Shown here: positions 1 through 64,000 of the stretch, in pieces
How the letters are laid out: the number at the start of each line of letters is the position of its first letter
How positions within the stretch are numbered: position 1 is the first letter of the stretch
Assembly (NCBI GenBank): GCA_016179965.1
Contig: JACPCF010000008.1
Coordinates: 9,601-73,600, forward strand
Origin: Candidatus Rokuibacteriota bacterium
GTDB taxonomy: Bacteria; Methylomirabilota; Methylomirabilia; Rokubacteriales; CSP1-6
DNA: 64,000 nt
Direction of reading: 5' to 3'
Program-made: the position numbers and the translations under genes
Notes under the pieces: model-generated
Seen by the model: the letters and a program-made list of their open reading frames with translations, nothing else
What the model was told of the DNA's origin: nothing
The model's database searches: none

Positions 1-624
1 GCCGCATTGAGGGGGCTTCCGGTCGGCGTCGCGGAAGAGGTCTTGCGGCAGGCGCTCGGCCGGCTGGGCGAGCGCCGTCCGCTTCGCTCGTGGGCGCTCG
101 GGGCCCTCGCGCGGTCTATCGCGACGGCATCCCCCGCTCCGATCAGGCTGGGGCGCGTGATGGTCGAGGTGAGCGGGGATCGGCTCAGGCTCTCCCGGGG
201 AACCGCTGAGCTTCTCACGGAAGCCATCCTTCCGGTCCCGGGCTCCGTCGAGGTCCCTGCCGCCTGGCTGAGGCTCGAAGCGCGCGAATTCAACTGTCCA
301 GAATCCTATACACCTCCCACCGACCCGTGGATCGTCGCCTTCGATCGGCAAGGGCTGCCTGGCACGCTGAGCGTGAGGGGGCGCCGCGCGGGGGACCGCT
401 TCCACCCCTTCGGCGCGCCGGGGAGCAAGCGGCTCAAGGCGTTCCTGATCAACGCCAAGATCCCGCGCTGGCGGCGTGACCACCTGCCCCTCCTCCTGGC
501 CGGCGGGGAGATCGCCTGGGTGGTGGGCGTCCGCCGCGGCGCTCTCGCTCCCGTGACCGCGGCCACCCGCCGGATCGTCGAAATCCGGGCGTGCCCCCTT
601 GGCGGCGGCGCGCGGGCGGAGTAA
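1..624 (+). CDS. tilS: tRNA(Ile)-lysidine synthetase, C-terminal portion (5'-truncated by window edge)
   Basis: C-terminal TilS signature ...GDRFHPFGAPGSKRLKAFLINAKIPRWRRDHLPLLLAGGEIAWVVG; ORF runs from window start to TAA at 622-624. Confidence 0.7.
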   Translation, partial: AALRGLPVGVAEEVLRQALGRLGERRPLRSWALGALARSIATASPAPIRLGRVMVEVSGDRLRLSRGTAELLTEAILPVPGSVEVPAAWLRLEAREFNCPESYTPPTDPWIVAFDRQGLPGTLSVRGRRAGDRFHPFGAPGSKRLKAFLINAKIPRWRRDHLPLLLAGGEIAWVVGVRRGALAPVTAATRRIVEIRACPLGGGARAE

Positions 625-625
625 G

Positions 626-2062
626 ATGGGGGCCGTGCTGACCCGCTGGTCGGTTCTTCTCCTCGTGGGCCTCCTGCTTCTGGCGTGCCCTCCGGACGTC
701 GGAGCCCAGCAGTCCCAGGACCCCAAGGCCACGCTCCGTGCCATGGAGGACGCGTTCGTCGCCGTGGTGGAGCACGTCATGCCCGCGGTGGTCAACGTCA
801 GCACCACCCCCAAGAAAGAGGCGGCCTCCGAGGAGCCCCAGACGGAGGAGCGCTTCCGCGAGTTCTTTGGGCCGGAATTCTTCGAGCGCTTCTTCCGGGG
901 TCGGCCGCCGCGCGAGCCGGCCCGCTCCTCCGGCTCCGGCGTGATCGTGGATCCGCGCGGCTACATCCTCACGAACAATCACGTCATCGAGAACGCCGCC
1001 GACATTCAGGTGCGGCTCTCCGACCAGCGGAAGTTCCCGGCCACGCTCGTGGGCCGGGACCCCAAGACCGATCTGGCGGTGCTGAAGATCGAGGCGCCCG
1101 GCCCGCTCCCCGTCGCGGAGCTCGGCGACTCGGATCGCCTCAAGATCGGCCAGTGGGCCATCGCGATCGGCAACCCCTTCGGCCTCGACCGGACGGTGAC
1201 CCTCGGCATCGTCTCCGCCACGGGGCGGATGCGGCTCGGGGTCTCACAGTTCGAGAACTTCATCCAGACCGATGCCTCCATCAACCCAGGCAACTCCGGC
1301 GGGCCCCTCCTGAACCTGGACGGCAAGGTGGTCGGTATCAACACGGCGATCGTCGCCACCGGGCAGGGGATCGGGTTTTCCATTCCGATCAACATGGCGA
1401 AGGAGGTCATGGCCCAGCTGATCAACCAGGGGCGCGTGGTCCGCGGGTGGCTCGGGATCGTGATCCAGGACCTGAGCGACGAGCTGGCGGGCGGCTTCGG
1501 GGTCGCGCCCCGGAGCGGCGTGCTCGTCGCCGACGTCATGAAGGACAGCCCGGCCGAGGCCGCCGGGCTGCGCGCCGGGGACGTCATCGTCGAGTTCGGC
1601 GGCCGGGCCACGCCCGAGGTGCCGGAGCTCCAGCGCCGCGTCGCCGCGACGCCTCCCGGCCAACCCATCCCGCTGACGATCCTCCGGGAGAAGAAGCAGG
1701 AGCGGCTCACGGTCAAGCTCGGGGAAATGCCCGGGGAGGAAACCCTCGTCGCCACGGCGCCCACGCGCGAGGCGTGGGGGCTTCGCGTGGCGATGCTGAC
1801 TCCGGAGCTGGCGCAGCGCTACGATCTCACCGCCCGGGAGGGCGTGGTGGTCATGGAGGTGGCGCCCGGCGGCCCCGCCGACCGCGCCGGGATCCGTCAG
1901 GGGGATGCGATCCTCGAGGTGAACCGCCGGCCCGTCCGGACCCTCGAGGCGTTCCAGCAGGCCCTCGCCAAGGTGAAGGCGGGCGAGGGCGTGGCCGTCT
2001 ACCTCCAGCGCGGGGGCGGCCGGCACGAGTACGTCGTCCTGAAGGGACCCGAGTCCAAGTAG
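626..2062 (+). CDS. htrA: DegP/HtrA-family periplasmic serine endoprotease with C-terminal PDZ domains
   Basis: ATG at 626 directly after tilS stop; N-terminal signal peptide; trypsin-like motifs TNNHV, DLAVLKI, GNSGGPL; two PDZ-like segments. Confidence 0.9.
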   Translation: MGAVLTRWSVLLLVGLLLLACPPDVGAQQSQDPKATLRAMEDAFVAVVEHVMPAVVNVSTTPKKEAASEEPQTEERFREFFGPEFFERFFRGRPPREPARSSGSGVIVDPRGYILTNNHVIENAADIQVRLSDQRKFPATLVGRDPKTDLAVLKIEAPGPLPVAELGDSDRLKIGQWAIAIGNPFGLDRTVTLGIVSATGRMRLGVSQFENFIQTDASINPGNSGGPLLNLDGKVVGINTAIVATGQGIGFSIPINMAKEVMAQLINQGRVVRGWLGIVIQDLSDELAGGFGVAPRSGVLVADVMKDSPAEAAGLRAGDVIVEFGGRATPEVPELQRRVAATPPGQPIPLTILREKKQERLTVKLGEMPGEETLVATAPTREAWGLRVAMLTPELAQRYDLTAREGVVVMEVAPGGPADRAGIRQGDAILEVNRRPVRTLEAFQQALAKVKAGEGVAVYLQRGGGRHEYVVLKGPESK

Positions 2063-2076
2063 CCCGGGGCGCGCCG

Positions 2077-3480
2077 GTGGCGCTCACGACGGAGAAGGAC
2101 CGACGCCCGGTCGTCCTGACCGTGGACGACGAGCTCGGGGTGCGGGCGGCGATTCGTCAGGTCCTCCAGGACGACTGCGACATCCTCGAGGCGACCGACA
2201 GCCCCTCGGCGCTCGCCCAGCTCCAGTCCCACGACGTGGATCTCGTCCTGCTTGACGTGCGCCTGCCCGGGGAGACCGGTATCGGAATCCTGGAACGGAT
2301 CAAGGCGCTCGAGGAGTCCCTGGAAGTGATCATGGTCACCGCCGTGAACAACGTGCGGACGGCCGTGGAGGCGATCCAGCGGGGGGCCTACGACTACGTC
2401 GTCAAGCCCTTCGACGTGGACGAGATGGAGAACCTGGTCCGCCGCGCCCTCGAGAAGCGCGCGCTCCAGCGCGAGGTGCTCTACCTCCGGTCGGAGCTGG
2501 CCAGCGCCCACGGCTTCGACGAGATCGTCGGGCGCCACCCCGAGATGGTCCGGATCTACGAGCGGGTCGCCCAGGTCGCCGAGACGACGGCCACGGTGCT
2601 GATCATGGGGGAGAGCGGCACAGGCAAGGAGCTCATCGCGCGCGCGATCCACCGCCAGGGCCCCCGGCGCGAGCGGCCGTTCGTCGCCGCCAACCTGGCC
2701 GCGATCCCGGAGCCGCTCCTGGAGTCCGAGCTGTTCGGCCACGAGAAGGGGGCGTTCACCGGGGCCTACCAGAAGAAGCCGGGCAAGTTCGAGCTGGCTC
2801 ACGGCGGGACGCTCTTCCTCGACGAGGTCGGGACGCTCCGCGTGGACCTCCAGGCGAAGCTCCTGCGCGTCCTCCAGGAGCGGGAGATCGAGCGCGTGGG
2901 CGGGACGCGGACCATCAAGGTGGACGTCCGGATCATCGCCGCGACGAACGCGAACCTCAGGCAGGCGGTGAAGGAGCGCGCCTTCCGGGAAGACCTCTTT
3001 TACCGGCTCAACGTGGTCCCGCTGACGGTGCTGCCGCTCCGCGAGCGGCGGGAGGATATCCCGGCGCTCGTCACGCACTTCGTCACGAAGTACAACCGCG
3101 AGTTCGGCAAGGCGATCCGGGGCGTCTCGCCGGGCGTGCTGCCCGTCCTGATGGAGTACGACTGGCCCGGGAACGTCCGCGAGCTGGAAAACATCATCGA
3201 GCGCTCGGTGGCCCTGGCCCGCGGGCTCGTGATCCGCTTGGCGGATCTGCCGCTGGACCTGGCGCTGCCCGAGGCCGCGCCGCGCGGCGAGGAGAAGGGG
3301 CTCACGCTCAAGGAGGCGCGGGAGCGCTTCGAGCGGCAGTTTATCCTGCGCGCCCTGGACCGGGTGGACTGGAACCAGAGCCGGGCGGCGCGCCTCCTGG
3401 GCCTCCACCGCAACACGCTGACGGCCAAGCTGGCCGGCTGGGGGCTTCGCCGCGGCGACGCCGATCAGGCTGCTCTCTAG
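2077..3480 (+). CDS. sigma-54-dependent Fis-family transcriptional activator (REC receiver, AAA+ sigma-54 interaction domain, C-terminal HTH)
   Basis: Receiver domain (VLTVDDE...LLDVRLPG), Walker [15 protein letters not shown] sigma-54 contact motif, C-terminal Fis-type HTH; GTG start inferred because the upstream part of the 931-aa ORF is a non-protein-like GC artefact. Confidence 0.85.
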
Positions 3481-4181
3481 CGGTCCATTCGCGGCTCCAG
3501 GCCCCGCCACAGCAATTCCGCCCACCGGGCATACCCCTGATCCGACGGGTGGTAGCCGTCGGCGGCGATGAGCTCAGGACGCCGCGGCACTTCTCTCCGG
3601 CTCGGCGTGTAGAGATCCACGAGTTCCACGTCGTACATCCGGGCTTGCCGACGCAGCGCCTGGTTGAACAGCGCGACCCGTCGCCCGACCGTGGCGGCCT
3701 CCTCCCCGCCCCTGAAGCGCGGCGTGACCGTGAGATCCGGGATGAGGTTCACCACGAGGACGGCCGTCGTCTCGCGGAGGAGCGTTCGGAAGATCGTCTC
3801 CACGTTGCGCTCGTACGCCCCTGCCTCCCGGCTCCGCGTGATGTCATTCGGCCCGATGGAGAGCGTCACGAGGTCGGGCCGCAGCGCGAGGGCCCGTCCG
3901 AGCTGCCCCTCCACGACGTCCGCAGCGGTGGCGCCGCTCACCCCCAGGTTCATCAGGAGCGCCCCGGGGTACAGCGAGCGAAGGCGCTCGTAGAACCGGC
4001 TCACATAGTTTCGCTCGGGGTCGCTTGCGCCGACTCCATACACGGTGCTGTCGCCGAGGGCCACGTACATCACCGCCGTGCTCCGGTCGCTCGGTAGGCG
4101 ACGGGGAGGCATCACCTGGGCGGACCCGGCGAGGAGCAGCGCGTAGGCCAGCGTGAGGGTGAGGAGGAGCGGATGCTTCAT
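3477..4181 (-). CDS. secreted SGNH/GDSL-family hydrolase
   Basis: Signal peptide followed by a GDS block (YVALGDSTVYG) and a C-terminal DGYH-like block typical of SGNH hydrolases. Confidence 0.7.
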   Translation of the reverse strand: MKHPLLLTLTLAYALLLAGSAQVMPPRRLPSDRSTAVMYVALGDSTVYGVGASDPERNYVSRFYERLRSLYPGALLMNLGVSGATAADVVEGQLGRALALRPDLVTLSIGPNDITRSREAGAYERNVETIFRTLLRETTAVLVVNLIPDLTVTPRFRGGEEAATVGRRVALFNQALRRQARMYDVELVDLYTPSRREVPRRPELIAADGYHPSDQGYARWAELLWRGLEPRMDR

Positions 4182-4248
4182 GCGCGTGCCTCCAGCACGC
4201 CTACCCTAGCCCCCGAGTCTCGACGGGGTCAAGCGACGAGGACACCGC

Positions 4249-4290
4249 TTGACAGGCCTTCCGACTCCGCCTAGACTCCCCCCAAGTCCC
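4249..4290 (+). promoter_or_regulatory. sigma-70-type promoter module (TTGACA, 17 bp, TAGACT) plus conserved CCCCCCAAGTCCC leader; copy A of a duplicated 42-bp element
   Basis: Consensus -35, 17-bp spacer and -10-like hexamer. The same 42 bp with 3 mismatches recurs at 9981-10022 upstream of another + strand gene. Confidence 0.5.
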
Positions 4291-4422
4291 GCACTCTCAC
4301 CGTTTGGCCTAGGGGGGAAGAGGAATGCCCCTGGCTCCGGTCCGTGGGCAGATCCTGGACGCCCTCGTTGGTCATGCCGATGGTCGGCCGGGGCGTTTGC
4401 GCGTTCACGAAAGGAGGAACCC

Positions 4423-5694
4423 ATGGAACCCATCAGTCGCCGCCGATTCCTGACCACCACCGCCGGTCTCGCCGGCATCCTCGCCGCGGGCGTGCCGCCG
4501 GCGCGGGGCCAGCAGCGGGAGATCTCGTACCTGGCCTGGAATAACTTCGCCCCGGCGTCGGACAAGAAGCTGGCCGAGATCGGCCAGCGCTTCACCAAGG
4601 ACACGGGGATCAAGATCCGCATCGACCACATCGCCCACGCCCAGCAGGCAGCCAAGTACGCCTCGGAGGTCCAGAGCCAGGCCGGCCACGATCTGGTGGA
4701 GATGCGGATGCACTTCCCCTGGCTGTACGAGCCCCAGCTCGTGGACGTCTCGGACTTGGTGGCCGATCTGGAGAAGAAGTACGGCAAGGTGATCTCAGCG
4801 GGCTATGAGACAGCGCACGTCAAAGGCGTCTGGCGGGCCGTGCCCCAGTATCACCTGTTCTTCCTCGCGACCTACCGAGAGGACCTCTTTAAGAAGGCGG
4901 GGCTCCCGGTCCCGGACACCTGGGAGGACCTCTACAAGGTCGGCAAGGAGCTGAAGAAGATGGGGCACCCGGTCGGGATCCCCATCAGCCAGAACTACGA
5001 CTCCATCTCGACGGCGGGTCCCGTACTCTGGTCCCTGGGCGGGATGGAGATCGATAAGGACGGCAAAACGGTCCGCATCAACTCGCCCCAGACCGTCGAA
5101 ATGGTCGAGTGGTACAAGAAGATGTTCCGTGACTGCATGGAGCCCGAAGTCCTCTCCTGGAACGACGCGAGCAACAACGAGTCGATCACGGCCGGCAAGG
5201 CGGGGTGGATCCACAACCCGATCAGCGCCTACCTCCTGGCGCGGAACAAGAAGATGGTGACGGCCGACGGGATCAACCACCACCGGAGCCTGGCCGGTCC
5301 CCAGGGCCGCCACGATACCGACGTGCCGCGCCACATGGGGATCTGGAAGTTCTCGAAGAACATCGAGGCGTCCAAGGAGTGGATCCGCTACCTGCTCGGG
5401 AAGAAAGAGGTCTACGACGAGTACATCGTGTCGGGCGACGCCTTCAACCTCCCGGTCTACACGAACCTCCAGGATCACCCCGTGCTCAAGACCGACCCCA
5501 AGTTCGCCGCGGTCAAGCCTGAAGGAGTCCAGTTGCACGCCTACGGCTGGCCCGCTCCGCCCAGCGACAAGGTCCAGCAGATTACCAACTTGTTCGTCCT
5601 GCCGAACATGATCGCCAAGGCGGTGACCGGCACGCCGACCAAGGAGGCCATCGCCTGGGCCGAGAACGAGATGAAGCGGATGCTGGCCGGGTAA
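4423..5694 (+). CDS. ABC transporter substrate-binding protein (family 1, carbohydrate-type) with Tat signal
   Basis: RBS AAGGAGGA before ATG; twin-arginine motif SRRRFLTTTAGLAG; followed immediately by two MalF/MalG-type permease genes. Confidence 0.85.
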   Translation: MEPISRRRFLTTTAGLAGILAAGVPPARGQQREISYLAWNNFAPASDKKLAEIGQRFTKDTGIKIRIDHIAHAQQAAKYASEVQSQAGHDLVEMRMHFPWLYEPQLVDVSDLVADLEKKYGKVISAGYETAHVKGVWRAVPQYHLFFLATYREDLFKKAGLPVPDTWEDLYKVGKELKKMGHPVGIPISQNYDSISTAGPVLWSLGGMEIDKDGKTVRINSPQTVEMVEWYKKMFRDCMEPEVLSWNDASNNESITAGKAGWIHNPISAYLLARNKKMVTADGINHHRSLAGPQGRHDTDVPRHMGIWKFSKNIEASKEWIRYLLGKKEVYDEYIVSGDAFNLPVYTNLQDHPVLKTDPKFAAVKPEGVQLHAYGWPAPPSDKVQQITNLFVLPNMIAKAVTGTPTKEAIAWAENEMKRMLAG

Positions 5695-5699
5695 CCTGA

Positions 5700-6638
5700 G
5701 TGGCTGTCGGAAACGTCGGCGTCGCCACTGTTGCCCGCCGATCGCTGAGAGTCCGGGTCCGGGAGCTGATCGACCGCGAGAAGATCCTGGGCCCGGTCTT
5801 TGTGACACCGGCCCTGCTCCTGCTCGTGCTGCTCGTCGCTTATCCGTTCGCCATGGCGCTCTACTTCTCGGTCTCCAACGCCTTCATCGGCCGGCCAAGC
5901 CACTTCATCGGTGTCCAGAACTTCGTCAACCTCTGGCAGAGTGACGCCTTCCGCCAGACCTTCCAGAACGCCTTCGTTTTCACGGGCAGTGCGGTGGCCA
6001 TCAAGTTAGTTCTGGGGATTTCCCTCGCGTTGCTGCTCAACCAGCAGCTCTGGTTCAAGCGGGCCATCCGGGGGGCCGTCCTCCTGCCCTGGGTGATCCC
6101 CACGGCGCTCTCCACGCTCGGCTGGTGGTGGATGTTCAGCTCGCTTTACAGCGTGGTGAACTGGACCGGCATCGCGGTGGGGATCATGGACCCGCCGGGC
6201 CCCAACTGGCTCGGGCAGAAGTACTACGCGATGACCGCCGTGGTGGCGGTGAACGTCTGGCGGGGGCTCCCATTCTTCGCGATCACGATCCTCGCCGGGC
6301 TGGTCTCGATCCCCCGGGAGCTCTACGAGGCCGCGGAGGCCGACGGCGCCGGGCCGGTGGGGCGTTTCTGGTACGTCACGCTCCCGATGCTGAAACCGGT
6401 CCTGGCGATCGTCGTCCTGTTCTCCACGATCTTCACGTTCAGCGACTTCAACATCGTCTACGTGCTGACCCACGGCGGGCCCATCAACTCCACGCATCTC
6501 TTCGCCACGCTCGCGCGCCAGATAGGGCTGGAGACCGGGCGGATCGCCGAGGGCGCCGCGATCTCGCTGTACCTGTTCCCCCTGCTGGTCTTCGTGGTGT
6601 ACGCCCAGTTGAAGTTCGTGAGGAAGGAGGTCTACTAA
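5700..6638 (+). CDS. ABC transporter permease (MalF/UgpA-type)
   Basis: Six hydrophobic segments and an EAA-like loop (EAAEADGAG); tight spacing with flanking transporter genes. Confidence 0.85.
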   Translation: MAVGNVGVATVARRSLRVRVRELIDREKILGPVFVTPALLLLVLLVAYPFAMALYFSVSNAFIGRPSHFIGVQNFVNLWQSDAFRQTFQNAFVFTGSAVAIKLVLGISLALLLNQQLWFKRAIRGAVLLPWVIPTALSTLGWWWMFSSLYSVVNWTGIAVGIMDPPGPNWLGQKYYAMTAVVAVNVWRGLPFFAITILAGLVSIPRELYEAAEADGAGPVGRFWYVTLPMLKPVLAIVVLFSTIFTFSDFNIVYVLTHGGPINSTHLFATLARQIGLETGRIAEGAAISLYLFPLLVFVVYAQLKFVRKEVY

Positions 6639-7487
6639 GTGGAGGGCCAGTCGGCCCGGAGGCTCCGCTGGAAGGTCGCGAGCCATCTCCTGCTCGTCCC
6701 GTTCCTCCTCTTCGCGCTTTTCCCCTTCTACCACATGGCCCTGACCTCCCTGAAACAGGACCGGGAGCTCTACGACCGGCAGGCCGTTCCGCTCCTGATC
6801 CGCCAGGGGCCCACGCTCGATCACTACCAGAAGCTCCTGTGGGAGAGCGCGTTTCTGACGTGGACGAAGAACAGCCTCCTGGTCACGCTCCTCGCGACAA
6901 CGCTCTCGCTGGTCATCGGGACCGTCGCCGCCTACGCGCTGGCGCGGCTCCGGTTCTTCGGCGTCGCGAGCTTCGGAACCGGCATCTTCGTCACCTACCT
7001 GGTGCCGACGTCCCTCCTCTTCCTGCCGATGGCCCAGGTGGTGAACTGGCTGGGGCTCGGCGACTCCAAGTGGTCGCTGGTGGTGACGTACCCGACCTTC
7101 CTCGTGCCGTTCTGCACGTGGCTCCTGATGGGCTACTTCCGGACCGTCCCCAAGGAGGTGGAGGAGTGCGCGATGGTGGATGGCGCCACCCGGATCCAGG
7201 CCCTGCTCCGGATCGTGCTCCCCATCGCGGTCCCGGGGCTGGTCTGCGCCGCGCTGTTCGCCTTCACCCTCTCGTGGAACGAGTTCATCTACGCGCTGAC
7301 CTTCACCTCGTCCTCCGACCAGATCACGGCGAGCGTGGGGGTGACCAGCGAGCTGATCCGAGGGGACGTCTACTTCTGGGGCCCGCTGATGGCGGGGGCG
7401 ATCCTGGGTTCCGTCCCGATCGTGGTCCTCTACGTCTTCTTCCTCGACTATTACGTCTCCGGCCTGACCGCGGGCGCCCTGAAGTAA
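6639..7487 (+). CDS. ABC transporter permease (MalG/UgpE-type)
   Basis: GTG start abutting the upstream stop; hydrophobic profile with conserved permease loop (ECAMVDGATRIQ). Confidence 0.85.
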   Translation: MEGQSARRLRWKVASHLLLVPFLLFALFPFYHMALTSLKQDRELYDRQAVPLLIRQGPTLDHYQKLLWESAFLTWTKNSLLVTLLATTLSLVIGTVAAYALARLRFFGVASFGTGIFVTYLVPTSLLFLPMAQVVNWLGLGDSKWSLVVTYPTFLVPFCTWLLMGYFRTVPKEVEECAMVDGATRIQALLRIVLPIAVPGLVCAALFAFTLSWNEFIYALTFTSSSDQITASVGVTSELIRGDVYFWGPLMAGAILGSVPIVVLYVFFLDYYVSGLTAGALK

Positions 7488-7496
7488 GGCCCCGGC

Positions 7497-8225
7497 CTAG
7501 CCCATCCCGGCCCCGAAGGCTTCGAGCATTCCGTCGGCGCAGATCCGCCGGGCGGTGATGGCGCGCCGCATGGCGAGGCACCCGCGCGCCTGCTCTTCGT
7601 CGGTGGTCGCGAGCTTCGACAGGATGCGGACGGCGCGGTCGGCGTGGTCGCCTTCGACCTCCACGTGCACGGAGTAGAAGTCGAGCGACGCGCGGGACAC
7701 CCCGTAGTGCTTCTCCATCGCGTCGGCCATGCGCTGCATGTGGATTGGGTTGATCGACTCCGTCGCGATGTTCCCGCCGCAGAGCGCCTCGAGCGTGGAC
7801 GAGCGCTGGAGGAGGAACAGCTCGTTCTTCTCGATGATCGTCGTCGGCAGGTACTGCGTCGCGAAGATCTCGTCCTTGGAGATTCCCAGGGCCTCGGCGA
7901 GCTTGATGAAGAGGTAGGCGTGAGCAGTCGTCTTGCCGCCGACCATGTCCTCGCCGCCCTCCTCGACGACGAGCGGGATGAGGGCGCGCTGGCGCTCCAG
8001 GTCGTCGAAGGTCGGCGTATAGCCTCCGACGGAGATGATCTTCCACGCCGCATGACGGAGCGTGTCGAGGAAGAAACACCCCTGCTGCCTGATGACGCTC
8101 TGGAGCTGGCTCCGGCCAAGCTCCCCTTGGTAGATCATCCGGAACAGGCGATGGTGGAGCCACGGGTGCGTCTCCCGCGCCTCCTCGAGCAGGGCGGCGG
8201 CGAACGCGGCGGGTGAGAGCGCCAT
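7497..8225 (-). CDS. TenA/PqqC-like heme-oxygenase-fold protein (possible diiron HDO-type redox enzyme)
   Basis: 242 aa, all-helical, with H/E-containing helices (TAHAYLFIKLAE, VHVEVEGDHADRAV) resembling the PqqC/TenA/CADD family; family assignment is from pattern recall only. Confidence 0.5.
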   Translation of the reverse strand: MALSPAAFAAALLEEARETHPWLHHRLFRMIYQGELGRSQLQSVIRQQGCFFLDTLRHAAWKIISVGGYTPTFDDLERQRALIPLVVEEGGEDMVGGKTTAHAYLFIKLAEALGISKDEIFATQYLPTTIIEKNELFLLQRSSTLEALCGGNIATESINPIHMQRMADAMEKHYGVSRASLDFYSVHVEVEGDHADRAVRILSKLATTDEEQARGCLAMRRAITARRICADGMLEAFGAGMG

Positions 8226-8240
8226 CGTGTCTTCTCCTCG

Positions 8241-9932
8241 TCAGTCGGCCGGGCGAAGGACGCGGCCGGGCGGCGGGCCCTCAGGCGACTCGGGTAGCCT
8301 TCCGTCGCTGATCACCGCCCGCCCGTTCACGAACGACCAGACGAGACCGCTAGCGCGCTGGACGAGGCGGGGCCCGCCGTCGGGCAGGTCGTGCCGAACC
8401 TCCGGCGCGTGATCGCTGATCGTCGCCGGATCGAAGACCACGATGTCGGCGGCGAGCCCGGGGGTCAGGCGTCCCCGATCGCGGATGCCGAAGACATCCG
8501 CGGGCATCGAGGTGATCCGTCGCACCGCCTCTTCGAGCGTGAGCGCCTTCCGCTCGCGCACCCATTGGCCCAGGAGCCGGCTCGTCTGGCCGGCTTCACA
8601 GAAGAGCGTGAGATGGGCCCCGGCGTCGGAGAGACCCAGGAGCGTCTTGGGGTGCGTGAAGATGTCCGCGACGGACGCCGCGTCGGTGTTCAGGATGGCG
8701 ACCGTGAACTCGGTCTTGAGGTCCTCGTCGAGAGCCAGGTCGAAGAAGGCGTCGATGACGTCTTTTCCCATCTCTCGAGCCACGTCGGCGACGGGCCGGC
8801 CGACGAAACGGGCGTGGGCCGGCGACTGGACCGCATGCACGCGGAGCGGCGCGGTGTCGCCGGTGAAGAGGGGAGTCCGGCCGACGGTCGAGCGGAACTC
8901 CTGCCGGAACCCCGGATCCCGAAAGAGCGCGCGCCAGCCCGACAGCGGAGTTTCCATCACCCGCCGCCACACGGGGAACCGGTAAAAGACGAAGGGTCCC
9001 GTGAGGTCGAAGGTGGCGGTGAGGGGCGAGCAGGTCCCTTGCGGGTAGATGGGTACACCTTCCCGATGGAGCGCCTCGATCCGGGCGAGGACCTCGCGGT
9101 GCTCCGCGGGGCGCGAAGGGTTGTGGCGGATCGAGACGAGCGTGACGGGCCGCCGTCCCGCGCGGGCCAGCTCGGCGAACCGGTCGACCTCCGCGACGCG
9201 ATCGGGTCGCGTGCCTCCGATCGTCAGCTCGAGGATGCCCCGGCCGGTCTCGCCCATCACCTCGACGAGCCGCGTCAGCTCCTCGTCCGCGGCGAGCCGG
9301 CTCGGCACGGGCCGGCCGCGGTCGCCGACGTGGTTCGTGTTCGCCGAGGAGGAGAGACCGAGGGCCCCAGCCCCCATTGCCTCACGGACGACCGCCGCCA
9401 TCTCCGCGATCTCGTCCGCCGACGCCGCCCGCTCCCACGCCGCGTCTCCCATCACGTATTGGCGGACCGCGGAATGGCCGACGAGGGCGCCGACGTTCAC
9501 CCAGAGGCCGCCCCGGTCGAGCGCGTCCAGGTATTCCCGGAAGCTCTCGAAGTCCCAGCGGATCCCCTTCCGCATCGCCTCCAGCGACATGCCCTCGACG
9601 TACTGCAGCATGCGCATCAGCGCCTCGCGGTCCCGCGGCCGGCAGGGCGCGATGGTGAAGCCGCAGTTGCCGGTCACGACCGTGGTGACCCCGTGCCAGG
9701 AGGAGCACGAGGCGAAGGGATCCCAGGTGAGCTGAGCGTCGTAGTGGGTGTGGGGGTCGATGAACCCCGGGGCCACGGCGAGCCCGGTGGCGTCGATCTC
9801 CCGCCCTCCGCGCGCCGTCACGACGCCGACCTCGCCGATCCGCCCGTTCGCCACTGCCAGGTCGCCGTGACGGGCGGGGGCTCCGGTCCCGTCAACGATC
9901 AGGCCGCCGCGAATCACGAGGTCGTGGCTCAT
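8241..9932 (-). CDS. N-acyl-D-amino-acid deacylase (D-aminoacylase) family amidohydrolase
   Basis: N-terminus MSHDLVIRGGLIVDGTG...GFIDPHTHYD metal-binding motif; length and motifs typical of D-aminoacylases; start set at the internal ATG matching homologue N-termini. Confidence 0.85.
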   Translation of the reverse strand: MSHDLVIRGGLIVDGTGAPARHGDLAVANGRIGEVGVVTARGGREIDATGLAVAPGFIDPHTHYDAQLTWDPFASCSSWHGVTTVVTGNCGFTIAPCRPRDREALMRMLQYVEGMSLEAMRKGIRWDFESFREYLDALDRGGLWVNVGALVGHSAVRQYVMGDAAWERAASADEIAEMAAVVREAMGAGALGLSSSANTNHVGDRGRPVPSRLAADEELTRLVEVMGETGRGILELTIGGTRPDRVAEVDRFAELARAGRRPVTLVSIRHNPSRPAEHREVLARIEALHREGVPIYPQGTCSPLTATFDLTGPFVFYRFPVWRRVMETPLSGWRALFRDPGFRQEFRSTVGRTPLFTGDTAPLRVHAVQSPAHARFVGRPVADVAREMGKDVIDAFFDLALDEDLKTEFTVAILNTDAASVADIFTHPKTLLGLSDAGAHLTLFCEAGQTSRLLGQWVRERKALTLEEAVRRITSMPADVFGIRDRGRLTPGLAADIVVFDPATISDHAPEVRHDLPDGGPRLVQRASGLVWSFVNGRAVISDGRLPESPEGPPPGRVLRPAD

Positions 9933-9980
9933 GCCCACCCCCCTGTCGGTGGCTGCCATCATAGCACCGCCCTCGCTTCC

Positions 9981-10022
9981 TTGACAGGCCCTCTGAATCC
10001 GCCTAGACTCCCCCCAAGTCCC
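9981..10022 (+). promoter_or_regulatory. second copy of the 42-bp promoter/leader module (TTGACA, 17 bp, TAGACT, CCCCCCAAGTCCC)
   Basis: 39 of 42 identity with 4249-4290; lies in the divergent intergenic region between the aminoacylase (-) and the CBS gene (+). Confidence 0.5.
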
Positions 10023-10048
10023 AGAGCCCACCGTCGGGAGGGGCGGCC

Positions 10049-10501
10049 ATGAAGAAGATTCGCGATATCATGCGCCAGGGCTTTCTCTTCGTCGTGCAGC
10101 GGTCGGCCACCGTGGCCGAGGCGGTGCGGGTGATGGCGGCCCACAACGTCGGGATCGTGACCGTCCTGGACGGCGAGAAACTTGCCGGCGTGTTCTCGGA
10201 GCGCGACGTCGTGCGGCGCGTGGTGGACCGCGGCCTCGACCCCGCCCGGACGCCGGTCGGCGACGTGATGACGACCGAGCTCGTCGTGGCCGACGCCGAC
10301 GAGGATTACCAGTCGGCGGTGCACAAGATGGACCAGGCCAACATCCGCCACCTGCTCGTGGTGAGCGAGGGACGCATCCTGTCCATGATCTCGATCCGCG
10401 ATCTCATGCGGGTGCACATGGACGACCAGGGCGAGGAGATCCGCTACCTCCGAGAATACCTCTACCAGGTGCCGCCGGACATCACGCGCACGCGAACCTG
10501 A
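10049..10501 (+). CDS. CBS-pair domain protein
   Basis: Two CBS motifs (VMAAHNVGIVTVLD..., IRHLLVVSEGRILSMISIRDL). Confidence 0.8.
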   Translation: MKKIRDIMRQGFLFVVQRSATVAEAVRVMAAHNVGIVTVLDGEKLAGVFSERDVVRRVVDRGLDPARTPVGDVMTTELVVADADEDYQSAVHKMDQANIRHLLVVSEGRILSMISIRDLMRVHMDDQGEEIRYLREYLYQVPPDITRTRT

Positions 10502-10512
10502 TCCCCAGCGCC

Positions 10513-11874
10513 GTGACCTGGAAAGCCGCCCTCGCTGCCTGCTGCCAGATCGCGGTGATGGGACTCCCCTCGCCGGGGGGCGCCCAGGAGGGGCGGTCGG
10601 CGGTGGAGCATTTCCGATTCCTCCCGGCGACCTTCTGCTACGCGGACCACGTCCGGTACGAGTTCGCGTACCGGAACTTCCCGGGCGGGCTCGCGACGGT
10701 GAAGGACGTCGAGGTCATGGCCGATTGGCAGCGGGCGGGGGATCAGGCGACGCTCATGTGGCGGCTCGCTCCCCGACGCGAGGAGCTGGCGCGTCATACG
10801 TCCGCGAGCGGGACCTTCGTGAGCGGCCTGCGCTACTGGCGTCAGGAGGGCGCCCCCCGGGGCGGGGTGGACGTCCAATTCAGGCTGACGCTCACGCTGG
10901 CGGACGGCCGGCACGTGACGGGCACGGCCACGGGCCGCTACGCGGATTCCTGCCCGTCGGTGATCCCCCGGGCGACGCTCGCCGGCGGGCCGACCGGACG
11001 CGTGGGCTTCGAGACCACCACGCCGACCACCACCGAGTTCCTGACCGGGGCGAAGGGCGGCCAGCCCGCGGTCATCTGGGGCGACCTCGAGCTCCCGCCC
11101 TCGGGCGCCGGGCGCCTGCCCGCGGTGATTCTCATCCACGGTTCGGAGGGGGTCGGCCCCCGCGAGGCGCGCTGGGCGGAGGAGCTGGCGGAGATCGGCG
11201 TGGCCACCTTCATCGTGGACAGCACCAGCGGGCGGGGTTTGAAGAACGTGACGGCGGACCTGCCCTCCGGGGCGATGATCCTCGACGTGTATCGCGCGCT
11301 CGGGCTCCTGGCCACCCATCCGCGGATCGACCCGTCCCGCATCGCGCTGCTGGGGGGGTCGCGGGGGGGCGTCGTGAGCCTCTACGCCAGCCTTACCCGC
11401 TTCCGCCGGATGCACGGGCCGGCCGGGGTCGAGTTCGCAGCCTACCTGCCCTTCTACCCGGGCTGCGTCGTGGACTACATCGACGGCGAGCAGGTGAGCG
11501 ATCGGCCGATCCGGATCTTCCACGGCCAGGCCGACGACTGGACGCCGGTCGGTCCGTGCCGGGAATACGCCGAGCGGCTGCGTCGGGCCGGGAAGGATGT
11601 CCAGCTCACGGCGTACCCAGGCGCCCATCACGCCTTCGACGACCCGAGCCTGCCCCCGGCCCAGTTTCGCCCGGGGGTGGTGAACCCGAGCCGCTGCTTC
11701 TTTGTCGAGCTCCCGGGCGGGAGGGTGGTGAATCGCGTCACCCAACAGCCGCTGGATTTCGACGATCCCTGCTTCTCCCAGGGGGCGACCGCGGGCTACG
11801 ACCCGGGCGCCCATCGCCGGGCGATCCGGGCGGTGAAGGAGTTTGTCACTGCCACGTTCCGGCTCGGCCGCTAG
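10513..11874 (+). CDS. dienelactone-hydrolase-family alpha/beta hydrolase with N-terminal extra domain
   Basis: PAVILIHGSEGVG, nucleophile elbow GGSRGG, HGQADDW and GAHHAF blocks. Confidence 0.75.
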   Translation: MTWKAALAACCQIAVMGLPSPGGAQEGRSAVEHFRFLPATFCYADHVRYEFAYRNFPGGLATVKDVEVMADWQRAGDQATLMWRLAPRREELARHTSASGTFVSGLRYWRQEGAPRGGVDVQFRLTLTLADGRHVTGTATGRYADSCPSVIPRATLAGGPTGRVGFETTTPTTTEFLTGAKGGQPAVIWGDLELPPSGAGRLPAVILIHGSEGVGPREARWAEELAEIGVATFIVDSTSGRGLKNVTADLPSGAMILDVYRALGLLATHPRIDPSRIALLGGSRGGVVSLYASLTRFRRMHGPAGVEFAAYLPFYPGCVVDYIDGEQVSDRPIRIFHGQADDWTPVGPCREYAERLRRAGKDVQLTAYPGAHHAFDDPSLPPAQFRPGVVNPSRCFFVELPGGRVVNRVTQQPLDFDDPCFSQGATAGYDPGAHRRAIRAVKEFVTATFRLGR

Positions 11875-11881
11875 GCGCGTG

Positions 11882-12241
11882 ATGCTCGCCCGGAGCGTCG
11901 CGGCAGTGCTGGCGGCGGTGGTCGTCGGGACGGGCGCCGGCTGGGCCCAGGATGTCGCGCGGCATTTCCGTCTCGAATGGGAGGTCGCGAAGGGCCGGCG
12001 GGGCCAGGCCGTCGTGAGCGGCTACCTCTACAACGACTACGGCCTCCCGGCGGTGCGAGTTCAGCTGCTGGTAGAGGTGCTCGACGCCTCCGGCCGGACC
12101 GTCGCGGAGGCCGTCGCCTACGTTGACCGCGAAGTGCCGCCGTTCGGGCGGGCCTACTTCGAGGTCGCCGTGCCGAGGGCCGGCGCGGGCTACCGGGTCA
12201 GGGTGAATTTCTACGACTGGATGGTGGTGCCCGGCGGCTGA
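11882..12241 (+). CDS. hypothetical secreted protein
   Basis: ATG 8 nt after the upstream stop; cleavable signal peptide (AAVLAAVVVGTGAGWAQ); no recognisable family. Confidence 0.45.
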   Translation: MLARSVAAVLAAVVVGTGAGWAQDVARHFRLEWEVAKGRRGQAVVSGYLYNDYGLPAVRVQLLVEVLDASGRTVAEAVAYVDREVPPFGRAYFEVAVPRAGAGYRVRVNFYDWMVVPGG

Positions 12242-12263
12242 GGGGATGGGTGGCGCGGGACGG

Positions 12264-12292
12264 TTGACTGTCCCCGGCCCGCGCCGTACAAT
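12264..12292 (+). promoter_or_regulatory. sigma-70-like promoter (TTGACT, 17 bp, TACAAT)
   Basis: Near-consensus hexamers with 17-bp spacer, 10 nt upstream of a short ORF at 12302. Confidence 0.45.
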
Positions 12293-12301
12293 CGCACAAC
12301 C

Positions 12302-12588
12302 ATGACGACCCCACAAGCGGCCGCCGCGCGGCGGGTTTCCTACCAGCTCGACACGCTCTGGGACTTCGACTACGAGCCCACCCACCAGGATCTCCAGGCG
12401 CTCTACGAGACCGCGAAGAAGAACCAGTGGAACGGCTCCACGGCCATCGACTGGGGCCGCCCCATCGGCAAGTGAAGATGTTCAACCGCTTCCTCTTCAC
12501 CGAGGTCTTGATTCCCCGGCTCCAGCGGTTGGGGCTCATCTCCTCCCGCATCGCGCCCCGCTACCGCGAGATCGGTCTGCTGGACTGA
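12302..12588 (+). other. two short consecutive ORFs (58 aa MTTPQAAAARRVSYQLDTLWDFDYEPTHQDLQALYETAKKNQWN... and 36 aa MFNRFLFTEVL...), possible remnant of a truncated gene
   Basis: Driven by the promoter above; protein-like composition but broken by a stop; too short for the ORF track. Confidence 0.25.
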
Positions 12589-12593
12589 GGCGG

Positions 12594-13460
12594 GTGGTGA
12601 GGCTCCCGCGGGCGCTGGTTCTCGCGCTGTCGGTCTCCGCCCTTCTGCCGGGGTCCGTCTCGGCCTCCGCCCCGCTGACCCTCGTCCTGACGCCCTCCCG
12701 GGATCCGACCGCCCTCCAGGAGGCCGGCGACGCCTTCGCGAAGACGCTCACCCGGCTGTCGGGGGTATCCATCAAGACCATCGTGGCCTCCGATTACGCC
12801 GGCGTGGTGGAGGCGCTTCGCAGCCGGCGCGTTGACCTCGCCTTCGTCCACCCGGTGGGATACGTGCTGGCGAACCGGGAAGCCGGCTGCCATATCCTGG
12901 TGCGCGACATCTGGCAGGGGAAGACGGCGTACACTGCCCGGATCTACGTCCTGAAGGCCAAGGGGCTCACGCGGCTCGAGGATCTCCGGGGGCGGACCAT
13001 CGCCTTCGTGGATCCCGCCTCGAGCTCGGGGTATATCTACCCGATGGTGCTGCTGATGAAGCGCGGGCTCGTGACGAGCCGCGACCCGAAGTCCTTCTTC
13101 AAGGACGCGCTGTTCGCGGGCACCCACGAGGCGGCGCTACGCGCGCTGCTCCGGGGGAGCGTGGACGCCGCGGCGAGCTTCGACACGGCGCTCCAGATCC
13201 ATCTCAAGGGCGACCCGGCGGCGGAGCAGATCACCCACGTGGCCGAGACCCCGCCGATCCCGGAGGCGGGGATCTGCGCCCGCCCCGGGCTCGACCCGGC
13301 GGTGCGCGAGCGGCTCAAGGCCGCCCTCCTGGCCATCAAGAAGCCGGAGTACGCGGCCCTGCTCAAGCAGGTGTACGACATTGACGGCTTCATCGAGGCC
13401 TCCGACCGCGACTACGATCCGGTCCGCGAGGCCATGGACCTGATGGGTCTCACGCGTTAG
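12594..13460 (+). CDS. PhnD/SsuA-family periplasmic substrate-binding protein (phosphonate/phosphite-type), orphan
   Basis: Signal peptide, then LTLVLTPSRDP...YAGVVEALRSRRVDLAF...FVDPASSSGY pattern of PhnD-like binding proteins; no adjacent permease or ATPase. Confidence 0.75.
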   Translation: MVRLPRALVLALSVSALLPGSVSASAPLTLVLTPSRDPTALQEAGDAFAKTLTRLSGVSIKTIVASDYAGVVEALRSRRVDLAFVHPVGYVLANREAGCHILVRDIWQGKTAYTARIYVLKAKGLTRLEDLRGRTIAFVDPASSSGYIYPMVLLMKRGLVTSRDPKSFFKDALFAGTHEAALRALLRGSVDAAASFDTALQIHLKGDPAAEQITHVAETPPIPEAGICARPGLDPAVRERLKAALLAIKKPEYAALLKQVYDIDGFIEASDRDYDPVREAMDLMGLTR

Positions 13461-13500
13461 CGCCGCGCCCGCCCCGGCTCGGTTCTCGACGCGGCGCAGG

Positions 13501-14622
13501 TCAGGAAGCCGTAGCCAGGAAGTCCAAGAGCAGCGACCAGAGGCTGCCGAACTCCACGAGCGTCTTGCCCCACCCAGGCGTTTGCTCTCCCGGCTCGACG
13601 TGACCGAGCACCCCCACGATGACCAGCCGCGTTCCGTGCTTGGCGCGCGCGGCGTCGGCGAGCCTCAGGCTCTCGGTGAAGGGCACCGCGGGATCGCCGC
13701 GGCCGTGCACAAGGAGGAGCCGCCCGCGCACCCGCGGCACGGCCCGCTCGGCAGACAGGCGGGCCAGCAGTTCTTGGAGGCCCGGCGGCAGCGTCCGCAC
13801 GAGGGCATCCACCTGGGCGGCGTCCCGATTTTCCACGAGCCTCAGAACCGCTTGGCCCGCGGGCGACAAGGCGGTCGGTCGGGGCGCGGCGGGGTCGGCG
13901 AGCCAGGCGTCCAGCTGGCGCCGATCCTCCGCGTTCTCCAGGAGGTCGAGGTTTTGACGGAGGAACAGGCGCGCCGCCTCGGGCTGGGGTGAAAGCCGCC
14001 CGGACACTCCGCCGTAGCCGTAGGCTCCCGTGAGGAAGTAGCGCAACAGCTCCGCCGTGGACGCGTACCCGCCGAGGCTCAGCACGGTTCCCACCCGATC
14101 CGCGACGCCGGGGTCGGCGGCGGCCAGGAGCGCCGGCCCGGCTCCCACGCTCACCCCGAGGACGCTGACGGCGCGGGAGCGGTCTTCTCCGGCCAGCGAC
14201 CGGATCGCTGCCACCACCGGCTCGGCGTCCTCGGGCCTCAACCGGAGGCGGGTCAAGCCGGGGATCGTGGGAACCGCCACGCGGAAGCCCGCGCGGGCCA
14301 GGAGGCGCGCCGCCTGAGTGAGGCGTGGGTCGTCCTTGCCCTGGGGCGCCAGGCCATGAACGAGAACGAGGCCGGGCGGCGAGCGGAGGGCGAGGGGGCG
14401 ATAGACGTCCGCGGCGGTCGCCCCCGCTGCCAGCGGCTCGCGCAGGGGGTTCGGGGTGAGCGCGGACAGGAGGGGCACCCTCCCGTCGGAGAGAAACTCC
14501 CCCCAAAACGCCGTCGTGACGCAGACCGTCCACCCGGCCGACAGCGCGGGAAGCGCCAGGAGGAGGGCGAGGACGACCCAGCCGAGCGCCGGGCCGGCGG
14601 ACGCTACTTGCGGTTTCCGCAC
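13501..14622 (-). CDS. alpha/beta-fold hydrolase (paralogue of 59332-60409)
   Basis: N-terminal hydrophobic anchor, LVLVHGL, GVSVGAG nucleophile elbow, C-terminal LLLVHGRGDPAVPF; GTG start chosen to limit overlap with the downstream methyltransferase. Confidence 0.7.
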   Translation of the reverse strand: MRKPQVASAGPALGWVVLALLLALPALSAGWTVCVTTAFWGEFLSDGRVPLLSALTPNPLREPLAAGATAADVYRPLALRSPPGLVLVHGLAPQGKDDPRLTQAARLLARAGFRVAVPTIPGLTRLRLRPEDAEPVVAAIRSLAGEDRSRAVSVLGVSVGAGPALLAAADPGVADRVGTVLSLGGYASTAELLRYFLTGAYGYGGVSGRLSPQPEAARLFLRQNLDLLENAEDRRQLDAWLADPAAPRPTALSPAGQAVLRLVENRDAAQVDALVRTLPPGLQELLARLSAERAVPRVRGRLLLVHGRGDPAVPFTESLRLADAARAKHGTRLVIVGVLGHVEPGEQTPGWGKTLVEFGSLWSLLLDFLATAS

Positions 14623-15236
14623 CTCAAGAGGCGCCAGCCGTTGAACACGTTGACCTTCGTGATGAGCTCGGGCGTGAGCCCCACCTCCCTGAGCAACGGC
14701 TCCAGCGCCAGGTTCGACTTCCATCCCAGCCGCGTGCAGAGAGGCGACACCAGGTCCTCGAGGGCCCCCACCACCCGGGACTGGCTCCGGAAGTGGTTGA
14801 GGATCACGATGGCGCCGCCGGGCTTGACCACCCGCCGCATCTCCCGGAGCACCCCCAGAGGATCGGGGACCGCGCTGATGACGTACGTCGCCACCGCCCG
14901 ATCGAACTCGTTGTCGGCGAAATCCAGGGCGGAGGCATCCATCACCTTGAGGGTCACGTTGTCCAGGCCCAGCTCTTCGATCTTCGCCTGCGCCTTCTCG
15001 AGCATCTTGTCCGACAGATCGATGCCCGTGAGCCGGCAGTGCCGGGGATACAGGGGGAGGTTCAGGCCGGTGCCGATGCCGACTTCGAGGATCCGCTCGT
15101 CAGGTTGGATATCCAGCAGCTTGACCGCGGCCACGCGGCCGGGATGAAAGATCCGGTCGAAGATGAAATCGTAGATGGGTGAGTAGAGCGCGTAGGCGCG
15201 TTTGACCTGCCGTTTCTCCAGCGCCGCATCCACCAC
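14604..15236 (-). CDS. class I SAM-dependent methyltransferase
   Basis: Motif I ILEVGIGTGLN, acidic-loop IDLSDKML, motif VKPGGAIVI. Confidence 0.8.
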   Translation of the reverse strand: MVDAALEKRQVKRAYALYSPIYDFIFDRIFHPGRVAAVKLLDIQPDERILEVGIGTGLNLPLYPRHCRLTGIDLSDKMLEKAQAKIEELGLDNVTLKVMDASALDFADNEFDRAVATYVISAVPDPLGVLREMRRVVKPGGAIVILNHFRSQSRVVGALEDLVSPLCTRLGWKSNLALEPLLREVGLTPELITKVNVFNGWRLLRCGNRK

Positions 15237-15421
15237 TGTGCCCTCCGTCCAGAGCCTGAACCCGAGGCCGCGCCCGCCGAGTCGCGCTGGGGCTGGTTGC
15301 GGGCTATGTGTACCACACCGCCCACATCCCTGCCAAGGGGAAATTTCGGCTCGACCACGCCCGGACCCACTTCGTGGGTACCCCGCGGGACGTGGTGCCC
15401 GCGGAGGAGTGTCTTCGACAG

Positions 15422-16780
15422 CTACAAGAGGAACTTGATCAGCAGCGTGGCCAGGCCCAGGAAGGAGAAGAAGCCGAAGACGTCGGTGAAGGTGGTGATG
15501 ATGACGCTCGAGGCGATGGCCGGGTCCACCCGGAACGTCTTGAGCGCCAGCGGAACCAGCGTGCCCACGACGGCGGCCACCACCATGTTGAAGGTGAGGG
15601 CCGCGCCCAGGATCAGGCTCAGGAGCAGCTGGCCCTTCCAGAGGTACGCGATGACGGCCATGACCACGCCGTTGGCGGCGCCCGTGGTCAGGCCGAGGCT
15701 GATTTCCTTCCGGAGCACGCGCCAGAGCACGGACAGCGTCATGTCCCCGAGGGCGATCCCGCGGACGACCACGGTGGCCGTCTGGGTCGTCCCGATGCCG
15801 CCCATGGAGGCCACGATGGGCATGAAGACGGCGAGGGTGGCCAGGCTCTGGATGGAGCCCTCGAACAGGCCGATGACCGAGGCCGCCAGGATCGCCGTCC
15901 CCAGGTTGATGAACCGCCAGACGAGGCGCTTGGTGAAGACGGCCTGCGGCGGGTCCAGGACGGTCTCGTCGCCGGCCGCCCCGCCGAGGCGATGGATGTC
16001 CTCCGTGGCCTCCTGCTGGATGACGTCGATGACGTCGTCCACGGTGACGGTGCCGAGGAGGCGCCGATCGCCGTCCACCACGGGGACGGCCAGCAGGTTG
16101 TACTTGGCCACGACGCGGGCCACCTCTTCCTGGTCGGTCTCCGGCGTCACGCTCACCACGTCCTCGTGGCGGATCAGCCGGATGGGGGTGGCCGGGTCGG
16201 CGGTGAGGAGGCGGCGCAGGGGCACCACCCCCACCAGGTGGTCGTGATCGTCCACCACGTAGAGGTAGAACGCGTGGTCCGACGAGGCGCTCTTGCGCAC
16301 GTGATCGATGGCCTGGCCCACCGTCATCTCCTCGTGCGCCGCCACGAACTCCGGGGACATGATGCGGCCCGCGGTTTTCTCGCCGTACTCGAGGAGCTCC
16401 TGGACCTCCTCCGACTTCTCCTCCTTCATGAGGTCCAGGACCTTTTCGGCCTGCTCCGCCGGCAGCTCGTCCACGACCTGGGCCGCGTTGTCCGTGGGCA
16501 TCCGCTCGAGGATCCCCGACAGCTCCACCTCGTCCAGGGCCCGCACCAGCCCCAGCAGGGTCTGGTCGTCCATTTCGTGGAGGACGGCGCCGGCCTGCTC
16601 CCGGCTCAGCAGCCTGAAGACGGTGGTCTGCTGCTCGATGGGCAACTCGCGCAAGGTCCGCGTGACGTCGGCCGGGTGGGCCTCCTCCAGAATCTGGGCG
16701 AGCCGCTCCCGGCGGTCGGCCTCGAGGAGATCCTTGACGGTTTCGGCGAGCCGGACAGTCTCTTCCATGTCTTGATTCAC
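15422..16780 (-). CDS. mgtE: magnesium transporter MgtE (N-domain, CBS pair, 5-TM channel)
   Basis: MgtE N-domain, two CBS motifs, C-terminal TM region with the conserved channel motifs. Confidence 0.9.
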   Translation of the reverse strand: MNQDMEETVRLAETVKDLLEADRRERLAQILEEAHPADVTRTLRELPIEQQTTVFRLLSREQAGAVLHEMDDQTLLGLVRALDEVELSGILERMPTDNAAQVVDELPAEQAEKVLDLMKEEKSEEVQELLEYGEKTAGRIMSPEFVAAHEEMTVGQAIDHVRKSASSDHAFYLYVVDDHDHLVGVVPLRRLLTADPATPIRLIRHEDVVSVTPETDQEEVARVVAKYNLLAVPVVDGDRRLLGTVTVDDVIDVIQQEATEDIHRLGGAAGDETVLDPPQAVFTKRLVWRFINLGTAILAASVIGLFEGSIQSLATLAVFMPIVASMGGIGTTQTATVVVRGIALGDMTLSVLWRVLRKEISLGLTTGAANGVVMAVIAYLWKGQLLLSLILGAALTFNMVVAAVVGTLVPLALKTFRVDPAIASSVIITTFTDVFGFFSFLGLATLLIKFLL

Positions 16781-17058
16781 TCGGGCTTCGGGACTGCCGG
16801 CTCCGGCCGGGCGACTTCCAGGTTCCGCACGCGGGCTTCGAGCTGCCGGATCTTCGACCGGAGCTTCCAGCGCTGGACGAAGCCGATCAGGCTCACGATA
16901 ATCGCGCCCACCGCGCCCGAGAGCAGGATGACGGCGGCCAGCGGCGCGCGCTCGACCTGCCAGCCGAGGAACCGAATCGTCACCTGGTCGGGATTCTGCA
17001 GGGCAAAGATCGCGATGGCGACAGCCGCCGCGGCGATGAGCAGGTACAGGACCGGCAT
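16777..17058 (-). CDS. LapA-family / DUF1049 small inner-membrane protein
   Basis: 93 aa with two TM helices and a C-terminal coiled segment (KIRQLEARVRNLE) typical of LapA-like proteins. Confidence 0.55.
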   Translation of the reverse strand: MPVLYLLIAAAAVAIAIFALQNPDQVTIRFLGWQVERAPLAAVILLSGAVGAIIVSLIGFVQRWKLRSKIRQLEARVRNLEVARPEPAVPKPE

Positions 17059-17062
17059 CGGC

Positions 17063-18466
17063 TCAGCCCCGCTCGTTCCCGGCCGCCGACTCCAGGCCGC
17101 CCAGGGCCCGGAGGAAGCGTTCCATCACGCCCTGGCGCACGGTCTCGGCGGTGGCGTCCCCGAGCTCGGCGCGCCAGTCGGCGAGGCGAATGACCGCCTT
17201 GGCCATGGCGCGGTGGCCTCCCGCCGCTCCCAGGTCCCCGAACGCCGCGCGCACCACGTCCCCCGCGCTCTTCACGTACCCCACGTTCCGGACGGAGATG
17301 TGGGCCTCCCCGTTGACGACGCCCGACACCACCGACCACTCGACGCCCTCCACCTGGAGGCACAGGTCGGCGAACTGGGGAATGAGGTCCACGTACGGCA
17401 CGGCCCCCAGGTGGGAGAAGAGGACGCCGCGGATGAGCTGCCGCCGGGCCAGGCCGTGGGCGAACACGTCCAGCGCCTCCTGGGGCAGCTCCGGCCGCTC
17501 GATCCGACGGAGCCAGTTGTGGTTGGCCAGGAGGTACAGGGAGGCGAAGGCCTCCATGTCGGCGCGCGTCCCGCCGCGCTCCAGGTGGAGCGTGTCGGAC
17601 TTGATCCCGTAGAGCAGCGCGGTGGCGAGCCGCTGGGAGATCTTCACCTCCGCGGCCCGCAGGTACTCCGTCAGGATGGTGGAGGTGGCGCCGTAGGCGG
17701 GGCGGATGTCCTTCATCAGCGCCCGAACCGTCCGGTCCTCGGGATGATGGTCGATCACGAGGTCCACCTGGCCGAGGCGCTCCTGGAAGAAGCCGGGCTG
17801 CACGTCCACCATGGCCACCCGGTCGTACTCGTCCATGGCCCACGCCCGAATCTCCTCCACTTCGATGTCCAGGATGCGGCACATCGTGCGGTTCTCCGGC
17901 CGCGTGATCGTCCCGAAGGTCGCGATGGGGGCGGAGGCGCGGTTGCGGCCCAGAAGCGTCCGGAGCGCGAGCGCCGAGGCGATGGCGTCGGGGTCCGGAT
18001 CGTCCTGCATCATGATGAGGACCCGCTCGGCCGGCGCGAAGTGCTGACGGATCCGCTCCACGCGCGCCCGGAGCGCGGCGCGCTCGAGCTCGGGCTGGAG
18101 CACGCGCTCACCGAAGGCCGAGATCGGCAGCGTCGTCACGCCGGGGGGGAGCGCCGCCGGCGACTCCTCCTGATCTCGGAGCACCAGGATGGGGGTCTGG
18201 GGGGCCACCGTCCGGAGGGCCGTCAGGATCTTCGTCAGGCGCTCGGCCGGCGCCGCGACGACCACCGCTTCGCGTCCCGTCCGGAACGCCCGCCGGTAGA
18301 TGGCCGGGTCGTCGAGGTTCCCCGAGAGCGCCTGCTCCCCGCCCCGGGCGATCCGCGTCCGTACCCCGGACTCGGCCACGAGGTAGAGCGGGGGGTCGCC
18401 CGCCACCGTCGTGCCGTGCAGGAGCTGGTGCAGGAAGTCGTCGGGGCAGACCAGCACATACCGCAT
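17063..18466 (-). CDS. DHH/DHHA1-family phosphoesterase with N-terminal regulatory extension
   Basis: DHH motifs (DPDPDAI, VIDHHPED), DHHA1-like C-terminus (GGGHRAMA). Confidence 0.75.
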   Translation of the reverse strand: MRYVLVCPDDFLHQLLHGTTVAGDPPLYLVAESGVRTRIARGGEQALSGNLDDPAIYRRAFRTGREAVVVAAPAERLTKILTALRTVAPQTPILVLRDQEESPAALPPGVTTLPISAFGERVLQPELERAALRARVERIRQHFAPAERVLIMMQDDPDPDAIASALALRTLLGRNRASAPIATFGTITRPENRTMCRILDIEVEEIRAWAMDEYDRVAMVDVQPGFFQERLGQVDLVIDHHPEDRTVRALMKDIRPAYGATSTILTEYLRAAEVKISQRLATALLYGIKSDTLHLERGGTRADMEAFASLYLLANHNWLRRIERPELPQEALDVFAHGLARRQLIRGVLFSHLGAVPYVDLIPQFADLCLQVEGVEWSVVSGVVNGEAHISVRNVGYVKSAGDVVRAAFGDLGAAGGHRAMAKAVIRLADWRAELGDATAETVRQGVMERFLRALGGLESAAGNERG

Positions 18467-18524
18467 GGGATCACCTCAGCCCAGAGCCTGAATTCTACTC
18501 CTCGGCCGGGCCCCGGTGAAACTT

Positions 18525-18941
18525 TTAGCCGCGCCGGGAGCGGCGGAAGGCCTCCCGGCCTGCCTTCACGCCGGCCTTCAAGCCGCGGGAAAGGAGGCGG
18601 GCCTCGCTCGCCGACACGCGCATGAGCTCCCGGCCCTGGGCGAGCGAGCGCTGGAGCGTCGGCTCCACCGAGCGCATGAGCTTCTCCACGCGCCGCCGCC
18701 CGGTCTGAAGCGCCTCGGCGACCCGCTCCCGCGAGATGCGGAGCGCCACCTGGACGCGCTGCACCTGGCTGGCGGCCTCCTTCTCCAATTGCGCCAACCT
18801 CAGGCGGGCCGTGCCGCGCGCCTGGCGCGCCTGTCCCTGGAGGATCTTGAGCTGGCCTTCGAGCTTCAGCAGGCGGCCCTCGAGCTGCTTGATCTTGCCT
18901 CGGGCCTGATCCACTCGTCCTCGTCGCGTTCCACCGGTCAT
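18525..18941 (-). CDS. hypothetical coiled-coil protein
   Basis: Heptad-rich K/R/Q/L composition; no family recognised. Confidence 0.35.
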   Translation of the reverse strand: MTGGTRRGRVDQARGKIKQLEGRLLKLEGQLKILQGQARQARGTARLRLAQLEKEAASQVQRVQVALRISRERVAEALQTGRRRVEKLMRSVEPTLQRSLAQGRELMRVSASEARLLSRGLKAGVKAGREAFRRSRRG

Positions 18942-18954
18942 AAGAAGGCTCCTT

Positions 18955-20397
18955 TCAGATGTGCTGCCTAAAGGCTCTGAACGCCGGGGTCCGTTGGATT
19001 CTCCGGCGGAGCCTCGCGTCCAGCCGCTGTGGGCGGGTGAGCGCCGCGGGCGCGAGCAGCCGGTCCAGGGCCGCCGGGTCCACGAGGCGCCGGCCCAGGA
19101 CGACCTCGCGCAAGGGGCGGCCGCGCGCCAGGGCCTCCTTCACCAGGGCGGCGGCGACATCGTACCCCAGGTAAGGGGAGAGCGCGGTAGCCTCGATCAG
19201 GCTCCCCTCCACCAGCGCCCGGGCCCGCCGGCGGTCCACCCGGAGCCCCTCCACGCAGCGGCTGCGCAGCAGGCGGAGCGCGTGGGTGAGGAGCTCGAGG
19301 CTCCGCCAGAGGTCGAAGGCGATCAGCGGCGTCATGACGTTGAGCTCCAGCTCGCCGGCCTCGGCCGCCCGCGCCACCGTCGCGTCGTTGCCCATGACCT
19401 GGAAGCACACCATCTGCACCGCCTCGGGGACCGACGGGTTGATCTTGCCGGGCATGATGGAGGACCCGGGCTCCACCGCGGGAAGGATCAGCTCCCCCAG
19501 CCCGGTGTGGGGGCCCGAGGCCAGGAGCCGGAGGTCCATGCAGATCTTGGAGACGGTGAGCGCGAGGTCCCGGAGGGCGGCGGAGCAGCGCACGAGGGGC
19601 ACCATGTTCCAGGTGGTCTCCACCGGGCTCCGCGCGGGTCGGAGCGGTAGGCGCGCGATCCGGGCCAGCGCCCGCGCGACCAGCCGCCCGAAGCGCGGGT
19701 GCGCGGTGATCCCCGTCCCCACGGCCGTCCCGCCGAGGCCCACCTCGAGGAGGTCGCCGCGGCAGAGGGTCAACCCCCGGCGGCAGCGCGCGAGCGCCTC
19801 GGCGTAGCCCGTGAACACCTGACCGAATGTGATGGGGACGGCGTCCTGGAGGTGGGTGCGTCCCGGCTTGACCACCCTCGCTGCCGCGCGACCGTGCGCT
19901 CGGAATGCTACCTCGAGCCGGCGGATTTCCTCCGCCAGCGGTGTAAGGAGTTGCAGCGCTGTCAGCCGCGCGGCGGTGGGCGTGACGTCGTTGGAGGACT
20001 GGCCCAGGTTCACGTGATTGTTGGGGTGGACCCGGTCGTAGGCGCCGCGGCGGCCGCCGAGCCGCTCGTTGGCGAGGTTGGCGATCACCTCGTTGGCGTT
20101 CATGTGATGCGGCGTTCCCGCGCCGGCCTGGAAGACGTCGAGGACAAAGGCCGAGTCCACCCGGTTGGCCCGCACCTGGTCCGCGGCCCACTCGATGGCG
20201 CGGGCCAGGCGCGGCGGCAGGAGCCCGAGCCGCCCGTTGGCCTCCGCCGCCGCCTGCTTGATCATCCCGAGCGAGCGGATGAAGGCGGGGTGGGCGCGGA
20301 GGCCGCTCAGGCTGAACGTCTGGCGCGCCCGCTCGGTGAAGATCCCGTAGAGGGCGCCGGCCGGCACCGCCTTCCGGCCGAGGCTGTCCCGCTCCAT
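18955..20397 (-). CDS. aspA: aspartate ammonia-lyase (fumarase/aspartase class II family)
   Basis: Signature GSSIMPGKINPSVPE with downstream VCFQVMGND, closer to AspA than to FumC; start set at the second Met matching AspA N-termini. Confidence 0.85.
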   Translation of the reverse strand: MERDSLGRKAVPAGALYGIFTERARQTFSLSGLRAHPAFIRSLGMIKQAAAEANGRLGLLPPRLARAIEWAADQVRANRVDSAFVLDVFQAGAGTPHHMNANEVIANLANERLGGRRGAYDRVHPNNHVNLGQSSNDVTPTAARLTALQLLTPLAEEIRRLEVAFRAHGRAAARVVKPGRTHLQDAVPITFGQVFTGYAEALARCRRGLTLCRGDLLEVGLGGTAVGTGITAHPRFGRLVARALARIARLPLRPARSPVETTWNMVPLVRCSAALRDLALTVSKICMDLRLLASGPHTGLGELILPAVEPGSSIMPGKINPSVPEAVQMVCFQVMGNDATVARAAEAGELELNVMTPLIAFDLWRSLELLTHALRLLRSRCVEGLRVDRRRARALVEGSLIEATALSPYLGYDVAAALVKEALARGRPLREVVLGRRLVDPAALDRLLAPAALTRPQRLDARLRRRIQRTPAFRAFRQHI

Positions 20398-20426
20398 GCG
20401 GGTGCGACCCCGGGACCCTCGTCGCT

Positions 20427-21575
20427 TCATGGGCGCCGGTAGAGGGCTTTGAGCCAGGGGGGGACGATGAAGGTGGAGGCCATGACCATGATGATCACCG
20501 CGGCGTACAGGGTCTGGTCGATGACCCGGTTGGCCAGGCCGACGCCGGCGAAGATCAACCCCACCTCCCCCCGGGGGATCATCCCCACCCCGACGGGCCA
20601 GCGCCTCACGCCCCGCCGGTAGACTCCGAGGCCGGCCGCGAGCTTCCCGAGCACCGCCACGGCGGTCAGGGCGAGGGCGAAGCCGAGGGCGCCCTCGCCG
20701 AAGGGGTTCAACGCCGCCGGGTCCACCTTCATCCCGACCGTGACGAAGAAGACGGGAACGAACAGGTCTGCCACCGGCTTGATCTGCTCCTCGATGTGGG
20801 CGCGCGGCTCGGTCCGGGCGAGGATCAGACCGGCGGCGAAGGCCCCGATGATCGCCGCGAGGCCGATCCGCTCGGACAGCGCGGCCAGGAGGACGCAGAA
20901 GAGCACCGCATAGACGATGAGGCTCCCTCGCGCCCGCATGCGCCCGACCCAGACGAGGAGGGTGGGGGCAAAGCGGATCCCCAGGGCGACGGCGAGGACG
21001 AGGAAGACCAGCGCCTTGGCGAGGATGAGGGCGACCGTGGCGAGGGAGAAGACGCCCGTCTGCACCAGGCCCGTGACGACGGCCAGGATCACGAGCCCGA
21101 GGACGTCGTCCAGGATCGCTGCGCCCAGCACGACGCGGGCGGCCGCATCCTGGAGGCGGCCCAGGTCCGAGAGCACGCGGGCCGTGATGCCGACGCTCGT
21201 GGCCGTGAGCGTCGCGCCGATGAAGACCGCGACGAGCGCCGGCTTCCCCCAGAAGACCGCGAGCGCGTAGCCCAGGGCGAACGGGCAGGCGATCCCCCCG
21301 AGCGCCACGACCGTGGACTGCAGACCGGCCCGGAGCAGTTCGCTCAGGTCCGACTCGAGGCCGATCTCGAAGAGGAGGATGATGACCCCGATCTCGGCCA
21401 GGACCTGCAGGATCTCCGACTCGCGGACGAGACCCAGGACTGCGGGGCCGACGATCACGCCCGCCAGCAGCTCGCCCAAGACGGCGGTCTGGCCGACGCG
21501 CTCCATCGCCTCGCCGGCCAACTTGGCCGCGAGCCAGACGATCACCAGGCCGAGCAGGAGCTCGCCGAGTCTCAC
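20427..21575 (-). CDS. monovalent cation:proton antiporter (CPA family, KefB-like transmembrane domain only)
   Basis: About 12 TM segments and the GEL/AGV antiporter motifs; intact copy of a module whose remnants recur at 30199-30330 and 31868-32100. Confidence 0.85.
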   Translation of the reverse strand: MRLGELLLGLVIVWLAAKLAGEAMERVGQTAVLGELLAGVIVGPAVLGLVRESEILQVLAEIGVIILLFEIGLESDLSELLRAGLQSTVVALGGIACPFALGYALAVFWGKPALVAVFIGATLTATSVGITARVLSDLGRLQDAAARVVLGAAILDDVLGLVILAVVTGLVQTGVFSLATVALILAKALVFLVLAVALGIRFAPTLLVWVGRMRARGSLIVYAVLFCVLLAALSERIGLAAIIGAFAAGLILARTEPRAHIEEQIKPVADLFVPVFFVTVGMKVDPAALNPFGEGALGFALALTAVAVLGKLAAGLGVYRRGVRRWPVGVGMIPRGEVGLIFAGVGLANRVIDQTLYAAVIIMVMASTFIVPPWLKALYRRP

Positions 21576-21600
21576 CTCTCCAGCTTACCTTACCCGGGCT

Positions 21601-22116
21601 TCAAGTCAGTAGCTTGACGGTTGCGGCAACCGTGAAGGTCACGGCCATCATGGCCAGGGCCGCACCCCAGGCGCTCGATGAGCTTGTAAGTGATCTCTTC
21701 CCGGTGCCGCGGCTCTGCCTTGAACTGGCGGTTGTTTGTGGCTCCCTCCTTTCGGGTCGACACCGCCGGACGGCGTCAGCCATTTCGATGGGGCAGCGCA
21801 CCGCGAGGCCAAACCGGTCCACGGGAAAGCAGGGATCGTAGTCGGGGGAAGAGCGGCGCTTGGGAAGCCGGGCCAGGAGGAGAAGGCCCAGGAAGGTGCA
21901 GAGCCCGGCGAAGAGGATTGTGAGCTCGAAGGCAATTACAACGAAGGGAGGGATCGAGATCACGGGCTTCCCGCCGGTAATCAGGTTCCACTTGAGCGAG
22001 GACCAGATCGTGAACGCGAAGCCGGAGAAGGTCCCAGTGAGTCCCCCAACCAGGGTGAAGAGACGGACTGGGCTGACGGGACGGCCCACCTCCACCGCCT
22101 CCTTGATCTCCTCCAC
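21601..22116 (-). CDS. DUF3341/ActD-like membrane protein; 3' end overlaps a degraded DUF465-gene homologue
   Basis: WNLITGGKPVISIPPFVVIAFELTILFAG...ARLPKRRSSPDYDP pattern resembles ActD-type two-TM proteins; the last ~45 codons of the ORF run through DNA homologous to the DUF465 gene of the antiporter module. Confidence 0.45.
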   Translation of the reverse strand: MEEIKEAVEVGRPVSPVRLFTLVGGLTGTFSGFAFTIWSSLKWNLITGGKPVISIPPFVVIAFELTILFAGLCTFLGLLLLARLPKRRSSPDYDPCFPVDRFGLAVRCPIEMADAVRRCRPERREPQTTASSRQSRGTGKRSLTSSSSAWGAALAMMAVTFTVAATVKLLT

Positions 22117-22261
22117 GGGGACCGGCGAGTACGCGGTGAAGTCGGTGAACCCCCGCGCCCGCAGCTCGCCGATCGCCCGGACAGATTACTGGGATCTCCT
22201 CGTGAGCGATCCTCCGCTTGCTCAGTACCTCGGGGCTCGAGGGTTTGATCTGGAAGTGGAA

Positions 22262-22300
22262 AAACGGGCACGCCCGGTTTGGGCATGCCCGTTTGACGAG
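22262..22300 (-). terminator. rho-independent terminator downstream of the DUF1344 gene (minus strand)
   Basis: On the minus strand AAACGGGCAUGCCC...GGGCGUGCCCGUUUUU: GC-rich hairpin followed by a U5 run, immediately 3' of the stop at 22312. Confidence 0.5.
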
Positions 22301-22311
22301 GGAAGAACCGT

Positions 22312-22566
22312 TTACTGCGAGACCTCAAAGCTCGTGACGATTTTCTTGCCGTCCCGCTCCTCGTAGGTGGCCTTCACGGAAGCCCCCTCCTTCAGGGCGT
22401 CCATTGAGAGGCCCTCGGCCATCCAGAGCTGGGTACCGTCCTCAAGGACGAATATCCGATCGGCGGGATCTACTTTCTGGATCTTCCCCCCGACCTGTCC
22501 AGCCCAGACACCGCCCGCTGAAACGACCAACAGCATCGCCAATGCGACTCCTAAGACCTTCTTCAT
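22312..22566 (-). CDS. DUF1344-like small secreted protein
   Basis: RBS GGAGGA before ATG; signal peptide MKKVLGVALAMLLVVSAGGVWA; about 60-aa mature domain. Confidence 0.6.
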   Translation of the reverse strand: MKKVLGVALAMLLVVSAGGVWAGQVGGKIQKVDPADRIFVLEDGTQLWMAEGLSMDALKEGASVKATYEERDGKKIVTSFEVSQ

Positions 22567-22772
22567 GACGGATCCTCCAGTTTTGGGGTGCAGGTAAGCG
22601 TCGCCGCATGGAGAGCCGGAGCTTCTGCTTCCGGAAACTCTCGCCGCAGGCTTGCCAGCCGACCTTTCCAAACCCTCCTATACCGGCCCTCTCTTACCGG
22701 CTGAAGAAAAATATCCAAACGTAGATGGCGAGCACTACCCCGAACCCCATGACCGTGCCGAGCTGCCCCACC

Positions 22773-23132
22773 CTAGTCACCTCCTGCCCGCGGGAAACCC
22801 CAAGGGCTCTCTCCCCTCGCCCGCAAGCGCCCCCAGCGCCAAGATGAAAGCGCCGCGACCAGCCGAGCGACAGTCTGACCTTGGACGCCTTTATGCGCGC
22901 GGACCCGTGATCGATCGCCAGGACTGACCGGGCCCGGTGGACTCCCCCGCCACCAGCCGTCTATGCGCCGCATGAGGCGCCGGGCTCGGCCGGAGCCCAG
23001 GTGGAGAAGGGCCACCCCAACCAGCAGGGGAAACACACCGGGGAGGTCGGGATGAACGAGCCCGATCGCTCCGACCGTCACCAGGGCCCACCCGAACCAT
23101 CTCCGAAGCCGCCGCCGATTCCTGATAGTCAT
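22773..23132 (-). CDS. small transmembrane protein, PGPGW-family-like
   Basis: Two TM helices flanking a P/G-rich turn (LVHPDLPGVFPLL); weak similarity only. Confidence 0.35.
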   Translation of the reverse strand: MTIRNRRRLRRWFGWALVTVGAIGLVHPDLPGVFPLLVGVALLHLGSGRARRLMRRIDGWWRGSPPGPVSPGDRSRVRAHKGVQGQTVARLVAALSSWRWGRLRARGESPWGFPRAGGD

Positions 23133-23219
23133 CGGCTTCCCTCCTCGATTACCCCAACCGCCACCAGACTCCAGCCGAGCACCTTCCTGGCTACGCCGGT
23201 CATCCTGCCCTCCAAGCTC

Positions 23220-23525
23220 TCACCGGAAGATCCGGAGCATCCCGGAGAGGAAGCCGCCCTCGCCCTCCCCCAGGCGCTCCAGTTCGCCGCAGTCGAGCCA
23301 GATCCCGTCGCAGCGCGAGCACTTGTCGATCTCGACTCCCCGGTAGTGGACCGGCACGAGTTCGCCCCCGCAGCGAGGGCAGAGCATGGCGCCGAGCTTC
23401 GCGATCCGCCGGCGGCTCTCCTCCATCTCTTCCCCCCGTCTGGCCTCCGCCTCCTTCCGCCGCCGCTCGAACTCCATCCGCGCGAAGTACTCTTCCTCCT
23501 GGTTGCTCGGTTTCTGGATTGCCAT
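23220..23525 (-). CDS. zinc-ribbon protein (zf-TFIIB-like CPxCG...CxxCxG)
   Basis: CPRCGGELVPVHYRGVEIDKCSRCDGIWLDCGELE four-Cys ribbon after an acidic, Arg-rich N-terminus. Confidence 0.6.
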   Translation of the reverse strand: MAIQKPSNQEEEYFARMEFERRRKEAEARRGEEMEESRRRIAKLGAMLCPRCGGELVPVHYRGVEIDKCSRCDGIWLDCGELERLGEGEGGFLSGMLRIFR

Positions 23526-23547
23526 CGTCACGCCTCCCTGGCGAAGC

Positions 23548-24888
23548 TCACGACAGCTTCTCACTGCCCGGGTTGGGGACACGCCCCACGGCCTCCCCCC
23601 AAGAGAGCCCCCCGATCCGGAGCTTCAGCAGACCGAAGAACCCCCGCCGGCTCTCCCGGCTCGCTACCAGGAAGAGGACCGAAAACACGAGGTACGAGTA
23701 GGCGAACAGGTAGCCCGCGGCGAACGCGAACCCGGGGAGCGATGCGAACAGCTGGGGGAACATTTGAGGGAGCAACTGGGTGAGGAGCTGGGTTGAGAAG
23801 AGCAAGAAGAGAAGCGTCCCCTCTCTGAGCGAGAGCGAGAAAGAAGCCAGCACCACGACCCCCAGGAGGGACTGGGCCGCGGTGAGGAAGATCTCCTTGA
23901 CCTGCACCGCGTCGAGCGGCATCGCCCCAATTTGGGCTGTGGAGAGGCTGTAGGCCAGGGGCAGTGCCCCTACCAGGAGCGTCCACTGGTTCACCTTGGA
24001 GGACAGGAGGATCCCCATGCCCGCCGCAGCGCTTCCGCGGAGGACGAACAGGGTCGCAACAATGAACTCGGGGGACTCGGAGGCCAGGGGCGCGAGCCAC
24101 TGGATCAGGAGGTACTCCGGGACCTGCAGGATCTTTCCTGTGGCGATCAGGGACTCAGCGAAGGGCTCCGCCGCCACGAGGATCGTAAGCCCGGAGAAGA
24201 GGAACATGACGACGGTGGTCGCCCGTCTCAACGGGATGGGAAGCCGTCGGATGAGCACGGGTGGCCCCACGAGGTGCGGATCCTCCACCGGCTGGCGCGT
24301 GACCGCTCGGAGGTAGAACCCGACGAGGGCGAGGAGCACCACCGAGTCCACCAGCGACAAGGTGCCTTTGAGGGGGATCAAAAAGGAGTAGCCGGTGGCG
24401 AGCAGTAGGTAGCGTAGCTCGATGCCGTGGGCCGGCTCCAGCTGAATCTCCGTCTGCCTCCGCCGGCTCTTAAGCCACAGAACGAAGACAAGCGCGGCCC
24501 AGCCGACCCCGATCAGGAGGCGGTTGGCTCCCGTCATATTGGCCGTGGCGTAGCCGACGTAGGCGGGATCCTTTCCGGCCTGCCAGGCCAGGTAGAGGTC
24601 TACGGCGTACTCGGGGAGGACGGCGATGATGGCCAACGCCGCGATGGCCAGGCTCCGCGGGATGTCCAGCTGGGCCAGCTCGGCTGCCCAGGAGAGGATG
24701 AACGCCGCGCCGAGAATGCCTGCCCCCGAAGAGAGGGCCTCGAGGGCGGACGGGAGGTGGGCCCCGCTCCACCGGACCAGGAGCCACTGGAGCGCCAGCC
24801 CAAACGTGGAGATAAGCCAGATCGCGTGCCCGGTCGTCCCATTACCTCGACCTGCCGCTCCAGCTGCCGTCATGGCATCGAAGCCCAT
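23548..24888 (-). CDS. CaCA-superfamily (Na+/Ca2+ exchanger-like) membrane transporter, divergent
   Basis: 10-11 TM segments with two alpha-repeat-like motifs (VLPEYAVDL and [17 protein letters not shown]); start codon uncertain (24888 or 24873). Confidence 0.55.
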
Positions 24889-25270
24889 CCTTTCCACGAG
24901 GATCGGAGGACGACAAAAAAAGGCCGGCAGAACGCCCCCTACGAGGCATCCCGCCGGCCTGTGCTCCAACTGGCCCTTCCCGGGAGGGAAGTGCCCTCTG
25001 GCGAACCCGCCGTGCGTCTAAACTACTTCAACCTTAGTGGGAGTCGTCCCCCTTGTCAAGGGCTCGTGGCCCACCCAGGACTTTTCGCCGCGCTTGGCCG
25101 CGTGATGCGCCTCGTTGACTTTCCTTCACAGTCCAGAAGATACTGAGGCCGTGGCGACAAGCAGTCCGGAACCGATAGCCCCCGCACCGGCCTGCGCGGA
25201 TCTGCTCTTGATAGAGACCTCAAGCTAGGCGCGGCTCCACAGTTCTCACCCGCAGCCTCGGCGCTCGACG

Positions 25271-25648
25271 ATGGCCGGAAAGACCAAGGGACAGGTCGAA
25301 GCGGAAATCAGCCAGACCCTGGTGAAGTTCGAGCTGGAGTACATGGGCCGAGGCCCTAGCGACGTCCGGACCCATCTCCTGGGGGACATGGTTGTGGTAC
25401 GGCTCAAGGGGATCCTCACCCCGGCGGAGCGGCAGCTCGTCAAGGCCGAGGGCGTAGAGCTGATCAAGCAGGTCAGGGCCAAGCTGCTTGAGACGGGGCG
25501 GTCCGTGCTGAAGCAGCGGGTGGAGCGGATCACCGGCCTCTCTGTCGTGAGCATGCACTCCGATCTCAGCACCACGACGGGAGAGCGGGTCATTCTCTTC
25601 GTCATGAGCGAGAACGTGGAAGAGAAGTTCGCGGGCCTCAGAAGATAA
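25271..25648 (+). CDS. DUF2294 (MpsC-like) protein, paralogue 1
   Basis: 125 aa; conserved with 25831-26196 and 28101-28478 (FELEYMGRGP... / LTPRS.EVR...G..L). Confidence 0.7.
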   Translation: MAGKTKGQVEAEISQTLVKFELEYMGRGPSDVRTHLLGDMVVVRLKGILTPAERQLVKAEGVELIKQVRAKLLETGRSVLKQRVERITGLSVVSMHSDLSTTTGERVILFVMSENVEEKFAGLRR

Positions 25649-25658
25649 ACGGCGTCGG

Positions 25659-25688
25659 CTTGACAGCAGGAGGTCGCCCCGGGTAGAT
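25659..25688 (+). promoter_or_regulatory. sigma-70-like promoter (TTGACA, 18 bp, TAGATT)
   Basis: Consensus -35 and good -10 located after the stop of DUF2294-1 and about 70 nt upstream of a strong terminator. Confidence 0.4.
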
Positions 25689-25754
25689 TGACTCAGAATC
25701 TGACGGCAGACTAGCCAGAAGGCACTTCCCTCTGGAGGGGCCGGCTGGAGCGTA

Positions 25755-25795
25755 GGCCGGGGGAGACTGGCAGAGGTCTCCCCCGGCCTTTTTAT
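25755..25795 (+). terminator. rho-independent terminator (GGCCGGGGGAGAC, loop, GUCUCCCCCGGCC, then UUUUUAUU)
   Basis: 13-bp perfect GC-rich stem, 8-nt loop and T-run. Confidence 0.6.
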
Positions 25796-25830
25796 TGTCC
25801 GGGTCCGAACCAGGAAGGGAGGGATCACCC

Positions 25831-26196
25831 ATGGAGCGGCAAGAGATGGAGCGACGCCTTGCCGAGCTGACACAGGGGTTCTTCCGGGCCAAGCTGCGCC
25901 TGACCCCTCGGTCGATGGAGGTCCGGGAGGAGGGCGACGCGCTGGTTCTCAGGGTCAACGGGTTCGTCGCCCCGGCTGAGAGGGCGATGATTGACCACCC
26001 CAAGGATCGGTGGGCGATTGAGGACTACTACCTCCGCCTGTTCGATCAGCTCACGCCTCTGCTGAGAGCTGGGGTCGGAAAAGCCGGTCCCCTCGTCAAG
26101 GTGCAGACGTTTCTCGATCTTTCAAGTGATGAATACCGCTGTATTTTGACCTTGGCGAGGCAAGGCGAGGTGATGTGGGCGGATTCTCGCGAATAA
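25831..26196 (+). CDS. DUF2294 (MpsC-like) protein, paralogue 2
   Basis: RBS GGAAGGGAGGGA before ATG; about 60% identical to paralogue 3 over the N-terminal 100 aa. Confidence 0.7.
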   Translation: MERQEMERRLAELTQGFFRAKLRLTPRSMEVREEGDALVLRVNGFVAPAERAMIDHPKDRWAIEDYYLRLFDQLTPLLRAGVGKAGPLVKVQTFLDLSSDEYRCILTLARQGEVMWADSRE

Positions 26197-26209
26197 GGAG
26201 GGAGCAGGG

Positions 26210-26455
26210 ATGTGGCCATTTGGGAAAATCGCCTGCGGGGTCTGTGGTGAGCGCTTTTCGAAGGGCGAGCTGAAGCTCTCACTTCGCGAAAGAAGCGTCG
26301 CGGTCTGCCGCCACTGTTTCGAGGGCTGGTGGATGCGGGGCCGGAAATGCGACCGGTGCGGGGAGCAGGTGACAGGGACTCAGGCCGTCGCGGTCTTCCC
26401 CGAGCACCGGAGCCTCGGGCACTTCGACTGCGGCGGGGTCCCCCTGAGCGCATAA
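26210..26455 (+). CDS. small Cys-rich zinc-finger protein (candidate anti-sigma factor or sigma-associated regulator)
   Basis: RBS AAGGAGGGAG; 81 aa with CGVCG...CRHC...CDRCG...C, i.e. at least two CxxC pairs; sits immediately upstream of the sigma-70 gene. Confidence 0.55.
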   Translation: MWPFGKIACGVCGERFSKGELKLSLRERSVAVCRHCFEGWWMRGRKCDRCGEQVTGTQAVAVFPEHRSLGHFDCGGVPLSA

Positions 26456-26592
26456 CCTCCGCCGGGCGCAGGACCGACTTCGAATAATGGGAATGGGGCC
26501 GATCCCTCCCGCTCCTACGAAGCGCGAAGCCGACTCATGAAGCGGCTGGGAGAGCTTCAACACGCCCTCCACCAGCTGAGACGTGCCGTATC

Positions 26593-28047
26593 ATGACCTT
26601 CAGCGAGCTTGTCCATCCCCGTCCGCAAGGCGTGAGCCTGGAGCCGGTTGAGCCCGCCGACCGGACCGTGGTCTGGGACGAGGAGCCTGTGGGCCACGGC
26701 GACGCCCCCCCGTCGCTCCCTTCCGCTCCCCAAGACCTCGTGCGCACCTACCTGAGGGAAATCGGAAACCGCCCCCTGCTGACGGCGGCCCAGGAAGTGG
26801 AGATCTGCCGTCGGCTCGAGAGCGCCCAAGCGGAACTCCGGCGAGCGCTCGCCGCAATCCCGCTGGCTGTCCAGAAACTCATCGACCGTGCCGACAGCGC
26901 GCGGAAGCACGCCACCCCGCTGGATGAGCTGATCCTTCTTCCCGACGGGAGGGAACCCAAACGGGAGGAGGTCAAGCGGATCCTCGCCGCATTTGCCCGG
27001 ATCAAGCGGCTTGAGCGGGAGATCGAAAAGCTCCGGGCTGACCTCAAAGACCGGCGTCGCTCGGCGTCGACCCGCGCGAGCTATCGCGGCCTGATCGCTC
27101 GGCGCCGCGCGGCCATTCAACAGGTAGTGGCTGGCCTTCCCATCAAGCCGGCCCTCGTGGACGAGCTGGCCGCAGAGGTCCAGCGCCTGAACGACGAGAT
27201 CCAAAAGCTCTCGGCGGGCTCCACGGTTCGGCGGCGGGGGCAGCAGCTCCGCGCTCTGGAGGCCAAGATCGGGCTCCCCCGCCAGCAGCTCCAGGGGCTT
27301 CTGGCGATCATCGCCGAAAAGCAGGGGGGCGTGCGTGAGGAGAAGGGCGAGCTGGTCGAGGCGAACCTGAGGCTGGTGGTCTCGGTGGCCAAGCGATACC
27401 AGAGGAGTGACCTGTCGCTCCTGGACCTCATCCAGGAAGGCAACATCGGGCTCATGAAAGCGGTGGGCCGATTCCAGTACCGCCGCGGGTTCAAGTTCTC
27501 GACCTACGCCACCTGGTGGATCCGGCAGGCCATCACCCGCGCGATCGCAGACCAGTCCCGGACCATCCGCATCCCCGTTCACATGGGTGAGGTCCTGCAC
27601 CAGCTCTCACGGCTGCACCGGTCCCTCATGAACGAGTTGGGGCGCGAGCCCACGCTCGAGGAACTCACCCGCCGAATGGGCATTCCTGACAAGAAGGTCC
27701 AGCTTATTCTGACGTCTTCGCGGATCCCGGTATCGCTGGAGAAACCGGTCGGCGAGGACTCCCAGCTCAAAGATTTTCTCCAGGACACGCAGACCGTCTC
27801 GCCCGAGAGCGAGCTCTTCGGCCGGGACTTGAGCCGGCAGGTGAAGCGGGCGCTGTCCACGCTTTCTGATAGGGAGCGGGAGATTCTCCGTCTCCGCTTC
27901 GGGATCGGGCGGGAAGGCGAACACACCTTGGACGAAGTCGGCCGTCACTTCTCGGTGACCCGGGAGCGGATCCGCCAGATCGAGGCCAACGCCTTCCAGA
28001 AGCTCCGGCTCCGGAAGGCAAGCCTCAGGGTGCTGATCAAGAGCTAG
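26593..28047 (+). CDS. RNA polymerase sigma-70 factor, RpoD-like (regions 1.2, 2, 3, 4)
   Basis: Region 2 [34 protein letters not shown] and [30 protein letters not shown] match RpoD better than RpoS; region 4 HTH at the C-terminus. Confidence 0.9.
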
Positions 28048-28100
28048 CCGGAGGCATTCGCTATCTCTTGTCCGTGTCGTGATCCAGGGAGGGCCCGCCC

Positions 28101-28478
28101 ATGGAGCGCCAACAGGTAAGGGAGCGAATCCGCGAGCTGACGCTGGCGTTCTTTCAAGCCAAGCTGGGCCTGACCCCTCGGTCGGTGGAGGTCCGGGGCG
28201 GGGGAGACACGCTCGAGGTCAGGGTCAGGGGGTTTTTCGCGCCGGCAGAGAAGGCGCTGATTGACCACCCCAAGGAGCGACGGGCCATCGAGGACTACTA
28301 CCTCCGGCTGTTTGATCAGCTCCTTCCTCTCTTGAACGCCGGGGTCGGAAAGGCCGGCCCCATTGTCAGGGTCCAGACTCTTCTCGATCTTCGGGGCAAT
28401 GAATGCGTGTTCATGGTGCCCCTGGGGAAGGAAAGCGAAGTAATTATCCAGAATCCTGCGGAGGCCGAGCGGGAGTAA
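28101..28478 (+). CDS. DUF2294 (MpsC-like) protein, paralogue 3
   Basis: Strong similarity to 25831-26196 (LTPRSVEVR, FAPAEKALIDHPKERRAIEDYYLRLFDQL). Confidence 0.7.
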   Translation: MERQQVRERIRELTLAFFQAKLGLTPRSVEVRGGGDTLEVRVRGFFAPAEKALIDHPKERRAIEDYYLRLFDQLLPLLNAGVGKAGPIVRVQTLLDLRGNECVFMVPLGKESEVIIQNPAEAERE

Positions 28479-28984
28479 GCAGCAGCGGCGCGGGAAATAA
28501 GGAGATCGGGGGAGCGATCCAGCGACGAGACGACTCGGAGCGAATGGGACTCTGCGCCAGCAAACGTTACGACGACAAGCGCTGACTATTAGCGTCTTTG
28601 CGAGGAGGAGGCGGCGATGTGGAAATGGGTAGGCGTGACGATCACGGCCACGGCGGTAGCGGCGATGACCCTCGGCTGCTCTCAGCAGCCGTCAGGGACG
28701 GCAGCGGTGATCGAGGACAAGATCTACACGGTGACGCCGGCCTCGGTGAAGGTGAAGGCCGGGATTCTCGCGGGCGAGGTCACGGAGATGAGAGTCACGG
28801 AGCGGGTCGAGAAAGGCTCCGGCCGCGTCGTTTCCCCGGCGAAGCTCACGGGGACGCTCAAGCTGAAGAATAGCTCTAAGGATCAGGCCGTCCGCCTTGT
28901 TGGGGGAAAGATCCAGTACATCGATGCCCAGGGGCAACCGATCAAGCTCGAGGAGACACGGACCGAGCCGACTATTAAGAGCCT

Positions 28985-29170
28985 CTAACAAAATGAGCCT
29001 GCAGGATTCAGGTAATTCCAGCAGATGAGGGAGCACCCGAGAGACAGAAACGCTTCATGAATCTCTGGACGGCGTTCGTAGCGAACACGCAGGCGACGGA
29101 ATTGGTGCAGCCACGCGAGGGTCCGTTCCACCACCCATCGATAGACACCGAGCAGGTTGCCCAGACTCAT
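28985..29170 (-). pseudogene. IS5/IS4-family (DDE_Tnp_1) transposase C-terminal fragment
   Basis: RWVVERTLAWLHQFRRLRVRYERRPEIHEAFLSLGCSLICWNYL is the conserved C-terminal block of IS5-family transposases; the N-terminal ~250 aa are absent. Confidence 0.6.
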
Positions 29171-29193
29171 AACGCTGGATGCTAGCCGTCTCG

Positions 29194-30198
29194 TCAGTGG
29201 CCTGGTGCGCCCAGGGTCGCCACAACCACTGCGCCCACCAAGTAGATGGACGCCATCAGCACCAGGCCAGTCGCAGCCACCAGGCTATGGAGCCGGTTGC
29301 GCCCCAGTATCAGCCCCAGCCCCAGCAAAATCAGGGCGATGGCTACCCCTCCGGCGACGAAGTGGGCGGGCTCGGTCTGATTGGTGAGGATACCGTCGCG
29401 ATAGAAGAGGTCGGCGTAGAACAGGATAGTGACATTGAAAGCGCAGCTACCGTACAGGCAACTGACCGCCAGGTCCACAGCCCCCATGCGGGCGGCGGCG
29501 ATGGTCGATGACGCCTCCGGCATGGTGGTCACCAGGGAGACGGCCAGGATGCCCAGGGTGCTGGAGGCCACGCCCGTGATCTCGGCAATCTGGTCGCTAC
29601 TCCAGGCCAAGAAGAATCCGGCCACTATCACCCCTGCGGAGACCAGGGCAAACATCAACGAGGCCCGCTGCAGGGTCATGGCCGGCTCGTCTCCTTGCTC
29701 CTCATCATTCTGGGGGCGAGTCACGTACACTAGCCGCATTGCCACTACATACAGCACCAGGAGGATCACCGAGGATAGCCCGATGTTCCACAGGGAGACC
29801 TCCATCTTTACCGCGCCGAACATCACGGCTGCTCCGGTCATGATGGCTGCGGACACAATCAGATAGCCCTGCTCCGGCGCTACCCGCTGCAAGAAGCGCT
29901 TGCCACCGAACGCCAGGGCCACCATAGACAGGGTGAGCATGTTGAGCATGTTGGCCCCCAGCACGTTGGCCACCGCCAGCTCCGGGTTGGGCGGACTAAG
30001 CCGCACCGCAGAGATGTTGGTCGCCAGCTCTGGTAGGGATGTGGCTAAAGCCAGCAGGACGGTGCCCACGAAGAGACGGCCCCAGCCGGTCAGGGCGGCC
30101 AGGGCGTCGCTGTATTTGGCGAGCTGGGTGCCAAAGAAAATAACTGACGCAGCGCTGGCCAGGAATATCAATACTGCTATTGCCAGGTCACCACTCAT
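29194..30198 (-). CDS. CaCA-family Na+/Ca2+ exchanger-like membrane protein (YrbG-type), apparently intact cargo gene
   Basis: RBS GAGGT before ATG; 10 TM segments with two alpha-repeats (GTSLPELATNISA and MPEASSTIAAA). Confidence 0.8.
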   Translation of the reverse strand: MSGDLAIAVLIFLASAASVIFFGTQLAKYSDALAALTGWGRLFVGTVLLALATSLPELATNISAVRLSPPNPELAVANVLGANMLNMLTLSMVALAFGGKRFLQRVAPEQGYLIVSAAIMTGAAVMFGAVKMEVSLWNIGLSSVILLVLYVVAMRLVYVTRPQNDEEQGDEPAMTLQRASLMFALVSAGVIVAGFFLAWSSDQIAEITGVASSTLGILAVSLVTTMPEASSTIAAARMGAVDLAVSCLYGSCAFNVTILFYADLFYRDGILTNQTEPAHFVAGGVAIALILLGLGLILGRNRLHSLVAATGLVLMASIYLVGAVVVATLGAPGH

Positions 30199-30330
30199 TC
30201 ACGGATACCTCATCAGTTGCTGGGCCCAGTCGACTTCTCCGGCCTCACGCGCGTGATGCCGGCGCTCTGGCCCGCTCCATTCCTCCCCGGCCAGCTTGGC
30301 GGCCAGCCAGACGATGACCAGCCCGCGGAG
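30199..30330 (-). pseudogene. remnant of the KefB-like antiporter 5' end (N-terminal ~20 codons plus upstream DUF465-gene fragment to 30500)
   Basis: LVIVWLAAKLAGE matches the N-terminus of the 20427-21575 protein; 30380-30500 is homologous to the DUF465 gene (…IARTDNRQFKARLRHDEQIIQGLIEKL). Confidence 0.5.
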
Positions 30331-30581
30331 CTCCGCCATCGTCCCTGGTGTGAAGGATCCCACCGGTAAATTCAGGGGGAGCCGAGCTTCTCGATGAGCC
30401 CTTGAATGATCTGTTCGTCGTGCCTCAGTCGCGCCTTGAATTGACGGTTGTCGGTCCTGGCGATCTCCATGCGGAGATCGCTCAGTGCGCATTTCGGTCG
30501 TCGTGAACACCCCGATCGCTCCATCATGAACGCTCAGATCGGCGCATGGTGATCGGAGCGCAGCGACGCTGGGCGGTTCAG

Positions 30582-31195
30582 TCAGTCGTCGAGCTTGGCC
30601 TCCTTTCTCCGTGAGGGTCCTTTTAGCACAAGTCGGTGGGCGTTGTGAAGGAGGCGGTCGCAGATCGCATCGGCCAGGGTGGCGTCGGCCAGGTAGTTAT
30701 GCCACTGGGCCGGCGGGAGCTGGCTGGTGATGATGGTCGAGCGAGTGCCATAGCGATCCTCGAGGATCTCGAGCAGGTCGCGGCGCTCCGGGTCCTGCAC
30801 GGGGGCGAGGCCCCAGTCGTCGATCACGAGGACGTCGAGGCGGGCGAGCTTGCCGAGCAGGCGGATGTAGGTGCCATCGGCGCGGGCCAGGGTGAGCTCG
30901 TGGAAGAGGCGAGAGGCGCGGCGGTAGCCGGCGCGATAGCCCTTGCGGCACGCCTGATGTGCCAGGGCACACGCGATGAAGCTCTTCCCGACGCCGGTGG
31001 CGCCGACCAGGATCACGTTGTGGTGCTCAGCGACCCAGCGGCAGGTGGCGAGCTGGCGGACGACGGCCTTGTCGAGCTCGCGCCGGGCCGGGTAGTCGAT
31101 CGCCTCGAGACACGCCTGCGAGAGCTTGGCCTCCTGGAGGGCGCGGACCAGGCGCTTGGCCCGATGCGCCCGGGGATCTGCCCAAAGAGGCTCTG
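30582..31195 (-). pseudogene. IS21-family IstB helper ATPase, N-terminally truncated fragment
   Basis: Walker A LVGATGVGKS, Walker B DVLVIDDWG, C-terminal LLHNAHRLVLKG; upstream frame shows ...LVRALQEAKLSQACLEAIDYPARRELDKA matching IstB region 2; about 45 N-terminal residues missing. Confidence 0.7.
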
Positions 31196-31867
31196 TGTCA
31201 AGTGGCTTTCAGCAAGCTGGAGGATGAAGTACCGGGCATGCCGGATCAGGCGCCCACCGGTCTTGAACACCCGCTGCTGTAGGCTCGTTAGTGACCAGCT
31301 CTGAATGGCAGGGGGCAGGACAAGCCGACGCCAAAAACCTTGCTCATTTTGTTAGAGGCTCTAAGTTTCCCACGTACGGCGCCGAGCGGCTCGACCCTGG
31401 GCAGGATGCGACCCAGTCCGTGGACGTGGACTTCCCCGCCGAAGCCCTGAAGGTGAAGAAGCTGAAGGAGATCCGCCTCGAGCTCACGTACATCCCGTCA
31501 CCGTACAAGGAGGAGACGGTCAACTTCACCGTGTCGATCAGCGGCCAGTAAGTCGGGGAGGTGGCTTCCCCCGCAGTCACCTCCGAGAAATCAAGCGTAA
31601 TGTGGGCGGACTCTTCCTAACAAGGAGGCCGGGCGCGGAAAAATGAAAACAACTGGTGGGCAGGGACAGTATTGAACCGCCGCCATCAGGATTTTCAAAT
31701 ACTTGATCCCCATCGCTTGTCTCAGCGAGATGAATGGAAACCCACCAAATTGAGCCCGGGAAGTGAAACCCTTCCACACTACACTCAACAATTCGCCAGT
31801 CGAGGCGGCATTGCTCTGCGACGACGCTGGGTATTGCGGCCACCGAAGGTCGAGACCATGATCATCG

Positions 31868-32100
31868 TGACCAGCGCGGAGTAGAGCTCTTGTTCGACCA
31901 CGCGGTTGGCAAGGCCGATGCCCGCGAAGATCAACCTCACCTCGCCGCGCGGGATCATGCCCACGCCGACTCGCCCAAGACGGCGGTCTGGCCGACGCGC
32001 TCCATCGCCTCGCCGGCCAACTTGGCCGCGAGCCAGACGATCACCAGGCTGAGCAGGAGCTCGCCGAGTCCCACCTCTCCAGCTTACTTTATCCGGCTCC
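31868..32100 (-). pseudogene. third, internally deleted copy of the KefB-like antiporter (C-terminal ~30 codons fused to N-terminal ~35 codons plus native upstream region)
   Basis: 31868-31965 is homologous to 20480-20600 (…ANRVVEQELYSALVTMIMV). 31966-32100 is homologous to 21470-21600 including the start codon and the leader; about 870 bp of the gene is missing. Confidence 0.55.
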
Positions 32101-32120
32101 TGTGTTGGTAGCCCGGAACT

Positions 32121-32315
32121 TCATGCGGAATCCGTCGTCACGGAAGCCGAGCTCAGGCGCTCGATGAGTTTACGAGCAATCTCTTCATCGCGCTTTAGCT
32201 GCGCCTTAAACGTGCGGCTGTCCGTCCGGGCGATCTCGCGGTCGAGATCGGCCAGGTATCTCTTCAGCGTTTCCCGCAGGAACTCATGCTCTTCTCGAGT
32301 CAGCGTGAGCGTCAT
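32121..32315 (-). CDS. DUF465 (YdcH-like) small protein, intact copy
   Basis: 64 aa, LADLDREIARTDSRTFKAQLKRDEEIARKLIERL resembles the YdcH/DUF465 pattern; degraded homologues sit upstream of both other antiporter copies. Confidence 0.55.
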   Translation of the reverse strand: MTLTLTREEHEFLRETLKRYLADLDREIARTDSRTFKAQLKRDEEIARKLIERLSSASVTTDSA

Positions 32316-32336
32316 CGGGTTTCTCCTTTCGGAAGG

Positions 32337-32435
32337 CGTTCCTCAAGGCAGGAGCTTGATGAGTGCCGCGATCCCGAAGATGACTGCCATCATGGCGAGG
32401 GCGACAAGGAGACCCGAGTATTTCCTCTCTTTCTC
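32337..32435 (-). CDS. 32-aa single-TM micro-protein (MQEKERKYSGLLVALAMMAVIFGIAALIKLLP)
   Basis: Short ORF conserved with the sequence ...WGAALAMMAVTFTVAATVKLLT* at 21601-21670; below ORF-track length cutoff. Confidence 0.3.
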
Positions 32436-32848
32436 TTGCATAGCAATCCTCCGTCACAGACTTCGAGTGTAAAATGAGCGAAACCGGTGGATCAGAAGGG
32501 CCGGACGGAGGTCAGGCGTCTTCGGTGGCGTTCCGCGGAGATAGGTCGGATGAGGGGTCCCGGCGCGGGAGAAGCGCGATGCGATTGGAAAGATTCACAT
32601 TCATTCGGAGATCGACCGAGGCCTGCAAGGTAAGTCGTGGCAGGTCGATGGCCAGGCGGAGTGGCTCCACCCGCGGCGGCGGCGCGAGCTCCTGCCCCTG
32701 GACGGGCTGGACCCTGAGTGCGACCACTGACTCGTCGGGGTTGAAACGGAATGCCCCTGCCGAAGGGACCGCCAGGTCCATCACGACGTGGGCCAGAACG
32801 AACAGGATGAAGAGCCGCTTCACGCCTCCTATAATACGTTAATCGGCC

Positions 32849-33523
32849 ATGGTCGAGCCAGCCCCCTTCGTCTTCTTCGGGTGCATCGAGCTGAGGGAGA
32901 TTCTCGGCCTGCGAGCCCGGGACGAGCGGGAACTGATGGAGCTCCTGGAGCGCGCCCCGCTCGGATCGGTCTACTACCACACCCACAGCGTCTTCCTGCG
33001 CCACCACCAGATTACGGGCGCCTATCCGAATGACTTCGCCAACTGGGTGGCCTCGCAGGTGCGGGACCAGGTGCTCGGCGAGCGCCTGGCCGTCGTGGAC
33101 CCGTTCGCCTTCCCCAGTCTGGAGGCCCTGCGGGAGGAACTCGTGTCCATCATCGATCACCACATCGCGGCCCTGCATCCGGTGCCCCGGGTCGTCTTCG
33201 GGGATCCGTTCTTCTTCGTCCAGTCGCACGTGATCGAGGTGCCCACCGGCCTGGAGGCGTGTACCCTCGGCGAGTTTCGCCGGTGCCTCGCGGAAGTGGA
33301 TGCCAGCTCGATCTACTTTCACGCGCTGGAATCCAGGGTTCGGCGCGGGCACCCCCATGGGGATTTCGCCGACTGGATCGGGCAGGCGCTGGGGCTCCAG
33401 TCCCAGGCGGAGGAGATCGCGCGGATCAATCCCTACCTGGGGGGCCTGGAGGAGATCCGCGCCCGGATGCTCCGGCTCCTCGACGCTGCGCTGGGAGGGG
33501 AGGCCCCCGCCGGTGGCGGCTAG
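32849..33523 (+). CDS. hypothetical protein translationally coupled to treT
   Basis: 224-aa protein-like ORF whose stop overlaps the treT GTG start by 11 nt; no family assigned. Confidence 0.5.
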   Translation: MVEPAPFVFFGCIELREILGLRARDERELMELLERAPLGSVYYHTHSVFLRHHQITGAYPNDFANWVASQVRDQVLGERLAVVDPFAFPSLEALREELVSIIDHHIAALHPVPRVVFGDPFFFVQSHVIEVPTGLEACTLGEFRRCLAEVDASSIYFHALESRVRRGHPHGDFADWIGQALGLQSQAEEIARINPYLGGLEEIRARMLRLLDAALGGEAPAGGG

Positions 33524-34721
33524 CGCGCTCACCATCGAGGCCTACCGGGAGGTGGCCCCGAGAGGGACGATCGACTTCCTCCTCCGCCTCGCCGAACGGG
33601 CGCGCGGGCGGCGCTTCCTCCACGTGAACTCGACGCGCTTCGGCGGGGGCGTGGCCGAAATCCTCAGCCGGCTCGTGCCCATCATGGGGGACCTCGGGAT
33701 CAAGGCGGACTGGGAGGTCATGGAGGGTGATTCGGAGTTCTTCGCCACCACCAAGGCCTTCCATAACGCGCTCCAGGGCACCGAGCAGGTGGTCACCGAG
33801 GCAATGCTGGAGCATTATCTCGAGGTCAACCGGGTCAACGCCGAGCGCCTCAGGCCGGCGGCCGATCTGGTGCTGATCCATGACCCCCAGCCGGCGGCGA
33901 TGATCGAGTCCCGCCCGCCGGAGGGGAAGTGGGTCTGGCGCTGTCACATCGATCTCTCCCTCCCTCAGCGCCGCGCCTGGGCGTTTCTGCGAAGGTACGT
34001 GATCCGCTACGACGCGGCCGTGTTCTCCCTCCCGGCCTTCGCCCAGCAACTGCCGATCCCCCAGTTCCTCGTCTATCCCTCCATCGACCCGCTGGCGGAA
34101 AAGAACCGCCGGATGACCAGGAACGAGATCGCGAAGATCCTCGGCGCCCTCCAGATCCCGGACGACAAGCCGATCCTCCTCCAGGTCTCGCGCTTCGATC
34201 GCTTCAAGGATCCGATCGGCGTCATCAACGCCTACCGGATGGTCAAGCGCTACCACGATGTCCGGCTGGTGCTGGCGGGGGGCGGCGCCACGGACGACCC
34301 TGAGGGGGCGCAGGTGCTCGCCGAGGCGCGCGAGGCCGCCGGCCGCGATCCCGACATCTACGTGCTCGACCTGCCGTCCAACGCCCACCTCCAGATCAAC
34401 GCCCTCCAGCGCGCTGCCGCGATCGTCATCCAGAAGTCCACGCGGGAGGGGTTCGGCCTGACGGTGGCCGAGGCGATGTGGAAGGGCAAGCCCGTCGTCG
34501 GGGGAGCGACGGGAGGCCTCACGGTGCAGATCCTCTACGGGGTCACAGGGTACACCGTCAACTCCGTGGAAGGCGCCGCCTACCGGATCCGGTATCTCCT
34601 GAGCAACCCGGCCCTCATGCGGAAGATGGGGGAGGCCGGGCGCGAGCACGTGCGGCGGAATTTCCTCATCACTCGGCACCTCCGGGATTACCTCTCCCTC
34701 CTGGTCCACCTCACCGCCTGA
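33513..34721 (+). CDS. treT: trehalose glycosyltransferring synthase TreT (GT4 family)
   Basis: Collinear with archaeal and bacterial TreT: HVNSTRFGGGVAEIL, FHNALQG, WRCHIDLS, LQVSRFD, EGFGLTVAEAMWKGKPV. Confidence 0.9.
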   Translation: MAASALTIEAYREVAPRGTIDFLLRLAERARGRRFLHVNSTRFGGGVAEILSRLVPIMGDLGIKADWEVMEGDSEFFATTKAFHNALQGTEQVVTEAMLEHYLEVNRVNAERLRPAADLVLIHDPQPAAMIESRPPEGKWVWRCHIDLSLPQRRAWAFLRRYVIRYDAAVFSLPAFAQQLPIPQFLVYPSIDPLAEKNRRMTRNEIAKILGALQIPDDKPILLQVSRFDRFKDPIGVINAYRMVKRYHDVRLVLAGGGATDDPEGAQVLAEAREAAGRDPDIYVLDLPSNAHLQINALQRAAAIVIQKSTREGFGLTVAEAMWKGKPVVGGATGGLTVQILYGVTGYTVNSVEGAAYRIRYLLSNPALMRKMGEAGREHVRRNFLITRHLRDYLSLLVHLTA

Positions 34722-34918
34722 CACACAGGGGCCGAGATGAACCCGATCTTCCAATGGATCGTTGCCCATACCACGGCGAAGTCGCTGGCACGACGCTGCC
34801 CACAATGTCAACGCACGCAAATTGTGGGTCGCAGCCAGGTCCGGGACACGGTACCCTGTGAGTTTTGCCGAACGCCTATTCCGCCGAAGGGCAGTTCGGG
34901 AGAAGGCTCGGGCACCTG

Positions 34919-36619
34919 ATGCCGGAGTTCCCCTTTTTCCGCGATCTCGTCCTGGCGGTCGGCGCGGCGCTCGTCGGAGGAGTGGCCGCTCAGCGCCTCG
35001 GCCAGCCTCCGATCCTCGGCTACCTCCTGGGCGGCATCCTCATCGGCCCTCATACCCCGGGGCCGGTCAGCGACGTCCACCGCGTCTCGACCCTGGCCGA
35101 CATCGGGATCGTCCTGCTGATGTTCGAGCTCGGCGTCGAGTTTCCGGTGTCGCGCTTGCAGAGGGTCCGGGTGATCGCCATCGGCGGCGGTCTGCTCCAG
35201 ATCGTCCTCACAGGGCTGGCGGCGGCGGCGGTGGCCCGGGGCCTCGGCTTTGGCGTCATCGAGCACGTGTTTTTCGGCGCCGTCGTCTCGCTCTCCAGCA
35301 CCATCGTCGCGCTCACGCTCCTGCTGGAGCGAGGGGAGATGGATACCCCCCACGGCGACATCACGGTGGGGATCTGCCTCGTCCAGGATCTGAGCCTGAT
35401 CGCGATGATGGTGCTCTTGCCCGCGTGGGCGGCGGCCGAGGGCGGGGTGGGCATCCCCCTGCTCCTCGCGCTGGGCAAGACCCTGGGACTCTTTGGCGGC
35501 GCCTATTTCGTCGCGTCTCTGCTGCTCCCCATTCTGTTCGCCGCGGTCGCACGCCTCAGGTCACGGGAACTCTTCCTGCTGATGGTGGTGCTCGTGGTGC
35601 TCGGCACAACCGTCACGCTCGCGGCCCTCGGTCTGTCTCCGGCGCTCGGAGCCTACCTGGCGGGGATAGTGGTCAGCCGCTCCCACTACAGCCGACAGGT
35701 GTTGGCGGAGCTGGTTCCGAGCCGCGACCTCTTCGCGAGCCTCTTCTTTGTGTCGGTGGGCATGCTCGTGGACCCGCTGCTGCTCTGGCGCCATCCCGGG
35801 ACGCTCCTGGCGGTCATCGGGCTCATTACGCTCCTGAAGGCGGGCGTGTCGGCGCTGGTTGTTCGCGTGTTCGGCTACCCGGCGGCGACGGCCATCATGG
35901 CCGGGCTCCTGCTCGCGCAGGTAGGGGAACTATCCTTCGTGCTGGCGAAGCTGGGCGTGGACGCCGGCTTTCTCAGCGCGGACCTTTACGGGGTGGTACT
36001 GGGAGGTGCGCTGATCTCGATCGTCCTCAACCCCGTGCTCCTACGGCACGCCGCCCCGTGGCTCGCCCGGCGCCCCGCGCGCCCGCTTGAGACACCGAGC
36101 CCTTTGGCCTCGGCCCTCCCGGAGGCATCGAGGCTGGTCGGCCACGTGGTGATCTGTGGATGCGGTCGGGTCGGCAGCGAGCTGGTGGCCCAGTTGCGCC
36201 CGCGAGGTGTGTCGTATGTGGTGATCGAGTTGAACCCCCTCCGGGTGGATGAGTTGCGACGACAGGGGGAGCCGTGTCTCTTTGGCGACGCCAGCAACTT
36301 CCACATCCTCCGCGCTGCGGGCGTCGAACGGGCCAGTCTCCTGGCCATTACTCACTACGATGCCGCGGCGGCGGAAACGACGGTTCGGAGAGTAATCGAG
36401 ATCCACCCGTCGCTCAAGATCATCGCGAGGGCTCACTACCCGACGGACGTTCAGCGCCTTCGGAAGGCCGGGGTCGCGGAGGTGGTCATGCCGGAGTTTG
36501 AGGCCGGGCTGGAATTTCTCCGCTGGACGCTCGGGCACCTGGGGGTCTCACCCGCCGAGGCCGATGCCCTGATCCAGCGCCGGCGTGCGGAGTTGAGGCC
36601 GGGCGAGACAACACCGTGA
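34919..36619 (+). CDS. CPA2-family K+/H+ antiporter (KefB/KefC-like) with C-terminal RCK/TrkA-N domain
   Basis: 12-13 TM helices, then Rossmann motif ICGCGRVGSELV and RCK core. Confidence 0.85.
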   Translation: MPEFPFFRDLVLAVGAALVGGVAAQRLGQPPILGYLLGGILIGPHTPGPVSDVHRVSTLADIGIVLLMFELGVEFPVSRLQRVRVIAIGGGLLQIVLTGLAAAAVARGLGFGVIEHVFFGAVVSLSSTIVALTLLLERGEMDTPHGDITVGICLVQDLSLIAMMVLLPAWAAAEGGVGIPLLLALGKTLGLFGGAYFVASLLLPILFAAVARLRSRELFLLMVVLVVLGTTVTLAALGLSPALGAYLAGIVVSRSHYSRQVLAELVPSRDLFASLFFVSVGMLVDPLLLWRHPGTLLAVIGLITLLKAGVSALVVRVFGYPAATAIMAGLLLAQVGELSFVLAKLGVDAGFLSADLYGVVLGGALISIVLNPVLLRHAAPWLARRPARPLETPSPLASALPEASRLVGHVVICGCGRVGSELVAQLRPRGVSYVVIELNPLRVDELRRQGEPCLFGDASNFHILRAAGVERASLLAITHYDAAAAETTVRRVIEIHPSLKIIARAHYPTDVQRLRKAGVAEVVMPEFEAGLEFLRWTLGHLGVSPAEADALIQRRRAELRPGETTP

Positions 36620-36634
36620 CCGCCCGAGGCGCCG

Positions 36635-37390
36635 TCAGCCGATGGCGGTCACGAGCCAGGCGAGGAGCCCCCGGACCGCGGCGGGGCCCGGGAGCCGGTA
36701 GTTGGCCCGCGCGGGCTGCCGCCCCACTGCCACGCAGAGCGCTCGGCCGCGGAGCGCTCGGAAGGCCTCCGCGTCCGTTTGATCGTCCCCCAGGTAGAGC
36801 GTGACGGGGACCCCCTGGCCGAGGGACCTGCCCAGAATACGGCGGAGGAGCCCCGCGGCTTCTCCCTTGCCCCAGGCGACGTCGGGTCTCAGCTCGAGTA
36901 CCTTCTGCCCCGCCAGGACTTCCAGAGTGGGGCCCTCGGCCGCGACCCGCCGGACTGCAGCCCGCAATGCCGGAAGGGCCGCCGGGGGGGCGAGCCGGTA
37001 GTGGAGGCTCACCATTAAGCCCTTCCACTCGAGGAGCGTGCCAGGGACGTAGGCGGCGGTCCGCCGGAGTTCCCGCTCAGCCCTTCTCAGGCGCCGAACC
37101 AGCCGTACCGCCCGTGGGTGGCGAAAGCGAACCCCGCGCCAGGCAATCTCGAGGCCGTGGCAGCCAGCGTAGGCCGCGCCGGGGACCCTCACGCGCGCCC
37201 GGACGTCGCGGAGGCTGCGCCCCGAAACGATCCCCACCCGGGCCCGAGGGTGGCGGCTCAGGCGGGCGAGAAGGCGCCGCGTCTCGGGGGGGAGGCGGAC
37301 AGCCTCGGGGCGAGCCCGGATGGGCGCCAGCGTGCCATCCAGGTCGGAGAGGAGGACGAGCCCCCGGCCGCCTCGGAGGGCGGCGGTCAG
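36635..37390 (-). CDS. otsB: trehalose-6-phosphate phosphatase (HAD family) with unresolved start
   Basis: HAD motif I LLSDLDGTLAPI is encoded in-frame upstream of the GTG proposed by the ORF track (37237). That upstream frame has no ATG, GTG or TTG and abuts the otsA stop (frame +1); a CTG at about 37390 is the only candidate. Confidence 0.6.
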   Translation of the reverse strand: MTAALRGGRGLVLLSDLDGTLAPIRARPEAVRLPPETRRLLARLSRHPRARVGIVSGRSLRDVRARVRVPGAAYAGCHGLEIAWRGVRFRHPRAVRLVRRLRRAERELRRTAAYVPGTLLEWKGLMVSLHYRLAPPAALPALRAAVRRVAAEGPTLEVLAGQKVLELRPDVAWGKGEAAGLLRRILGRSLGQGVPVTLYLGDDQTDAEAFRALRGRALCVAVGRQPARANYRLPGPAAVRGLLAWLVTAIG

Positions 37391-37415
37391 GTGAGCGCGG
37401 AGCCGCCGCGTCGCG

Positions 37416-39644
37416 TCAGACCTCCGCGACCCCGGCCCGGTCCACCGAGAGGCGGGTGAGCTCCTCCAGCAGAAGCCCGGCCCAGCGGTAGATGTTGCGC
37501 TCCCGCACGATCTGCTTCATCCGGCGCATGCGGATGGCCCGTTCGGCCGGCGGCATCTCGATGGCAAGGCGGATCGCCTCGGCCATCTCGTCGATGTGAT
37601 AGGGGTTGACCTGAAGCGCGTCCACCAGCTCCCGCGCAGCGCCGGTGAACCGGCTCAGGATCAGGACACCCCGCTCCTCCTCCGCCGCGGACACGTACTC
37701 CTTCGCCACCAGGTTCATCCCGTCGTGGAGGGACGTGACCATGCAAAAATCGGCGTGCCGGTAGTAGGGCCAGATCTCCTTGTGGCTGTGGTGGCCGCGG
37801 AGATACGCGATCGGCTTCCACTGGTTGGTCCGGAGGCTCCAGTTGATCTTCTCCACGGCCCGGTCCACTTCCTCGTCGAGATCCTGGTAGCGCTTGATGT
37901 GGCTCCGGCTCGGCGCGGCCAGCTCGACGAAGACCATCCTCTGGCGATAGTCGGGGTACCGCTCGAAAAAGCGCTCGATGGCCCGGAGCCGTTCGAGGAT
38001 CCCTTTCGTGTAGTCGATCCGGTCCACGCCCACTCCCAGGAACTCCACGGAGGGTCCCAGATCTTTCAAGAGCTCGTCGCGCGAGACCCCGACGTCTGCG
38101 GGGTCAGGGGCGGGAGCGACGCTGATGGGAAACGGCTTCACGTAGGTCGTGTGCCGCCCGCGCACGACCCCGAAGCGCTCCCGGTCCACGCGCGCCTCGA
38201 TGGTCCGGTCCACCGTTTCTAGGAAGTTATTGCAGTGGAACTGAATGTGGAAGCCGATGAGGTCGGCGCCCAGCATCCCCAGGAGGATCTCTTGCTGCCA
38301 CGGGCAGATTCCGAAGGCCTCGGGGTTCGGCCAGGGGATGTGCCAGAACAGCACGATCCGGGCGTCCGGCCGCCGGTCCTTCACGAGTCGCGGGAGGAGC
38401 GCGAAGTGGTAGTCCTGGATCAGCACGTACGGGCGTTCGGTCCCCTCCATCTCTTCCAGCAAGGCCTCGGCGAACTTCTCGTTGACCCGCCGGTAGGCGG
38501 CCCAATCAGACGCGCGGAACACCGGGCGGGTGTGGGCGATGTGGCAGAGCGGCCACAGGCCCTCGTTGGCGAAGCCGTTGTAGTAGCCGTCTTCCTCCTC
38601 TTTGGTGAGCCACACCCGCTTCAACGTGTAGGCGGGCTGCTCGGGGGGGACGCCGACCTTGTCCTGGGCGTCCACGGTCTCTCGGTCGGCGTCGCCGCTG
38701 CCGTGGGCGATCCACAGCCCGCCGCAGGCGTGCATGATCGGCTCGAGGGCCGTGACGAGCCCGCTGGCCGGCTCGACGGTTTCGATCTTTCGTCCCCGCC
38801 ACTGGTGGATGAGCGGCTCCCGATTCGAGACCGCGAACAGCGGGGTGTCGTTCAACTGACTCCGTACGAACTGCTTCAGCCGCTCCGCGGTCCAGAGGGC
38901 CTCGCCCTCCAGGCGCAGCAGCGCCTCGCGCTCCGCCGCCGCCCGGGCGTCATCGAGGCTCCTGGCCAGCTCGGTGAACTCCGACGCGAGCGAGCCAAAG
39001 AGCTGGCCGGAGACCGGCGGAGGGGCCGTCTTGCCTGCGCGCATTTGTTGCGCCCACTCCGCCATTCGTCGCAAGGGATGGGTGATGCTCCATCTGACGA
39101 CAAGGAGGGTGAGCAATGAGACCACGCTGGCCAGGATCATTAGGCGCACGGCGTTCTGCTGCCACAGGGCCGACAGGTGAAACTCCAGCTGACTGGCGTC
39201 GAGAAAGATCACCAGCGCCCCGGCCGGGCGCTCCTCGCCCTGGAGCGGCACCGCGTAGAGATAGGTCTTCTGCCCGCCGAGGGTCTCGACCCCCTTCTGG
39301 GCCTGCCCCGTGGTCAGCGCTTGGGAGATGATGGGAAGCGACGAAGGGAGCCTGGGAGCCAGGTCCGGGGTCGCCACCAGCAGTCCGGCGAACTGATCGT
39401 AAACGGCGATCCCGCGCCTGGGAGACCCGAACTTTTTCAAGATGCGCTCGATCCGCGCGGGTTGGCCGCGCAGGATCGCCGGCTCGATCGCCTCCTTGAG
39501 CCCTTCTCCCATGAGCCAGGCGCGTCGCTCCAGGTCGGTCAGCATGCGGGAGCGCTCGGACTGGACCTGGAGGAAGGCGAACCCGGCGATGATCACCAGC
39601 GAGGAAACCCAGATCGCGCCGAGAAGGCGGATGACGAGTCTCAT
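37416..39644 (-). CDS. otsA: alpha,alpha-trehalose-phosphate synthase fused to an N-terminal membrane-anchored sensor domain and HAMP domain
   Basis: Residues ~1-250: TM helix, ~150-aa periplasmic-type segment, second TM helix, HAMP-like ITHPLRRMAEWAQQMRAGK...ASEFTELARSL. Residues 250-742: GT20 OtsA core (GFANEGLWPLCHI, VLIQDYHFALLP, LGVDRIDYTKG). Confidence 0.85.
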   Translation of the reverse strand: MRLVIRLLGAIWVSSLVIIAGFAFLQVQSERSRMLTDLERRAWLMGEGLKEAIEPAILRGQPARIERILKKFGSPRRGIAVYDQFAGLLVATPDLAPRLPSSLPIISQALTTGQAQKGVETLGGQKTYLYAVPLQGEERPAGALVIFLDASQLEFHLSALWQQNAVRLMILASVVSLLTLLVVRWSITHPLRRMAEWAQQMRAGKTAPPPVSGQLFGSLASEFTELARSLDDARAAAEREALLRLEGEALWTAERLKQFVRSQLNDTPLFAVSNREPLIHQWRGRKIETVEPASGLVTALEPIMHACGGLWIAHGSGDADRETVDAQDKVGVPPEQPAYTLKRVWLTKEEEDGYYNGFANEGLWPLCHIAHTRPVFRASDWAAYRRVNEKFAEALLEEMEGTERPYVLIQDYHFALLPRLVKDRRPDARIVLFWHIPWPNPEAFGICPWQQEILLGMLGADLIGFHIQFHCNNFLETVDRTIEARVDRERFGVVRGRHTTYVKPFPISVAPAPDPADVGVSRDELLKDLGPSVEFLGVGVDRIDYTKGILERLRAIERFFERYPDYRQRMVFVELAAPSRSHIKRYQDLDEEVDRAVEKINWSLRTNQWKPIAYLRGHHSHKEIWPYYRHADFCMVTSLHDGMNLVAKEYVSAAEEERGVLILSRFTGAARELVDALQVNPYHIDEMAEAIRLAIEMPPAERAIRMRRMKQIVRERNIYRWAGLLLEELTRLSVDRAGVAEV

Positions 39645-39730
39645 TTCCGACTCACGATCACAATTTTACTTCGGCCGGGCGTCTTTGGCCAGGTGAGATA
39701 ACTTCTGCCGAAGGCAAGGCGCTCCGACGC

Positions 39731-40237
39731 CTACTCGAGGGCACGCCTCACTGCATCGATGGCCGCCCGATTCTCGGGCGTCGCGAGCATCCCTACCCCA
39801 AAGACGTAGTAGTGCGTGTAGCCGCCCTCATCGAGGCGCGCAAGGAGCTCCCCGCCATCCGAACGGACGAGAAGGAGCCCGCGATGCGTCCGGCAGGCGT
39901 TCGCCATGCACCCCGAGGCTGCCACGTACTCCCATCCCCTGACCTGGATCAGGCGGGGCGGGAACGACCGCGAAAAGAACTCGGGGGCCGCCGCCGCCAC
40001 TCCCGGCCCCCCGACGGCACCCCCGCCCCAGTCCGATCCAAAAAGCGAGCGCACCTTCTCCCGAATTGCCGGATGGTCCAGCATGTCGGCCGCGCTCTTC
40101 CCATACAGCGACGCGCGCGTATGGTCCCCCAGAATCTCGACCCGGGGCGGCAGCGGGGTGCCCGCGGGCGGGGGGACGATGCACCCGGCGGTGAAGAGGG
40201 CCGCGAGCAGCCAGAGCGTGGTCTTTCCTCTTTGCAT
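39731..40237 (-). CDS. hypothetical lipoprotein
   Basis: ATG giving MQRGKTTLWLLAALFTAGC lipobox; only the C-terminal 168 codons of the 448-aa ORF-track entry look like protein. Confidence 0.55.
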   Translation of the reverse strand: MQRGKTTLWLLAALFTAGCIVPPPAGTPLPPRVEILGDHTRASLYGKSAADMLDHPAIREKVRSLFGSDWGGGAVGGPGVAAAAPEFFSRSFPPRLIQVRGWEYVAASGCMANACRTHRGLLLVRSDGGELLARLDEGGYTHYYVFGVGMLATPENRAAIDAVRRALE

Positions 40238-40269
40238 GATGGGGCTGATCCTGCTTGGCTTTCCGCCGG

Positions 40270-41472
40270 TCAGGCGCCGAACTTGGTCAGGCGCAACCCG
40301 TTGGCCAGAATGAGAGGCATCAACTCCTGGGCGGCGAGCACGCCCAGGCTCCCGGCGGCGCAGGCGCGCTCGGTAAACTCGGTCACGGGGTCGGCGCCGC
40401 AGTAGGCGCTCCAGAGCAGGAGGGGCACGGGCTGCCAGCCGTGGCCCTTCAGGACCGCCGGACTCGCGTGATCGCCCGTGACGGCCAGGACGTCGGGCTT
40501 GAGGCTCAGGATCTGGGGGATGAACCCGTCCAGCCGCTCCAGGGCGGCGACCTTGCCCGCGAAATCCCCGTCCTCGCCGGCCTTGTCCGTGTCCTTGTAA
40601 TGGAGGAAGAAAAAGTCGTACGCCTCCCGGTGCTGGCGGAGCGTGGCGACCTCGTCGGCGAAGGTCGCGCCCGTTTTCAAGACCTCCATGCCCACGAGGC
40701 GCGCCAGCCCGCGGTACATCGGGTAGGCGGCGATGGCTGCGGCCTTCAGGCCGAACGTCTTGGGAAACGACGGCAGGCGGGGGAGTTGGTCGAAGCCGCG
40801 GAGGAGGATCATGTTCGCCGGCGCCTCCCCGGCGAGCGCCTTCCGGGCGGCGGCCACGAAGCGGTTCACCAGGGCCGCGGTGCGCTTGGCCGCGGGCGCG
40901 AGCGCCTTGACCGGCAGCGCCGGGACGCCGAGGCTCTGCGGGTCCGACTCCGACAGCCGTCCGGACAGGCCGGCCCCGCGGAGGATGAGCACGAAGCGGT
41001 GCTCCTTGACCGGCTCCACGAAGAGCTTCACGCCGGGGAAGCGGATGGCTCGGAGGCGCTGGCAGAGGCTGACGCACAGATCGGTGGCGATGCGACCCGC
41101 CCGCCGATCCGTGATGCGGCCTTCCCGATCCACCGTGCAGAGGTTGCCGCGCGCGGCCACGTCACCCGCGCGAAGCTCGAAGTCGATGCCGAGGGCTTCA
41201 AGAACTCCCCGGCCAACCTGGTACTTGAGGGGGTCGTACCCGAAGAGGCCGAGGTGGCCGGGCCCGCTTCCCGGCGTGATGCCCGGCCCCACGTGGCGGA
41301 GCAGACCGCACGCCGAGCGCGCCGCGAGGGCGTGGAGGGTCGGGATTCGCGCCGTCTCGAGCTCCGACTTGCCGGTGTTGGGGTGGGGGAGCCCTCCCAG
41401 GCCGTCGAGGGAAAGGAGCACGAGCTTCGTCGTGTTCGGGATGATCAGATTGCGGATCAGCTCGAGATCCAT
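40270..41472 (-). CDS. cofactor-independent phosphoglycerate mutase, archaeal-type (ApgM family)
   Basis: 400-aa C-terminal part of the 722-aa ORF; SLDGLGG, GSGPGHLG, ...AVTGDHASP blocks typical of ApgM and phosphopentomutase-like metalloenzymes. Confidence 0.75.
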   Translation of the reverse strand: MDLELIRNLIIPNTTKLVLLSLDGLGGLPHPNTGKSELETARIPTLHALAARSACGLLRHVGPGITPGSGPGHLGLFGYDPLKYQVGRGVLEALGIDFELRAGDVAARGNLCTVDREGRITDRRAGRIATDLCVSLCQRLRAIRFPGVKLFVEPVKEHRFVLILRGAGLSGRLSESDPQSLGVPALPVKALAPAAKRTAALVNRFVAAARKALAGEAPANMILLRGFDQLPRLPSFPKTFGLKAAAIAAYPMYRGLARLVGMEVLKTGATFADEVATLRQHREAYDFFFLHYKDTDKAGEDGDFAGKVAALERLDGFIPQILSLKPDVLAVTGDHASPAVLKGHGWQPVPLLLWSAYCGADPVTEFTERACAAGSLGVLAAQELMPLILANGLRLTKFGA

Positions 41473-41765
41473 GCGGTTCCTTCCCCGATCCACTCGGCCA
41501 CGTGGACCCGCGTTTCGCCCAGGTACCGGAAGGCCGGATCGAACTCGTAGGCTACGACGCACTGGTCGTCGCCATCCAGGTAGCGGATGACGAAGCGGTC
41601 GCTCCCGAGCGCCCGCGCGTCGATGCTCCGGCATCCCTCCATGGCCAGGCCGAGCCGCTCCATGAGCTCCACCAGGGTGAAGACGCGATCCCCCAGCATG
41701 AGGAGCGGGGATCCCGTCCCCAGAGCCCCGAACCGCGCCTCGAAGGCCGCCCGCCGTTCCGCCAT
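41457..41765 (-). CDS. hypothetical protein
   Basis: About 100-aa protein-like ORF overlapping the apgM-like start by 16 nt; no family recognised. Confidence 0.3.
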   Translation of the reverse strand: MAERRAAFEARFGALGTGSPLLMLGDRVFTLVELMERLGLAMEGCRSIDARALGSDRFVIRYLDGDDQCVVAYEFDPAFRYLGETRVHVAEWIGEGTAWISS

Positions 41766-41932
41766 CGCCGTTCCCGCAGGGGCAGCATACCATCCGCGCG
41801 CAAAGCCGGGCAACCGCCCGTCCCTTGTCGCCGGGGGGGAAATCCCCTATAATCGCCGCACTCTGGACCCGTGAAGGCGAAAGACCTCCTGGCTGCCCCA
41901 CGACGCTGGCCCTGAAGGAGGGACACGACTCA

Positions 41933-43357
41933 ATGGCTGAGCCCGAGCCCCTCAAAGGCGGGCGCCGGGGCCGACCGCCCTGGCCCGCAACCCCTCCGCC
42001 GACCCCCGACGAGGTGTATGGCAGCCTCGCCGAGCAGGCGCGGGAGTACCCGAAGTTCCTCGAGTCCATCGTCCACCCGGACAAAACCTTCAACAAGCCC
42101 GAGGCGCTCGACCGCATCCGCGTCCTGGACTGCTCCACGGGCATGATCATCGGCCACTGGGCTTCGTCCATGCTGGCGGAGCTGGGCGCGGAGGTCATCC
42201 AGGTGGAGCCGCCGGGGGGCGATCCCCTTCGCCAGCTCACCCCGTTCGGACGCAAGGAGTACATGGTCAAGGACAAGCAGCGCGGGGAGCCCGTCGGGCT
42301 GCACTTTCTCCACGAGATGAGGAACAAGCTCGCGGTCACCCTCGACCTGGACAAGAAGGAAGGGCGCGAGATCCTCCAGAAGCTCGCCACCCACGTGGAC
42401 GTCATCATCGAGAACGCGCCTCCCGGCCAGTGGGACAAGTGGGGGATCGGCTACCGCCAGCTCTCGAAGCTAAACCCGCGCCTGGTCTACTGCTGGGTGG
42501 GCCAGCGCGGGCAGTGGGGGCCGCTCAAGGACAAGCCGGGCATGCGCGACCCGGTGGCCCAGTGCGCCTCGGGCTTCGTCCACGCCACCGGGGACCCGAA
42601 GGAGTTCGGCGGGCGGCCCACGCGCTCGGGGATGTGGGTGGCCGATCACGTCGGCGGCACGGCCGCCGCCATGGGGATCGTCGCGGCCCTCAATCACCGC
42701 GAGCGCACCTCGGGCAAAGGCCAGTTCATCGAGGCCACCGCCGCGGAGGGGATCATCCGCATCCTGGATTACAACTGGGTGTGGCACGGCATGGACGGGT
42801 CCATTCGTCCCCGGTACGGCAACTGGGACCTAGCCATCAACATCTACGCGGTCAACCCGTGCAAGGACGGCTACATGATGGTGGGCGGCGGCCACGACCG
42901 CCTCTGGTACCGGATCTGGAAGACGGTCGGCGACGAGGTACCGCAGGCCGAGGAGGAGATCATCGCCGACACCAACCTCCGCAACATCTCCGAGCGGCTT
43001 CCCCACACCCGCCAGGTGAAGACGTACACGCTGCTCTGCGAATGGCTGAAGGACAACACGCGCGCCGAAGCGGAACGGAAGCTGGTCCGCCAGGAGGTCG
43101 CCTCGGGCGGCGTCATGGCCATCCACGAGGTGGCGGAGTACCCGCACTTCAAGTACCGGAAGCAGGTCGCCGAGTTCGACGACCAGCTCTACGGTAAGGT
43201 GCTGGTCGGCACCTCGCCGCACCTCGCCGAGAAGATCCCCGCCCGGCTGAAGTGGATCGGCCGGCCCGTGGGGTATGACAACGAAGAGGTGTACCGGCGC
43301 CTGCTGGGCTTCACCCGCGACGATTTCGACCGACTCGCCAAGCAGGGGGTAATGTGA
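41933..43357 (+). CDS. family III CoA-transferase (CaiB/BaiF/Frc family), paralogue 1
   Basis: N-terminal L(D/E)xxRVLD...G.WASSMLAELGAEVIQVEPPGGDPLR, central GYRQL and PRLVYC blocks. Confidence 0.85.
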   Translation: MAEPEPLKGGRRGRPPWPATPPPTPDEVYGSLAEQAREYPKFLESIVHPDKTFNKPEALDRIRVLDCSTGMIIGHWASSMLAELGAEVIQVEPPGGDPLRQLTPFGRKEYMVKDKQRGEPVGLHFLHEMRNKLAVTLDLDKKEGREILQKLATHVDVIIENAPPGQWDKWGIGYRQLSKLNPRLVYCWVGQRGQWGPLKDKPGMRDPVAQCASGFVHATGDPKEFGGRPTRSGMWVADHVGGTAAAMGIVAALNHRERTSGKGQFIEATAAEGIIRILDYNWVWHGMDGSIRPRYGNWDLAINIYAVNPCKDGYMMVGGGHDRLWYRIWKTVGDEVPQAEEEIIADTNLRNISERLPHTRQVKTYTLLCEWLKDNTRAEAERKLVRQEVASGGVMAIHEVAEYPHFKYRKQVAEFDDQLYGKVLVGTSPHLAEKIPARLKWIGRPVGYDNEEVYRRLLGFTRDDFDRLAKQGVM

Positions 43358-44754
43358 TGGCGGCCAGGGGGAAGAAGCCCAACAACCAGAACGCGCGCCC
43401 GCCGAAGCCGGTCGCCAACCCAGACTTCGAGCGCTACTGCCGTCAGACCTTCAGCCCCGCGTCCACCTTCGCCAAGCCCGAGGTCCTCAAGGGCTACCGG
43501 GTCCTCTCCTGCACCCAGTACATTCTGGGGCCCTCCTGCGCCACCTATCTGGGCGAGCTCGGCGCCGAGGTGATCAAGATGGAGCTGCCGCGCCGCGGCG
43601 AGCCCATGCGCCACTCGACGCCGGGCAACGAGGGCTTCCTCTATCCGCTGTCGCGCTGGGTGCCGCAGTCGGGGACCGGCCTCGGCTTTTTCGGCGCCAA
43701 CTTCAATGAGTATTTCATCTCCATGGACTTCCACCGGTCCGAGGCGCGGGAGCTCATGTATCGGCTCGCCGCCAAGGCCGACGTCATGGTGGAGAACTAC
43801 CGCCCCGGCACCTTCGACCGCTGGGGGATCGGCTACCGCCAGCTCCGCGAGATCAATCCACGCCTGATCTACGTCTGGCTCGGCGGCTTCGGGGGTTGGG
43901 GACCCGGGCGCGTGCGGGCGTCGTACGACATCCTGGGCCAGGCCCAGGGCGGCGCCTTTTCGATTACGGGACAGCCGGAGGAGTTCGGCGGCTCCCCCTC
44001 CAAGCACACCATCTGGCTCGCCGACTACTGGGGCGGGATGATGGGGGCGCTGCACGCGCTCTCGGCGCTCTACTGGCGCGACAACGTGTCGGGGGAGGGG
44101 ACCTTCATCGAGTACAGTCAGGTCCACGGCGTCAGCCGCCAGCTCGAGTATGCGCTCCCCCTCTACGGTCGCCAGGGCGTGATCCGCGAGCGCTGGGGCA
44201 ACTGGGACACCGAGCTCTGCGTGCACGGGATCATCAAGTGCGGCAAGTCGTCCTATCCCAACTCCGACAACCCCCAGGAGCAGGAGGAAGGGTACGTCCT
44301 GATCTCGGCCTACGAGGACGAGGACTTCGCCCGCCTCGCGAAGGCTATCGGCCAGGAGAAGTGGGTGCGGCTTTATAAGAGCCATGATGCGCGCGTCAGC
44401 CCGGAGAGCCAGCGCGAGATCTACCCCGCGCTCGAGGCCTGGGCCAAGGACAAGACCAAGGAGCAGGTCGCCCAGATCCTGGATCGCGCCGGGATCATCA
44501 CGCAGCCGGTCTGGAACGCCAAGGAGGTGGCCGGCCATCCCCACTGGCGCGAGCGCGGCTCGATCCGCTGGCTCGACGATCCGACCTACGGGGACGTGCT
44601 CTCCCAGGGGCCGGCCTACAAGATGTCGGACACGCCCCCCCGGGTGAAGTGGGCGCTCAAGCCCATCGGCGCCGACAACGAGCTGATCTACGGCAAGCTG
44701 TGCGGCCTCTCTGCCGAGGAGCTCAAGCGCCTCGAGGCCGAGGAAATCATCTGA
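43354..44754 (+). CDS. family III CoA-transferase, paralogue 2
   Basis: Same architecture (YRVLSCTQYILGPSCATYLGELGAEVIKMELP, GIGYRQLREINPRLIYV); start overlaps the upstream stop. Confidence 0.85.
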   Translation: MMAARGKKPNNQNARPPKPVANPDFERYCRQTFSPASTFAKPEVLKGYRVLSCTQYILGPSCATYLGELGAEVIKMELPRRGEPMRHSTPGNEGFLYPLSRWVPQSGTGLGFFGANFNEYFISMDFHRSEARELMYRLAAKADVMVENYRPGTFDRWGIGYRQLREINPRLIYVWLGGFGGWGPGRVRASYDILGQAQGGAFSITGQPEEFGGSPSKHTIWLADYWGGMMGALHALSALYWRDNVSGEGTFIEYSQVHGVSRQLEYALPLYGRQGVIRERWGNWDTELCVHGIIKCGKSSYPNSDNPQEQEEGYVLISAYEDEDFARLAKAIGQEKWVRLYKSHDARVSPESQREIYPALEAWAKDKTKEQVAQILDRAGIITQPVWNAKEVAGHPHWRERGSIRWLDDPTYGDVLSQGPAYKMSDTPPRVKWALKPIGADNELIYGKLCGLSAEELKRLEAEEII

Positions 44755-45149
44755 TGCTGCTGAAGTGCGACAAGTGCGGGGTGAAGAACTACCTGGACCC
44801 GTATCCCTTCTGGAACTTCAAGGGGAAGACGAAGTGCGCCGGCTGCGACACCTACTACGCCGTGGAGATCGCCAACGGCAGCCCGGTCAGGCCGGCGCAG
44901 CCTGTCGGCGGGACGCTGAAAGACCCTGACCTCCGGCTCCCCGGCTTCGCCGACACGCCTGACTTCAAGCCCGTGACGGGGGAGGGGAAAACCCGCCCGG
45001 CCCCCCGCGCCCGGGCCGACGTCTATGGCAAGCCCAAGCCCGTCGTGAGGAACTCCCGGGGGCGCCTTGTGGCGGGGCGCCCGCTCAAACCCGAAGAGCT
45101 GGTGGGATCCCGCGCCCGCTACATCGCGGAGGGGAAAGAGCCCCGGTGA
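44754..45149 (+). CDS. small zinc-ribbon protein embedded in the CoA-transferase cluster
   Basis: ATGA overlap with upstream stop; MLLKCDKCGVKNY...KTKCAGCDTYY has two CxxC pairs; basic C-terminus. Confidence 0.5.
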   Translation: MLLKCDKCGVKNYLDPYPFWNFKGKTKCAGCDTYYAVEIANGSPVRPAQPVGGTLKDPDLRLPGFADTPDFKPVTGEGKTRPAPRARADVYGKPKPVVRNSRGRLVAGRPLKPEELVGSRARYIAEGKEPR

Positions 45150-45303
45150 GACACCCGGCGTTCCGACATTATCTGGACGCCGTTCGGGCGCGGGCCTTGC
45201 CGCGACCCGCGCCACGTAAAGTGGCGCGGGTGCCCGTAGAGGTGGCTCGCCTTCGCTCGCGCTTGCGTCAAGGGGGAAGGGGGGCGGAGCCCCCCTCCGA
45301 GGT

Positions 45304-46635
45304 ATGAGTGAGTCGTACTTCGACTGGACGCGGAAGCTCTTCGATCGGACCCGGATCTTCGACAAGCCCGAGGCCCTGCGCGGGGTCCGGGTCCTCGAGC
45401 TGACCACCCTCGTCCTCGGACCCTCCACCGCCGACTTCCTCGGCGAGTTCGGCGCCGAGGTCGTCAAGGTGGAGCTGCCCCCCGGCGGCGACACCATGCG
45501 CTACGTGACGCCCGAGGCCACCTACTGGCAGAACGCGTCGCTCGGGTTCTTCCCCACGAATCACTCCAAGTACCACGTGGGAATCGACCTCCACGCCCCC
45601 GAGGGCAAGGAGCTTTTCAAGCGGCTGGCGGCCAAGTCCGACATCTTCGTGGAGAATTTCCGGGCGGGCACGCTCGATAAGTGGGAGATCGGCTACCGGC
45701 AGCTCCGCGAGGCGAACCCGCGCCTGATCTATGTCGCCGACTCGGGCTTCGGCCAGTGGGGGCCGTTCTCCCAGGGGCGCGCCTCCTACGACGCCGTGGC
45801 GCAGACGGTGAGCGGCATGATCGGGATCACGGGCTTCCCCGGCCGGCCGCCGATCCTGTGCGGGATCTTCGTCGGGGACTGGTTCGGGGGGCTGATGGCT
45901 TCCACCGCCGCGCTGGTCGCGCTCCATCATCGCCACAAGACCGGCGAGGGGCAGTTCATCGATTTCGCTCAGTCGGAAGGGCTGATCCGCTCCCTGGACT
46001 GGACGTGGGTCCGCCACGGACTGACGGGCCAGGACCGCGGACCGGCGGGGAACCGCGACGAGGCCATCGTGCCGGCCGATTTCCTGGCCTGCCGCGACGG
46101 GTTCGTGGCCCTGGCCGCGGGCAGGGACGAGGAGTTCAGGGGCCTCTGCGCCGCCATGGGAAGCACGGAGCTGGCCAAGGACCCCCGCTTCGCGACCCTG
46201 GAGGTGCGCCAGGTTCCCGCCAACGCCGGGGCGCTGCTCGCCCTCATCAGGAAGTGGGCCGCGGACAAGTCGCGCGCGGAGCTTGAGGGGCTGGGGGAAA
46301 AGCACGGCTTCGCGTGCTGCCGGGTGGCGAACGCCGAAGACCGGTATCGCGATGAACACCTCCGCGAGCGGGGGGCGGTCTGGCAGTACGATGATCCCCT
46401 GTACGGCCCGATGGTGGAGCAGGGGCCCGCTCCCAAGCTGTCGGCCACGCCGGGCCGCATGCGCTGGGCGGCCAAGCCGGTGGGCTGGCACAACGAAGAA
46501 GTGCTGACCCGCCTCCTCGGGCTTTCTCCCGGCCGGATCAAGCAGCTGGAGGAAAAGAAGGTCGTCGGCCGGTGGGCCGACCGCCCGGGGGCGAAGCCCC
46601 CCGACCAGTGGCTGAAAGCCCACGAGCAAAAATGA
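45304..46635 (+). CDS. family III CoA-transferase, paralogue 3
   Basis: RVLELTTLVLGPSTADFLGEFGAEVVKVELPPGGD, GYRQLREANPRLIYV. Confidence 0.85.
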   Translation: MSESYFDWTRKLFDRTRIFDKPEALRGVRVLELTTLVLGPSTADFLGEFGAEVVKVELPPGGDTMRYVTPEATYWQNASLGFFPTNHSKYHVGIDLHAPEGKELFKRLAAKSDIFVENFRAGTLDKWEIGYRQLREANPRLIYVADSGFGQWGPFSQGRASYDAVAQTVSGMIGITGFPGRPPILCGIFVGDWFGGLMASTAALVALHHRHKTGEGQFIDFAQSEGLIRSLDWTWVRHGLTGQDRGPAGNRDEAIVPADFLACRDGFVALAAGRDEEFRGLCAAMGSTELAKDPRFATLEVRQVPANAGALLALIRKWAADKSRAELEGLGEKHGFACCRVANAEDRYRDEHLRERGAVWQYDDPLYGPMVEQGPAPKLSATPGRMRWAAKPVGWHNEEVLTRLLGLSPGRIKQLEEKKVVGRWADRPGAKPPDQWLKAHEQK

Positions 46636-47942
46636 CCGATCAACCCCACTCCTGGCCCCGGTACGCGAAGGAGATCACCGACCCCGCGCTGGCTCACGAG
46701 AAGCCGGAGGCGCTGGACGACCTCCGGGTGCTCGACGCCAGCAGCGGGAACTTCGCCGCCCTGTTCGCCTCGTCGATCCTCGCGGAGTTCGGGGCCGAAG
46801 TGATCCGCCTGGAGCCGCCGGGGGGGGACGTGGCCCGGCTGTTCTCCCCTCAAGGCGTGAAGCACCGGGGCACGGGCCTGGCCTACCTGGTCGAGGCGCG
46901 GAACAAGCGCCACATCACGCTGAACCTCGACAAGCCGGCGGGGCGCGAGCTGTTCGCCCGCCTGGCCCGGCACGTGGACGTCGTGATCGAAAGCGCCAAG
47001 CCGGGGCAGATGGATGCCTGGGGCATCGGCTACCGGCGGCTGAGCGCGGGAAACCCGAGGCTGATCTACCTGGCGTTCTCGACCTACGGCCAGTTCGGGC
47101 CCAAGGCCGCCTCGCCGATCCCCGATTACGACATCACGAACCAGGCCCTCTCCGGCACGCCCTACACGACCGGGGAACCCGCAGGGGAGGGCGGGCCCGA
47201 ATCCTCGGTTCCCACGAAGCAGGGCAACTGGATGGCCTGGTACGTCGGCGGCGGGTGGGGGGCCTTCGCCGTGCTGGCGGCCCTGATCTGGCGGGAGGCC
47301 TCCGGCCAGGGGCAGTTCATCGACTGCTCGCCGGCCGAGGCCGAGATGCGCTTCACGGACTACGACATCCACTGGTATCACGCGAACAAGCGGATCCGCG
47401 AGCGTCTGGGGGCGCTGAACGTCAGCGTCTTTCCCTACACGCTCATTAAGACGAAGGACTCCTACTCGTTCATCGCCGGGTTCTCCGATATCAACTGGAC
47501 CGGCCTCACCAACATCGTGGGTCGGCCCGATCTGAAGGAACGCTACCCCACGACGAAGGCCCGGATCGGGGAGAGCAAGCTGCTCCACCGCGAGCTGGAG
47601 GGCTGGGCCGCCGGCCTCACCTCCCAGGAAGTCCTCGACCGAGTCCAGGACTACGTGGCCAACAAGCGGGGCCCGGGGACCGTGGCCTCCGCCCGCCTCA
47701 ATCGGCCTTCCGATACCCTCGGCGAAACTCATTGGTGGGAACGGGGGGTCTTTGAGAGAATAGGAGATCCGGACTACGGGGAGCTCCTGCTGCAGGCGCC
47801 CCCGTGGAAGATGTCCCGGACGCCGCCCCGGATCAAGTGGGCCTGCCGGCCGGTGGGGGCGGACAACGAGATGGTGTACCTGAAGTACCTGGGCCTGGGC
47901 CGGGAGCGGCTCCAGGCCCTGAAGGCCGAGGGCGTCATCTAG
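46632..47942 (+). CDS. family III CoA-transferase, paralogue 4
   Basis: ATGA overlap with paralogue 3; LRVLDASSGNFAALFASSILAEFGAEVIRLEPPGGD. Confidence 0.85.
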   Translation: MTDQPHSWPRYAKEITDPALAHEKPEALDDLRVLDASSGNFAALFASSILAEFGAEVIRLEPPGGDVARLFSPQGVKHRGTGLAYLVEARNKRHITLNLDKPAGRELFARLARHVDVVIESAKPGQMDAWGIGYRRLSAGNPRLIYLAFSTYGQFGPKAASPIPDYDITNQALSGTPYTTGEPAGEGGPESSVPTKQGNWMAWYVGGGWGAFAVLAALIWREASGQGQFIDCSPAEAEMRFTDYDIHWYHANKRIRERLGALNVSVFPYTLIKTKDSYSFIAGFSDINWTGLTNIVGRPDLKERYPTTKARIGESKLLHRELEGWAAGLTSQEVLDRVQDYVANKRGPGTVASARLNRPSDTLGETHWWERGVFERIGDPDYGELLLQAPPWKMSRTPPRIKWACRPVGADNEMVYLKYLGLGRERLQALKAEGVI

Positions 47943-47983
47943 CGCCCCGGCGAGCGTGCGGCGCGGTAGAAAAGGAGGACGCG

Positions 47984-48373
47984 ATGGGTTTCAAACTGGT
48001 GAGCGCGGTCCTGATGGTAGCCCTGGCTCTGAGCGGGCCCTTGGTGCCCCTGGTCTGGGCGCAGGAGAAGACCGAGGGGCAGATGGCTCCCGCCAAGAAG
48101 GATGACGGTGCCTGGGAGTTCGCCGCGGGGGTCACCAACACGATCGCCGTCCCCGGCCGGGCCTTCCTGTGTGGCGTTGGCGCGCTGACAGGGGTGGCGG
48201 TGCTCCTGATCACGTTCGGCAGCGGCACCGAGGCGGCAGCGGGCGTCTGGAACGGGTCGTGCGCGGGCAAGTGGACCGTCACGGCGGCGGACCTGAAGCC
48301 GAAGGGTGAGGACTCGCAGTACATTACTGACCGGCCGGACTATAGGAAGTCGGACTACCAGAGGACAGAATAA
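47984..48373 (+). CDS. small secreted protein, hypothetical
   Basis: RBS AAAGGAGGA; signal peptide MGFKLVSAVLMVALALSGPLVPLVWAQ. Confidence 0.5.
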   Translation: MGFKLVSAVLMVALALSGPLVPLVWAQEKTEGQMAPAKKDDGAWEFAAGVTNTIAVPGRAFLCGVGALTGVAVLLITFGSGTEAAAGVWNGSCAGKWTVTAADLKPKGEDSQYITDRPDYRKSDYQRTE

Positions 48374-48386
48374 CCAGAGGTCAGCC

Positions 48387-48983
48387 ATGGGGGAGATCCT
48401 CTGCCCGAGCTGCCACCACTTTGTCCCGGCCCTGGACCCAAACATCGCCCGGGCCTTCCTCGGCGCCTGCAAGAAAAAGGAGGCGCCGTTCCTCCTGATC
48501 CTGCCGAAGGAGGGCGTCACCGAGTGCGACGTGTACCTGAAGGCTTCGAAACGGGCTCAGGTGGCGGGCCCGGAAAGGGTCGGCGTCAGCCCGGCAGCGA
48601 AGGCCGCGGGCCCCGCCGAGAAGCGCCTGGCGTTCTTCTACTCCAGCGCCACCGTGCCGGGGGAGCAGTTTCCGTGTGATCCGAAGAAGGCCCTGTCCCT
48701 CCTGGAGCAGCTCAAGGCCCGGGGAGTCCAGTGCGAGGTCCGAGATGTCGCGAAGCAGAAGGACGTGTTCCCCGACTACCACAAGGCGGTGACCGGCCCC
48801 AGCGCCCAGAAGCGGCCGGTCTTCGGAGCCAAGGGCGCTCTCGAGGAGGACTTCGGCCGCCGGGTCCCAGCGCTCATGATCTTCGAGGGCGATCGCTATC
48901 CGACTGAAGTCTTTCCCCGGATGGATCGAGAGCTGAACCGGGTCCTCGGCGTGGAGGAGGCCCTCGAGCGCCTGCTGAAGTAA
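48387..48983 (+). CDS. thioredoxin-fold protein with N-terminal CPSC motif (glutaredoxin/ArsC-like), hypothetical
   Basis: ILCPSCHHF redox motif near the N-terminus; second half (VQCEVRDVAKQKDV...) ArsC/Spx-like. Confidence 0.45.
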   Translation: MGEILCPSCHHFVPALDPNIARAFLGACKKKEAPFLLILPKEGVTECDVYLKASKRAQVAGPERVGVSPAAKAAGPAEKRLAFFYSSATVPGEQFPCDPKKALSLLEQLKARGVQCEVRDVAKQKDVFPDYHKAVTGPSAQKRPVFGAKGALEEDFGRRVPALMIFEGDRYPTEVFPRMDRELNRVLGVEEALERLLK

Positions 48984-48993
48984 TCACCCTGCG

Positions 48994-50649
48994 ATGGGCA
49001 AGATCCCTCCGCACTACCTGCCGCCGAAGGAGCTCTGGCCTCAGCGGCTCTATACCCTGCCTGAGCACAAGACGTATCCCCAGAAGCTGAACTCCACCGA
49101 AGAACTGGTGGACCGCCACGTGGAGGCCGGCAGCGGCGACCGCGTGGCGATCCTCTTCGAAGACCAGAAGATCACCTACAAGGCCCTCCAGGCGGGGGTC
49201 AACAAGCTCGGCTCGTCGCTCAAGGGGCTCGGCATCGAGGAGGAGGACCGCGTGCTCCTCCGCTCCCCGTCCATCCCCCCGGCTCTGGTCGCCAACTTCG
49301 CCGTCATCAAGATCGGGGCGATCGCCGTGCCGACCTCGCCCCTCTTCTCCCGAGCGGAGCTCGCCCACGTGGCGGCGAACACGGAGGCCGTCGCCCTCAT
49401 CGTGGCGGCCCCCCTGCTGGAGGAGGTGGAGAAGGCGCGCGCCGACCTCAAGACGATCACGCACATCATCGTCATCGGTGGCGAGCCCGCGGATCTGAAG
49501 GCCAAGGGCTACATCCCCTACGGCGAGCTGATGGCCAAGGGGTCGGAGAGGCTCGAGCCCGTTCGCCGGGACCGGATGGCGGTGTCGGTGCTGCTCTTCA
49601 CCTCAGGGACCACCGGCCTCCCCAAGGGCACCGTTCACTTCATGGAGGAGGCGCTGATCGTCCCCGACGGCTTCGGCAAGTACGGCTGGCGGGTCACCCC
49701 GGACGACGTGATCGGCGGTCCGGCGCCGCTGTCGCTGGCGGCGGGCTACTCGACCCAGGCCGTCATCCCCTTCCGCTTCGGCGGCGCGGTCTCGCTGCTG
49801 CCGCGCTTCACGCCGGAGGGGATGTTCGAGACGATCCAAAAGCACCGAGTCACGGTCGTGTCCATCCTCCCCACCGCGTACCGGAAGATGCTCCAGGTGC
49901 CGAACGCGGAGAAGACCTATGACATCTCCTCGGTCAGGATCTTCACCGGGGGCGGGGAATCGCTGACCGCCCAGACCTACCACGACTGGAAGACCAAGTT
50001 CGGCAAGGAGATCTACGAGGGGCTCGGCACCACGGAGATGATGTTCGTCTTCGTCTCCTCCGCCGTCACCCGCAAGGTGAAGCCCGGCGCCATCGGCCCG
50101 GCCGTGCCCGGCTACGAGCTCCGGGTGATCACCGAGGACGGCAAGGAGTGCAAGCCCGGGGAGGTCGGGCTCCTGATCGCGCGGGGGCCCACGGGGACGG
50201 TGTATTGGCGTGATCCAGATAAGCAGCGCTCCGCGGTGAGGGAGGGCTGGTGCCGCGCCGGCGACTTCGTCACGCTGGATGAGGACGGCTACGTCTGGTT
50301 CCTCTCGCGGGAAGACGACCTGATCAAGTCCTCAGGCTACCGGATCGGCCCCGAGGAAATCGAGGAGGCCCTGGCCAAGCATGCCGCCGTGGCCGACGTG
50401 GGCGTCATCGGGGTCCCCGACGCCGTGCGCGGCCAGAACACGCGCGCCTATGTAGTTCCCAAGCCCGGCTCGGCGCCCTCGGAGGCGCTCAAGCAGGAGC
50501 TGATCGAGTTCTGCCGCGACAAGATCGCGGTGTACAAACTCCCCCGCGAGATCGAGTTCACCGAGAGCCTGCCTCGCGCCCCGGGCCCCGCCGGCCCGGG
50601 GACCGGAAAGCTCCTGCGCCGCGTCCTCCGCGAGAAGCTGAAGGCTTAG
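48994..50649 (+). CDS. AMP-forming acyl-CoA or aryl-CoA ligase (adenylate-forming family)
   Basis: AMP-binding signature TSGTTGLPKG, YGTTE-like GLGTTE, GYRIGPEEIE hinge, C-terminal conserved Lys region. Confidence 0.85.
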   Translation: MGKIPPHYLPPKELWPQRLYTLPEHKTYPQKLNSTEELVDRHVEAGSGDRVAILFEDQKITYKALQAGVNKLGSSLKGLGIEEEDRVLLRSPSIPPALVANFAVIKIGAIAVPTSPLFSRAELAHVAANTEAVALIVAAPLLEEVEKARADLKTITHIIVIGGEPADLKAKGYIPYGELMAKGSERLEPVRRDRMAVSVLLFTSGTTGLPKGTVHFMEEALIVPDGFGKYGWRVTPDDVIGGPAPLSLAAGYSTQAVIPFRFGGAVSLLPRFTPEGMFETIQKHRVTVVSILPTAYRKMLQVPNAEKTYDISSVRIFTGGGESLTAQTYHDWKTKFGKEIYEGLGTTEMMFVFVSSAVTRKVKPGAIGPAVPGYELRVITEDGKECKPGEVGLLIARGPTGTVYWRDPDKQRSAVREGWCRAGDFVTLDEDGYVWFLSREDDLIKSSGYRIGPEEIEEALAKHAAVADVGVIGVPDAVRGQNTRAYVVPKPGSAPSEALKQELIEFCRDKIAVYKLPREIEFTESLPRAPGPAGPGTGKLLRRVLREKLKA

Positions 50650-50657
50650 CGTCTCAG

Positions 50658-50716
50658 GGGGTCAGGTCTTGCAATAACGCATCGTAACGAATTGTTGGAT
50701 TGCAAGACCTGACCCC
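50658..50716 (+). promoter_or_regulatory. 18-bp perfect inverted repeat (GGGGTCAGGTCTTGCAAT, 23-nt loop, ATTGCAAGACCTGACCCC) ending at the ATG of the next gene
   Basis: Sits 9 nt after the ligase stop; right arm abuts the CusF-like start codon at 50717 with no free Shine-Dalgarno; no T-run. Confidence 0.5.
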
Positions 50717-51040
50717 ATGTGGAAGGTGGTCGCCCTGTTCGTGGTTCTCCTGCTGGGTTTCGCCCTCGGCATCTGGGGGACCTACCGCGCGGTCTATCCC
50801 GAGAAGGGGGTGCACCGTCTGACTGCGGTCTTCCAGTCGCGGGCGGGGGACACGGCGATCCTGGTCGGCCACGAGGCCATTCCCGCCCTCTCGATGGGCT
50901 CCATGGAACTGATGGCCTTCGACGTCGAGTCGAGGGCCTTGGTGGATCAGGCCGGGCTCAAGCCCGGTGACCGCGTCCGGCTCACCATCCGTCAGACGCG
51001 CGATCGCCTCCTGGTGGTGAAAATCGACAAGTTCCGGTGA
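50717..51040 (+). CDS. CusF-like periplasmic Cu(I)/Ag(I)-binding protein
   Basis: N-terminal TM/signal, then small beta-barrel pattern AILVGHEAIPALSMGSMELMAF...GDRVRLTI collinear with CusF (His, Met, Met ligands). Confidence 0.6.
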   Translation: MWKVVALFVVLLLGFALGIWGTYRAVYPEKGVHRLTAVFQSRAGDTAILVGHEAIPALSMGSMELMAFDVESRALVDQAGLKPGDRVRLTIRQTRDRLLVVKIDKFR

Positions 51041-51194
51041 CGCGTCAGAACCAGCGCCGCAGCCACCACTTCTCGAACCAGATCTTCCCCCAGTGCCAGA
51101 TCCTGCCGGGGGAACGCAGCCTGAGGACGGGAGCCGGGTCCGCGTAAAAGTTCCCCCCTGCGTAGGCGGCCACACCGTGGCCCATTTCCAGGAT

Positions 51195-52193
51195 TCAGTA
51201 GCCGTCGCCCTGGAAGGCCCGCCGGCCGCCGCGGCCGGTGATCTCGGCCGCGATGTTCGCGGCCACGGCCTCCGCCTCGTAGTGGGCGAAGACCCCGGCC
51301 TTGGGGAGCATCAGTCCGACCGGCAGCTTGATCGCCGTGACATCACCGAGGGCATAGACGCCCTCATGAGCGGTCTGGAGGGTCCCCTTGTCTACCGGCA
51401 CCCAGCCGGCCTCTCCCACCAGCCCGGACTCCTTGACCACAGGCGGGCAGCGGTGGGGCGGAATCGCCACGAGGAGGTCGTAGTCGGCCCGCTCCCCGTT
51501 CTCGAAGACCAGCTCCTGCCGCTCGGATTCCACCGCCTGGAGCTTGTGCTGAGGGTGGAAGTCGATGCCCTTGCTCGCGACCATGGCCTTCACGGCTTCT
51601 CCCATCGCCTTGCCCGCGACGGGCATCGGAAGAGGCTCGGGGGTGTAGATGTCCAGCCGAGCCCGCTCGCGGAGCCCCCGCTCCCGGAGGGAGGCCTCGA
51701 TCAGCATCGCCGCCTCGTAGGGGGCCCCGGGGCACTTGAAGGGCAGGCTTGCTACCGTCACCGTCACCCGGCCTTCCTTGAACGACGTGAGGGCCTGACG
51801 GAGCCCCAGCACGCCGTCCAGATCGTAGAGGTTATGGCCGCCCTCTGCCAGGCCGGGGACCGCCTCCGCCCGCCCCTCGGCCCCGAGGGCCACGATCAGG
51901 AAGTCGCCTGAGATCTGGCGCTTGTCGGTCCTGACGAGGCGCCGGGCCGGGTCGATCTCCCTGATCTCCTCGTGCACCACTTCGATTCCCTTCCGCTCCA
52001 GCCGGCTCAGGTCGCGGGTGATCTCCCGCGGCTCCCGCCATCCGAGCATCATCCAGAGAAAGGACGGGGTATAGACGTGCTGCGCCGCGCGGTCCACGAG
52101 GACGATCCGGTGCTTCCGGTCGAGGCTCCGCCTCAGCGTGTTGGCGGCCACCAGCCCTCCCACGCCCCCGCCGAGAATCACGATCGTCGCCAT
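51195..52193 (-). CDS. FAD-dependent pyridine-nucleotide-disulfide-family oxidoreductase, sulfide:quinone oxidoreductase-like
   Basis: Rossmann motif IVILGGGVGG at the N-terminus, second dinucleotide site, Cys-containing FKCPGAPYE segment, C-terminal GDV motif; 332-aa real CDS within a 524-aa ORF-track artefact. Confidence 0.7.
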   Translation of the reverse strand: MATIVILGGGVGGLVAANTLRRSLDRKHRIVLVDRAAQHVYTPSFLWMMLGWREPREITRDLSRLERKGIEVVHEEIREIDPARRLVRTDKRQISGDFLIVALGAEGRAEAVPGLAEGGHNLYDLDGVLGLRQALTSFKEGRVTVTVASLPFKCPGAPYEAAMLIEASLRERGLRERARLDIYTPEPLPMPVAGKAMGEAVKAMVASKGIDFHPQHKLQAVESERQELVFENGERADYDLLVAIPPHRCPPVVKESGLVGEAGWVPVDKGTLQTAHEGVYALGDVTAIKLPVGLMLPKAGVFAHYEAEAVAANIAAEITGRGGRRAFQGDGY

Positions 52194-52204
52194 CGCTTGG
52201 CTCC

Positions 52205-52867
52205 TTACCCCCGTCGCCCCGTCACGGCCAGAAAGGTGGCCAGCCCGGGCGTCCACCGGGCCCCTGCTGTTTCCCAGCCTCGAAGATACCGCACCCCGCG
52301 ACGGCGGGAAACGGGCAAGAAGTGGACCGCCCCGCGCCACCGGAGATCGCGGAATCCCCCCTCCTCCAGCAGCCGCCTCAGGTCTCCGAGGCCCAGAAAG
52401 GCCGCGTGCCGCCAGACGGATCGGACGAAGTGTCGCTTCAGGCGGCGCCAGAGGGTCCAGAGCCCGGTCCGATTCAGGATCGCGACAAGGTCGAAGGCAC
52501 CTGCCCGGAAGGGCAGCGCGCCTCCGTCCGCTCGGACTAGCGCGAGGGCGATTCCCCCGCGCCGGGCCTTGGCGCGGGCGACCCGGAGCATCGGCTCGGA
52601 GACGTCCACGCCCACCACCCTGAAGCCCCGCTGGGCCAGCGCCAGGGCGTAGTTCCCCGTGCCGCAGGAGAGGTCGAGAGCCAGCGCGCCCGGCCTGGGC
52701 TCCAGCAGGGTGAAGATGGCGTTCTTCTCCGGCTGATCGACGAGCCGGCCGACGGGCGTCTCGTACCACAGGTCGTACGACGAGGCAAGCGCGTCGAACG
52801 CCGCAGCCGGCTCTGGACCCGGCTCGGCCCTACCACCCCCTTCCCGCGGGCTTCGTTCGGCCCTCAA
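52205..52867 (-). CDS. class I SAM-dependent methyltransferase (start uncertain)
   Basis: Motif I LDLSCGTGNYALALA, post-I VGVDVSEPML; the only in-frame start candidates downstream of the small upstream ORF are TTG/CTG. Confidence 0.55.
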   Translation of the reverse strand: MRAERSPREGGGRAEPGPEPAAAFDALASSYDLWYETPVGRLVDQPEKNAIFTLLEPRPGALALDLSCGTGNYALALAQRGFRVVGVDVSEPMLRVARAKARRGGIALALVRADGGALPFRAGAFDLVAILNRTGLWTLWRRLKRHFVRSVWRHAAFLGLGDLRRLLEEGGFRDLRWRGAVHFLPVSRRRGVRYLRGWETAGARWTPGLATFLAVTGRRG

Positions 52868-52920
52868 GGCCTTCCGCCCTTCTCTCTCACCCCTGCGGCC
52901 CGCAGGATGACCATGGACGG

Positions 52921-53074
52921 TCAGAAGTTCGTGAAGGCCGACTGGATCAGGTTCACCCCCATCAGGCCGGCCAGCCACAGCCATAGAGGGGTGTGGTAAA
53001 CGGCGAGGAGGACGCTGGCGAGGACTATGATCCCCCCCCAGCAGTCGGAGCCACTGCTCCATGTACAGCGTCAC
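52921..53074 (-). other. candidate about 50-aa small membrane protein (DUF2892-like end ...[12 protein letters not shown]) whose reading frame is broken at a G8 homopolymer
   Basis: Strong RBS AAAGGAGGTGA 7 nt before GTG 53074. N-terminal [14 protein letters not shown] runs into GGGGGGGG (~53022-53029), after which the +1 frame gives [36 protein letters not shown]. Confidence 0.3.
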
Positions 53075-53090
53075 AGTTGGTCACCTCCTT

Positions 53091-54350
53091 TCAGAAGGCG
53101 TAGCGGACGACGGCGTAGAGGTTCGAGTTTCCCTCGAACTGGCCGAACTCGGCGCGGCGAGGGCCGCCGAAGAGGTTCAGGCCAAGGGCGGCCCACAGGG
53201 CATCCGTCACGTTGTATTTGACCTCGGGGTTCACGTAGAAGTCCCCCTCGTTGGGGCTTCCGAGGACGAACAGGCCGAGCCTCAGCGTCTGGTTCCAGAA
53301 GAGCTGGGTGAGCCGCGCCGTGAGGACATGGCGGATGGTCGGGCGGTTGGCCATCCCGGGCCCCCGGGTCGCCCGGTACGCGTCGTGGTCCTCCATGACG
53401 TCGCCGGCGTACTGGAGGCCCAGCGTCAGGTCCGGCGCCAGCTCCCGCTGGTATCCGGCCAGATACTTCCCCCGGGAGTTCTCGACGGCGGCGTTCCGCC
53501 CCGACCGGTCCCGCCGCGAGTCGTAATAGCCCCCCTCGAGGCTCACCACCCCGCCCAGCGCCGCCCCCTGGGCGCTCCAGCCGTAGACGTTGAGCGGCGG
53601 GAAGAAAAGGCGGAGGCGCGGGCCCGGCTCGACCTCCCCCGCCGGGGCGCGGTGGAACCCGCGGTAGGCGTAGAGCGACAGGTCCCAGCCCAGGAGGTTC
53701 CTGAAGAGCCTTCCCCCCACCTCCGGGCCTTCGGCGCCCGGCGAGGGGTCATCAGTGTTACGGCTCTCGATCGCGGCCATGGGGTCGTTGAAGCGCAGCC
53801 GTCCCCCTGCTTCGGGCAGCGTGTCGGCCTCGAAGCGGGGAACGAGCACGACCTGAAGCGACGTGCCGCCCCAGTGGCCGGTGGCCGAGAGCCCGTCCGA
53901 CCCTTTTTTCAGATATTCGAGCGGGAGGCCGGAGATGAAGGCCACCCAGTCCTTGGGGAAGACGTCGTTGATGAAGATCAGGTCGCCCACTCCCCAGGTG
54001 ATGATCTGCCGTCCCAGTCTGAGGTCCACGGCCGGAAATCGAAGGTCCAGGTAGCCTTCCCGCAGGTCGCCGTCCACCTCGCCCCCCACGGCATCGCCGA
54101 TCAGCTCGCCCTTGGCGACGAGCCCCCACCACTCGCCGCGCGGGGTCAGCTCGAGCCGCCCCCGCCCCTCGCCGAGGACGAACTCCTCCCGGCACGCGAG
54201 CCGCTGGGTTCGAGGGCAACGGTCGGGCTGGATCAGCCGGTAGGCGGACGCGGCCTGGACAAAGCCGTGGAGCGGGATCTCCTCCGCCGCCGCGGCCCCC
54301 CGGGCGACCAGGAGCGAGGCGAGCAGGAGGAGCCCGAACCGGCGCCTCAC
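53091..54350 (-). CDS. outer-membrane beta-barrel protein (DUF1302-like), third gene of the MMPL export cassette
   Basis: Signal peptide RRFGLLLLASLLVARGAAAA; alternating amphipathic beta-strand pattern; C-terminal aromatic signature ...YAVVRYAF. Confidence 0.7.
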   Translation of the reverse strand: MRRRFGLLLLASLLVARGAAAAEEIPLHGFVQAASAYRLIQPDRCPRTQRLACREEFVLGEGRGRLELTPRGEWWGLVAKGELIGDAVGGEVDGDLREGYLDLRFPAVDLRLGRQIITWGVGDLIFINDVFPKDWVAFISGLPLEYLKKGSDGLSATGHWGGTSLQVVLVPRFEADTLPEAGGRLRFNDPMAAIESRNTDDPSPGAEGPEVGGRLFRNLLGWDLSLYAYRGFHRAPAGEVEPGPRLRLFFPPLNVYGWSAQGAALGGVVSLEGGYYDSRRDRSGRNAAVENSRGKYLAGYQRELAPDLTLGLQYAGDVMEDHDAYRATRGPGMANRPTIRHVLTARLTQLFWNQTLRLGLFVLGSPNEGDFYVNPEVKYNVTDALWAALGLNLFGGPRRAEFGQFEGNSNLYAVVRYAF

Positions 54351-55165
54351 CGGGAGAGTTCGGCCGGCGGCGCCCGGAGCGCGCGCTCGCTGAAGAGGTC
54401 GGGGGAGAGCTTCTGGTTGTAGCGGACGTCGGCAAAGACGGCCTCCGTGAAGTGGCCGGTCTGGGTGTTCTTCATGACCCGTTTGGTGACCGTCCAGAAC
54501 CCCTGGATCTCCTTCAGCTCCTCGGCCGTGAAGACCCGCGCGAGCTCGCCGCGCCGGTCGTAGTACTCTTCCTTCAGCGGAAGCCACGTGGCCTTGTCGA
54601 TCCAGGACACCTTCCGAGTGAAGTCCACGCTGCCCGGGTCCTTCGGGACGCTCTCGACGACGGAGGCGGCGCGCTCGCCGACCTTCTCCCCCCGGAGCAG
54701 CTTGTGGGTGTCCTCCTCGGGCTCCCGGCCGGAGACGTCCTCGTAGGAGAAGTCGGAGCCCGCGAAGCTCGACCGCTTGTCGCTGGCGGCGATCCGGCGC
54801 ACCAGCTTGAGGGCCGGGACGTAGAGCCAGCGGTCGTCGTCCCTCCCCGGGTACTTCCAGACCAGGAATGTCATGTCGCGCACGTCGGGTGGGCGGTGGA
54901 AGTAGATGAAGTACCGCTGCTCGCCCCCGTCCTGGAGGTCCCGCCGTGACATGGTGAGCTCCCGGACCCTCTCCTTGCCGTCCCGCGACACGAGGCGCAT
55001 CGTCACGCGCGCCCGCATGTCCTCCCCGGGGTAGAACATGGCCAGGTGGGCCTTGGCCATGATCTCCTCGGCCGTGGGCTGCGCGGCGGCCGGCGCCACC
55101 GCAAGCACAGCGAGACCCGCCACCACTGCCACCCAACCGGCCCGCCGAAGGCCGAGGACCATCAT
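54347..55165 (-). CDS. LolA-like outer-membrane lipoprotein-sorting-fold protein (DUF1329-like)
   Basis: Signal peptide; LolA-like domain; ATGA-type overlaps on both sides with the MMPL and OMP genes. Confidence 0.7.
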   Translation of the reverse strand: MMVLGLRRAGWVAVVAGLAVLAVAPAAAQPTAEEIMAKAHLAMFYPGEDMRARVTMRLVSRDGKERVRELTMSRRDLQDGGEQRYFIYFHRPPDVRDMTFLVWKYPGRDDDRWLYVPALKLVRRIAASDKRSSFAGSDFSYEDVSGREPEEDTHKLLRGEKVGERAASVVESVPKDPGSVDFTRKVSWIDKATWLPLKEEYYDRRGELARVFTAEELKEIQGFWTVTKRVMKNTQTGHFTEAVFADVRYNQKLSPDLFSERALRAPPAELSR

Positions 55166-57480
55166 GTCGATCCTCCTCTGAACAGCCAGCCCTCCAGCAA
55201 GATGATCAGCGCGGGCAGATAGATGATCACCATCAGGGCGCTCAGCATCATCATGCTCACGATGAACGCGCCGACGGTAATGTACGGGGTCAGCGGGGCG
55301 AACATCATCACGGCGAAGGACGCTGCGAAGAGCACGGCGTTACGCATGATCCCTTTGCCGGGCCGTGCGGCCGTCCACAGCAATGACTCGGTGATGAGTT
55401 CGGAGTTCGGGGTGCCGACCGAACTTTCCGCCAGCCGTTGTTTGAACCTGCCGATGAAATGAATCGCAAAATCCACTGCCATGCCTAAAGAGAGACACGA
55501 AAGCACGGAGATGGGCATGTCAAACCTCTTGCCGCTGAATCCCACCACTCCGTAAATGAGGAGGATCGTGAACAGGAGCGGGACATAGCCGACGACGGCC
55601 CACTTGAAAGAACGGAAGTTGAAGATGAGGATGACGAATACCGCGATAAGGGCGGCAATGAACCCCTTGACCATATCCCACAGGACCTCGTCATTCCAGA
55701 CGAGATTGAAATACGCGATTCCTGCCGGCTTGAGCTCCAGCGGGAACGGATGCGCCTTCTTGTAGTCATCGACCGCTCGTATGACTTCCTCCATCGCCTG
55801 CGCGTCCCAGGTCTTGAGCTGAACCCATATGTTGGCTTGGCTAAAAGGATAATCAACCACATTGTTCAGGTCCGATGCTTTCGCGGACATGCTGAAGAGG
55901 AACAGGTATTGGCCGACAGCCTCCTTTGTCTCAGGGATCACGTCAAATCCGGCATCGTCGTCATGGAGGACGCGGTTGATCCTCTTCACGTAATCCGCGA
56001 CAGAGAAGGTTTTCCCCACAATGGGCAGTTTTTCCAGATGCCGCTGGAGGCTCTCGATGTATCTCATTGCTTCGGGGTTCTTGATGAAGTCCTCCTCCTT
56101 CGAGATCGCCACCACATAACCTGTGGACGTGCCGCCGAGCGCCCTGTTGATCTGGGTGTCCGCGATCCGTATCTCGCTCTGTTTCTTGAACCACTCCACC
56201 ATGTTATTGTTCACCACGATGTTTGTGACCCCGATGATCGCCACGACACACAGCAGAGCGCCCACGAGGACGGTCACTTGGGGCCGATGGGCGCCAAATC
56301 CGGCGAGCCCTCTCAGGAACCGCGATGCCTTGCTGAACGAGACATCCTCTCCCCGTGCTGCCTTCTCTATATTTTTCTCCTTCACGAAGGTAAACATCGC
56401 GGGAACGAAGCTGAAGCTCAAGATCCTCAGCGCCACCGTGCCGAATGCCACCAGACCTCCAAAGACCCTGACCGGAATGATGTTCATGAACAATAACACG
56501 GCGAAGCCTGCAGCCGTTGCCAGGGCCGTGTACCGCACAGGGCGGCCTACCGCATGCATGGTCTCTATGATTGCAACCTTCTTATCTTTGCGCTCCCTGT
56601 AGCGGAAGTAGAACTCATTGAAGATGTGAATGCTGTCTGTCGCGATGGCCATCAAGAAGACGGGAGCCATTGAGCTCATGATGTGAATAGGGAATCCGAA
56701 CGCTATCAAGAGCCCCATGCTCCAGACGATGCTGATCATCGCATCCATCATCAGCGTGATGGAGAGGAAAAGGTCCCTGAACATGAGATACCGGACCGCC
56801 AGCATCACCATGCCTGCGATCGGCGCAAAGATTGCCATGAGCCTGAACATCTCGGCGCCGAATGTGTCCCTCGCGACCGGATCGCCCGCGATGTAGTATT
56901 TCTCCGCGCCCTTCTCTTTCCTCACGATCTCCCGGATCTTGTCGGCCACCTCCTTGCCATTGGCCCCCTTTTCCAGAGGGACATAGATGGCCGTGGTCTT
57001 GCCATCCTTCGAGATGATGCGGTCGACGAAGAGGGGATTTCCGAAAAGCATCTTGCGGAGCTTCGCAACCTCTTGATCCGTCTTCGGGACCTCCGGCATG
57101 AGAGGGGCGACCGTCAAGATCCCGGACTCGGATGTCACGTTGGTGATGGTGGGGAAGCCGTTGACATCCTGGACGGCCGCTCCCTTGAGCTTGAGGATTG
57201 CGTCCGTGATACTGCTGATCCTCGCGAGGGTCTCGCGGTTGAGGACGCCTCTGTCATTCACGATCCCCAGGACGATCATGTCCTCGTAGAGCGCAAACGT
57301 CTTGTCCACTTCGTCGTTCCACACCCTGACATCGGATGTGGCCGGAAGCATGTTCTTGGGATTCGTATCGGTCTTCATCCTCGGGAACTGCGTCATAAAG
57401 GCGAGGGTGAAGATTATCGTCAGAGAGACAATCAACTTCGGATGTGCGACGGAAAATTCAACAAGTGAAAACTTCAGCAT
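55162..57480 (-). CDS. MMPL/RND-superfamily exporter (HpnN-like, two 6-TM bundles with periplasmic loops)
   Basis: 772 aa, TM1, large loop, TM2-6, repeated; MMPL-type sterol-sensing-like region. Confidence 0.85.
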   Translation of the reverse strand: MLKFSLVEFSVAHPKLIVSLTIIFTLAFMTQFPRMKTDTNPKNMLPATSDVRVWNDEVDKTFALYEDMIVLGIVNDRGVLNRETLARISSITDAILKLKGAAVQDVNGFPTITNVTSESGILTVAPLMPEVPKTDQEVAKLRKMLFGNPLFVDRIISKDGKTTAIYVPLEKGANGKEVADKIREIVRKEKGAEKYYIAGDPVARDTFGAEMFRLMAIFAPIAGMVMLAVRYLMFRDLFLSITLMMDAMISIVWSMGLLIAFGFPIHIMSSMAPVFLMAIATDSIHIFNEFYFRYRERKDKKVAIIETMHAVGRPVRYTALATAAGFAVLLFMNIIPVRVFGGLVAFGTVALRILSFSFVPAMFTFVKEKNIEKAARGEDVSFSKASRFLRGLAGFGAHRPQVTVLVGALLCVVAIIGVTNIVVNNNMVEWFKKQSEIRIADTQINRALGGTSTGYVVAISKEEDFIKNPEAMRYIESLQRHLEKLPIVGKTFSVADYVKRINRVLHDDDAGFDVIPETKEAVGQYLFLFSMSAKASDLNNVVDYPFSQANIWVQLKTWDAQAMEEVIRAVDDYKKAHPFPLELKPAGIAYFNLVWNDEVLWDMVKGFIAALIAVFVILIFNFRSFKWAVVGYVPLLFTILLIYGVVGFSGKRFDMPISVLSCLSLGMAVDFAIHFIGRFKQRLAESSVGTPNSELITESLLWTAARPGKGIMRNAVLFAASFAVMMFAPLTPYITVGAFIVSMMMLSALMVIIYLPALIILLEGWLFRGGST

Positions 57481-57481
57481 A

Positions 57482-57811
57482 TCAGAGCGCGCCGATCACG
57501 CGATCGTGGTCAACGGCCAGCAGCGCCGACACCCCGGCGTGACCGAGGGGAACCGCGGGCTCGCAGGGCCTGAGCCCGCGGGCGGCGAGATCCTCGTCGA
57601 GAACGAGCAACCGGGCCCCGCGCTCGAGGAGCCGTTCGAGCCGGGTCGCGGTCTCGCGGGGTAAGTGGTCGCCTGCTAGAAGCACCGCGTCCTGGAGGCA
57701 GCAGAGGGTGAGGACGTGCCCTTGGTCCACGAGAGACTCAACGATCGACAGCGCGCGCTGCCCAGCCGAAGACGCGGGAGAGCTCGATAGCACCACGAGG
57801 ATCGAGGCCAT
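57482..57811 (-). CDS. TusB/DsrH-like sulfur-relay subunit
   Basis: LTLCCLQDAV and LVLDEDLAARGL align with E. coli TusB LLLLQDGV and YALNEDLIARGL. Confidence 0.6.
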   Translation of the reverse strand: MASILVVLSSSPASSAGQRALSIVESLVDQGHVLTLCCLQDAVLLAGDHLPRETATRLERLLERGARLLVLDEDLAARGLRPCEPAVPLGHAGVSALLAVDHDRVIGAL

Positions 57812-57821
57812 GGCGTCCTCC

Positions 57822-58187
57822 TCAGAAGATCAGCGTGCGGTCGCAGCGGGCGAGGGCTCCCGCGATCTCCTCCAGCGACGACGCCCGGGTCCCCTGGATG
57901 AAGTCGCTGGCGCGGAGTCCCCGGACCTCGAGGGCTCCCTCGTCTACGAGCACGGCGGCCCGTCCGTTTCCCTTCCGGATGAACTCGGCCACGGCTTCTC
58001 CGAGACACGTCCATTCATCGGCCGGTGGCGACTGGCCAGGCAGCGCGGTGAGGACCGCATCTCCCGTCAAGGCCAGGACCACCTCCCACCCTTTCCCCAG
58101 GGCGCCCAGCGCATGGCGGAGGGCCTCGGCCGGCTGGATGCTCCCGTAGGGCGCGCGATCTACGAGGACGCAGAGCGACTTCGCCAC
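57822..58187 (-). CDS. TusC/DsrF-like sulfur-relay subunit
   Basis: 121 aa, DsrE/DsrF-fold pattern (LCVLVDRAPYG...VVLALTGDAV...AAVLVDEGALEVRGL). Confidence 0.6.
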   Translation of the reverse strand: MAKSLCVLVDRAPYGSIQPAEALRHALGALGKGWEVVLALTGDAVLTALPGQSPPADEWTCLGEAVAEFIRKGNGRAAVLVDEGALEVRGLRASDFIQGTRASSLEEIAGALARCDRTLIF

Positions 58188-58191
58188 GGCC

Positions 58192-58548
58192 CTACCCCCC
58201 GAAGGTCAGGACGGCGTGGCTCTCGTCGAGGTGAGCCAGCAGCCGCGAGAGCGAGCCGACGCGCGCGCCCTCCAGGAGATCCTCATCCGCGATTCCCCTG
58301 AATCGCAGGCAGGACCCTCAGAGGTCCACGGCCCCGCCGCGGGCGAGGAATGCCTGGGCGGCGCCGCCGACGTCGAAGACGGACGCCGCCTTCTGCTCCC
58401 TGACGAAGCCGTACACGCCGTCGCCGGTGGCGAAGATCGTGGGCCGGTGCCCGGCCTCGAGCGCCGCCGCGGCGAGCTTGAGCGCCGTGCCGGCTGCCTG
58501 GCCGGAGTAGGGGCTGGCGGTCAGGACGAAGGTCAGGCGCTTCTCCAT
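58192..58548 (-). CDS. TusD/DsrE-like sulfur-relay subunit with in-frame UGA at the catalytic-Cys position: candidate selenoprotein (Sec77)
   Basis: MEKRLTFVLTASPYSG...GGAVDL[UGA]GSCLRFRGIADEDLLEGARVG...AVLTFGG. The TGA (58318-58320, minus strand) aligns with Cys78 of TusD/DsrE (NIC|VAAALRRG). Reading through gives a full-length 118-aa TusD. A 9-bp stem / AGGG loop lies 9 nt downstream of the UGA. Confidence 0.6.
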
Positions 58549-58552
58549 CGCG

Positions 58553-58870
58553 TTAGCTCCGCGCGCCGCTCCGCCGGCTGCCGGCCGTGGCCGCTTTGAC
58601 CAGCCGCCGCCCCTCGGAGAGCTGCTCGAACAGCACCTCCCGCATGATGTCGAACGCGCGGAGGATCTTGGGGTTGGCCGCTTTGAGGATCGCCAGGTGC
58701 TGCGAGAGGTTCGGCATGCTGGTCCCGACCCGTCGCGCCAGCTCGGCCACGGCCATCTCCTGCTCCCGCAGCGCATTGAGGATCTTGAGCCGCGTGGGAT
58801 TGGACAGGATCTGGCAGACGCTCGCGTGCAGCTCGTAGATCCGGTCGTCGGTGTGCCTCGCTGGCTCCAC
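58553..58870 (-). CDS. ArsR/SmtB-family metalloregulatory transcription factor
   Basis: wHTH SNPTRLKILNALREQEMAVAELARRVGTSMPNLSQHLAILKAAN; first gene of the minus-strand arsR-tusDCB-MMPL operon. Confidence 0.8.
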   Translation of the reverse strand: MEPARHTDDRIYELHASVCQILSNPTRLKILNALREQEMAVAELARRVGTSMPNLSQHLAILKAANPKILRAFDIMREVLFEQLSEGRRLVKAATAGSRRSGARS

Positions 58871-58914
58871 GGTTCAGTATTTAAGCATGTTCGAAAGTAT
58901 AGATCAAGTCGAAT

Positions 58915-59304
58915 TTATTGATTCGCGGGGAGGGCGCGGAGGAAGCGGACGAGGTCCTGGATCTCGGGGTCGGAGAGGTAGAAGCCGAAGGCGGGCATGC
59001 CGGGCTTGCCGAAGGAGGCCCCACCGTTCTTGATGAAGTCGAAAAGGTACTGGTCGGAGAGCCCCTGCATCCGGCGGGTGTCGGAGAGGTCGCCGGGCCG
59101 GATGAGGAGGAGCGTCACTCGCCAAGTGCCCTGGCCCTCGACCCCGTGGCAGCGGGCGCAGTAGGCGAAGTAGGCGCGCTGGGCGCGAGATGCGTTCGGA
59201 GGCGGCGCGGGCGGGGGCCAGAAGGCGGCGAAGACGGCGGCGTTGACCAGGATCACGCCGATGGCCGCCGGGACCAGGAGCCAGCGGGGGAGCATCGGGA
59301 ACAT
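58915..59304 (-). CDS. membrane-anchored class I c-type cytochrome
   Basis: N-terminal TM helix, heme motif CARCHG, Met ligand region (FGKPGMPAF). Confidence 0.7.
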   Translation of the reverse strand: MFPMLPRWLLVPAAIGVILVNAAVFAAFWPPPAPPPNASRAQRAYFAYCARCHGVEGQGTWRVTLLLIRPGDLSDTRRMQGLSDQYLFDFIKNGGASFGKPGMPAFGFYLSDPEIQDLVRFLRALPANQ

Positions 59305-59331
59305 AGATGTATTATCGCGCGGGCCGGCCCC

Positions 59332-60409
59332 TCACCCTACCTCTCCCCACGGGGGAGAGGATAAAGGTGAGGGGGCGATCCGCAGCAGGTCGTCGAGGAG
59401 GAGGACGAGGCGTTCCAGATCTCGGGCCTGGCGGAGCCGGGAGCGCCACCCCCCCTCGGACGGGAATGCGTGAGTGAAGCCGTCGAAGATGACGAGGCGC
59501 CCCAGGTTCGGGGCGGCCCGGGCGAGGCTCACGCTCTCCGTGTAGGGGATCGAGTCGTCATTGCGGCCGTGGGCGATGAGGAGGCGCGCCTTCACTCCGC
59601 CGCAGCGAGGCGAGCAGATCGGCCACGCGATCGTGCCGGCGGTTTTCTACGAGAGCCAGAAGCCGCCACCCCTCGACCCCGAGCTTCCCCAGCTCTCGCC
59701 TCACGTCCTCGCCGGGGTTCGCCAGCTTCCGGTCCACCAAGCGCTGAAGGCGCTCGCGCTCGCCAGGATCCGCGACGTACGGCACGAGGGCAGCCACGAG
59801 CTTCCAGCGGTTGAAGGACTGCTGAGTGGCCTGGCGCCCTTGTCCGTCCTCCTCGTACCACCCCGTAGTGACGAAGCCGATGACACCGGCGAGGTCCCAG
59901 TAACCACCGAAACTGCCGACGAGGGCGACCTGATCCCGGATCGCGGGGTCCGCAGCGGCAAGGAGCGCCGGCCCCGCGCCGAAGGAAAAGCCGAGGATGC
60001 CGATAGGATCCCCAGCCTCAGCCCTCAGGACCTGAACAGCCCTCACGATCGTGTGCACATCGCCCTCTGAGACGTGGAAGGCGCGGAGGTCGGGAAAGTC
60101 GGGGGCCAGCACCACGAAGCCCGCCCGGGCGAGGCTCCTGGCCAGGCGCTGAAAGGCCGGATGGTCCTTCCCCTGCCGCGAGAGCCCGGGGACGAGGACG
60201 AGCCCGCCACGCGCGGGACGCCCCGGGCGATAGAGGTCGGCGTCGGTGGCGTCGAAGGAAGCCCGATCGAGGCTGACAGAGTGAACCGTGGGCACCCAGC
60301 CGGGGACGAGCAGGTCCAGGGCCAGGAGGTGGGCGGACGCGAGGCGGCCCATCCTGGGGGCCGCGAGGAGGACGAGGACGGCCAGGGCCAGGGCGAGGCT
60401 GCGCCTCAT
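59332..60409 (-). pseudogene. alpha/beta hydrolase (paralogue of 13501-14622) with a frameshift near 59600
   Basis: Collinear with the 13501 protein up to ...LALVENRRHDRVADLLASL; the continuation VKARLLIAHGRNDDSIPYTESV...FDGFTHAF is in the -1 frame (ORF 59332-59595). Confidence 0.55.
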
Positions 60410-60937
60410 CCCATGGGCTGGTCCACCCCGGGGATCAGCTCGATGAGGCTCCGGCGCAGGCGGTCGTCCTGGAGGAGCTCGGCTCCGGGCCCCGAGAGCG
60501 CCACGCGGCCTTCTTCCAAGAGGTAGGCGCGATGAGCGAGGCGCAGGAGCCGGCGCACGTGCTGCCCCGCCGCGAGGATCGTCATCCCCTCGGCCGTGAT
60601 CTCCCTGATGGCCTGACAGAAGCGGTTGATCACGGGGCGCGCGAGCCCCAGGAACGGGTCGTCCAGGCAGAGCAGCCGCGGGCGCGCCATGAGCCCCCGG
60701 GCCAGGGCGAGCATCTGCTGCTCGCCCGTCGATCCGTTCCCCGTCGAGGCGGATGGCGCCGGCCCTGACGGGCAAAAGCCCAGTGATGGTCTTGAGCAGC
60801 GTGGACTTTCCCGCGCCGTTGGGGCCGACGAGCGCGATGAACTCGCCGGCCCTCACCTCGAGGGAACACGCATGGAGCACGCGCACGTCATCATAGCCCG
60901 CCTCGACCCGGTCCACTTCCAGGAGGCGCGCGATCAT
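60406..60937 (-). pseudogene. livF: livF-type ABC ATPase with ~190-nt internal deletion plus frameshift (Q-loop to signature-motif region missing)
   Basis: N-fragment (Walker A GPNGAGKST ... IRLDGERIDG, frame 1) is joined within ~10 nt to the C-fragment starting MLALARGLMARPRLLCLDDP (Walker B, D-loop, H-loop; frame 3). About 65 residues present in all LivF homologues are absent. Confidence 0.65.
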
Positions 60938-61665
60938 TATTCGTCCTCGCCGAGGTAGGCCTGCATGACGCGCGGGGAGCCGAGCACCTGGGCGGGGCGG
61001 CCTTCGGCGACGATCGTCCCCTGATCGAGCACGACGAGGCGGTCGGCCACGTGGGCGAGCACCCGGAAGGAGTGCTCGATGGCAAAGATCGTCAGGCCGC
61101 GCTCCTTGAGCCGTCCGTAGAACCGGATCACTTCCTCGCGCCCCTTGGGGGAGAGTCCCGACGCCAGCTCATCCAGGAGGAGAACCGTGGGACGCGTGGA
61201 GAGCGCCATCGCCAGCTCCAGCCGCTTTCGCTCTCCGAGCGAGAGCTCGTTGGCGCGGGCCGACGCCTTCGGGGCGAGGCCCACCATCGCGAGGAGCCGC
61301 TCGGCCTCCCGCCGGCGGTCGAGGACTCTCCGGTAGTGGTGCCGGGAGCGGAACGTGATGCCCACCAACACGTTGTCGAAGACAGTCGAGTGGGCAAAGG
61401 GGCGCGCGATCTGAAAGGTGCGCCCGATGCCAAGGCCGGAAAGTCTCCATGGCGCGAGGTTCGTCACGCGGCAGCCCGCGAACCAGACCTCGCCGGCGGT
61501 GGGACGCAGGAGGCCCGAGAGGATGTTGAAGAGCGTGGTCTTGCCCGAGCCGTTGGGGCCGAGGAGGCCGACCACCTGGTGCTCCTCGACGGCGATGTCC
61601 ACGCCCCGGAGGGCCAGGAGCCCGCCGAAGGCCATGGAGAGGCCGCGGCCCTCAAGCAGCGCCAC
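60937..61665 (-). CDS. livG: branched-chain amino acid ABC transporter ATP-binding protein LivG
   Basis: GPNGSGKTT, LSLGERKRLELAMAL, LLLDELASG, plus the LivG-specific insertion. Confidence 0.9.
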   Translation of the reverse strand: MALLEGRGLSMAFGGLLALRGVDIAVEEHQVVGLLGPNGSGKTTLFNILSGLLRPTAGEVWFAGCRVTNLAPWRLSGLGIGRTFQIARPFAHSTVFDNVLVGITFRSRHHYRRVLDRRREAERLLAMVGLAPKASARANELSLGERKRLELAMALSTRPTVLLLDELASGLSPKGREEVIRFYGRLKERGLTIFAIEHSFRVLAHVADRLVVLDQGTIVAEGRPAQVLGSPRVMQAYLGEDE

Positions 61666-62605
61666 TGCGTTTACCGGGGAGAAGACCAGCGAGCCCGCCG
61701 GGGAGATACAGCACGACCGCGATCAGCGCCAGCGCGTAGGGGAGCTGGTGAAACGCGGGGACGTAGGGGTGCAGGAGGAGCTCGCTCACCAGATAGAGCC
61801 CGAGGGCCGCCATGGCCGGCCCCAGGAGGGTGTGGAGCCCGCCGAACGTCGCCATCACGAGCGGCAGGATCGAGAAGTAGCGGTTGAAGACGAGGTCGGG
61901 TTCCACCACGCGGACCATGTGGACGTAGAGCCCGCCCGCCAGCCCGCTGAAGAGGCCTGAGAGGGCGAACGCCAGAACCTTCCAGGGGAGCGCGCGGACT
62001 CCGAGCAAGCTCGCACGCTCCTCTTCCTCGCGGACCGCCGCGAAGGCCAGCCCGACGCGCGAGCGAAGAATCCCTCCGAAGACCGCGATGACCACCACGA
62101 GAAAGGCCAGCGACAAGTAATAGCTGCCCGCCCGTCCGCGGGTGAAGTCCACGGGAAGCCAGGCCAGCGTCGGGAGCGGCGGGATGCCGATGAGGCCGGC
62201 GCCGCCCCCCGAGACCGCAGTCCAGTTGTGGGCGATGCCTCGCCAGATCTCGGCGTAGGCGAGCGTGGCGAGGGCCAAGTAGGCGCCCCTGAGCCGCGCC
62301 GAGGCGAGGCTGATTCCCGCGGCGCCGACGGCCCCGACGGCGCCGCCGAGGGCGATCGCGACCCAGGGAGAGAGGCCCCCGAGCGACGCGAGGGCCGCGC
62401 CGTAGCCGCCGAGACCAAAGAAGGCGGCGTGGCCGAAGGAGATCTGGCCGGCGTAGGCGAGGAGGTTCCAGCTCGTGGCCACGGTGCCGAAGAGGAGCGC
62501 CGTCGAGACGAGGTAGAGATAGTACGGATGGAAGCCCGTGAGCGGCGGCAGGACGAGCAGCGCCGCGGCCACAAGGCCGGCCCCGATCCATCCCCGGCGT
62601 CCCAT
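61652..62605 (-). CDS. livM: branched-chain amino acid ABC transporter permease LivM
   Basis: Hydrophobic 8-10 TM protein of the LivM type; start at the internal Met after a GC-artefact N-extension. Confidence 0.8.
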   Translation of the reverse strand: MGRRGWIGAGLVAAALLVLPPLTGFHPYYLYLVSTALLFGTVATSWNLLAYAGQISFGHAAFFGLGGYGAALASLGGLSPWVAIALGGAVGAVGAAGISLASARLRGAYLALATLAYAEIWRGIAHNWTAVSGGGAGLIGIPPLPTLAWLPVDFTRGRAGSYYLSLAFLVVVIAVFGGILRSRVGLAFAAVREEEERASLLGVRALPWKVLAFALSGLFSGLAGGLYVHMVRVVEPDLVFNRYFSILPLVMATFGGLHTLLGPAMAALGLYLVSELLLHPYVPAFHQLPYALALIAVVLYLPGGLAGLLPGKRSGAA

Positions 62606-63474
62606 CAGTGGCTCCAGCCGCGGGCGAGGCCGCCCGATCGGGCCAGCAGGGACGCGAGCAGCATCAGCGAGACGACCAGCTCGCGCCAGCGGGGCCCGCT
62701 CCACGCGACGGTCAACGCCTCGACCACGCCCAGGAGAATCCCCGCCACGAGCACGCTCCGGAGGCGCCCCACACCCGCCCAGATCGTCAGCACGATCGCC
62801 AGCAGCGTCAGCTCGATGCCGCCCGCGGGGTAGAGGTAGTGGAGGGTCGCGAACAGCACTCCCGCCACCCCGCTCAGGCAAAAGGCAAGGAGGAACGTGG
62901 TGCGCGTGGCCTCGTCCACGTTGATGCCGAGCAGCGCCGCGGCCTCGCGGTCCAGGCTCGTGGCGCGGATTGCGCGCCCCCAGCGGGTGCGGGTGAGTCC
63001 CAAATAGAGCGCGCCGACAACGGCGAGAGCCGCCGCCGCCACGACGAGCCGCCCCTGGTTCAGCCTGAGCCCGGCCAGGGCGAGGCTGCCCGTGAGCGAC
63101 TCGCTCGCGATCAGCCGGTACTCGCCCCGCCAGAGCGCGAGCATGATGTTCTGGAGCAGGAGGGAGAGGCCGAAGGTGAGGACGAGGCTCGACAGCTCCC
63201 GTGGCTCAGGGAGCCGGTGGAAGAGCCAGTGCCAGAGGAGGGCTAACGGAAGAAGCGCGGCGCCGGCGACAGGAACCAGGAAGAGCGGGTGGAGCCCCGA
63301 GCCGCTCCAGAGCCAGTAGCCGAGGTAGCCGCCGAGGATGATCAGATCGCCGTGGGAAAGGTTGAGCGCGCGGGTGACGCCCAGGATCATGGAGAACGCC
63401 AGCGCCATGAGGGTGTAAAAGCACCCCAGCAGGGCTCCGGAGACCAGCGCCTGGGCGAGCGTGTTGAGGGACAC
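62605..63474 (-). CDS. livH: branched-chain amino acid ABC transporter permease LivH
   Basis: LivH-type permease; GTG start (VSLNTLAQALVSGALLG...) abutting livM. Confidence 0.8.
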   Translation of the reverse strand: MSLNTLAQALVSGALLGCFYTLMALAFSMILGVTRALNLSHGDLIILGGYLGYWLWSGSGLHPLFLVPVAGAALLPLALLWHWLFHRLPEPRELSSLVLTFGLSLLLQNIMLALWRGEYRLIASESLTGSLALAGLRLNQGRLVVAAAALAVVGALYLGLTRTRWGRAIRATSLDREAAALLGINVDEATRTTFLLAFCLSGVAGVLFATLHYLYPAGGIELTLLAIVLTIWAGVGRLRSVLVAGILLGVVEALTVAWSGPRWRELVVSLMLLASLLARSGGLARGWSH

Positions 63475-63539
63475 GGTTTGACAAAAAGGCGTCCCGATAG
63501 TAGCGTTCACCCACCCGAACGTCAATTGCGAAGGTCGCT

Positions 63540-64000
63540 GCCTGTGATCTACGTCGGCTCGCATCTATTCGCTCGCGGTGTCGCTCGACGATCGGCTGCA
63601 CGTCGGCGCCCGGGGCGGGGTCTATCGCCGCGACGGGGCCACGTGGAAGGCCCTGGGAGACAATGGCAAACGCTGGTGGCGCCTCGGGCTCACCTTGCCC
63701 TCGGGCACGCCGGAGCCCCACACGCCGCGGGTCACCGCGATTCTGTTCGTGGGCGGCGATCAATGACGGCCTTCCGTCGCTCGACGTCCACGCCCTGGCT
63801 CTCGCGGCGGATGGGGCGATCCTGGCTGCCACGCCCCGCGGGGTGGCGGTGCGACGGGGAGAGATGGGCCCCGGCGGTCTCGGACTCCCCCGACCGCTAC
63901 TTCCGCGCGCTGGCCTCCAAACCGGGTGACGCCGCTACGCTGTACGCCGGGCTGGGAGACGGGCCGCCGGGTACCCGGGGGACTGTCGTGGTTTCCACGG
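63540..64000 (+). pseudogene. BNR/Ycf48-like repeat protein fragment spread over three reading frames (partial, runs off window)
   Basis: Repeats of the type ...VGARGGVYRRDGATWKAL..., ...AILAATPRGVAVRRGEMGPGG..., ...TLYAGLGDGPPGTRGTVVVS... appear in three different + frames. Confidence 0.2.

What the first reader, a model, noticed from the sequence alone, without database searches (positions are those of the whole stretch)
28617..31551. Lipoprotein gene split by a 2.4-kb element with perfect 20-bp terminal inverted repeats and a TAA target duplication; excision restores the frame
GAGCCTCTAACAAAATGAGC at 28979-28998 reappears inverted at 31342-31361. Each copy is flanked by TAA (28976-28978 and 31362-31364). 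Deleting 28979-31361 plus one TAA joins ...GAG CCG ACT ATT AAG to TTT CCC ACG TAC GGC... in frame (…TEPTIK-FPTYGAERLDPGQDATQSV…SISGQ). That splice yields a lipoprotein of about 185 aa. A 3-bp T-N-A duplication is the hallmark of one IS5 subgroup, and an IS5-type transposase C-terminus (RWVVERTLAWL...) lies just inside the left repeat. The interior no longer encodes a transposase. Instead it carries an intact CaCA exchanger gene with its own RBS, plus IstB (IS21) and antiporter fragments. So this is a non-autonomous, cargo-bearing derivative that could still be mobilised in trans.
Basis: seen in the sequence. Interest (0 to 1): 0.65.

Follow-up and report, generated by a model that had tools for sequence, protein, structure and literature searches.

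The report
Transposase-less IS5-type cassette splitting a lipoprotein gene
A conserved lipoprotein gene of an uncultivated Rokubacteria/Methylomirabilota bacterium is interrupted by a real 2.4-kb insertion that has the ends of an IS5-family insertion sequence but no transposase. Instead it carries a patchwork of foreign DNA that includes a complete calcium/cation exchanger gene, a rare but already known kind of cargo-carrying mobile-element derivative.

Summary
A perfect 20-bp inverted repeat (28979-28998 / 31342-31361) is flanked by TAA on both sides. Removing it restores a 182-aa lipoprotein. Six metagenome contigs from close relatives carry the uninterrupted gene with a single TAA, so this is an insertion. 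It was assembled independently in six sequencing runs and one NCBI MAG.

The repeat is the terminus of a widespread IS5-family lineage (IS427/IS1237-like). The lineage includes 876-906-bp full copies with two transposase frames and 89-591-bp MITEs. Nearly all copies are flanked by TAA or TTA.

The interior is a co-oriented mosaic with no transposase:
- the last ~55 codons of the IS5 transposase;
- a 1.34-kb operon fragment with an intact CaCA gene, 95-97% identical to IS-free metagenomic operons;
- a 15-nt filler;
- an IS21 istB fragment;
- the left-type end of the IS.

None of the internal junctions lies at an IS terminus.

It fits a mobile insertion cassette (MIC)-like derivative. Whether it moved as a unit or was remodelled in place is unresolved. 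I found no second copy and no close master element. I rate it a new member of a known kind, of moderate interest.

The parts
28617..28978 (+). 5' part of the lipoprotein gene: signal peptide with MTLGC lipobox-like motif, codons 1-120 plus two bases of codon 121. As it stands the ORF ends at 28988 after adding S-L-stop from the IS end.
   Evidence: the lipobox fit to the PROSITE lipoprotein pattern was read by eye
28976..28978 (.). Left copy of the TAA target duplication.
   Evidence: the empty sites have one TAA
28979..28998 (+). Terminal inverted repeat, right-end type (IRR). It contains the transposase stop codon (..SFC*).
28985..29152 (-). Remnant of the IS5-family transposase: about the last 55 codons of orfB, covering the E of DDE (YRWVVERT). 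It is fused to the first 7 codons (MSLGNLL) of the gene that follows CaCA in L043. The join is at a shared CTCG.
29149..30485 (-). Captured operon fragment, 1,337 bp. It is 97.3% identical to L043 and 94.8% identical to L042, where the operon is not associated with any IS.
29194..30198 (-). Intact CaCA (Na_Ca_ex) cation exchanger gene, 334 aa, with two Na_Ca_ex repeats and a GAGG 9 nt upstream of the ATG.
30199..30339 (-). 46-codon 5' fragment of a Na+/H+ exchanger gene. It is also present upstream of CaCA in the natural operon L042, and its stop codon abuts the CaCA ATG.
30372..30485 (-). 3' two-thirds of a small (57-aa) leader ORF of the operon. Its first 20 codons are missing.
30486..30500 (.). 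15-nt filler of unknown origin between the operon fragment and the IS21 fragment.
30501..31166 (-). IS21-family fragment: istB from profile position 47 to its stop (30582-31166) plus 81 nt of 3' sequence. The IS21 terminal repeats seen in L041 are absent.
31167..31335 (-). Fragment of an IS1380-like (PF13701) transposase, profile positions 373-431 of 435.
31342..31361 (-). Terminal inverted repeat at the right end. The 15-17 nt inside it (TTTTTGGCGTCGG) resemble the sub-terminal left-end sequence of full-length copies, so roughly 35 bp of an IS left end may survive.
31362..31364 (.). Right copy of the TAA target duplication.
31365..31551 (+). 3' part of the lipoprotein gene (61 codons plus stop).

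Best explanation
The 2,383-bp segment 28979-31361 is a non-autonomous, cargo-carrying derivative of an IS5-family insertion sequence of the IS427/IS1237 type, structurally a mobile insertion cassette (MIC). Shown: it is an insertion into a TAA in a conserved lipoprotein gene, with a 3-bp duplication. Its two 20-bp ends are the conserved termini of that IS lineage. It has lost the transposase except for the last ~55 codons. It carries an intact CaCA exchanger gene plus debris of IS21 and IS1380-like elements. Inferred: the mosaic was put together earlier, in an IS-rich donor region, by illegitimate joins. This is suggested by the 4-nt microhomology, the 15-nt filler, and the fact that no internal junction lies at an IS terminus. 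A cognate DDE transposase supplied by a full-length copy then bound the two repeats, cut the whole segment out and pasted it into TAA. The effect on the host is truncation of the lipoprotein after residue 121 and acquisition of an extra cation exchanger gene. Whether that gene is expressed is unknown.
For: The IR is perfect and not expected by chance. Six contigs carry the empty site with one TAA at 92-99% flank identity, and intact 182-aa homologues are 99% identical. The filled site was re-assembled at 100% identity in six Logan runs, and the right junction appears in GCA_016187535.1. The same 20-mer lies at 28 + 63 public loci, nearly all flanked by TAA/TTA. Thirteen of these are full-length 876-1,051-bp copies with DUF4096 and DDE_Tnp_1 frames, and at least 15 are MITEs of 89-591 bp with matching TWA duplications. 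Non-autonomous relatives therefore do get mobilised in this lineage. A second long IR-bounded unit with a passenger gene exists in L106. The cargo matches IS-free operons at 95-97%. All four internal junctions are between internal points of their parent sequences. The flanks of filled and empty alleles differ by only 1-3%, which leaves little time for four or more rearrangements inside one 0.9-kb IS at this site (inference).
Against: No second copy of the cassette was found in any other context. A 25-mer across the left end gave 0 hits in JGI metagenomes. All contigs carrying the exact CaCA protein are this same locus. No close master was found. The best match to the 170-bp left end is 75%, and no Methylomirabilota species representative carries the exact repeat. 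No cognate transposase lies in the 64-kb window. Nothing directly shows that the mosaic pre-dated the insertion.
Confidence: 0.5

Rival explanations
1. Remodelling in place. A complete ~0.9-kb IS inserted at the TAA. Its interior was later replaced at this very site. One route is interrupted repair of the excision gap with template switching to ectopic sequences, as is known for internally deleted or filler-containing cut-and-paste elements in eukaryotes. Another is nested insertions followed by deletions. Under this view the cassette itself has never transposed.
For: Both ends and the duplication are intact while every internal junction is a non-transposase join with microhomology or filler. 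All five pieces are co-oriented. The cassette is known from one site only. An IS21 relative about 90% identical seems to be resident in the same population, so some templates were local.
Against: It needs at least four joins within one small IS during the short time separating filled from empty alleles (1-3% flank divergence). No intermediate allele was seen among the contigs examined. The CaCA segment's closest relatives are in other metagenomes and it has no copy elsewhere in the window. Gap-repair capture is documented from my own knowledge for eukaryotic elements, not for this IS family.
Confidence: 0.25
2. Decayed autonomous unit. The element arrived as a longer composite transposon (two IS copies) or as a transporter IS with its own transposase plus passenger DNA, like L106. 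It was then reduced in place by internal deletions that removed the transposase.
For: L106 shows a 4,319-bp unit of the same lineage with a 1,137-aa cyclase/AAA gene between the left repeat and the transposase gene, and TTA on both sides. The left end here still holds a transposase 3' remnant. Deletions that keep both ends are the usual route to MITEs (own knowledge).
Against: No longer allele was seen. It still requires several independent deletions at this site in a short time. In L106 the matching TTA flanks are weak evidence, because TWA is the preferred target anyway, and its empty site was not tested.
Confidence: 0.2
3. Assembly artefact or ancestral split gene. The contig is a chimera formed at repeated IS sequences, or the two gene halves were never contiguous.
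For: The source is a metagenome-type assembly. The related assembly L041 shows three patches of about 10% divergence, which suggest strain or paralogue mixing.
Against: Window 28833-31091 is reproduced at 100% identity in up to six separate Logan assemblies, five of which span the left junction. Positions 30757-31846 are reproduced with one mismatch in an NCBI MAG. The perfect repeats, the TAA duplication, the restored frame and the six empty-site contigs are not what a chimera would give.
Confidence: 0.02

Closest known systems
Mobile insertion cassettes (MIC231 of Bacillus cereus, derived from IS231 of the IS4 family; cited in PMC3129680, PMC3281130 and PMC4133298)
   Same: IS-type inverted repeats at both ends, no transposase, passenger gene(s) unrelated to transposition, and a target duplication. 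Movement is expected only with a transposase supplied in trans.
   Different: Different IS family (IS5, not IS4) and a different phylum. The interior is a patchwork that also holds debris of three transposase or helper genes. It is single-copy, and trans-mobilisation has not been demonstrated.
IS1237 and related IS427/IS1031-type members of the IS5 family (PMC2516522; IS427-group features in PMC3281130)
   Same: Ends start with GAG, the 3-bp TTA/TAA duplication is the same, relatives of the parent element are ~0.9 kb long with two overlapping transposase frames, and they tend to land in or beside other ISs.
   Different: The window element is 2.4 kb and keeps only ~55 codons of the transposase. 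The repeat sequence differs from that of IS1237. Relatives combine two frames (IS427-like) with a 3-bp target (IS1031-like), so the subgroup assignment is not clean.
MITEs of the same IS lineage (e.g. 89-90-bp copies in Thermoguttaceae MAG JANXAQ; L006, L009, L021)
   Same: The same 18-20-bp termini and TWA duplications, and they are non-autonomous.
   Different: MITEs are short, non-coding and multicopy. This element is 2.4 kb, carries a gene and is known from one site.
Transporter IS, composite transposons and IS1380-driven transposable modules (PMC3129680, PMC3281130)
   Same: IS ends mobilising non-IS genes.
   Different: Those carry at least one working transposase gene. Here there is none, and neither end is a complete IS.
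Tourist MITEs and Pack-type gene-capturing derivatives of eukaryotic PIF/Harbinger and MULE elements (own knowledge; the IS5-Harbinger relationship is shown in PMC12730594)
   Same: A 3-bp TWA duplication in a related transposase superfamily, and non-autonomous elements whose interiors are patchworks of captured host fragments.
   Different: Those are eukaryotic. The capture mechanism has not been shown for bacterial IS5 elements.

Membership tests
IS5 family, IS427/IS1031-type insertion sequence | Short terminal inverted repeats beginning GAG | tested here: met
   A perfect 20-bp repeat is present. The same 18-20-mer ends full-length copies elsewhere.
IS5 family, IS427/IS1031-type insertion sequence | 2-4-bp (here 3-bp TWA) target duplication | tested here: met
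   TAA lies on both sides and a single TAA is present in six empty sites. TAA/TTA flanks nearly all other copies.
IS5 family, IS427/IS1031-type insertion sequence | Encodes a DDE transposase (DUF4096 N-terminus plus DDE_Tnp_1) within 0.8-1.0 kb | tested here: not met
   Only the last ~55 codons remain and the element is 2,383 bp. Relatives do meet this feature. The window element is therefore a derivative, not an IS.
Mobile insertion cassette (MIC) | Bounded by the inverted repeats of a known IS and flanked by its target duplication | tested here: met
Mobile insertion cassette (MIC) | No transposase gene | tested here: met
   Pfam scans and tblastn find only transposase fragments.
Mobile insertion cassette (MIC) | Carries passenger gene(s) unrelated to transposition | tested here: met
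   An intact 334-aa Na_Ca_ex gene of the same length as its closest homologues.
Mobile insertion cassette (MIC) | Mobilised in trans by the cognate transposase (more than one insertion site, or an assay) | tested here: inconclusive
   No second site was found and no close master. An assay is not possible with these tools.
MITE | Small (tens to a few hundred bp), non-coding, multicopy | tested here: not met
   The element is 2,383 bp, carries a gene and is known from one site.
Composite transposon | Two complete IS copies flanking the cargo | tested here: not met
   The left end keeps about 170 bp of the IS and the right end at most about 35 bp.
Transporter IS (tIS) | Own transposase gene plus passenger gene between one pair of repeats | tested here: not met
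   There is no transposase here. L106 is a candidate tIS of the same lineage.
CaCA (Na+/Ca2+ exchanger) superfamily, for the cargo gene | Two Na_Ca_ex repeats in a full-length polytopic protein | tested here: met
   PF01699 matches at E = 8.6e-26 in two stretches. The protein is 334 aa, like its 93-96% identical homologues. The alpha-repeat-like motifs TSLPEL and TTMPEA are visible in the sequence. Transport activity is not testable here.

The most novel reading that the evidence does not exclude
This IS5 lineage may recurrently capture host DNA just inside its left end. Two cases are the window cassette and the 4.3-kb L106 unit with a 1,137-aa signalling gene. A possible route is interrupted gap repair with template switching or the use of stray solo ends. 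If so, it would be a bacterial counterpart of Pack-MULE/Harbinger-type gene capture, able to ferry transporter genes between phyla.
Probability: 0.12. Interest if true: 0.6.

Novelty: new member of a known kind. Interest (0 to 1): 0.35.

Why it matters
MIC-like elements are rarely annotated and are best documented in Bacillus. A clean example with a proven empty site shows that IS5-type ends can carry a functional-looking transporter gene without a transposase in Rokubacteria/Methylomirabilota, an uncultivated soil and aquifer lineage. It also gives a concrete test object for trans-mobilisation. It further shows a conserved lineage-wide lipoprotein being knocked out in a natural population. 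In addition it documents an IS lineage whose 18-20-bp termini are nearly invariant across several phyla. It does not reveal a new mechanism.

Tried and rejected
- **tRNA remnant at 31640-31700.** I suspected a tRNA 3' remnant marking an integration site. ARAGORN and Rfam, at both gathering and E<=1 thresholds, find nothing, so I dropped it.
- **Bare 20-bp right end.** I first read the right end as a bare repeat abutting the IS1380-like fragment, which would be hard to explain. Comparison with full-length copies suggests that about 15 further nt are sub-terminal IS sequence.
- **Search for a master or second copy.** Four searches were made:
  - a left-end 25-mer in JGI metagenomes gave 0 hits;
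  - the repeat 20-mer in genomes and metagenomes gave at best 75% identity to the left end;
  - a protein search with the transposase remnant returned only short fragments of 87% identity or less;
  - tblastn of a full transposase against the window found only the remnant.
- **Window's own contig.** Look-ups by exact protein for the window's other genes, to find its own contig and other junction-bearing contigs, found nothing on record.
- **Promoter or terminator for the cargo.** The consensus scan found nothing above shuffle expectation.
- **Extra 209 bp at 25850-26058.** This is not a second insertion. The relatives carry a deletion inside an MpsC paralogue.
- **L041 as a diverged strain.** I first took L041 to be a diverged strain sharing the insertion. 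It is essentially the same population, with three patches of about 10% divergence. It counts as an independent assembly, not as an independent lineage.
Full report
**1. The observation**

The sequence GAGCCTCTAACAAAATGAGC lies at 28979-28998. Its reverse complement lies at 31342-31361. With up to three mismatches these are the only two matches in the 64-kb window. None is expected in dinucleotide-preserving shuffles. TAA sits immediately outside each copy, at 28976-28978 and 31362-31364. Joining 28978 to 31365 gives an uninterrupted frame of 182 codons reading ...TEPTIK|FPTYGAERL.... The window has 68% G+C. Coding strands were checked by third-position G+C.

**2. It is an insertion, and it is real**

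The spliced protein has more than 2,000 homologues. The best are full-length 182-aa proteins, 96-99% identical, from Candidatus Rokubacteria, Methylomirabilota and NC10 metagenomes.

- Six contigs encoding the 99%-identical protein (L035-L040) share the upstream sigma-70 and MpsC genes.
- They align to the window up to 28979 and resume at 31362.
- The query overlap is 4 nt (TAAG), so the empty site holds a single TAA.
- Flank identity is 92-99%.

The filled allele is not an assembly chimera. Six Logan assemblies of separate runs (SRR12113385-SRR12113431) reproduce window 28833-31091 at 100% identity. Contig JACPJM010000253.1 of GCA_016187535.1 (L041) reproduces the right junction. It has no mismatch between 30757 and 31361. 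L041 is essentially the same population with three patches of about 10% divergence. It therefore counts as an independent assembly, not an independent lineage.

**3. What the ends are**

The exact 20-mer occurs at 28 loci in species-representative genomes. Most are Thermoguttaceae MAGs. Single loci come from Nitrospirae, Actinomycetota, Spongiibacteraceae and Planctomycetota MAGs. It also occurs at 63 loci in JGI metagenomes. Almost every copy is preceded by TAA or TTA.

Thirteen loci hold complete elements of 876-906 bp (two of 1,051 bp). These have a partner repeat differing at 1-4 positions and TWA duplications. They encode two overlapping frames:
- a DUF4096 N-terminal part;
- a DDE_Tnp_1 / DDE_Tnp_1_2 part ending ...SFC*, with the stop codon inside the right repeat.

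At least fifteen further loci are MITE-like pairs of 89-591 bp, and three more have more divergent repeats.

This matches the IS5 family. The two frames and size resemble the IS427 group (PMC3281130). The 3-bp target resembles the IS1031 group. The closest named parallel is IS1237, which is 899 bp, has GAG ends and makes a TTA/TAA duplication (PMC2516522).

**4. What is inside**

Everything recognisable is on the minus strand. From the left end to the right end, the pieces are:

| Coordinates | Content |
|---|---|
| 28979 to ~29152 | Right-type repeat and the last ~55 codons of the transposase, including YRWVVERT; homologous over its full 170 bp to the right ends of other copies, at 75% identity at best |
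| 29149-30485 | Operon fragment (details below) |
| 30486-30500 | Unmatched 15-nt filler |
| 30501-31166 | IS21 piece: istB from profile position 47 to its stop plus 81 nt; it lacks the IS21 terminal repeats that follow in L041 |
| 31167-31335 | Fragment of an IS1380-like transposase (PF13701 positions 373-431 of 435) |
| 31342-31361 | The other repeat; the 15-17 nt inside it resemble the sub-terminal left end of full copies |

The operon fragment is 97.3% identical to L043 and 94.8% identical to L042. L042 shows the natural arrangement with no IS nearby: a small 57-aa ORF, a 48-codon Na+/H+ exchanger 5' fragment, CaCA, then a full Na+/H+ exchanger. The window keeps codons 21-57 of the small ORF, the exchanger fragment, the complete CaCA gene and 45 nt beyond it. 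The join to the transposase remnant falls in a shared CTCG.

None of the four internal junctions lies at a terminus of the element concerned. They are illegitimate joins, not transposition joints. No transposase of this IS occurs elsewhere in the window.

**5. The cargo gene**

The CaCA ORF is 334 aa, the same length as its 96% and 93% identical homologues. It has two Na_Ca_ex repeats. After those two, the next best homologues drop to about 76% identity. Where named, these are from Dehalococcoidia, SAR202 or Chloroflexi. pN/pS against L043 and L042 is 0.32 and 0.56.

A GAGG lies 9 nt upstream of the ATG, and the stop of the upstream fragment abuts the ATG. No promoter-like site was found. Expression is unknown.

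The window also holds a resident Na+/H+ exchanger (20427-21575). An internally deleted paralogue lies just downstream of the lipoprotein gene (31785-32315). Both are about 80% identical to the corresponding parts of the cargo.

**6. How it most likely works**

These points are shown:
- there was an IS5-type insertion at TAA with a 3-bp duplication;
- the element has intact ends and no transposase;
- it carries a passenger gene.

This is the anatomy of a mobile insertion cassette (PMC3129680, PMC3281130, PMC4133298).

These steps are inferred. The mosaic arose by illegitimate recombination in an IS-rich donor region. It was then cut out and pasted as one unit by a transposase from a full-length copy.

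Evidence in favour:
- MITEs of the same lineage are evidently mobilised in trans;
- there is a second long IR-bounded unit in L106;
- filled and empty alleles are only slightly diverged, which leaves little time for four or more rearrangements inside one small IS.

Evidence against:
- the cassette is known from this one site only;
- no close master was found.

The main rival is remodelling in place after an ordinary insertion, for example interrupted gap repair with template switching. A third possibility is arrival as a longer autonomous unit that later lost its transposase. I put these at about 0.5, 0.25 and 0.2.

**7. Comparison and novelty**

The element meets the structural definition of a MIC. 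It fails the definitions of an IS, a MITE, a composite transposon and a transporter IS (see the membership table). Trans-mobilisation is untested.

MICs, MITEs and passenger-carrying ISs are established categories. This is a new member in a new host lineage and IS family, not a new kind.

Interest is moderate. It is a clean, well-supported example with a proven empty site, a candidate for experimental test, and a hint that this IS lineage picks up host DNA next to its left end.

Noticed in passing
L106 1263-5581 (JGI contig Ga0210378_10005335): A 4,319-bp unit of the same IS lineage. It runs from a left-type repeat with 3 mismatches to an exact right repeat, with TTA on both sides. A 1,137-aa adenylate/guanylate cyclase + AAA ATPase gene sits between the left repeat and the transposase gene. 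No repeat lies next to the transposase start. It is a candidate transporter IS. Its empty site was not tested.
   Followed up: partly
L006, L008, L009, L021 (Thermoguttaceae MAG JANXAQ); L022, L025, L027, L056, L072, L078, L079, L085, L093, L103, L105: A family of MITE-like elements of 89-591 bp with the same 18-20-bp termini and TAA/TTA duplications. The termini are nearly invariant across copies whose transposases are only about 55-75% identical and which come from several phyla. The sampling was conditioned on one exact end.
   Followed up: partly
window 31603-31621 onward: All six empty-site relatives stop aligning with the window 50-70 bp after the lipoprotein stop codon. They show different downstream contexts, including an IS256-type transposase followed by PPDK in L035/L036 and a 302-aa minus-strand gene in L039/L040. 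The window has an antiporter remnant and trehalose genes. This is a variable spot next to a conserved gene.
   Followed up: partly
window 31785-32315 (-) and 20427-21800 (-): Downstream of the lipoprotein gene lies a small ORF plus a Na+/H+ exchanger gene with an internal deletion of about 880 bp. Both are paralogous to the intact exchanger at 20427-21575 and to the cargo of the cassette. In L041 a 184-nt stretch at this position is 97.8% identical to window 21414-21597 instead. That suggests gene conversion between paralogues or strain mixing in one of the assemblies.
   Followed up: partly
L042 489-635 and 1636-1740 (ENA contig k141_1740994): In the natural operon the first ~45 codons of the Na+/H+ exchanger gene are present twice, once upstream and once downstream of CaCA. 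L043 lacks the upstream copy. CaCA itself looks like an old insertion into a small-ORF/exchanger operon.
   Followed up: no
window 30513-30756 versus L041: 26 of the 27 mismatches between the window and L041 fall in this 244-bp stretch of the istB 3' end. To the left of 30501, L041 runs on into IS21-type terminal repeats. The population therefore probably holds a complete IS21 relative about 90% identical to the fragment, or L041 is chimeric here.
   Followed up: partly
window 34047-36654: L041 is identical to the window from 32047 to 34046, then about 11% divergent to 34722. It lacks the Na+/H+ exchanger-TrkA_N gene (34865-36619) altogether and resumes at 78% identity from 36654.
   Followed up: no
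window 25271-25648, 25795-26196, 28101-28478: There are three MpsC-family paralogues around the sigma-70 gene. The middle one is intact here but carries a 209-bp internal deletion in relatives L035-L037.
   Followed up: partly
window 20400-39700: The neighbourhood is rich in cation transport and osmoprotection genes. It holds two Na+/H+ exchangers, a 473-aa CaCA protein, the MpsC paralogues, and TreT, OtsA-like and trehalose phosphatase genes. The cargo of the cassette belongs to the same functional theme.
   Followed up: no

Follow-up and report, generated by a model that had tools for sequence, protein, structure and literature searches.

The DNA analysed here (the window, 64,000 nucleotides in length) carries a plus-strand operon at positions 41933-50649, which encodes four PF02515 proteins, a Cys4 zinc-ribbon protein, a small membrane or secreted protein, a protein of 198 amino acids and an AMP-forming ligase (Table 1). 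An earlier note on this DNA, made from the sequence alone, had listed these genes, and the four that it assigned to family III CoA-transferases, the zinc-ribbon gene and the ligase gene all proved to be what it had taken them for. Its anatomy did not include p110, which is divergent from CT1, or the CusF-like gene that follows the ligase.

Table 1. Genes and other features of the operon and its immediate borders (positions in the window)
Feature	Position	Strand	Description	Evidence
p110	41457-41765	-	102-aa conserved protein, divergent from CT1	tblastn matches, translation
Candidate sigma-70-like promoter	41825-41853	+	TTGTCG-17-TATAAT	
CT1	41933-43357	+	Family III CoA-transferase, catalytic Asp present, module A	PF02515 E 9e-88
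CT2	43354-44754	+	Family III CoA-transferase, catalytic Asp present, module A	PF02515 E 8e-87
ZnR	44754-45149	+	131 aa; Cys4 zinc ribbon followed by a long Pro/Gly/Arg-rich tail of high conservation	
Spacer	45150-45303	+	154 nt, G+C-rich, structured, lineage-specific	
CT3	45304-46635	+	Family III CoA-transferase, catalytic Asp present, module B	PF02515 E 1e-109
CT4	46632-47942	+	Family III paralogue, Trp in place of catalytic Asp, module B	PF02515 E 3e-93
Sec	47984-48373	+	129-aa protein, signal-peptide-like N-terminus (…LVWA/QEK), second hydrophobic segment	
Cys4/Trx-like protein	48387-48983	+	198 aa; N-terminal Cys4 domain and C-terminal thioredoxin-like fold without redox CxxC	
Lig	48994-50649	+	AMP-forming acyl/aryl-CoA ligase, ANL superfamily	PF00501 and PF13193
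Inverted repeat	50655-50719	not assigned	21 nt, 95% complementary, 23-nt loop	
CusF-like gene	50717-51040	+	Small protein, N-terminal hydrophobic segment	PF11604 E 2e-10

The transferase genes had been described as two pairs joined by ATGA overlaps. This is correct for CT3/CT4, the sole true ATGA overlap of the operon, but CT1 and CT2 are joined either by GTGA, if CT2 starts at the GTG at 43354, or by a 1-nt TGATG overlap, if it starts at the ATG at 43357. The stop codon of CT2 and the start codon of ZnR share another 1-nt TGATG overlap. The candidate promoter, 80 nt upstream of the CT1 start, was the sole promoter-like match between 41300 and 51300 (0.3 were expected from shuffles), and we found no plus-strand terminator-like site inside the operon. 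The spacer between ZnR and CT3 has an MFE of -88.4 kcal/mol (z = -3.1); it has partial matches in L009 and L021, while in close relatives that lack it CT3 begins directly after ZnR. No riboswitch or other RNA element was recognized by Rfam in the leader or the spacer at E <=1. An inverted repeat lies just past the ligase stop codon, and its 3′ arm overlies the start codon of the CusF-like gene.

All four transferases belong to the PF02515 (CoA_transf_3) family, with E-values of about 1e-87 to 1e-110 over profile positions 1-359/366. They share 32-39% pairwise identity (199-295 bits among themselves) and fall in the tree into four separate orthologue clades, one per transferase, with CT2 sister to CT3; judged by their sequences, they are ancient paralogues. 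Simple tandem amplification of a known enzyme is rejected by this low identity together with the four ancient clades, and no curated equivalog cutoff was reached: against the NCBIfam models for Frc, YfdE, CaiB, succinyl-CoA:mesaconate transferase, succinate-glutarate transferase and Mct, the best scores were 163-223 bits versus cutoffs of 413-750. Orthologues of CT1 are 66-93% identical across phyla in the MSA (67-94% by tblastn) and those of CT2 67-92% (MSA).

The catalytic Asp, at the position of Frc Asp169, is present in all CT1 and CT2 orthologues of the MSA (65/65 and 68/68, respectively) and is retained by CT3 and every CT3 orthologue examined. CT4, in contrast, carries a Trp, which in HMMER alignments lies opposite the Asp of three enzymes of solved structure, namely SUGCT, 4ed9 and a formyl-CoA transferase. 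All CT4 rows of the four-clade comparison have this Trp, down to 50% identity, and the catalytic column of the CT4 orthologues in the MSA holds Trp in five of six sequences and Ala in one. Because every CT4 sequence inspected is without the catalytic Asp, CT4 is probably a non-catalytic partner of CT3, and the pair would represent a clear case of a conserved, predicted catalytically dead paralogue in family III. A second conserved Asp, in the motif YD…Q..SG, occupies the position of Frc Glu140, and the nucleophile follows ~29 residues later when counted along Frc (Glu140 to Asp169); an acidic residue at the Glu140 position is conserved in CT1-CT3. The Frc numbering was cross-checked against PDB alignments.

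Comparison of loci revealed that the operon is two separate conserved modules spliced together, with module B inserted in module A. Module A, which is near-invariant, consists of CT1-CT2-ZnR, the Cys4 and thioredoxin-like domains and the ligase, plus p110. Searching with ZnR located it in at least 115 GTDB species genomes, from Methylomirabilota/Rokubacteria, Acidobacteriota and others, and all 80 genomes listed are MAGs; the Stordalen Mire, Rifle and Hainich data sets include MAGs of this kind. In the 80 loci kept for counting, where denominators vary by gene (for p110, loci with enough flank), CT1 and CT2 lay upstream of ZnR in 65/65, the thioredoxin-like domain downstream of it in 72/75, the ligase downstream in 62/69 and p110 within the locus in 55/59; L017-L019 have module A and no adjoining ligase. 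Between phyla the module A set is 50-75% identical, and CT1, CT2 and Lig are 61-75% identical between Methylomirabilota and Acidobacteriota. Module B, CT3-CT4-Sec, occurs free-standing as CT3-CT4-Sec-ligase-CusF-like in about 20 metagenome loci, and CT3 orthologues adjoin CT4 in every module B locus. Among 72,556 plasmids ZnR had no match and CT1 matched at best generic CaiB/BaiF proteins at <=34% identity. A full-text literature search returned nothing on this CT1-CT2-ZnR module.

Among the small proteins of the operon, ZnR has 283 homologues, and its knuckles, C5-x2-C8 and C28-x2-C31, have the spacing of a zinc ribbon (two CxxC ~20 residues apart); in 26 diverse homologues three of these Cys (C5, C28 and C31) never vary, and the fourth, C8, is conserved in at least 90%. 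Its conserved extended tail is typical of a partner-wrapping subunit. A profile search of 1.84 billion representatives returned only 67 clusters at 50% identity, and the family is essentially confined to the module A context. The remote search also gave apparent fusions of ZnR, such as one with a 3-dmu-9_3-mt domain in P0318, but these look like read-through or fortuitous adjacency. The 198-residue protein had been read as a thioredoxin-fold protein with a CPSC motif, in a pathway with a redox or zinc-finger accessory. A thioredoxin-like fold is probable for its C-terminal domain (residues 79-198), about 75 residues of which can be overlaid on thioredoxins and T4 glutaredoxin. The CPSC motif, at residues 6-9, lies outside this domain, in an N-terminal Cys4 domain with C6, C9, C28 and C47 invariant, and a redox thioredoxin is therefore not supported. 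We sought a CxxC or CxxS at the N-terminus of helix 1 of the thioredoxin-like domain and found neither, nor any conserved active-site Cys pair; C97, the only Cys near the active-site position of the fold, is not conserved and has no partner. The structure predictions used alignments of sequences at least 51% identical, and the Cys4 domain was modelled at low confidence.

The p110 protein matches p110 genes of other loci at 45-75% identity (tblastn). Its 55 homologues are all hypothetical and none has a Pfam assignment, and its AlphaFold2 model (mean pLDDT 87) gave no significant PDB fold match. In other loci p110 is found downstream, as one or two copies, or between the two halves of the Cys4/Trx-like protein. 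These halves form one fused gene in some lineages, whereas in others they are two genes that flank p110; such alternation is a classic indication that the parts are functionally linked.

It could be argued that ZnR, the Cys4/Trx-like protein, p110 and Sec are independent neighbours (regulators or unrelated metal-binding proteins) or spurious frames, beside an array of transferase paralogues with no joint function. We regard this as very improbable: although none of the four matches a Pfam or NCBIfam family (for ZnR, zinc-ribbon models of Pfam included), the fold search with p110 was uninformative, and Sec and the CusF-like protein are apparently extracytoplasmic, the genes co-occur almost perfectly and in fixed order across phyla, are highly conserved with hundreds of full-length homologues, and have overlapping starts and stops. 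The alternation between fused and split domains and the confinement of ZnR to module A also speak against chance neighbours.

Sec, predicted to be secreted by the earlier note and bearing a signal-peptide-like N-terminus, accompanies CT3-CT4: its counterparts, 33-70% identical, occupy the same position both in relatives and where module B stands alone. The CusF-like gene follows Lig in more than 15 loci and is a conserved neighbour in module B loci. An extracytoplasmic location of both proteins, as their sequences suggest, would be odd for partners of cytoplasmic CoA enzymes. Lig is a full-length ANL ligase with both AMP-binding and AMP-binding_C domains (PF00501, E 4.5e-70; PF13193, E 4e-20). 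The top NCBIfam and PDB hits of Lig are of a generic kind, comprising PRK06187, the acetyl-CoA-synthetase-like entry 9g79 and CoA ligases for anthranilate and benzoate; it scores under all NCBIfam curated equivalog cutoffs, that of CaiC included, and its closest relatives range from acetate to aryl acids. Orthologues of Lig (61-92% identity) come after both module A and module B.

In family III enzymes the subunits of the dimer interlock, and the active sites lie where they meet (PMC9196870); a two-subunit precedent is BbsEF (PDB 9fn0 chains A and B; PMC10818641). The window likewise has adjacent pairs of diverged family III paralogues, presumed heteromeric, and BbsF (9fn0_B) ranked first among the PDB matches of CT2 and was listed for CT1, CT3 and CT4 as well. 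From such pairs and the ligase the earlier note had suggested that two BbsEF-type transferases start a catabolic pathway for a carboxylic acid, helped by a redox (CPxC) or zinc-finger accessory and with further pathway genes nearby. The pairs and the ligase are real, and an enoyl-CoA hydratase adjoins CT3/CT4 in a few other loci (L003, L100, L125 and L159). The anticipated dehydrogenase, hydratase or thiolase genes, however, do not flank the operon within the 64-kb window; bbs-type beta-oxidation genes (bbsG, bbsH, bbsCD or bbsAB-like) are absent from it; the module flanks differ between genomes; and the CPSC motif lies outside the Trx-like domain, in which no active-site Cys pair is conserved. 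In addition, CT1-CT4 score only 93-155 bits against the 9fn0 chains, versus 199-295 bits between the window paralogues, and BbsEF has no ZnR, Trx-like or p110 partners and no dedicated ligase. A pathway of this kind thus appears quite unlikely.

Flanking genes of module A in Acidobacteriota bear on another possibility. There the module is followed by two alpha/beta hydrolases, by a FlK-like hotdog thioesterase (25 loci) and by a type II haloacid dehalogenase (11 loci; TIGR01428, 225 bits versus a cutoff of 125). These genes fit an order of ligation, conversion and thioester hydrolysis on small 2-substituted acids, in which CT1/CT2 with the small subunits would act on the ligase product not as an intermolecular transferase but as a racemase (AMACR-like), an intramolecular CoA mutase (Mct-like) or a transferase/lyase (DddD-like), so that the locus would be a unit for activation, conversion and perhaps release. 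Racemases and an intramolecular transferase do belong to family III, and the module is self-contained amid variable flanks. We nevertheless hold such a unit to be unlikely: neither the 64-kb window nor the Rokubacteria loci carry these hydrolase and thioesterase genes, CT1 and CT2 match PDB transferases better than racemases, and both score far under the Mct model (TIGR04253, 17-32 bits versus a cutoff of 725).

CaiB/CaiC, FldA and HadA systems pair a family III CoA-transferase with an AMP-forming ligase able to supply the first CoA thioester. FldA works in complex with metal-cluster subunits, an earlier example of a transferase that has Cys-rich proteins as partners. CT1-CT4 reach 80-132 bits versus the CaiB equivalog cutoff of 413, and genes of the CaiD or CaiA type, or for a 2-hydroxyacyl-CoA dehydratase, are absent from the window. 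The homodimeric Frc/YfdW and SUGCT belong to the same fold family, and their Asp nucleophile and the acid at the Glu140 position are kept in CT1-CT3; yet the window proteins score far under the respective equivalog cutoffs, their genes are paired, CT4 lacks the Asp, and no oxalyl-CoA decarboxylase is encoded in the cluster.

The reading that we favour, with a probability of roughly 55%, is that the two merged modules share one AMP-forming ligase and encode a heteromeric family III CoA-transferase system that is primed by the ligase and includes novel small subunits. In module A, CT1 and CT2 would most likely form an interlocked catalytic dimer with a nucleophilic Asp in both subunits, tightly associated with ZnR, the Cys4/Trx-like protein and p110, which may serve as structural, metal-binding or gating subunits rather than as thiol-redox catalysts. 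The Cys4 sites may bind either Zn or an Fe-S cluster. Module B would provide a second heterodimer, in which CT3 alone is catalytic and CT4, with Trp for Asp, acts as a scaffold. The ligase would spend ATP on the first acyl-CoA, and the transferases would then move CoA between the product and the incoming acid, much as in CaiC/CaiB and in those 2-hydroxyacid CoA-transferases that a ligase primes. The substrate may be a small organic acid, which in other genomes would be imported by MFS or Liv-type ABC transporters; MFS genes lie upstream of module A in 16 loci, and Liv-type ABC transporter genes often adjoin free-standing module B. We, however, found no enzyme encoded in the window or in most Rokubacteria loci that would act on the CoA ester once the acid is activated and before CoA is passed on, which leaves the purpose of the CoA cycle unexplained and counts against this reading. 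So do the three loci without an adjoining ligase and the spread of the relatives of Lig over dissimilar acids.

A more tentative suggestion, which we consider possible though doubtful, is that CT1-CT2, ZnR, the Cys4/Trx-like protein and p110 form an undescribed five-component enzyme on a family III core, whose metal-binding subunits would extend its chemistry beyond CoA transfer, for example to isomerisation, lyase action or a metal-dependent conversion of the bound thioester. The family III CoA-transferases known are either homodimers or simple heteromers of two subunits, whereas here one pair is near-invariably accompanied by the genes of three small proteins, none of which has a Pfam or NCBIfam match. 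If the suggestion is right, such an enzyme would be a conserved trait of uncultured soil lineages, Methylomirabilota and Acidobacteriota among them, and would add three new protein families and a new reaction of soil carbon turnover. Many of the carriers are dominant uncultured bacteria of soil and groundwater (Acidobacteriota, Rokubacteria), and the conservation of module A across phyla points to an important, uncharacterised step of organic-acid metabolism in them.

The window, with a G+C content of about 68% and its nearest relatives among Candidatus Rokubacteria/Methylomirabilota MAGs, carries a tightly packed row of eight genes on its plus strand (41933-50649). As the earlier note had claimed, four family III CoA-transferase genes (CT1 to CT4) share one row with a zinc-ribbon gene (ZnR) and an AMP-forming CoA ligase gene (Lig), which the coordinates, the PF02515 matches (E-values 1e-87 to 1e-110) and the AMP-binding domains confirm. 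ZnR, Sec (with a signal-peptide-like N-terminus) and a 198-aa two-domain protein (Cys4/Trx-like) gave no family match in Pfam or NCBIfam. The ATGA overlap reported for two transferase pairs holds for CT3/CT4, whereas CT1 and CT2 overlap by GTGA, or form TGATG if CT2 starts at the ATG at 43357; CT2 and ZnR overlap by 1 nt, also in TGATG. These three junctions show translational coupling. Within 41.3-51.3 kb a sigma-70-like promoter was matched at one place only, 80 nt 5′ of CT1, and no terminator-like sites were found on the plus strand within the row. The inverted repeat directly 3′ of the Lig stop, the 3′ arm of which holds the start codon of a CusF-like gene, may act as a terminator that lacks a T-run, or in the control of translation. 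The ZnR-CT3 spacer folds strongly (MFE -88.4 kcal/mol, z = -3.1) and matches no Rfam family; it is missing in close relatives, where CT3 begins right after ZnR, and pieces of it recur 3′ of ZnR in loci L009 and L021.

Features of the gene row and its flanks (positions in the window)
Feature	Position	Strand	Remarks
IstB-like IS21 helper ATPase	30582-31208	minus	PF01695, E 7e-60
Trehalose-related cluster	32843-39644		DUF5752 protein, TreT-type trehalose synthase, Na+/H+ exchanger with TrkA-N, GT20 (OtsA-like) protein; upstream of row
Cofactor-independent phosphoglycerate mutase		minus	upstream of row
p110	41457-41765	minus	102 aa; divergent from CT1
CT1	41933-43357	+	full-length PF02515
CT2	43354-44754	+	full-length PF02515
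ZnR	44754-45149	+	131 aa
ZnR-CT3 spacer	45150-45303		154 nt, G+C-rich
CT3	45304-46635	+	full-length PF02515
CT4	46632-47942	+	full-length PF02515
Sec	47984-48373	+	129 aa
Cys4/Trx-like	48387-48983	+	198 aa
Lig	48994-50649	+	AMP-binding and AMP-binding_C domains
Inverted repeat	50655-50719		21 nt, 95% complementary
CusF-like			downstream of row
SQR-like flavoprotein	51195-52769	minus	Pyr_redox_2 and FCSD_central; adjoins CusF-like gene
Methyltransferase	52205-53074		downstream of row
LolA-like protein, MMPL transporter			downstream of row

The homologues of ZnR (n=283), annotated as hypothetical, are full length throughout (about 125-142 aa). Of the cysteines, C5, C28 and C31 do not vary and conservation of C8 is 90% or more; the long C-terminal tail also shows striking conservation, in the motifs LLPGFAE, GxGKTRPAPRAR and RGRLVSGRPLKPEELVGSR. 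The family is tiny (67 clusters among 1.84 billion cluster representatives by profile search), and 115 of the genomes scanned, one per GTDB species, carry it. All 80 listed of these 115 are MAGs, among them Methylomirabilota/Rokubacteria, many Acidobacteriota (Terriglobia, Thermoanaerobaculia) and single bins of Armatimonadota, Chloroflexota, Gemmataceae and Acidithiobacillales. We mapped the window proteins onto the ZnR loci, counting those with enough flank. CT1 and CT2 lay upstream of ZnR in 65 of 65 loci, and the Trx-like domain and the ligase downstream in 72 of 75 and 62 of 69, respectively; p110, the gene for which the earlier note had missed, was present in 55 of 59. Between phyla, orthologues of CT1, CT2 and Lig are still 61-75% identical. 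As judged from these loci, the zinc-ribbon gene belongs with CT1-CT2. One MAG (Candidatus Rokubacteria bacterium CSP1-6) holds two CT2-ZnR copies on different contigs (L009 and L010; ZnR 91% and 90% identical to that of the window), which may reflect a second copy of the module or a mixture of strains.

The 198-aa protein is fused in most loci, as in the window; in L003, L005, L024, L059, L064, L083 and L084 its Cys-rich N-terminal part and its C-terminal part are separate genes, with a 110-aa p110 gene between them. C6, C9, C28 and C47 do not vary in the fused protein. C97, at the site of the thioredoxin CxxC, is Phe or Val in many homologues, and a redox CPxC thioredoxin is thus not supported, although a thioredoxin-like fold of the C-terminal part is plausible. 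p110 has 55 detectable homologues and belongs to no known family; a fold search with its predicted model (pLDDT 87) gave no significant structural relatives.

The four transferases are 32-39% identical to one another (CT2-CT3 39%, CT1-CT4 38%) and, in a neighbour-joining tree with orthologues from many loci, form four separate clades, CT2 being sister to CT3. They score 199-295 bits against their window siblings versus at most 185 bits against any solved structure (best PDB matches: a formyl-CoA transferase, 4ed9, SUGCT and BbsF), and none comes near any NCBIfam equivalog cutoff. With these identities, clades and scores, we exclude that the row arose by tandem amplification of a single characterised enzyme. 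Upon alignment to Frc, used for the numbering, and to PDB sequences, the nucleophilic Asp (position of Frc Asp169) is kept in CT1, CT2, CT3 and all their orthologues. CT4, in contrast, has Trp, which HMMER alignments place opposite the Asp of SUGCT, of 4ed9 and of a formyl-CoA transferase. The CT4 rows of the paralogue tree set hold Trp throughout, down to 50% identity; in a separate orthologue alignment the column is Trp in five of six sequences and Ala in one. Among close relatives, CT4 is as conserved as CT3 (77-92% versus 79-96%). Since family III enzymes are interlocked dimers with active sites at subunit interfaces (PMC9196870), the conserved, presumably dead CT4 next to a live CT3 is best read as half of an obligate CT3/CT4 heterodimer whose active sites are of a single kind.

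CT3-CT4-Sec lies between ZnR and the Cys4/Trx-like gene only in the closest Rokubacteria relatives of the window (L008, L010-L014, L016). In about 20 loci from a metagenome scan with CT4, a CT3-CT4-Sec-Lig-CusF-like row stands free, often beside Liv-type ABC transporter genes and with none of the CT1, CT2, ZnR and Trx-like genes within 6-8 kb; Lig there is 77-81% identical to that of the window. In L003, orthologues of CT3 and CT4 (60% and 52% identical) lie 3′ of the ligase, and an enoyl-CoA hydratase and a hydrolase come after them. Because CT3-CT4-Sec is free-standing elsewhere and inserted only in close relatives, the window row is two interleaved modules, A (p110, CT1-CT2-ZnR and Cys4/Trx-like) and B (CT3-CT4-Sec and Lig-CusF-like). 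The same kind of ligase in both argues that they act on related chemistry. In the Rokuibacteriota MAG locus L008, the CT4 orthologue (2807-5521) is split by an insertion of ~1.26 kb (matches 2807-3973 and 5236-5521), possibly through an IS element or faulty assembly.

The family III transferase and ANL ligase families are already known. In the literature searched, we found no description of CT1-CT2 being constantly accompanied by three unclassified small proteins, of the wide distribution of this module, of its listed genome hits all being MAGs, or of a conserved, presumably dead CT4 paralogue. Gene content, orthology, co-occurrence and the Asp status of the paralogues are observed directly; the formation of a complex, the class of substrate and a CoA cycle are our inference. 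In this cycle Lig would spend ATP on the first CoA thioester and CT1/CT2, with both active sites intact, would pass CoA between acids together with its proposed small subunits ZnR, the Cys4/Trx-like protein and p110; CT3/CT4, with its single active-site type, would likewise transfer CoA for a second acid. This scheme shares its logic with the ligase-primed CoA recycling known from CaiC/CaiB. In the main rival scheme, the CT1/CT2 complex would act on the product of the ligase (as a racemase, intramolecular transferase or lyase) instead of transferring CoA, which would explain both the self-contained module and the hydrolases and thioesterase that follow it in Acidobacteriota.

Genes that usually follow the module in that phylum encode, with the number of loci in brackets, a small PAS protein (50), two alpha/beta hydrolases (34 and 44), DUF4177 (26), an FlK-like hotdog thioesterase of the fluoroacetyl-CoA thioesterase family (25) and a type II haloacid dehalogenase above its equivalog cutoff (11); one or two more p110 paralogues are also usual there. 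The dehalogenase and FlK-like neighbours are a possible hint of small 2-substituted or halogenated acids. In L052 (15752-17289) and about 25 other Acidobacteriota loci such neighbours lie downstream of the module, the dehalogenase scoring 225 bits against a TIGR01428 cutoff of 125. On the upstream side, Acidobacteriota loci often have genes for an Amidohydro_2 protein, for an ABM protein and for a U32 pair that resembles UbiU/UbiV; UbiU/UbiV are O2-independent hydroxylases. The peptidase-U32 pair, accompanied by the ABM and Amidohydro_2 genes, lies a few kb 5′ of CT1 in L029 (2539-3522), L034 (3464-4396) and 17 other Acidobacteriaceae loci, and MFS transporters are found 5′ of CT1 in 16 loci. 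L005 has, within 13142-19093, an adenylate kinase gene immediately 3′ of the ligase, the product of which would recycle the AMP that the ligase makes, and after it a PHA synthesis set (a weak PhaE-like match, a PhaC-like gene, an SDR and a thiolase). The peripheral genes are a hint of organic acids that are small and possibly 2-substituted, and are too little conserved for a substrate assignment.

In the window, the flanks of the row hold no dehydrogenase, hydratase or thiolase gene, and the catabolic pathway suggested earlier thus finds no further genes nearby. The upstream genes have no relation to CoA metabolism; the GT20 protein there (742 aa) has an unusual N-terminal HAMP domain. Downstream, the flavoprotein, of the sulfide:quinone-oxidoreductase or flavocytochrome-c type, has an ORF overlapping that of the methyltransferase, so start codons there need revision. 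The IstB-like gene lies within a stretch of lower G+C (about 62-65% at 22-34 kb versus about 70% elsewhere), which suggests a putative insertion sequence or acquired region.

Follow-up and report, generated by a model that had tools for sequence, protein, structure and literature searches.

A ten-gene block on the minus strand

The window analysed here, a 64,000-nucleotide stretch of a Candidatus Rokuibacteriota contig, contains ten co-directional minus-strand genes running from 58870 to 51027 (all features below lie on this strand). In order, they encode an ArsR-family regulator, a YchN/DsrE-like protein with an in-frame UGA, DsrF-like and DsrH-like proteins, an MMPL/HAE3 pump, a LolA-like protein, an outer-membrane barrel, a small YgaP-like protein, a methyltransferase and an SQR-type flavoprotein. 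An earlier note on this DNA had described the first seven as a tightly packed set between 58870 and 53091, and the open reading frames of the window confirm all seven; the block does not end at 53091, however, as three more genes follow (53074 to 52864, 52867 to 52205, and 52193 to 51027). The successive gaps from arsR through dsrH to the pump gene are 4, 4, 10, and 1 nt, the pump and LolA-like genes share an ATGA overlap, and the LolA-like and barrel genes share a GTGA overlap. The spacing given in the earlier note, 1 to 5 nt or ATGA overlaps, therefore holds for the 4-, 4- and 1-nt gaps and for the pump/LolA-like junction, but not for the 10-nt dsrF-dsrH gap or the last overlap. The YgaP-like gene begins 16 nt after the barrel gene and overlaps the methyltransferase gene by TTGA, with a further gap of 11 nt before the SQR gene. 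A terminator scan placed no terminator-like site at any junction; its only two matches lie within the pump coding region, and shuffled sequences give more (mean 3.5). No promoter was found in a sigma-70 consensus scan. The gene arrangement is far beyond chance. The earlier view of a single co-directional, tightly coupled block is supported.

The first gene (58553..58870) encodes a 105-aa ArsR/SmtB-family regulator (Pfam HTH_5, 51.9 bits; NCBIfam HTH_metalloreg, 59.6 bits against a cut-off of 55). Directly upstream lies a conserved 21-nt box, ACTTTCGAAyATGCTTAAATA (58878..58898), which is kept in five otherwise diverged upstream regions (the window and related loci L086, L007, L010, and L013) and which is a candidate promoter -10 element and operator. 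The window regulator lacks the beta-wing, due to an in-frame 51-bp deletion relative to L086 and L087 (junction 58679/58678), and with this DNA-binding wing lost the operon may be constitutively expressed. Whereas most lineages conserve cysteines in both alpha1 and alpha5, the window protein has a single cysteine, C19, in alpha1, and the family alignment shows Phe at the alpha5 site in Rokubacteria. The block resembles bacterial sulfide-detoxification operons controlled by persulfide-sensing repressors of the SqrR/BigR type in placing an ArsR-family repressor beside an SQR-type gene and sulfurtransferase-like proteins. It differs from them in that the conserved ArsR cysteines are in other helices, and in that an envelope exporter takes the place of persulfide dioxygenase, which is absent here. 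The window protein scores 34.3 bits against the BigR equivalog NF040642 (cut-off 155), and it lacks the alpha2/alpha5 cysteine pair of SqrR/BigR; its cysteine and alpha5 site appear to coincide with neither SqrR C41 nor C107, as judged from match coordinate offsets rather than a residue-level alignment.

Genes two to four encode the YchN/DsrE-like protein (58192..58548, 118 aa; Pfam DsrE, 70.7 bits), a DsrF-like subunit with the DsrE fold (57822..58187, 121 aa; Pfam DsrE, 50.8 bits) and a DsrH-like subunit (57482..57811, 109 aa), whose Pfam DsrH score of 24.0 bits is borderline, just below the 24.4 cut-off, and whose C37 is invariant in nine orthologs. Three consecutive genes with DsrE, DsrE, and DsrH folds are a feature shared with the DsrEFH/TusBCD heterohexamers. 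The names tusD, tusC, and tusB, used in the earlier note, are nevertheless not supported: all three subunits score only 20 to 27 bits against NCBIfam equivalog cut-offs of 49 to 94 (TusD/DsrE 22.9-27.1, cut-offs 89-94; TusC/DsrF 19.8, cut-off 94; TusB/DsrH 24.2, cut-off 49), and the closest solved relative is YchN. The known heterohexamers take sulfur from TusA and hand it to TusE/DsrC; no TusA, TusE or DsrC gene is present in the window, and TusA was found near the cluster in L004 only.

The fifth gene (55162..57480) encodes a 772-aa MMPL/HAE3-type RND inner-membrane pump, matching Pfam MMPL (PF03176) in two stretches at 103.9 bits. Its best NCBIfam match is the HAE3 model TIGR00921, full-length over residues 17-761, at 178.9 bits, below the cut-off of 351.9. 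The two transmembrane bundles hold the Asp-containing motifs ATDSIH and AVDFAIH. A PDB sequence search returned nothing for the pump or the barrel, so structure prediction was needed. The AF2 model of the pump, of moderate confidence (pLDDT 66.9), shows an RND fold, composed of a pair of periplasmic domains and a pair of six-helix bundles, which places the protein in the MMPL/RND superfamily, and Foldseek matched it to MmpL4, MmpL5, MmpL3, NCR1/NPC1, and HpnN (TM 0.6-0.7, probability 1.00). AcrB and CmeB come further down the list, and the top 50 matches include no CusA-type metal pump. By this model, the pump folds like the lipid-type RND proteins (MmpL, HpnN, NPC1), not like metal or drug pumps.

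The pump is encoded with a soluble periplasmic LolA-like (TP_0789-like) protein of 272 aa (54347..55165; PF17131, 215 bits; DUF1329, PF07044, 45.4 bits), which has a signal peptide ending AAA-Q without a lipobox cysteine and matches the solved LolA-superfamily proteins of PDB entries 9tp6, 4z48, and 3bk5 (E 1e-43 to 1e-35). The third member of the trio is a 419-aa protein (53091..54350) that has a signal peptide and ends in RYAF, predicted to be a monomeric outer-membrane beta-barrel of the 18-strand channel type. The earlier note called it DUF1302-like; its resemblance to DUF1302 (PF06980) is weak, 16.8 bits against a cut-off of 23.2. Some homologues carry precomputed PF06980 or PF14052 matches. 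Among characterised systems, only AmeABCD of Castellaniella defragrans is built in this way, which consists of the HAE3 RND protein AmeD, the DUF1302 outer-membrane protein AmeA, the DUF1329/LolA-superfamily protein AmeB, and AmeC, and which exports apolar monoterpenes, i.e., uncharged hydrophobic compounds (PMC6394551). In both systems the HAE3-type pump is accompanied by an outer-membrane barrel and by a periplasmic protein of the LolA superfamily (DUF1329), with neither a membrane-fusion protein nor a TolC duct. In contrast to AmeABCD, the barrel is shorter (419 versus 605 aa) and below the DUF1302 cut-off, the carrier is shorter (272 versus 451 aa), and the genetic partners are sulfur/selenium proteins rather than terpene catabolism. 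Neither the window operon nor the tabulated genes of L001-L004, L086, and L087 include a homologue of AmeC (COG4447).

The ninth gene (52205..52867, TTG start) encodes a 220-aa class I SAM-dependent methyltransferase (Methyltransf_25, 65.4 bits; Ubie_methyltran, 47.8 bits), for which no NCBIfam equivalog reached its cut-off and no ArsM-level match was found. A 289-aa ORF (52205..53074) was considered as a single gene and rejected, since it is a frameshift fusion of the 5' end of the small YgaP-like gene with the methyltransferase.

Three selenocysteine codons in the operon

Sequence comparison indicates that three genes of the operon, encoding the DsrE-like, SQR-type, and small YgaP-like proteins, read through UGA as selenocysteine. 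The DsrE-like gene has its TGA at 58320-58318, within the motif L-U-G-S-C, and TGA is found at this position in all 50 cluster orthologs, with U77 and C80 invariant. A SECIS-like hairpin with a 9-bp stem and an AGGG loop (58287..58308) begins 10 nt past the UGA; it is kept at an equal distance in all lineages while the stem sequences differ, with double-sided changes at five of six consensus pairs. The selenocysteine that the earlier note had proposed for this gene is thus borne out. It aligns with the first cysteine of the YchN CxxC motif and with TusD Cys78, the reactive residue of the corresponding DsrEFH/TusBCD subunit; selenocysteine is a chemical analogue of that cysteine without being identical to it, and the invariant cysteine that follows (UxxC) recalls the CxxC of YchN. 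The protein has the features of the DsrE-like selenoprotein family of the Sargasso Sea selenoproteome (PMC1088965): PF02635, an in-frame UGA in UxxC, sequence conservation past the UGA, and further downstream a hairpin of the bacterial SECIS type. Where PMC1088965 and PMC13188914 list this family, it is given without a function or a gene neighbourhood; here, in contrast, the protein is a subunit encoded within a set of three genes that is linked to an exporter.

The SQR gene (51027..52193) encodes a 382-aa type III SQR-like flavoprotein, with a UGA at 51197-51195 in the position of the C-terminal redox cysteine, which is Cys in 60/60 locus homologues. We considered a nonsense mutation and rejected it because truncated forms recur and the read-through sequence is conserved: approximately 36 SQR protein clusters are 332 aa (33 of them exactly so), cut at the UGA, versus 382-384 aa for the Cys forms, and L088 and L089 have TGA followed by a conserved extension. 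The SECIS-like hairpin of this gene (GGCCAC-GGU-GUGGCC, 51168..51182) is conserved in L088 and L089; its folding energy alone is not unusual (z = 0.28). The best NCBIfam match is the type III SQR selenoprotein subtype NF049943, which likewise has UGA at the C-terminal redox cysteine. L089 fits the HxxU motif of that family with H-G-Y-U, whereas the window reads D-G-Y-U, and the score of 248.5 bits against a cut-off of 525 indicates a related but distinct clade.

The small YgaP-like gene (52864..53074) would encode a two-helix membrane protein of ~69 aa with its UGA at 52923-52921. A G8 run (53039-53032) holds one G too many, which breaks the reading frame; once one G is removed, the protein scores 43.6 bits against PF11127 (gathering cut-off 25.3) and has the Cys-Pro motif in the form F-U-P, which is W-C-P in Nitrospirota. 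Selenocysteine and cysteine forms alternate among related loci, with TGA in the window, L006, L013, L086, L087, and L067, and Cys (FTNWCP) in ten Nitrospirota loci. The SECIS-like hairpin (CCUGCGG-GCC-CCGCAGG, 52891..52907) is kept in L086 and L006, and L067 has another stem at equal distance. This small membrane selenoprotein is not in the 2026 selenoproteome review. Public gene calls cut all three genes at the UGA, and NCBIfam release 20 contains no dedicated model for the DsrE selenoprotein, the LolA-like protein, the barrel or the small proteins. Rfam and tRNA scans of the window gave no match, hence no tRNA-Sec and no known RNA family, and selD, selA, and selB are also absent from the window.

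Conservation of the gene cluster across phyla

The pump has 1674 homologues at E<=1e-20, with relatives in 333 species-level genomes, and synteny was counted in the best 80 loci of these genomes. Among the best 80, a LolA-like gene lies downstream of the pump in 57/57 loci and is followed by a barrel gene in 55/57, the DsrE(UGA) and DsrF genes are upstream of the pump in 40/56, and DsrE(UGA) and/or an SQR-like gene is present in 33 of the 39 well-flanked loci. The conserved partner genes are all on the strand of the pump. In the other six well-flanked loci the trio has neither a DsrE(UGA) nor an SQR-like gene within reach. Where the three-gene relay is missing (L057, L078, L080, and L083), the pump is still flanked by ArsR, SQR-like, and methyltransferase genes. 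Only 12/39 loci have the methyltransferase, L001 and L004 each have a called DsrH gene, and in the closest relatives, L086 and L087, and in the L007 genome, the selenocysteine SQR gene is elsewhere or absent from the locus. Related loci also add further sulfur genes, encoding YeeE-like Sulf_transp, rhodanese, TusA, CCG/HdrD-like, and GcvH-like proteins. The pump is unusually conserved, with a median identity across phyla of 76%, versus 29-55% for its partners.

An assembly chimera at the dsrH/pump junction was rejected, as the identical junction occurs in nine independent assemblies (L007-L013, L086, and L087). The link between the sulfur relay and the pump/LolA-like/barrel trio is kept across phyla and is not a one-off. 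The note had also read meaning into a nearby SQR-like gene, CusF-like gene, and cytochrome c. The SQR-like gene recurs, which strengthens the case for sulfur, but the other two are not conserved neighbours: the CusF-like gene adjoins the window operon in convergent orientation and is absent from 87/87 related loci, and among those loci the cytochrome c gene is found only in the two closest relatives.

Predicted cargo and alternative explanations

We propose that the ten genes form one operon, a module for handling sulfide and zero-valent sulfur coupled to a trans-envelope exporter of a hydrophobic product, to which we assign a probability of about 45%. The gene order and its conservation, the three UGA-Sec genes, and the fold classes of the pump, carrier, and barrel are computational results; the mechanism is a proposal. 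Speaking for it are the tight spacing without junction terminators, the conserved synteny, the sulfur genes added in related loci, the selenocysteine evidence, the likeness of the pump model to RND proteins for lipids or hydrophobes, the LolA-superfamily matches of the carrier, the channel type of the barrel, and the parallel with AmeABCD. A more specific version, in which a selenocysteine-based relay (SQR-type enzyme, YchN/DsrE(U)FH, and YgaP-like protein) would load hydrophobic S0 or polysulfane into the pump of a dedicated export route, is tentative and would have to be called doubtful at present. In the proposed mechanism of the module, the SQR-type flavoprotein, placed on the cytoplasmic face of the membrane by its lack of a signal peptide and its Trp-rich C-terminal helix, would oxidise sulfide with quinone and build sulfane sulfur on Cys154/Sec333. 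The sulfane sulfur would pass to Sec77 of the YchN/DsrE-like subunit in a DsrE(U)-DsrF-DsrH complex as a seleno-persulfide, with Cys80 as the resolving residue, and the small YgaP-like protein would present its Sec/Cys-Pro motif at the membrane. The hydrophobic product, which could be S8 or a long polysulfane, or a methylated polysulfane in operons that have the methyltransferase, would enter the membrane, be extracted by the proton-driven pump, and leave through the LolA-like carrier and the 18-strand barrel. The ArsR-family protein would act as repressor of the operon, with repression ending once its cysteine(s) are modified by a sulfur signal. The sulfur cargo is predicted, and the UxxC motif of the DsrE-like subunit would suit a reductase just as well as a carrier. 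Several observations speak against the sulfur-export reading: the six loci with neither DsrE(U) nor SQR-like gene, the position of SQR(U) elsewhere, or its absence from the locus, in L086, L087, and the L007 genome, the restriction of the methyltransferase to 12/39 loci, the lack of the SqrR/BigR cysteine pair, and the moderate confidence of the pump model (pLDDT 66.9).

An unlikely alternative is that the trio exports a lipid or other hydrophobic envelope constituent, e.g., a hopanoid-like lipid, quinone or sulfolipid, and shares with the sulfur relay its regulator but not its substrate, because sulfide stress calls for outer-membrane remodelling. The structural neighbours of the pump are lipid transporters (MmpL3/4/5, HpnN, and NPC1), LolA-superfamily proteins carry lipid moieties, the contrast in identity between the pump and its partners would fit a universal, lipid-like cargo, and the six of 39 loci with the trio but neither DsrE(U) nor SQR speak for it too. 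However, no lipid-biosynthesis gene is found beside the trio in any locus examined, sulfur-related genes and ArsR are the only recurrent partners, and the 1-nt dsrH-pump junction suggests coupled expression. It seems considerably less probable that the machine works inward or in both directions, bringing external elemental sulfur or polysulfane through the barrel and LolA-like protein to the cytoplasmic selenocysteine relay for disproportionation, respiration or assimilation. In its favour, many of the carriers belong to the Thermodesulfovibrionia/Nitrospirota and Deltaproteobacteria of anoxic groundwater, whose loci also have YeeE-like Sulf_transp, rhodanese, TusA, and HdrD-like genes, and in some RND relatives, NPC1 among them, cargo travels toward the membrane. 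The characterised bacterial relatives compared, AmeABCD and HpnN, nevertheless export outward or to the periplasm, MmpL proteins are treated as exporters of hydrophobic substrates in a review (PMC6463170), and an SQR-type enzyme makes S0 and does not consume it.

The earlier note left the choice among sulfur, selenium, and a thiophilic metal open. A selenium module, in which the SQR-type enzyme would oxidise selenide, the Sec/Cys relay carry selenium, the methyltransferase methylate it, and the trio expel Se0 or organoselenium, would account for three selenoproteins in one operon and for the TsoX-type selenoprotein gene and two methyltransferase genes adjoining the L002 cluster, and human SQOR is reported to oxidise selenide (bioRxiv 10.1101/2023.04.13.535674). 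We regard it as improbable: the accessory genes seen in related loci belong to classical sulfur trafficking, the SQR and small proteins commonly occur with Cys, the window lacks selD, selA, and selB, and selenocysteine in a catalyst says nothing about the substrate. Efflux of a thiophilic metal or arsenic, sensed by ArsR, chelated by the Sec/Cys proteins, and expelled by the RND pump, is very improbable indeed. The regulator does reach the threshold of the NCBIfam ArsR/SmtB metalloregulator subfamily, a CusF-like gene adjoins the operon, and selenocysteine and cysteine are good soft-metal ligands, but that gene is convergent and missing from all 87 related loci, the pump model is lipid-RND-like with no CusA-type match in the top 50 and AcrB/CmeB lower, there is neither a membrane-fusion protein nor a TolC-type duct, and the methyltransferase has no ArsM-level match. 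The sulfur part of the earlier suggestion thus gains from the recurrent SQR-like gene, whereas its metal part is disfavoured by the pump model.

No established mechanism is known to us by which hydrophobic zero-valent sulfur crosses the Gram-negative envelope, and none was found in the literature searched. Nor did that literature, which does not include Haft & Tolstoy 2025 (mSystems), describe the combination of a sulfur relay and SQR with an MMPL/LolA-like/barrel trio, in agreement with the earlier note, which did not recognise it as a described system. The long-listed but functionless DsrE-like (UxxC) selenoprotein family now has a defined genetic context. Pump relatives are carried by lineages of groundwater and sediment: Methylomirabilota/Rokubacteria, Nitrospirota (among them the manganese-oxidising MnB_6 genome), Deltaproteobacteria, Omnitrophota, and Elusimicrobia. 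In the loci examined the pump is part of this cluster, and annotation of the parts goes no further than 'MMPL family transporter', 'hypothetical protein' or truncated oxidoreductases. The cluster is a testable candidate for the passage of hydrophobic zero-valent sulfur across the Gram-negative envelope. If zero-valent sulfur is indeed exported by this route, the cluster would give a first molecular explanation of how S0 made on the cytoplasmic side leaves the cell, and no RND system before it would have had a cargo that is both inorganic and hydrophobic.

Organization and conservation of the gene block

All seven minus-strand reading frames that the earlier note had joined into one operon, running from arsR through tusD(Sec), tusC, and tusB to MMPL, LolA-like, and barrel genes (58870-53091), are present exactly where it placed them. 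The spacing differs slightly from the 1-5 nt gaps or ATGA overlaps described there: gaps of 4, 4, 10, and 1 nt are followed by ATGA and GTGA overlaps. In order, the Pfam matches are an ArsR protein (HTH_5, 51.9 bits), a DsrE protein (70.7 bits), a DsrF-like protein that also matches DsrE (50.8 bits), a DsrH protein (24.0 bits vs a cut-off of 24.4), the MMPL pump (55162-57480, 103.9 bits), a carrier of the LolA_like/TP_0789-like family (215 bits, plus DUF1329 at 45 bits), and the outer-membrane barrel, for which DUF1302 appears only as a sub-threshold match (16.8 bits vs 23.2). The three DsrE-fold proteins score far under the NCBIfam TusD, TusC, and TusB equivalog thresholds, and as judged from sequence the tusBCD naming is a resemblance of fold, not family membership. 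No terminator-like site was found at the operon junctions in a terminator scan; the two matches obtained both lie within the pump gene and are fewer than in shuffled sequence.

The block extends past the barrel into three further genes on the same strand, giving ten genes from 58870 to 51027 whose 3′ end is convergent with a CusF-like gene. A small YgaP-like gene (52864-53074) starts at 53074, 16 nt past the barrel stop, and its N-terminus corresponds to a 50-aa gene annotated in the closest relatives. It is followed by a class I methyltransferase gene, which extends to 52205 from a TTG start that overlaps the stop codon of the small gene as TTGA, and by an SQR-type flavoprotein gene (52193-51027) that lies 11 nt further on and is preceded by AAGGAG. 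A 289-aa ORF spanning 52205-53074 was rejected as a single gene: it is a frameshift chimera, because a G8 run (53039-53032) breaks the small-gene frame and the methyltransferase begins at the TTGA overlap. Deleting one G in silico gives a 69-aa, two-helix membrane protein matching Pfam YgaP-like_TM (PF11127; 43.6 bits vs a threshold of 25.3). Either a homopolymer sequencing error or a true frameshift, which may be phase-variable, could explain the G8 run. The copy of the small gene in the Rokubacteria locus L013 likewise has a frame break.

Homologs of the pump number 1674 at E ≤ 1e-20, the best 120 being 75-96% identical, and when one genome was scanned for each species, 333 proved to contain relatives. 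Of these, the best 80 are 71-89% identical, are all metagenome-assembled, and belong to Methylomirabilota/Rokubacteria, Nitrospirota/Thermodesulfovibrionia (including the Mn-oxidizing MnB_6 genome), Deltaproteobacteria, Omnitrophota, Elusimicrobia, Ignavibacteriae, and Acidobacteriota. Window proteins were placed on these best 80 loci by tblastn, with sufficiently long loci as denominators. The LolA-like gene lies 3′ of the pump in 57/57 and the barrel is present in 55/57; DsrE(UGA), the DsrE-like gene with an in-frame UGA, and DsrF lie upstream on the same strand in 40/56, and an SQR-like gene occurs in 43/56. Where both flanks are available, 27 of 39 loci have DsrE, DsrF, LolA-like, and barrel genes together, and DsrE(UGA), an SQR-like gene, or both are found in 33 of the 39.

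The order arsR-dsrE-dsrF-dsrH-pump-LolA-barrel is repeated in six Rokubacteria loci (L007, L010, L012, L013, L086, and L087), and the dsrH/pump junction is also retained in L008, L009, and L011. Because the order and the junction recur, the juxtaposition is neither an assembly artefact nor unique to this genome, and the chimera objection that the earlier note had raised against itself fails. Four loci (L057, L078, L080, and L083) lack the DsrE-, DsrF-, and DsrH-like genes, yet ArsR, an SQR-like gene, and a methyltransferase flank their pump. Genes for YeeE-like Sulf_transp, rhodanese, TusA, HdrD-like CCG, and GcvH-like proteins are inserted in other loci.

On a Geobacteraceae contig (L002, 13176-15049), the pump, LolA-like, and barrel genes are directly followed by a Cys-type DsrE, a gene matching TsoX (PF26315), a selenoprotein of the published "Tso" neighborhood, and two methyltransferases, an arrangement suggesting that the cluster may be connected to the Tso system. 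Housekeeping genes occupy the remainder of the window, which contains neither Sec machinery nor further sulfur genes. A 144-aa IstB_IS21 ATPase fragment (30582-31016, minus strand), covering only profile positions 95-236, is likely a mobile-element remnant; it lies in a stretch of lower GC (0.62-0.65 vs ~0.70) between 22 and 34 kb of the window.

Selenocysteine codons in three genes of the block

The TGA of the DsrE-like gene (58320-58318) occupies the alignment position of the first Cys in the E. coli YchN CxxC and of TusD Cys78. Selenocysteine at this position, as the earlier note had proposed, is borne out by TGA in 50/50 cluster orthologs at identities as low as 31%, by conservation of the sequence after the UGA, where the U and subsequent Cys (L-U-x-x-C) are invariant, and by a hairpin starting 10-17 nt past the UGA in all lineages. 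The stems differ among lineages (GCGAUUC/GAAUCGC, UUUCGCC/GGCGAAA, and CCGCG/UGCGG), with compensatory, double-sided changes in five of the six consensus pairs. Cys versions of DsrE in these loci are paralogs only: extra copies just 5′ of the Sec gene, a DsrF match, and the divergent copies carried by L002/L003 and L072, which lack the Sec form.

The SQR-type flavoprotein is, on its sequence features, a selenoprotein as well. At the position of its TGA (51197-51195), that of the C-terminal redox Cys, 60/60 locus homologs have Cys. Public records split the gene into a 332-aa protein and a separate 46-aa "gene": about 36 protein-database clusters of 332 aa (33 exactly 332), 67-100% identical, end at the UGA codon, and Cys forms of 382-384 aa are found beside them. 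One 332-aa entry, from an NCBI Candidatus Rokubacteria MAG, shows 100% identity to the window. Two related loci (L088, 10001-11149; L089, 2509-3657) have the TGA, an extension of 49 conserved residues, and a hairpin matching that of the window (GGCCAC-GGN-GUGGCC). Other Rokubacteria encode the Sec form apart from the pump cluster. The N-terminus begins directly at the FAD-binding motif without a signal peptide, the C-terminal helix is Trp-rich, and Cys154 and Sec333 are both kept.

A third TGA (52923-52921) falls at the Cys-Pro motif of the YgaP-like gene in the window and in L006, L013, L086 (6219-6428), L087, and the Nitrospirae locus L067 (12818-13010); ten Nitrospirota loci have Cys at the same motif position, and a downstream hairpin is constant in position across lineages. 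DsrE-like (UxxC) and type III SQR selenoproteins are already listed families. The YgaP-like UGA protein may be an unlisted one, because the 2026 selenoproteome review does not include it and NCBIfam has no model for it.

Pump, carrier, and regulator

The best NCBIfam match of the pump is HAE3, full-length and under the cut-off; by sequence it has no match in the PDB. Its structural model, of moderate confidence (pLDDT 66.9), matches MmpL4, MmpL5, MmpL3, NCR1/NPC1, and HpnN at TM 0.6-0.7, with AcrB and CmeB ranked below these lipid-type proteins, and paired Asp motifs (ATDSIH and AVDFAIH) occur in its two membrane bundles. The LolA-like protein begins with a cleavable signal peptide that lacks a lipobox, and it matches the solved LolA-superfamily structures 9tp6, 4z48, and 3bk5. 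Across phyla the pump has a median identity of 76%, far above that of the carrier (55%), barrel (41%), Sec DsrE (37%), and SQR-like protein (29%). The pump gene has a GC of 0.56 and GC3 of 0.78 in a 70% GC genome, with GC3 of 0.91-0.94 in the adjacent carrier, barrel, and arsR. Its high identity and low GC3 could come from strong constraint, from the pump gene having been exchanged more recently, or from a combination of the two.

Outside Rokubacteria (L017-L083 alignment), the cluster ArsR has two Cys, in H-A-x-x-C of α1 and A-C-x-L-M of α5. Both are conserved in most lineages; Rokubacteria retain only that of α1. Neither position coincides with the Cys pair of SqrR/BigR, and the protein scores poorly against BigR. 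Compared with L086 and L087 (91% identical), the window arsR has an in-frame 51-bp deletion at 58678/58679, and the 17 residues lost, RHVVLTRREGVTIYYRI, form the β-wing of the winged helix. Without the wing, the repressor may not function, and the operon may be expressed constitutively. A 21-nt box, ACTTTCGAAyATGCTTAAATA (58878-58898), common to five Rokubacteria loci, ends ~8 nt 5′ of the arsR start; since no Shine-Dalgarno is visible before the gene, arsR may be leaderless. In the Nitrospirota locus L001 (10935-13525) and the closest relatives L086 (6548-9599) and L087 (6543-9591), a Phosphonate-bd-type binding protein, an sCache/HAMP histidine kinase, and a response regulator lie 3′ of the barrel. 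This set, absent from the window, may be a second regulatory layer.

Proposed function

With gene content, conservation, Sec decoding signals, and fold classes established computationally, the most economical reading is sulfide oxidation coupled to export of hydrophobic zero-valent sulfur, every chemical step of which we infer. AmeABCD, whose cargo is apolar monoterpenes, is the one characterized precedent for the exporter build. The leading alternative, lipid export under shared regulation with sulfide stress, seems unlikely, and inward trafficking of external S0 is more doubtful still. Selenium handling appears improbable, and metal efflux is the least supported and most remote of the readings. 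Of the neighbors that the earlier note had associated with the cluster, CusF was found in 0/87 related loci, and cytochrome c, among the related loci compared, only in the two closest relatives.

Each component is of a known kind. The full-text literature searched, selenoprotein papers, and NCBIfam contained no description of a Sec relay/SQR combined with HAE3, LolA-like, and barrel genes; the novelty claim is provisional, and the conserved coupling appears undescribed. If the cluster does couple sulfide oxidation to sulfur export, sulfide would be oxidized at the cytoplasmic face of the membrane, the Sec and Cys residues would act as carriers of sulfane sulfur, and a hydrophobic zero-valent sulfur species would form, to be extracted by the proton-driven RND pump and passed by the periplasmic carrier to the outer-membrane channel.
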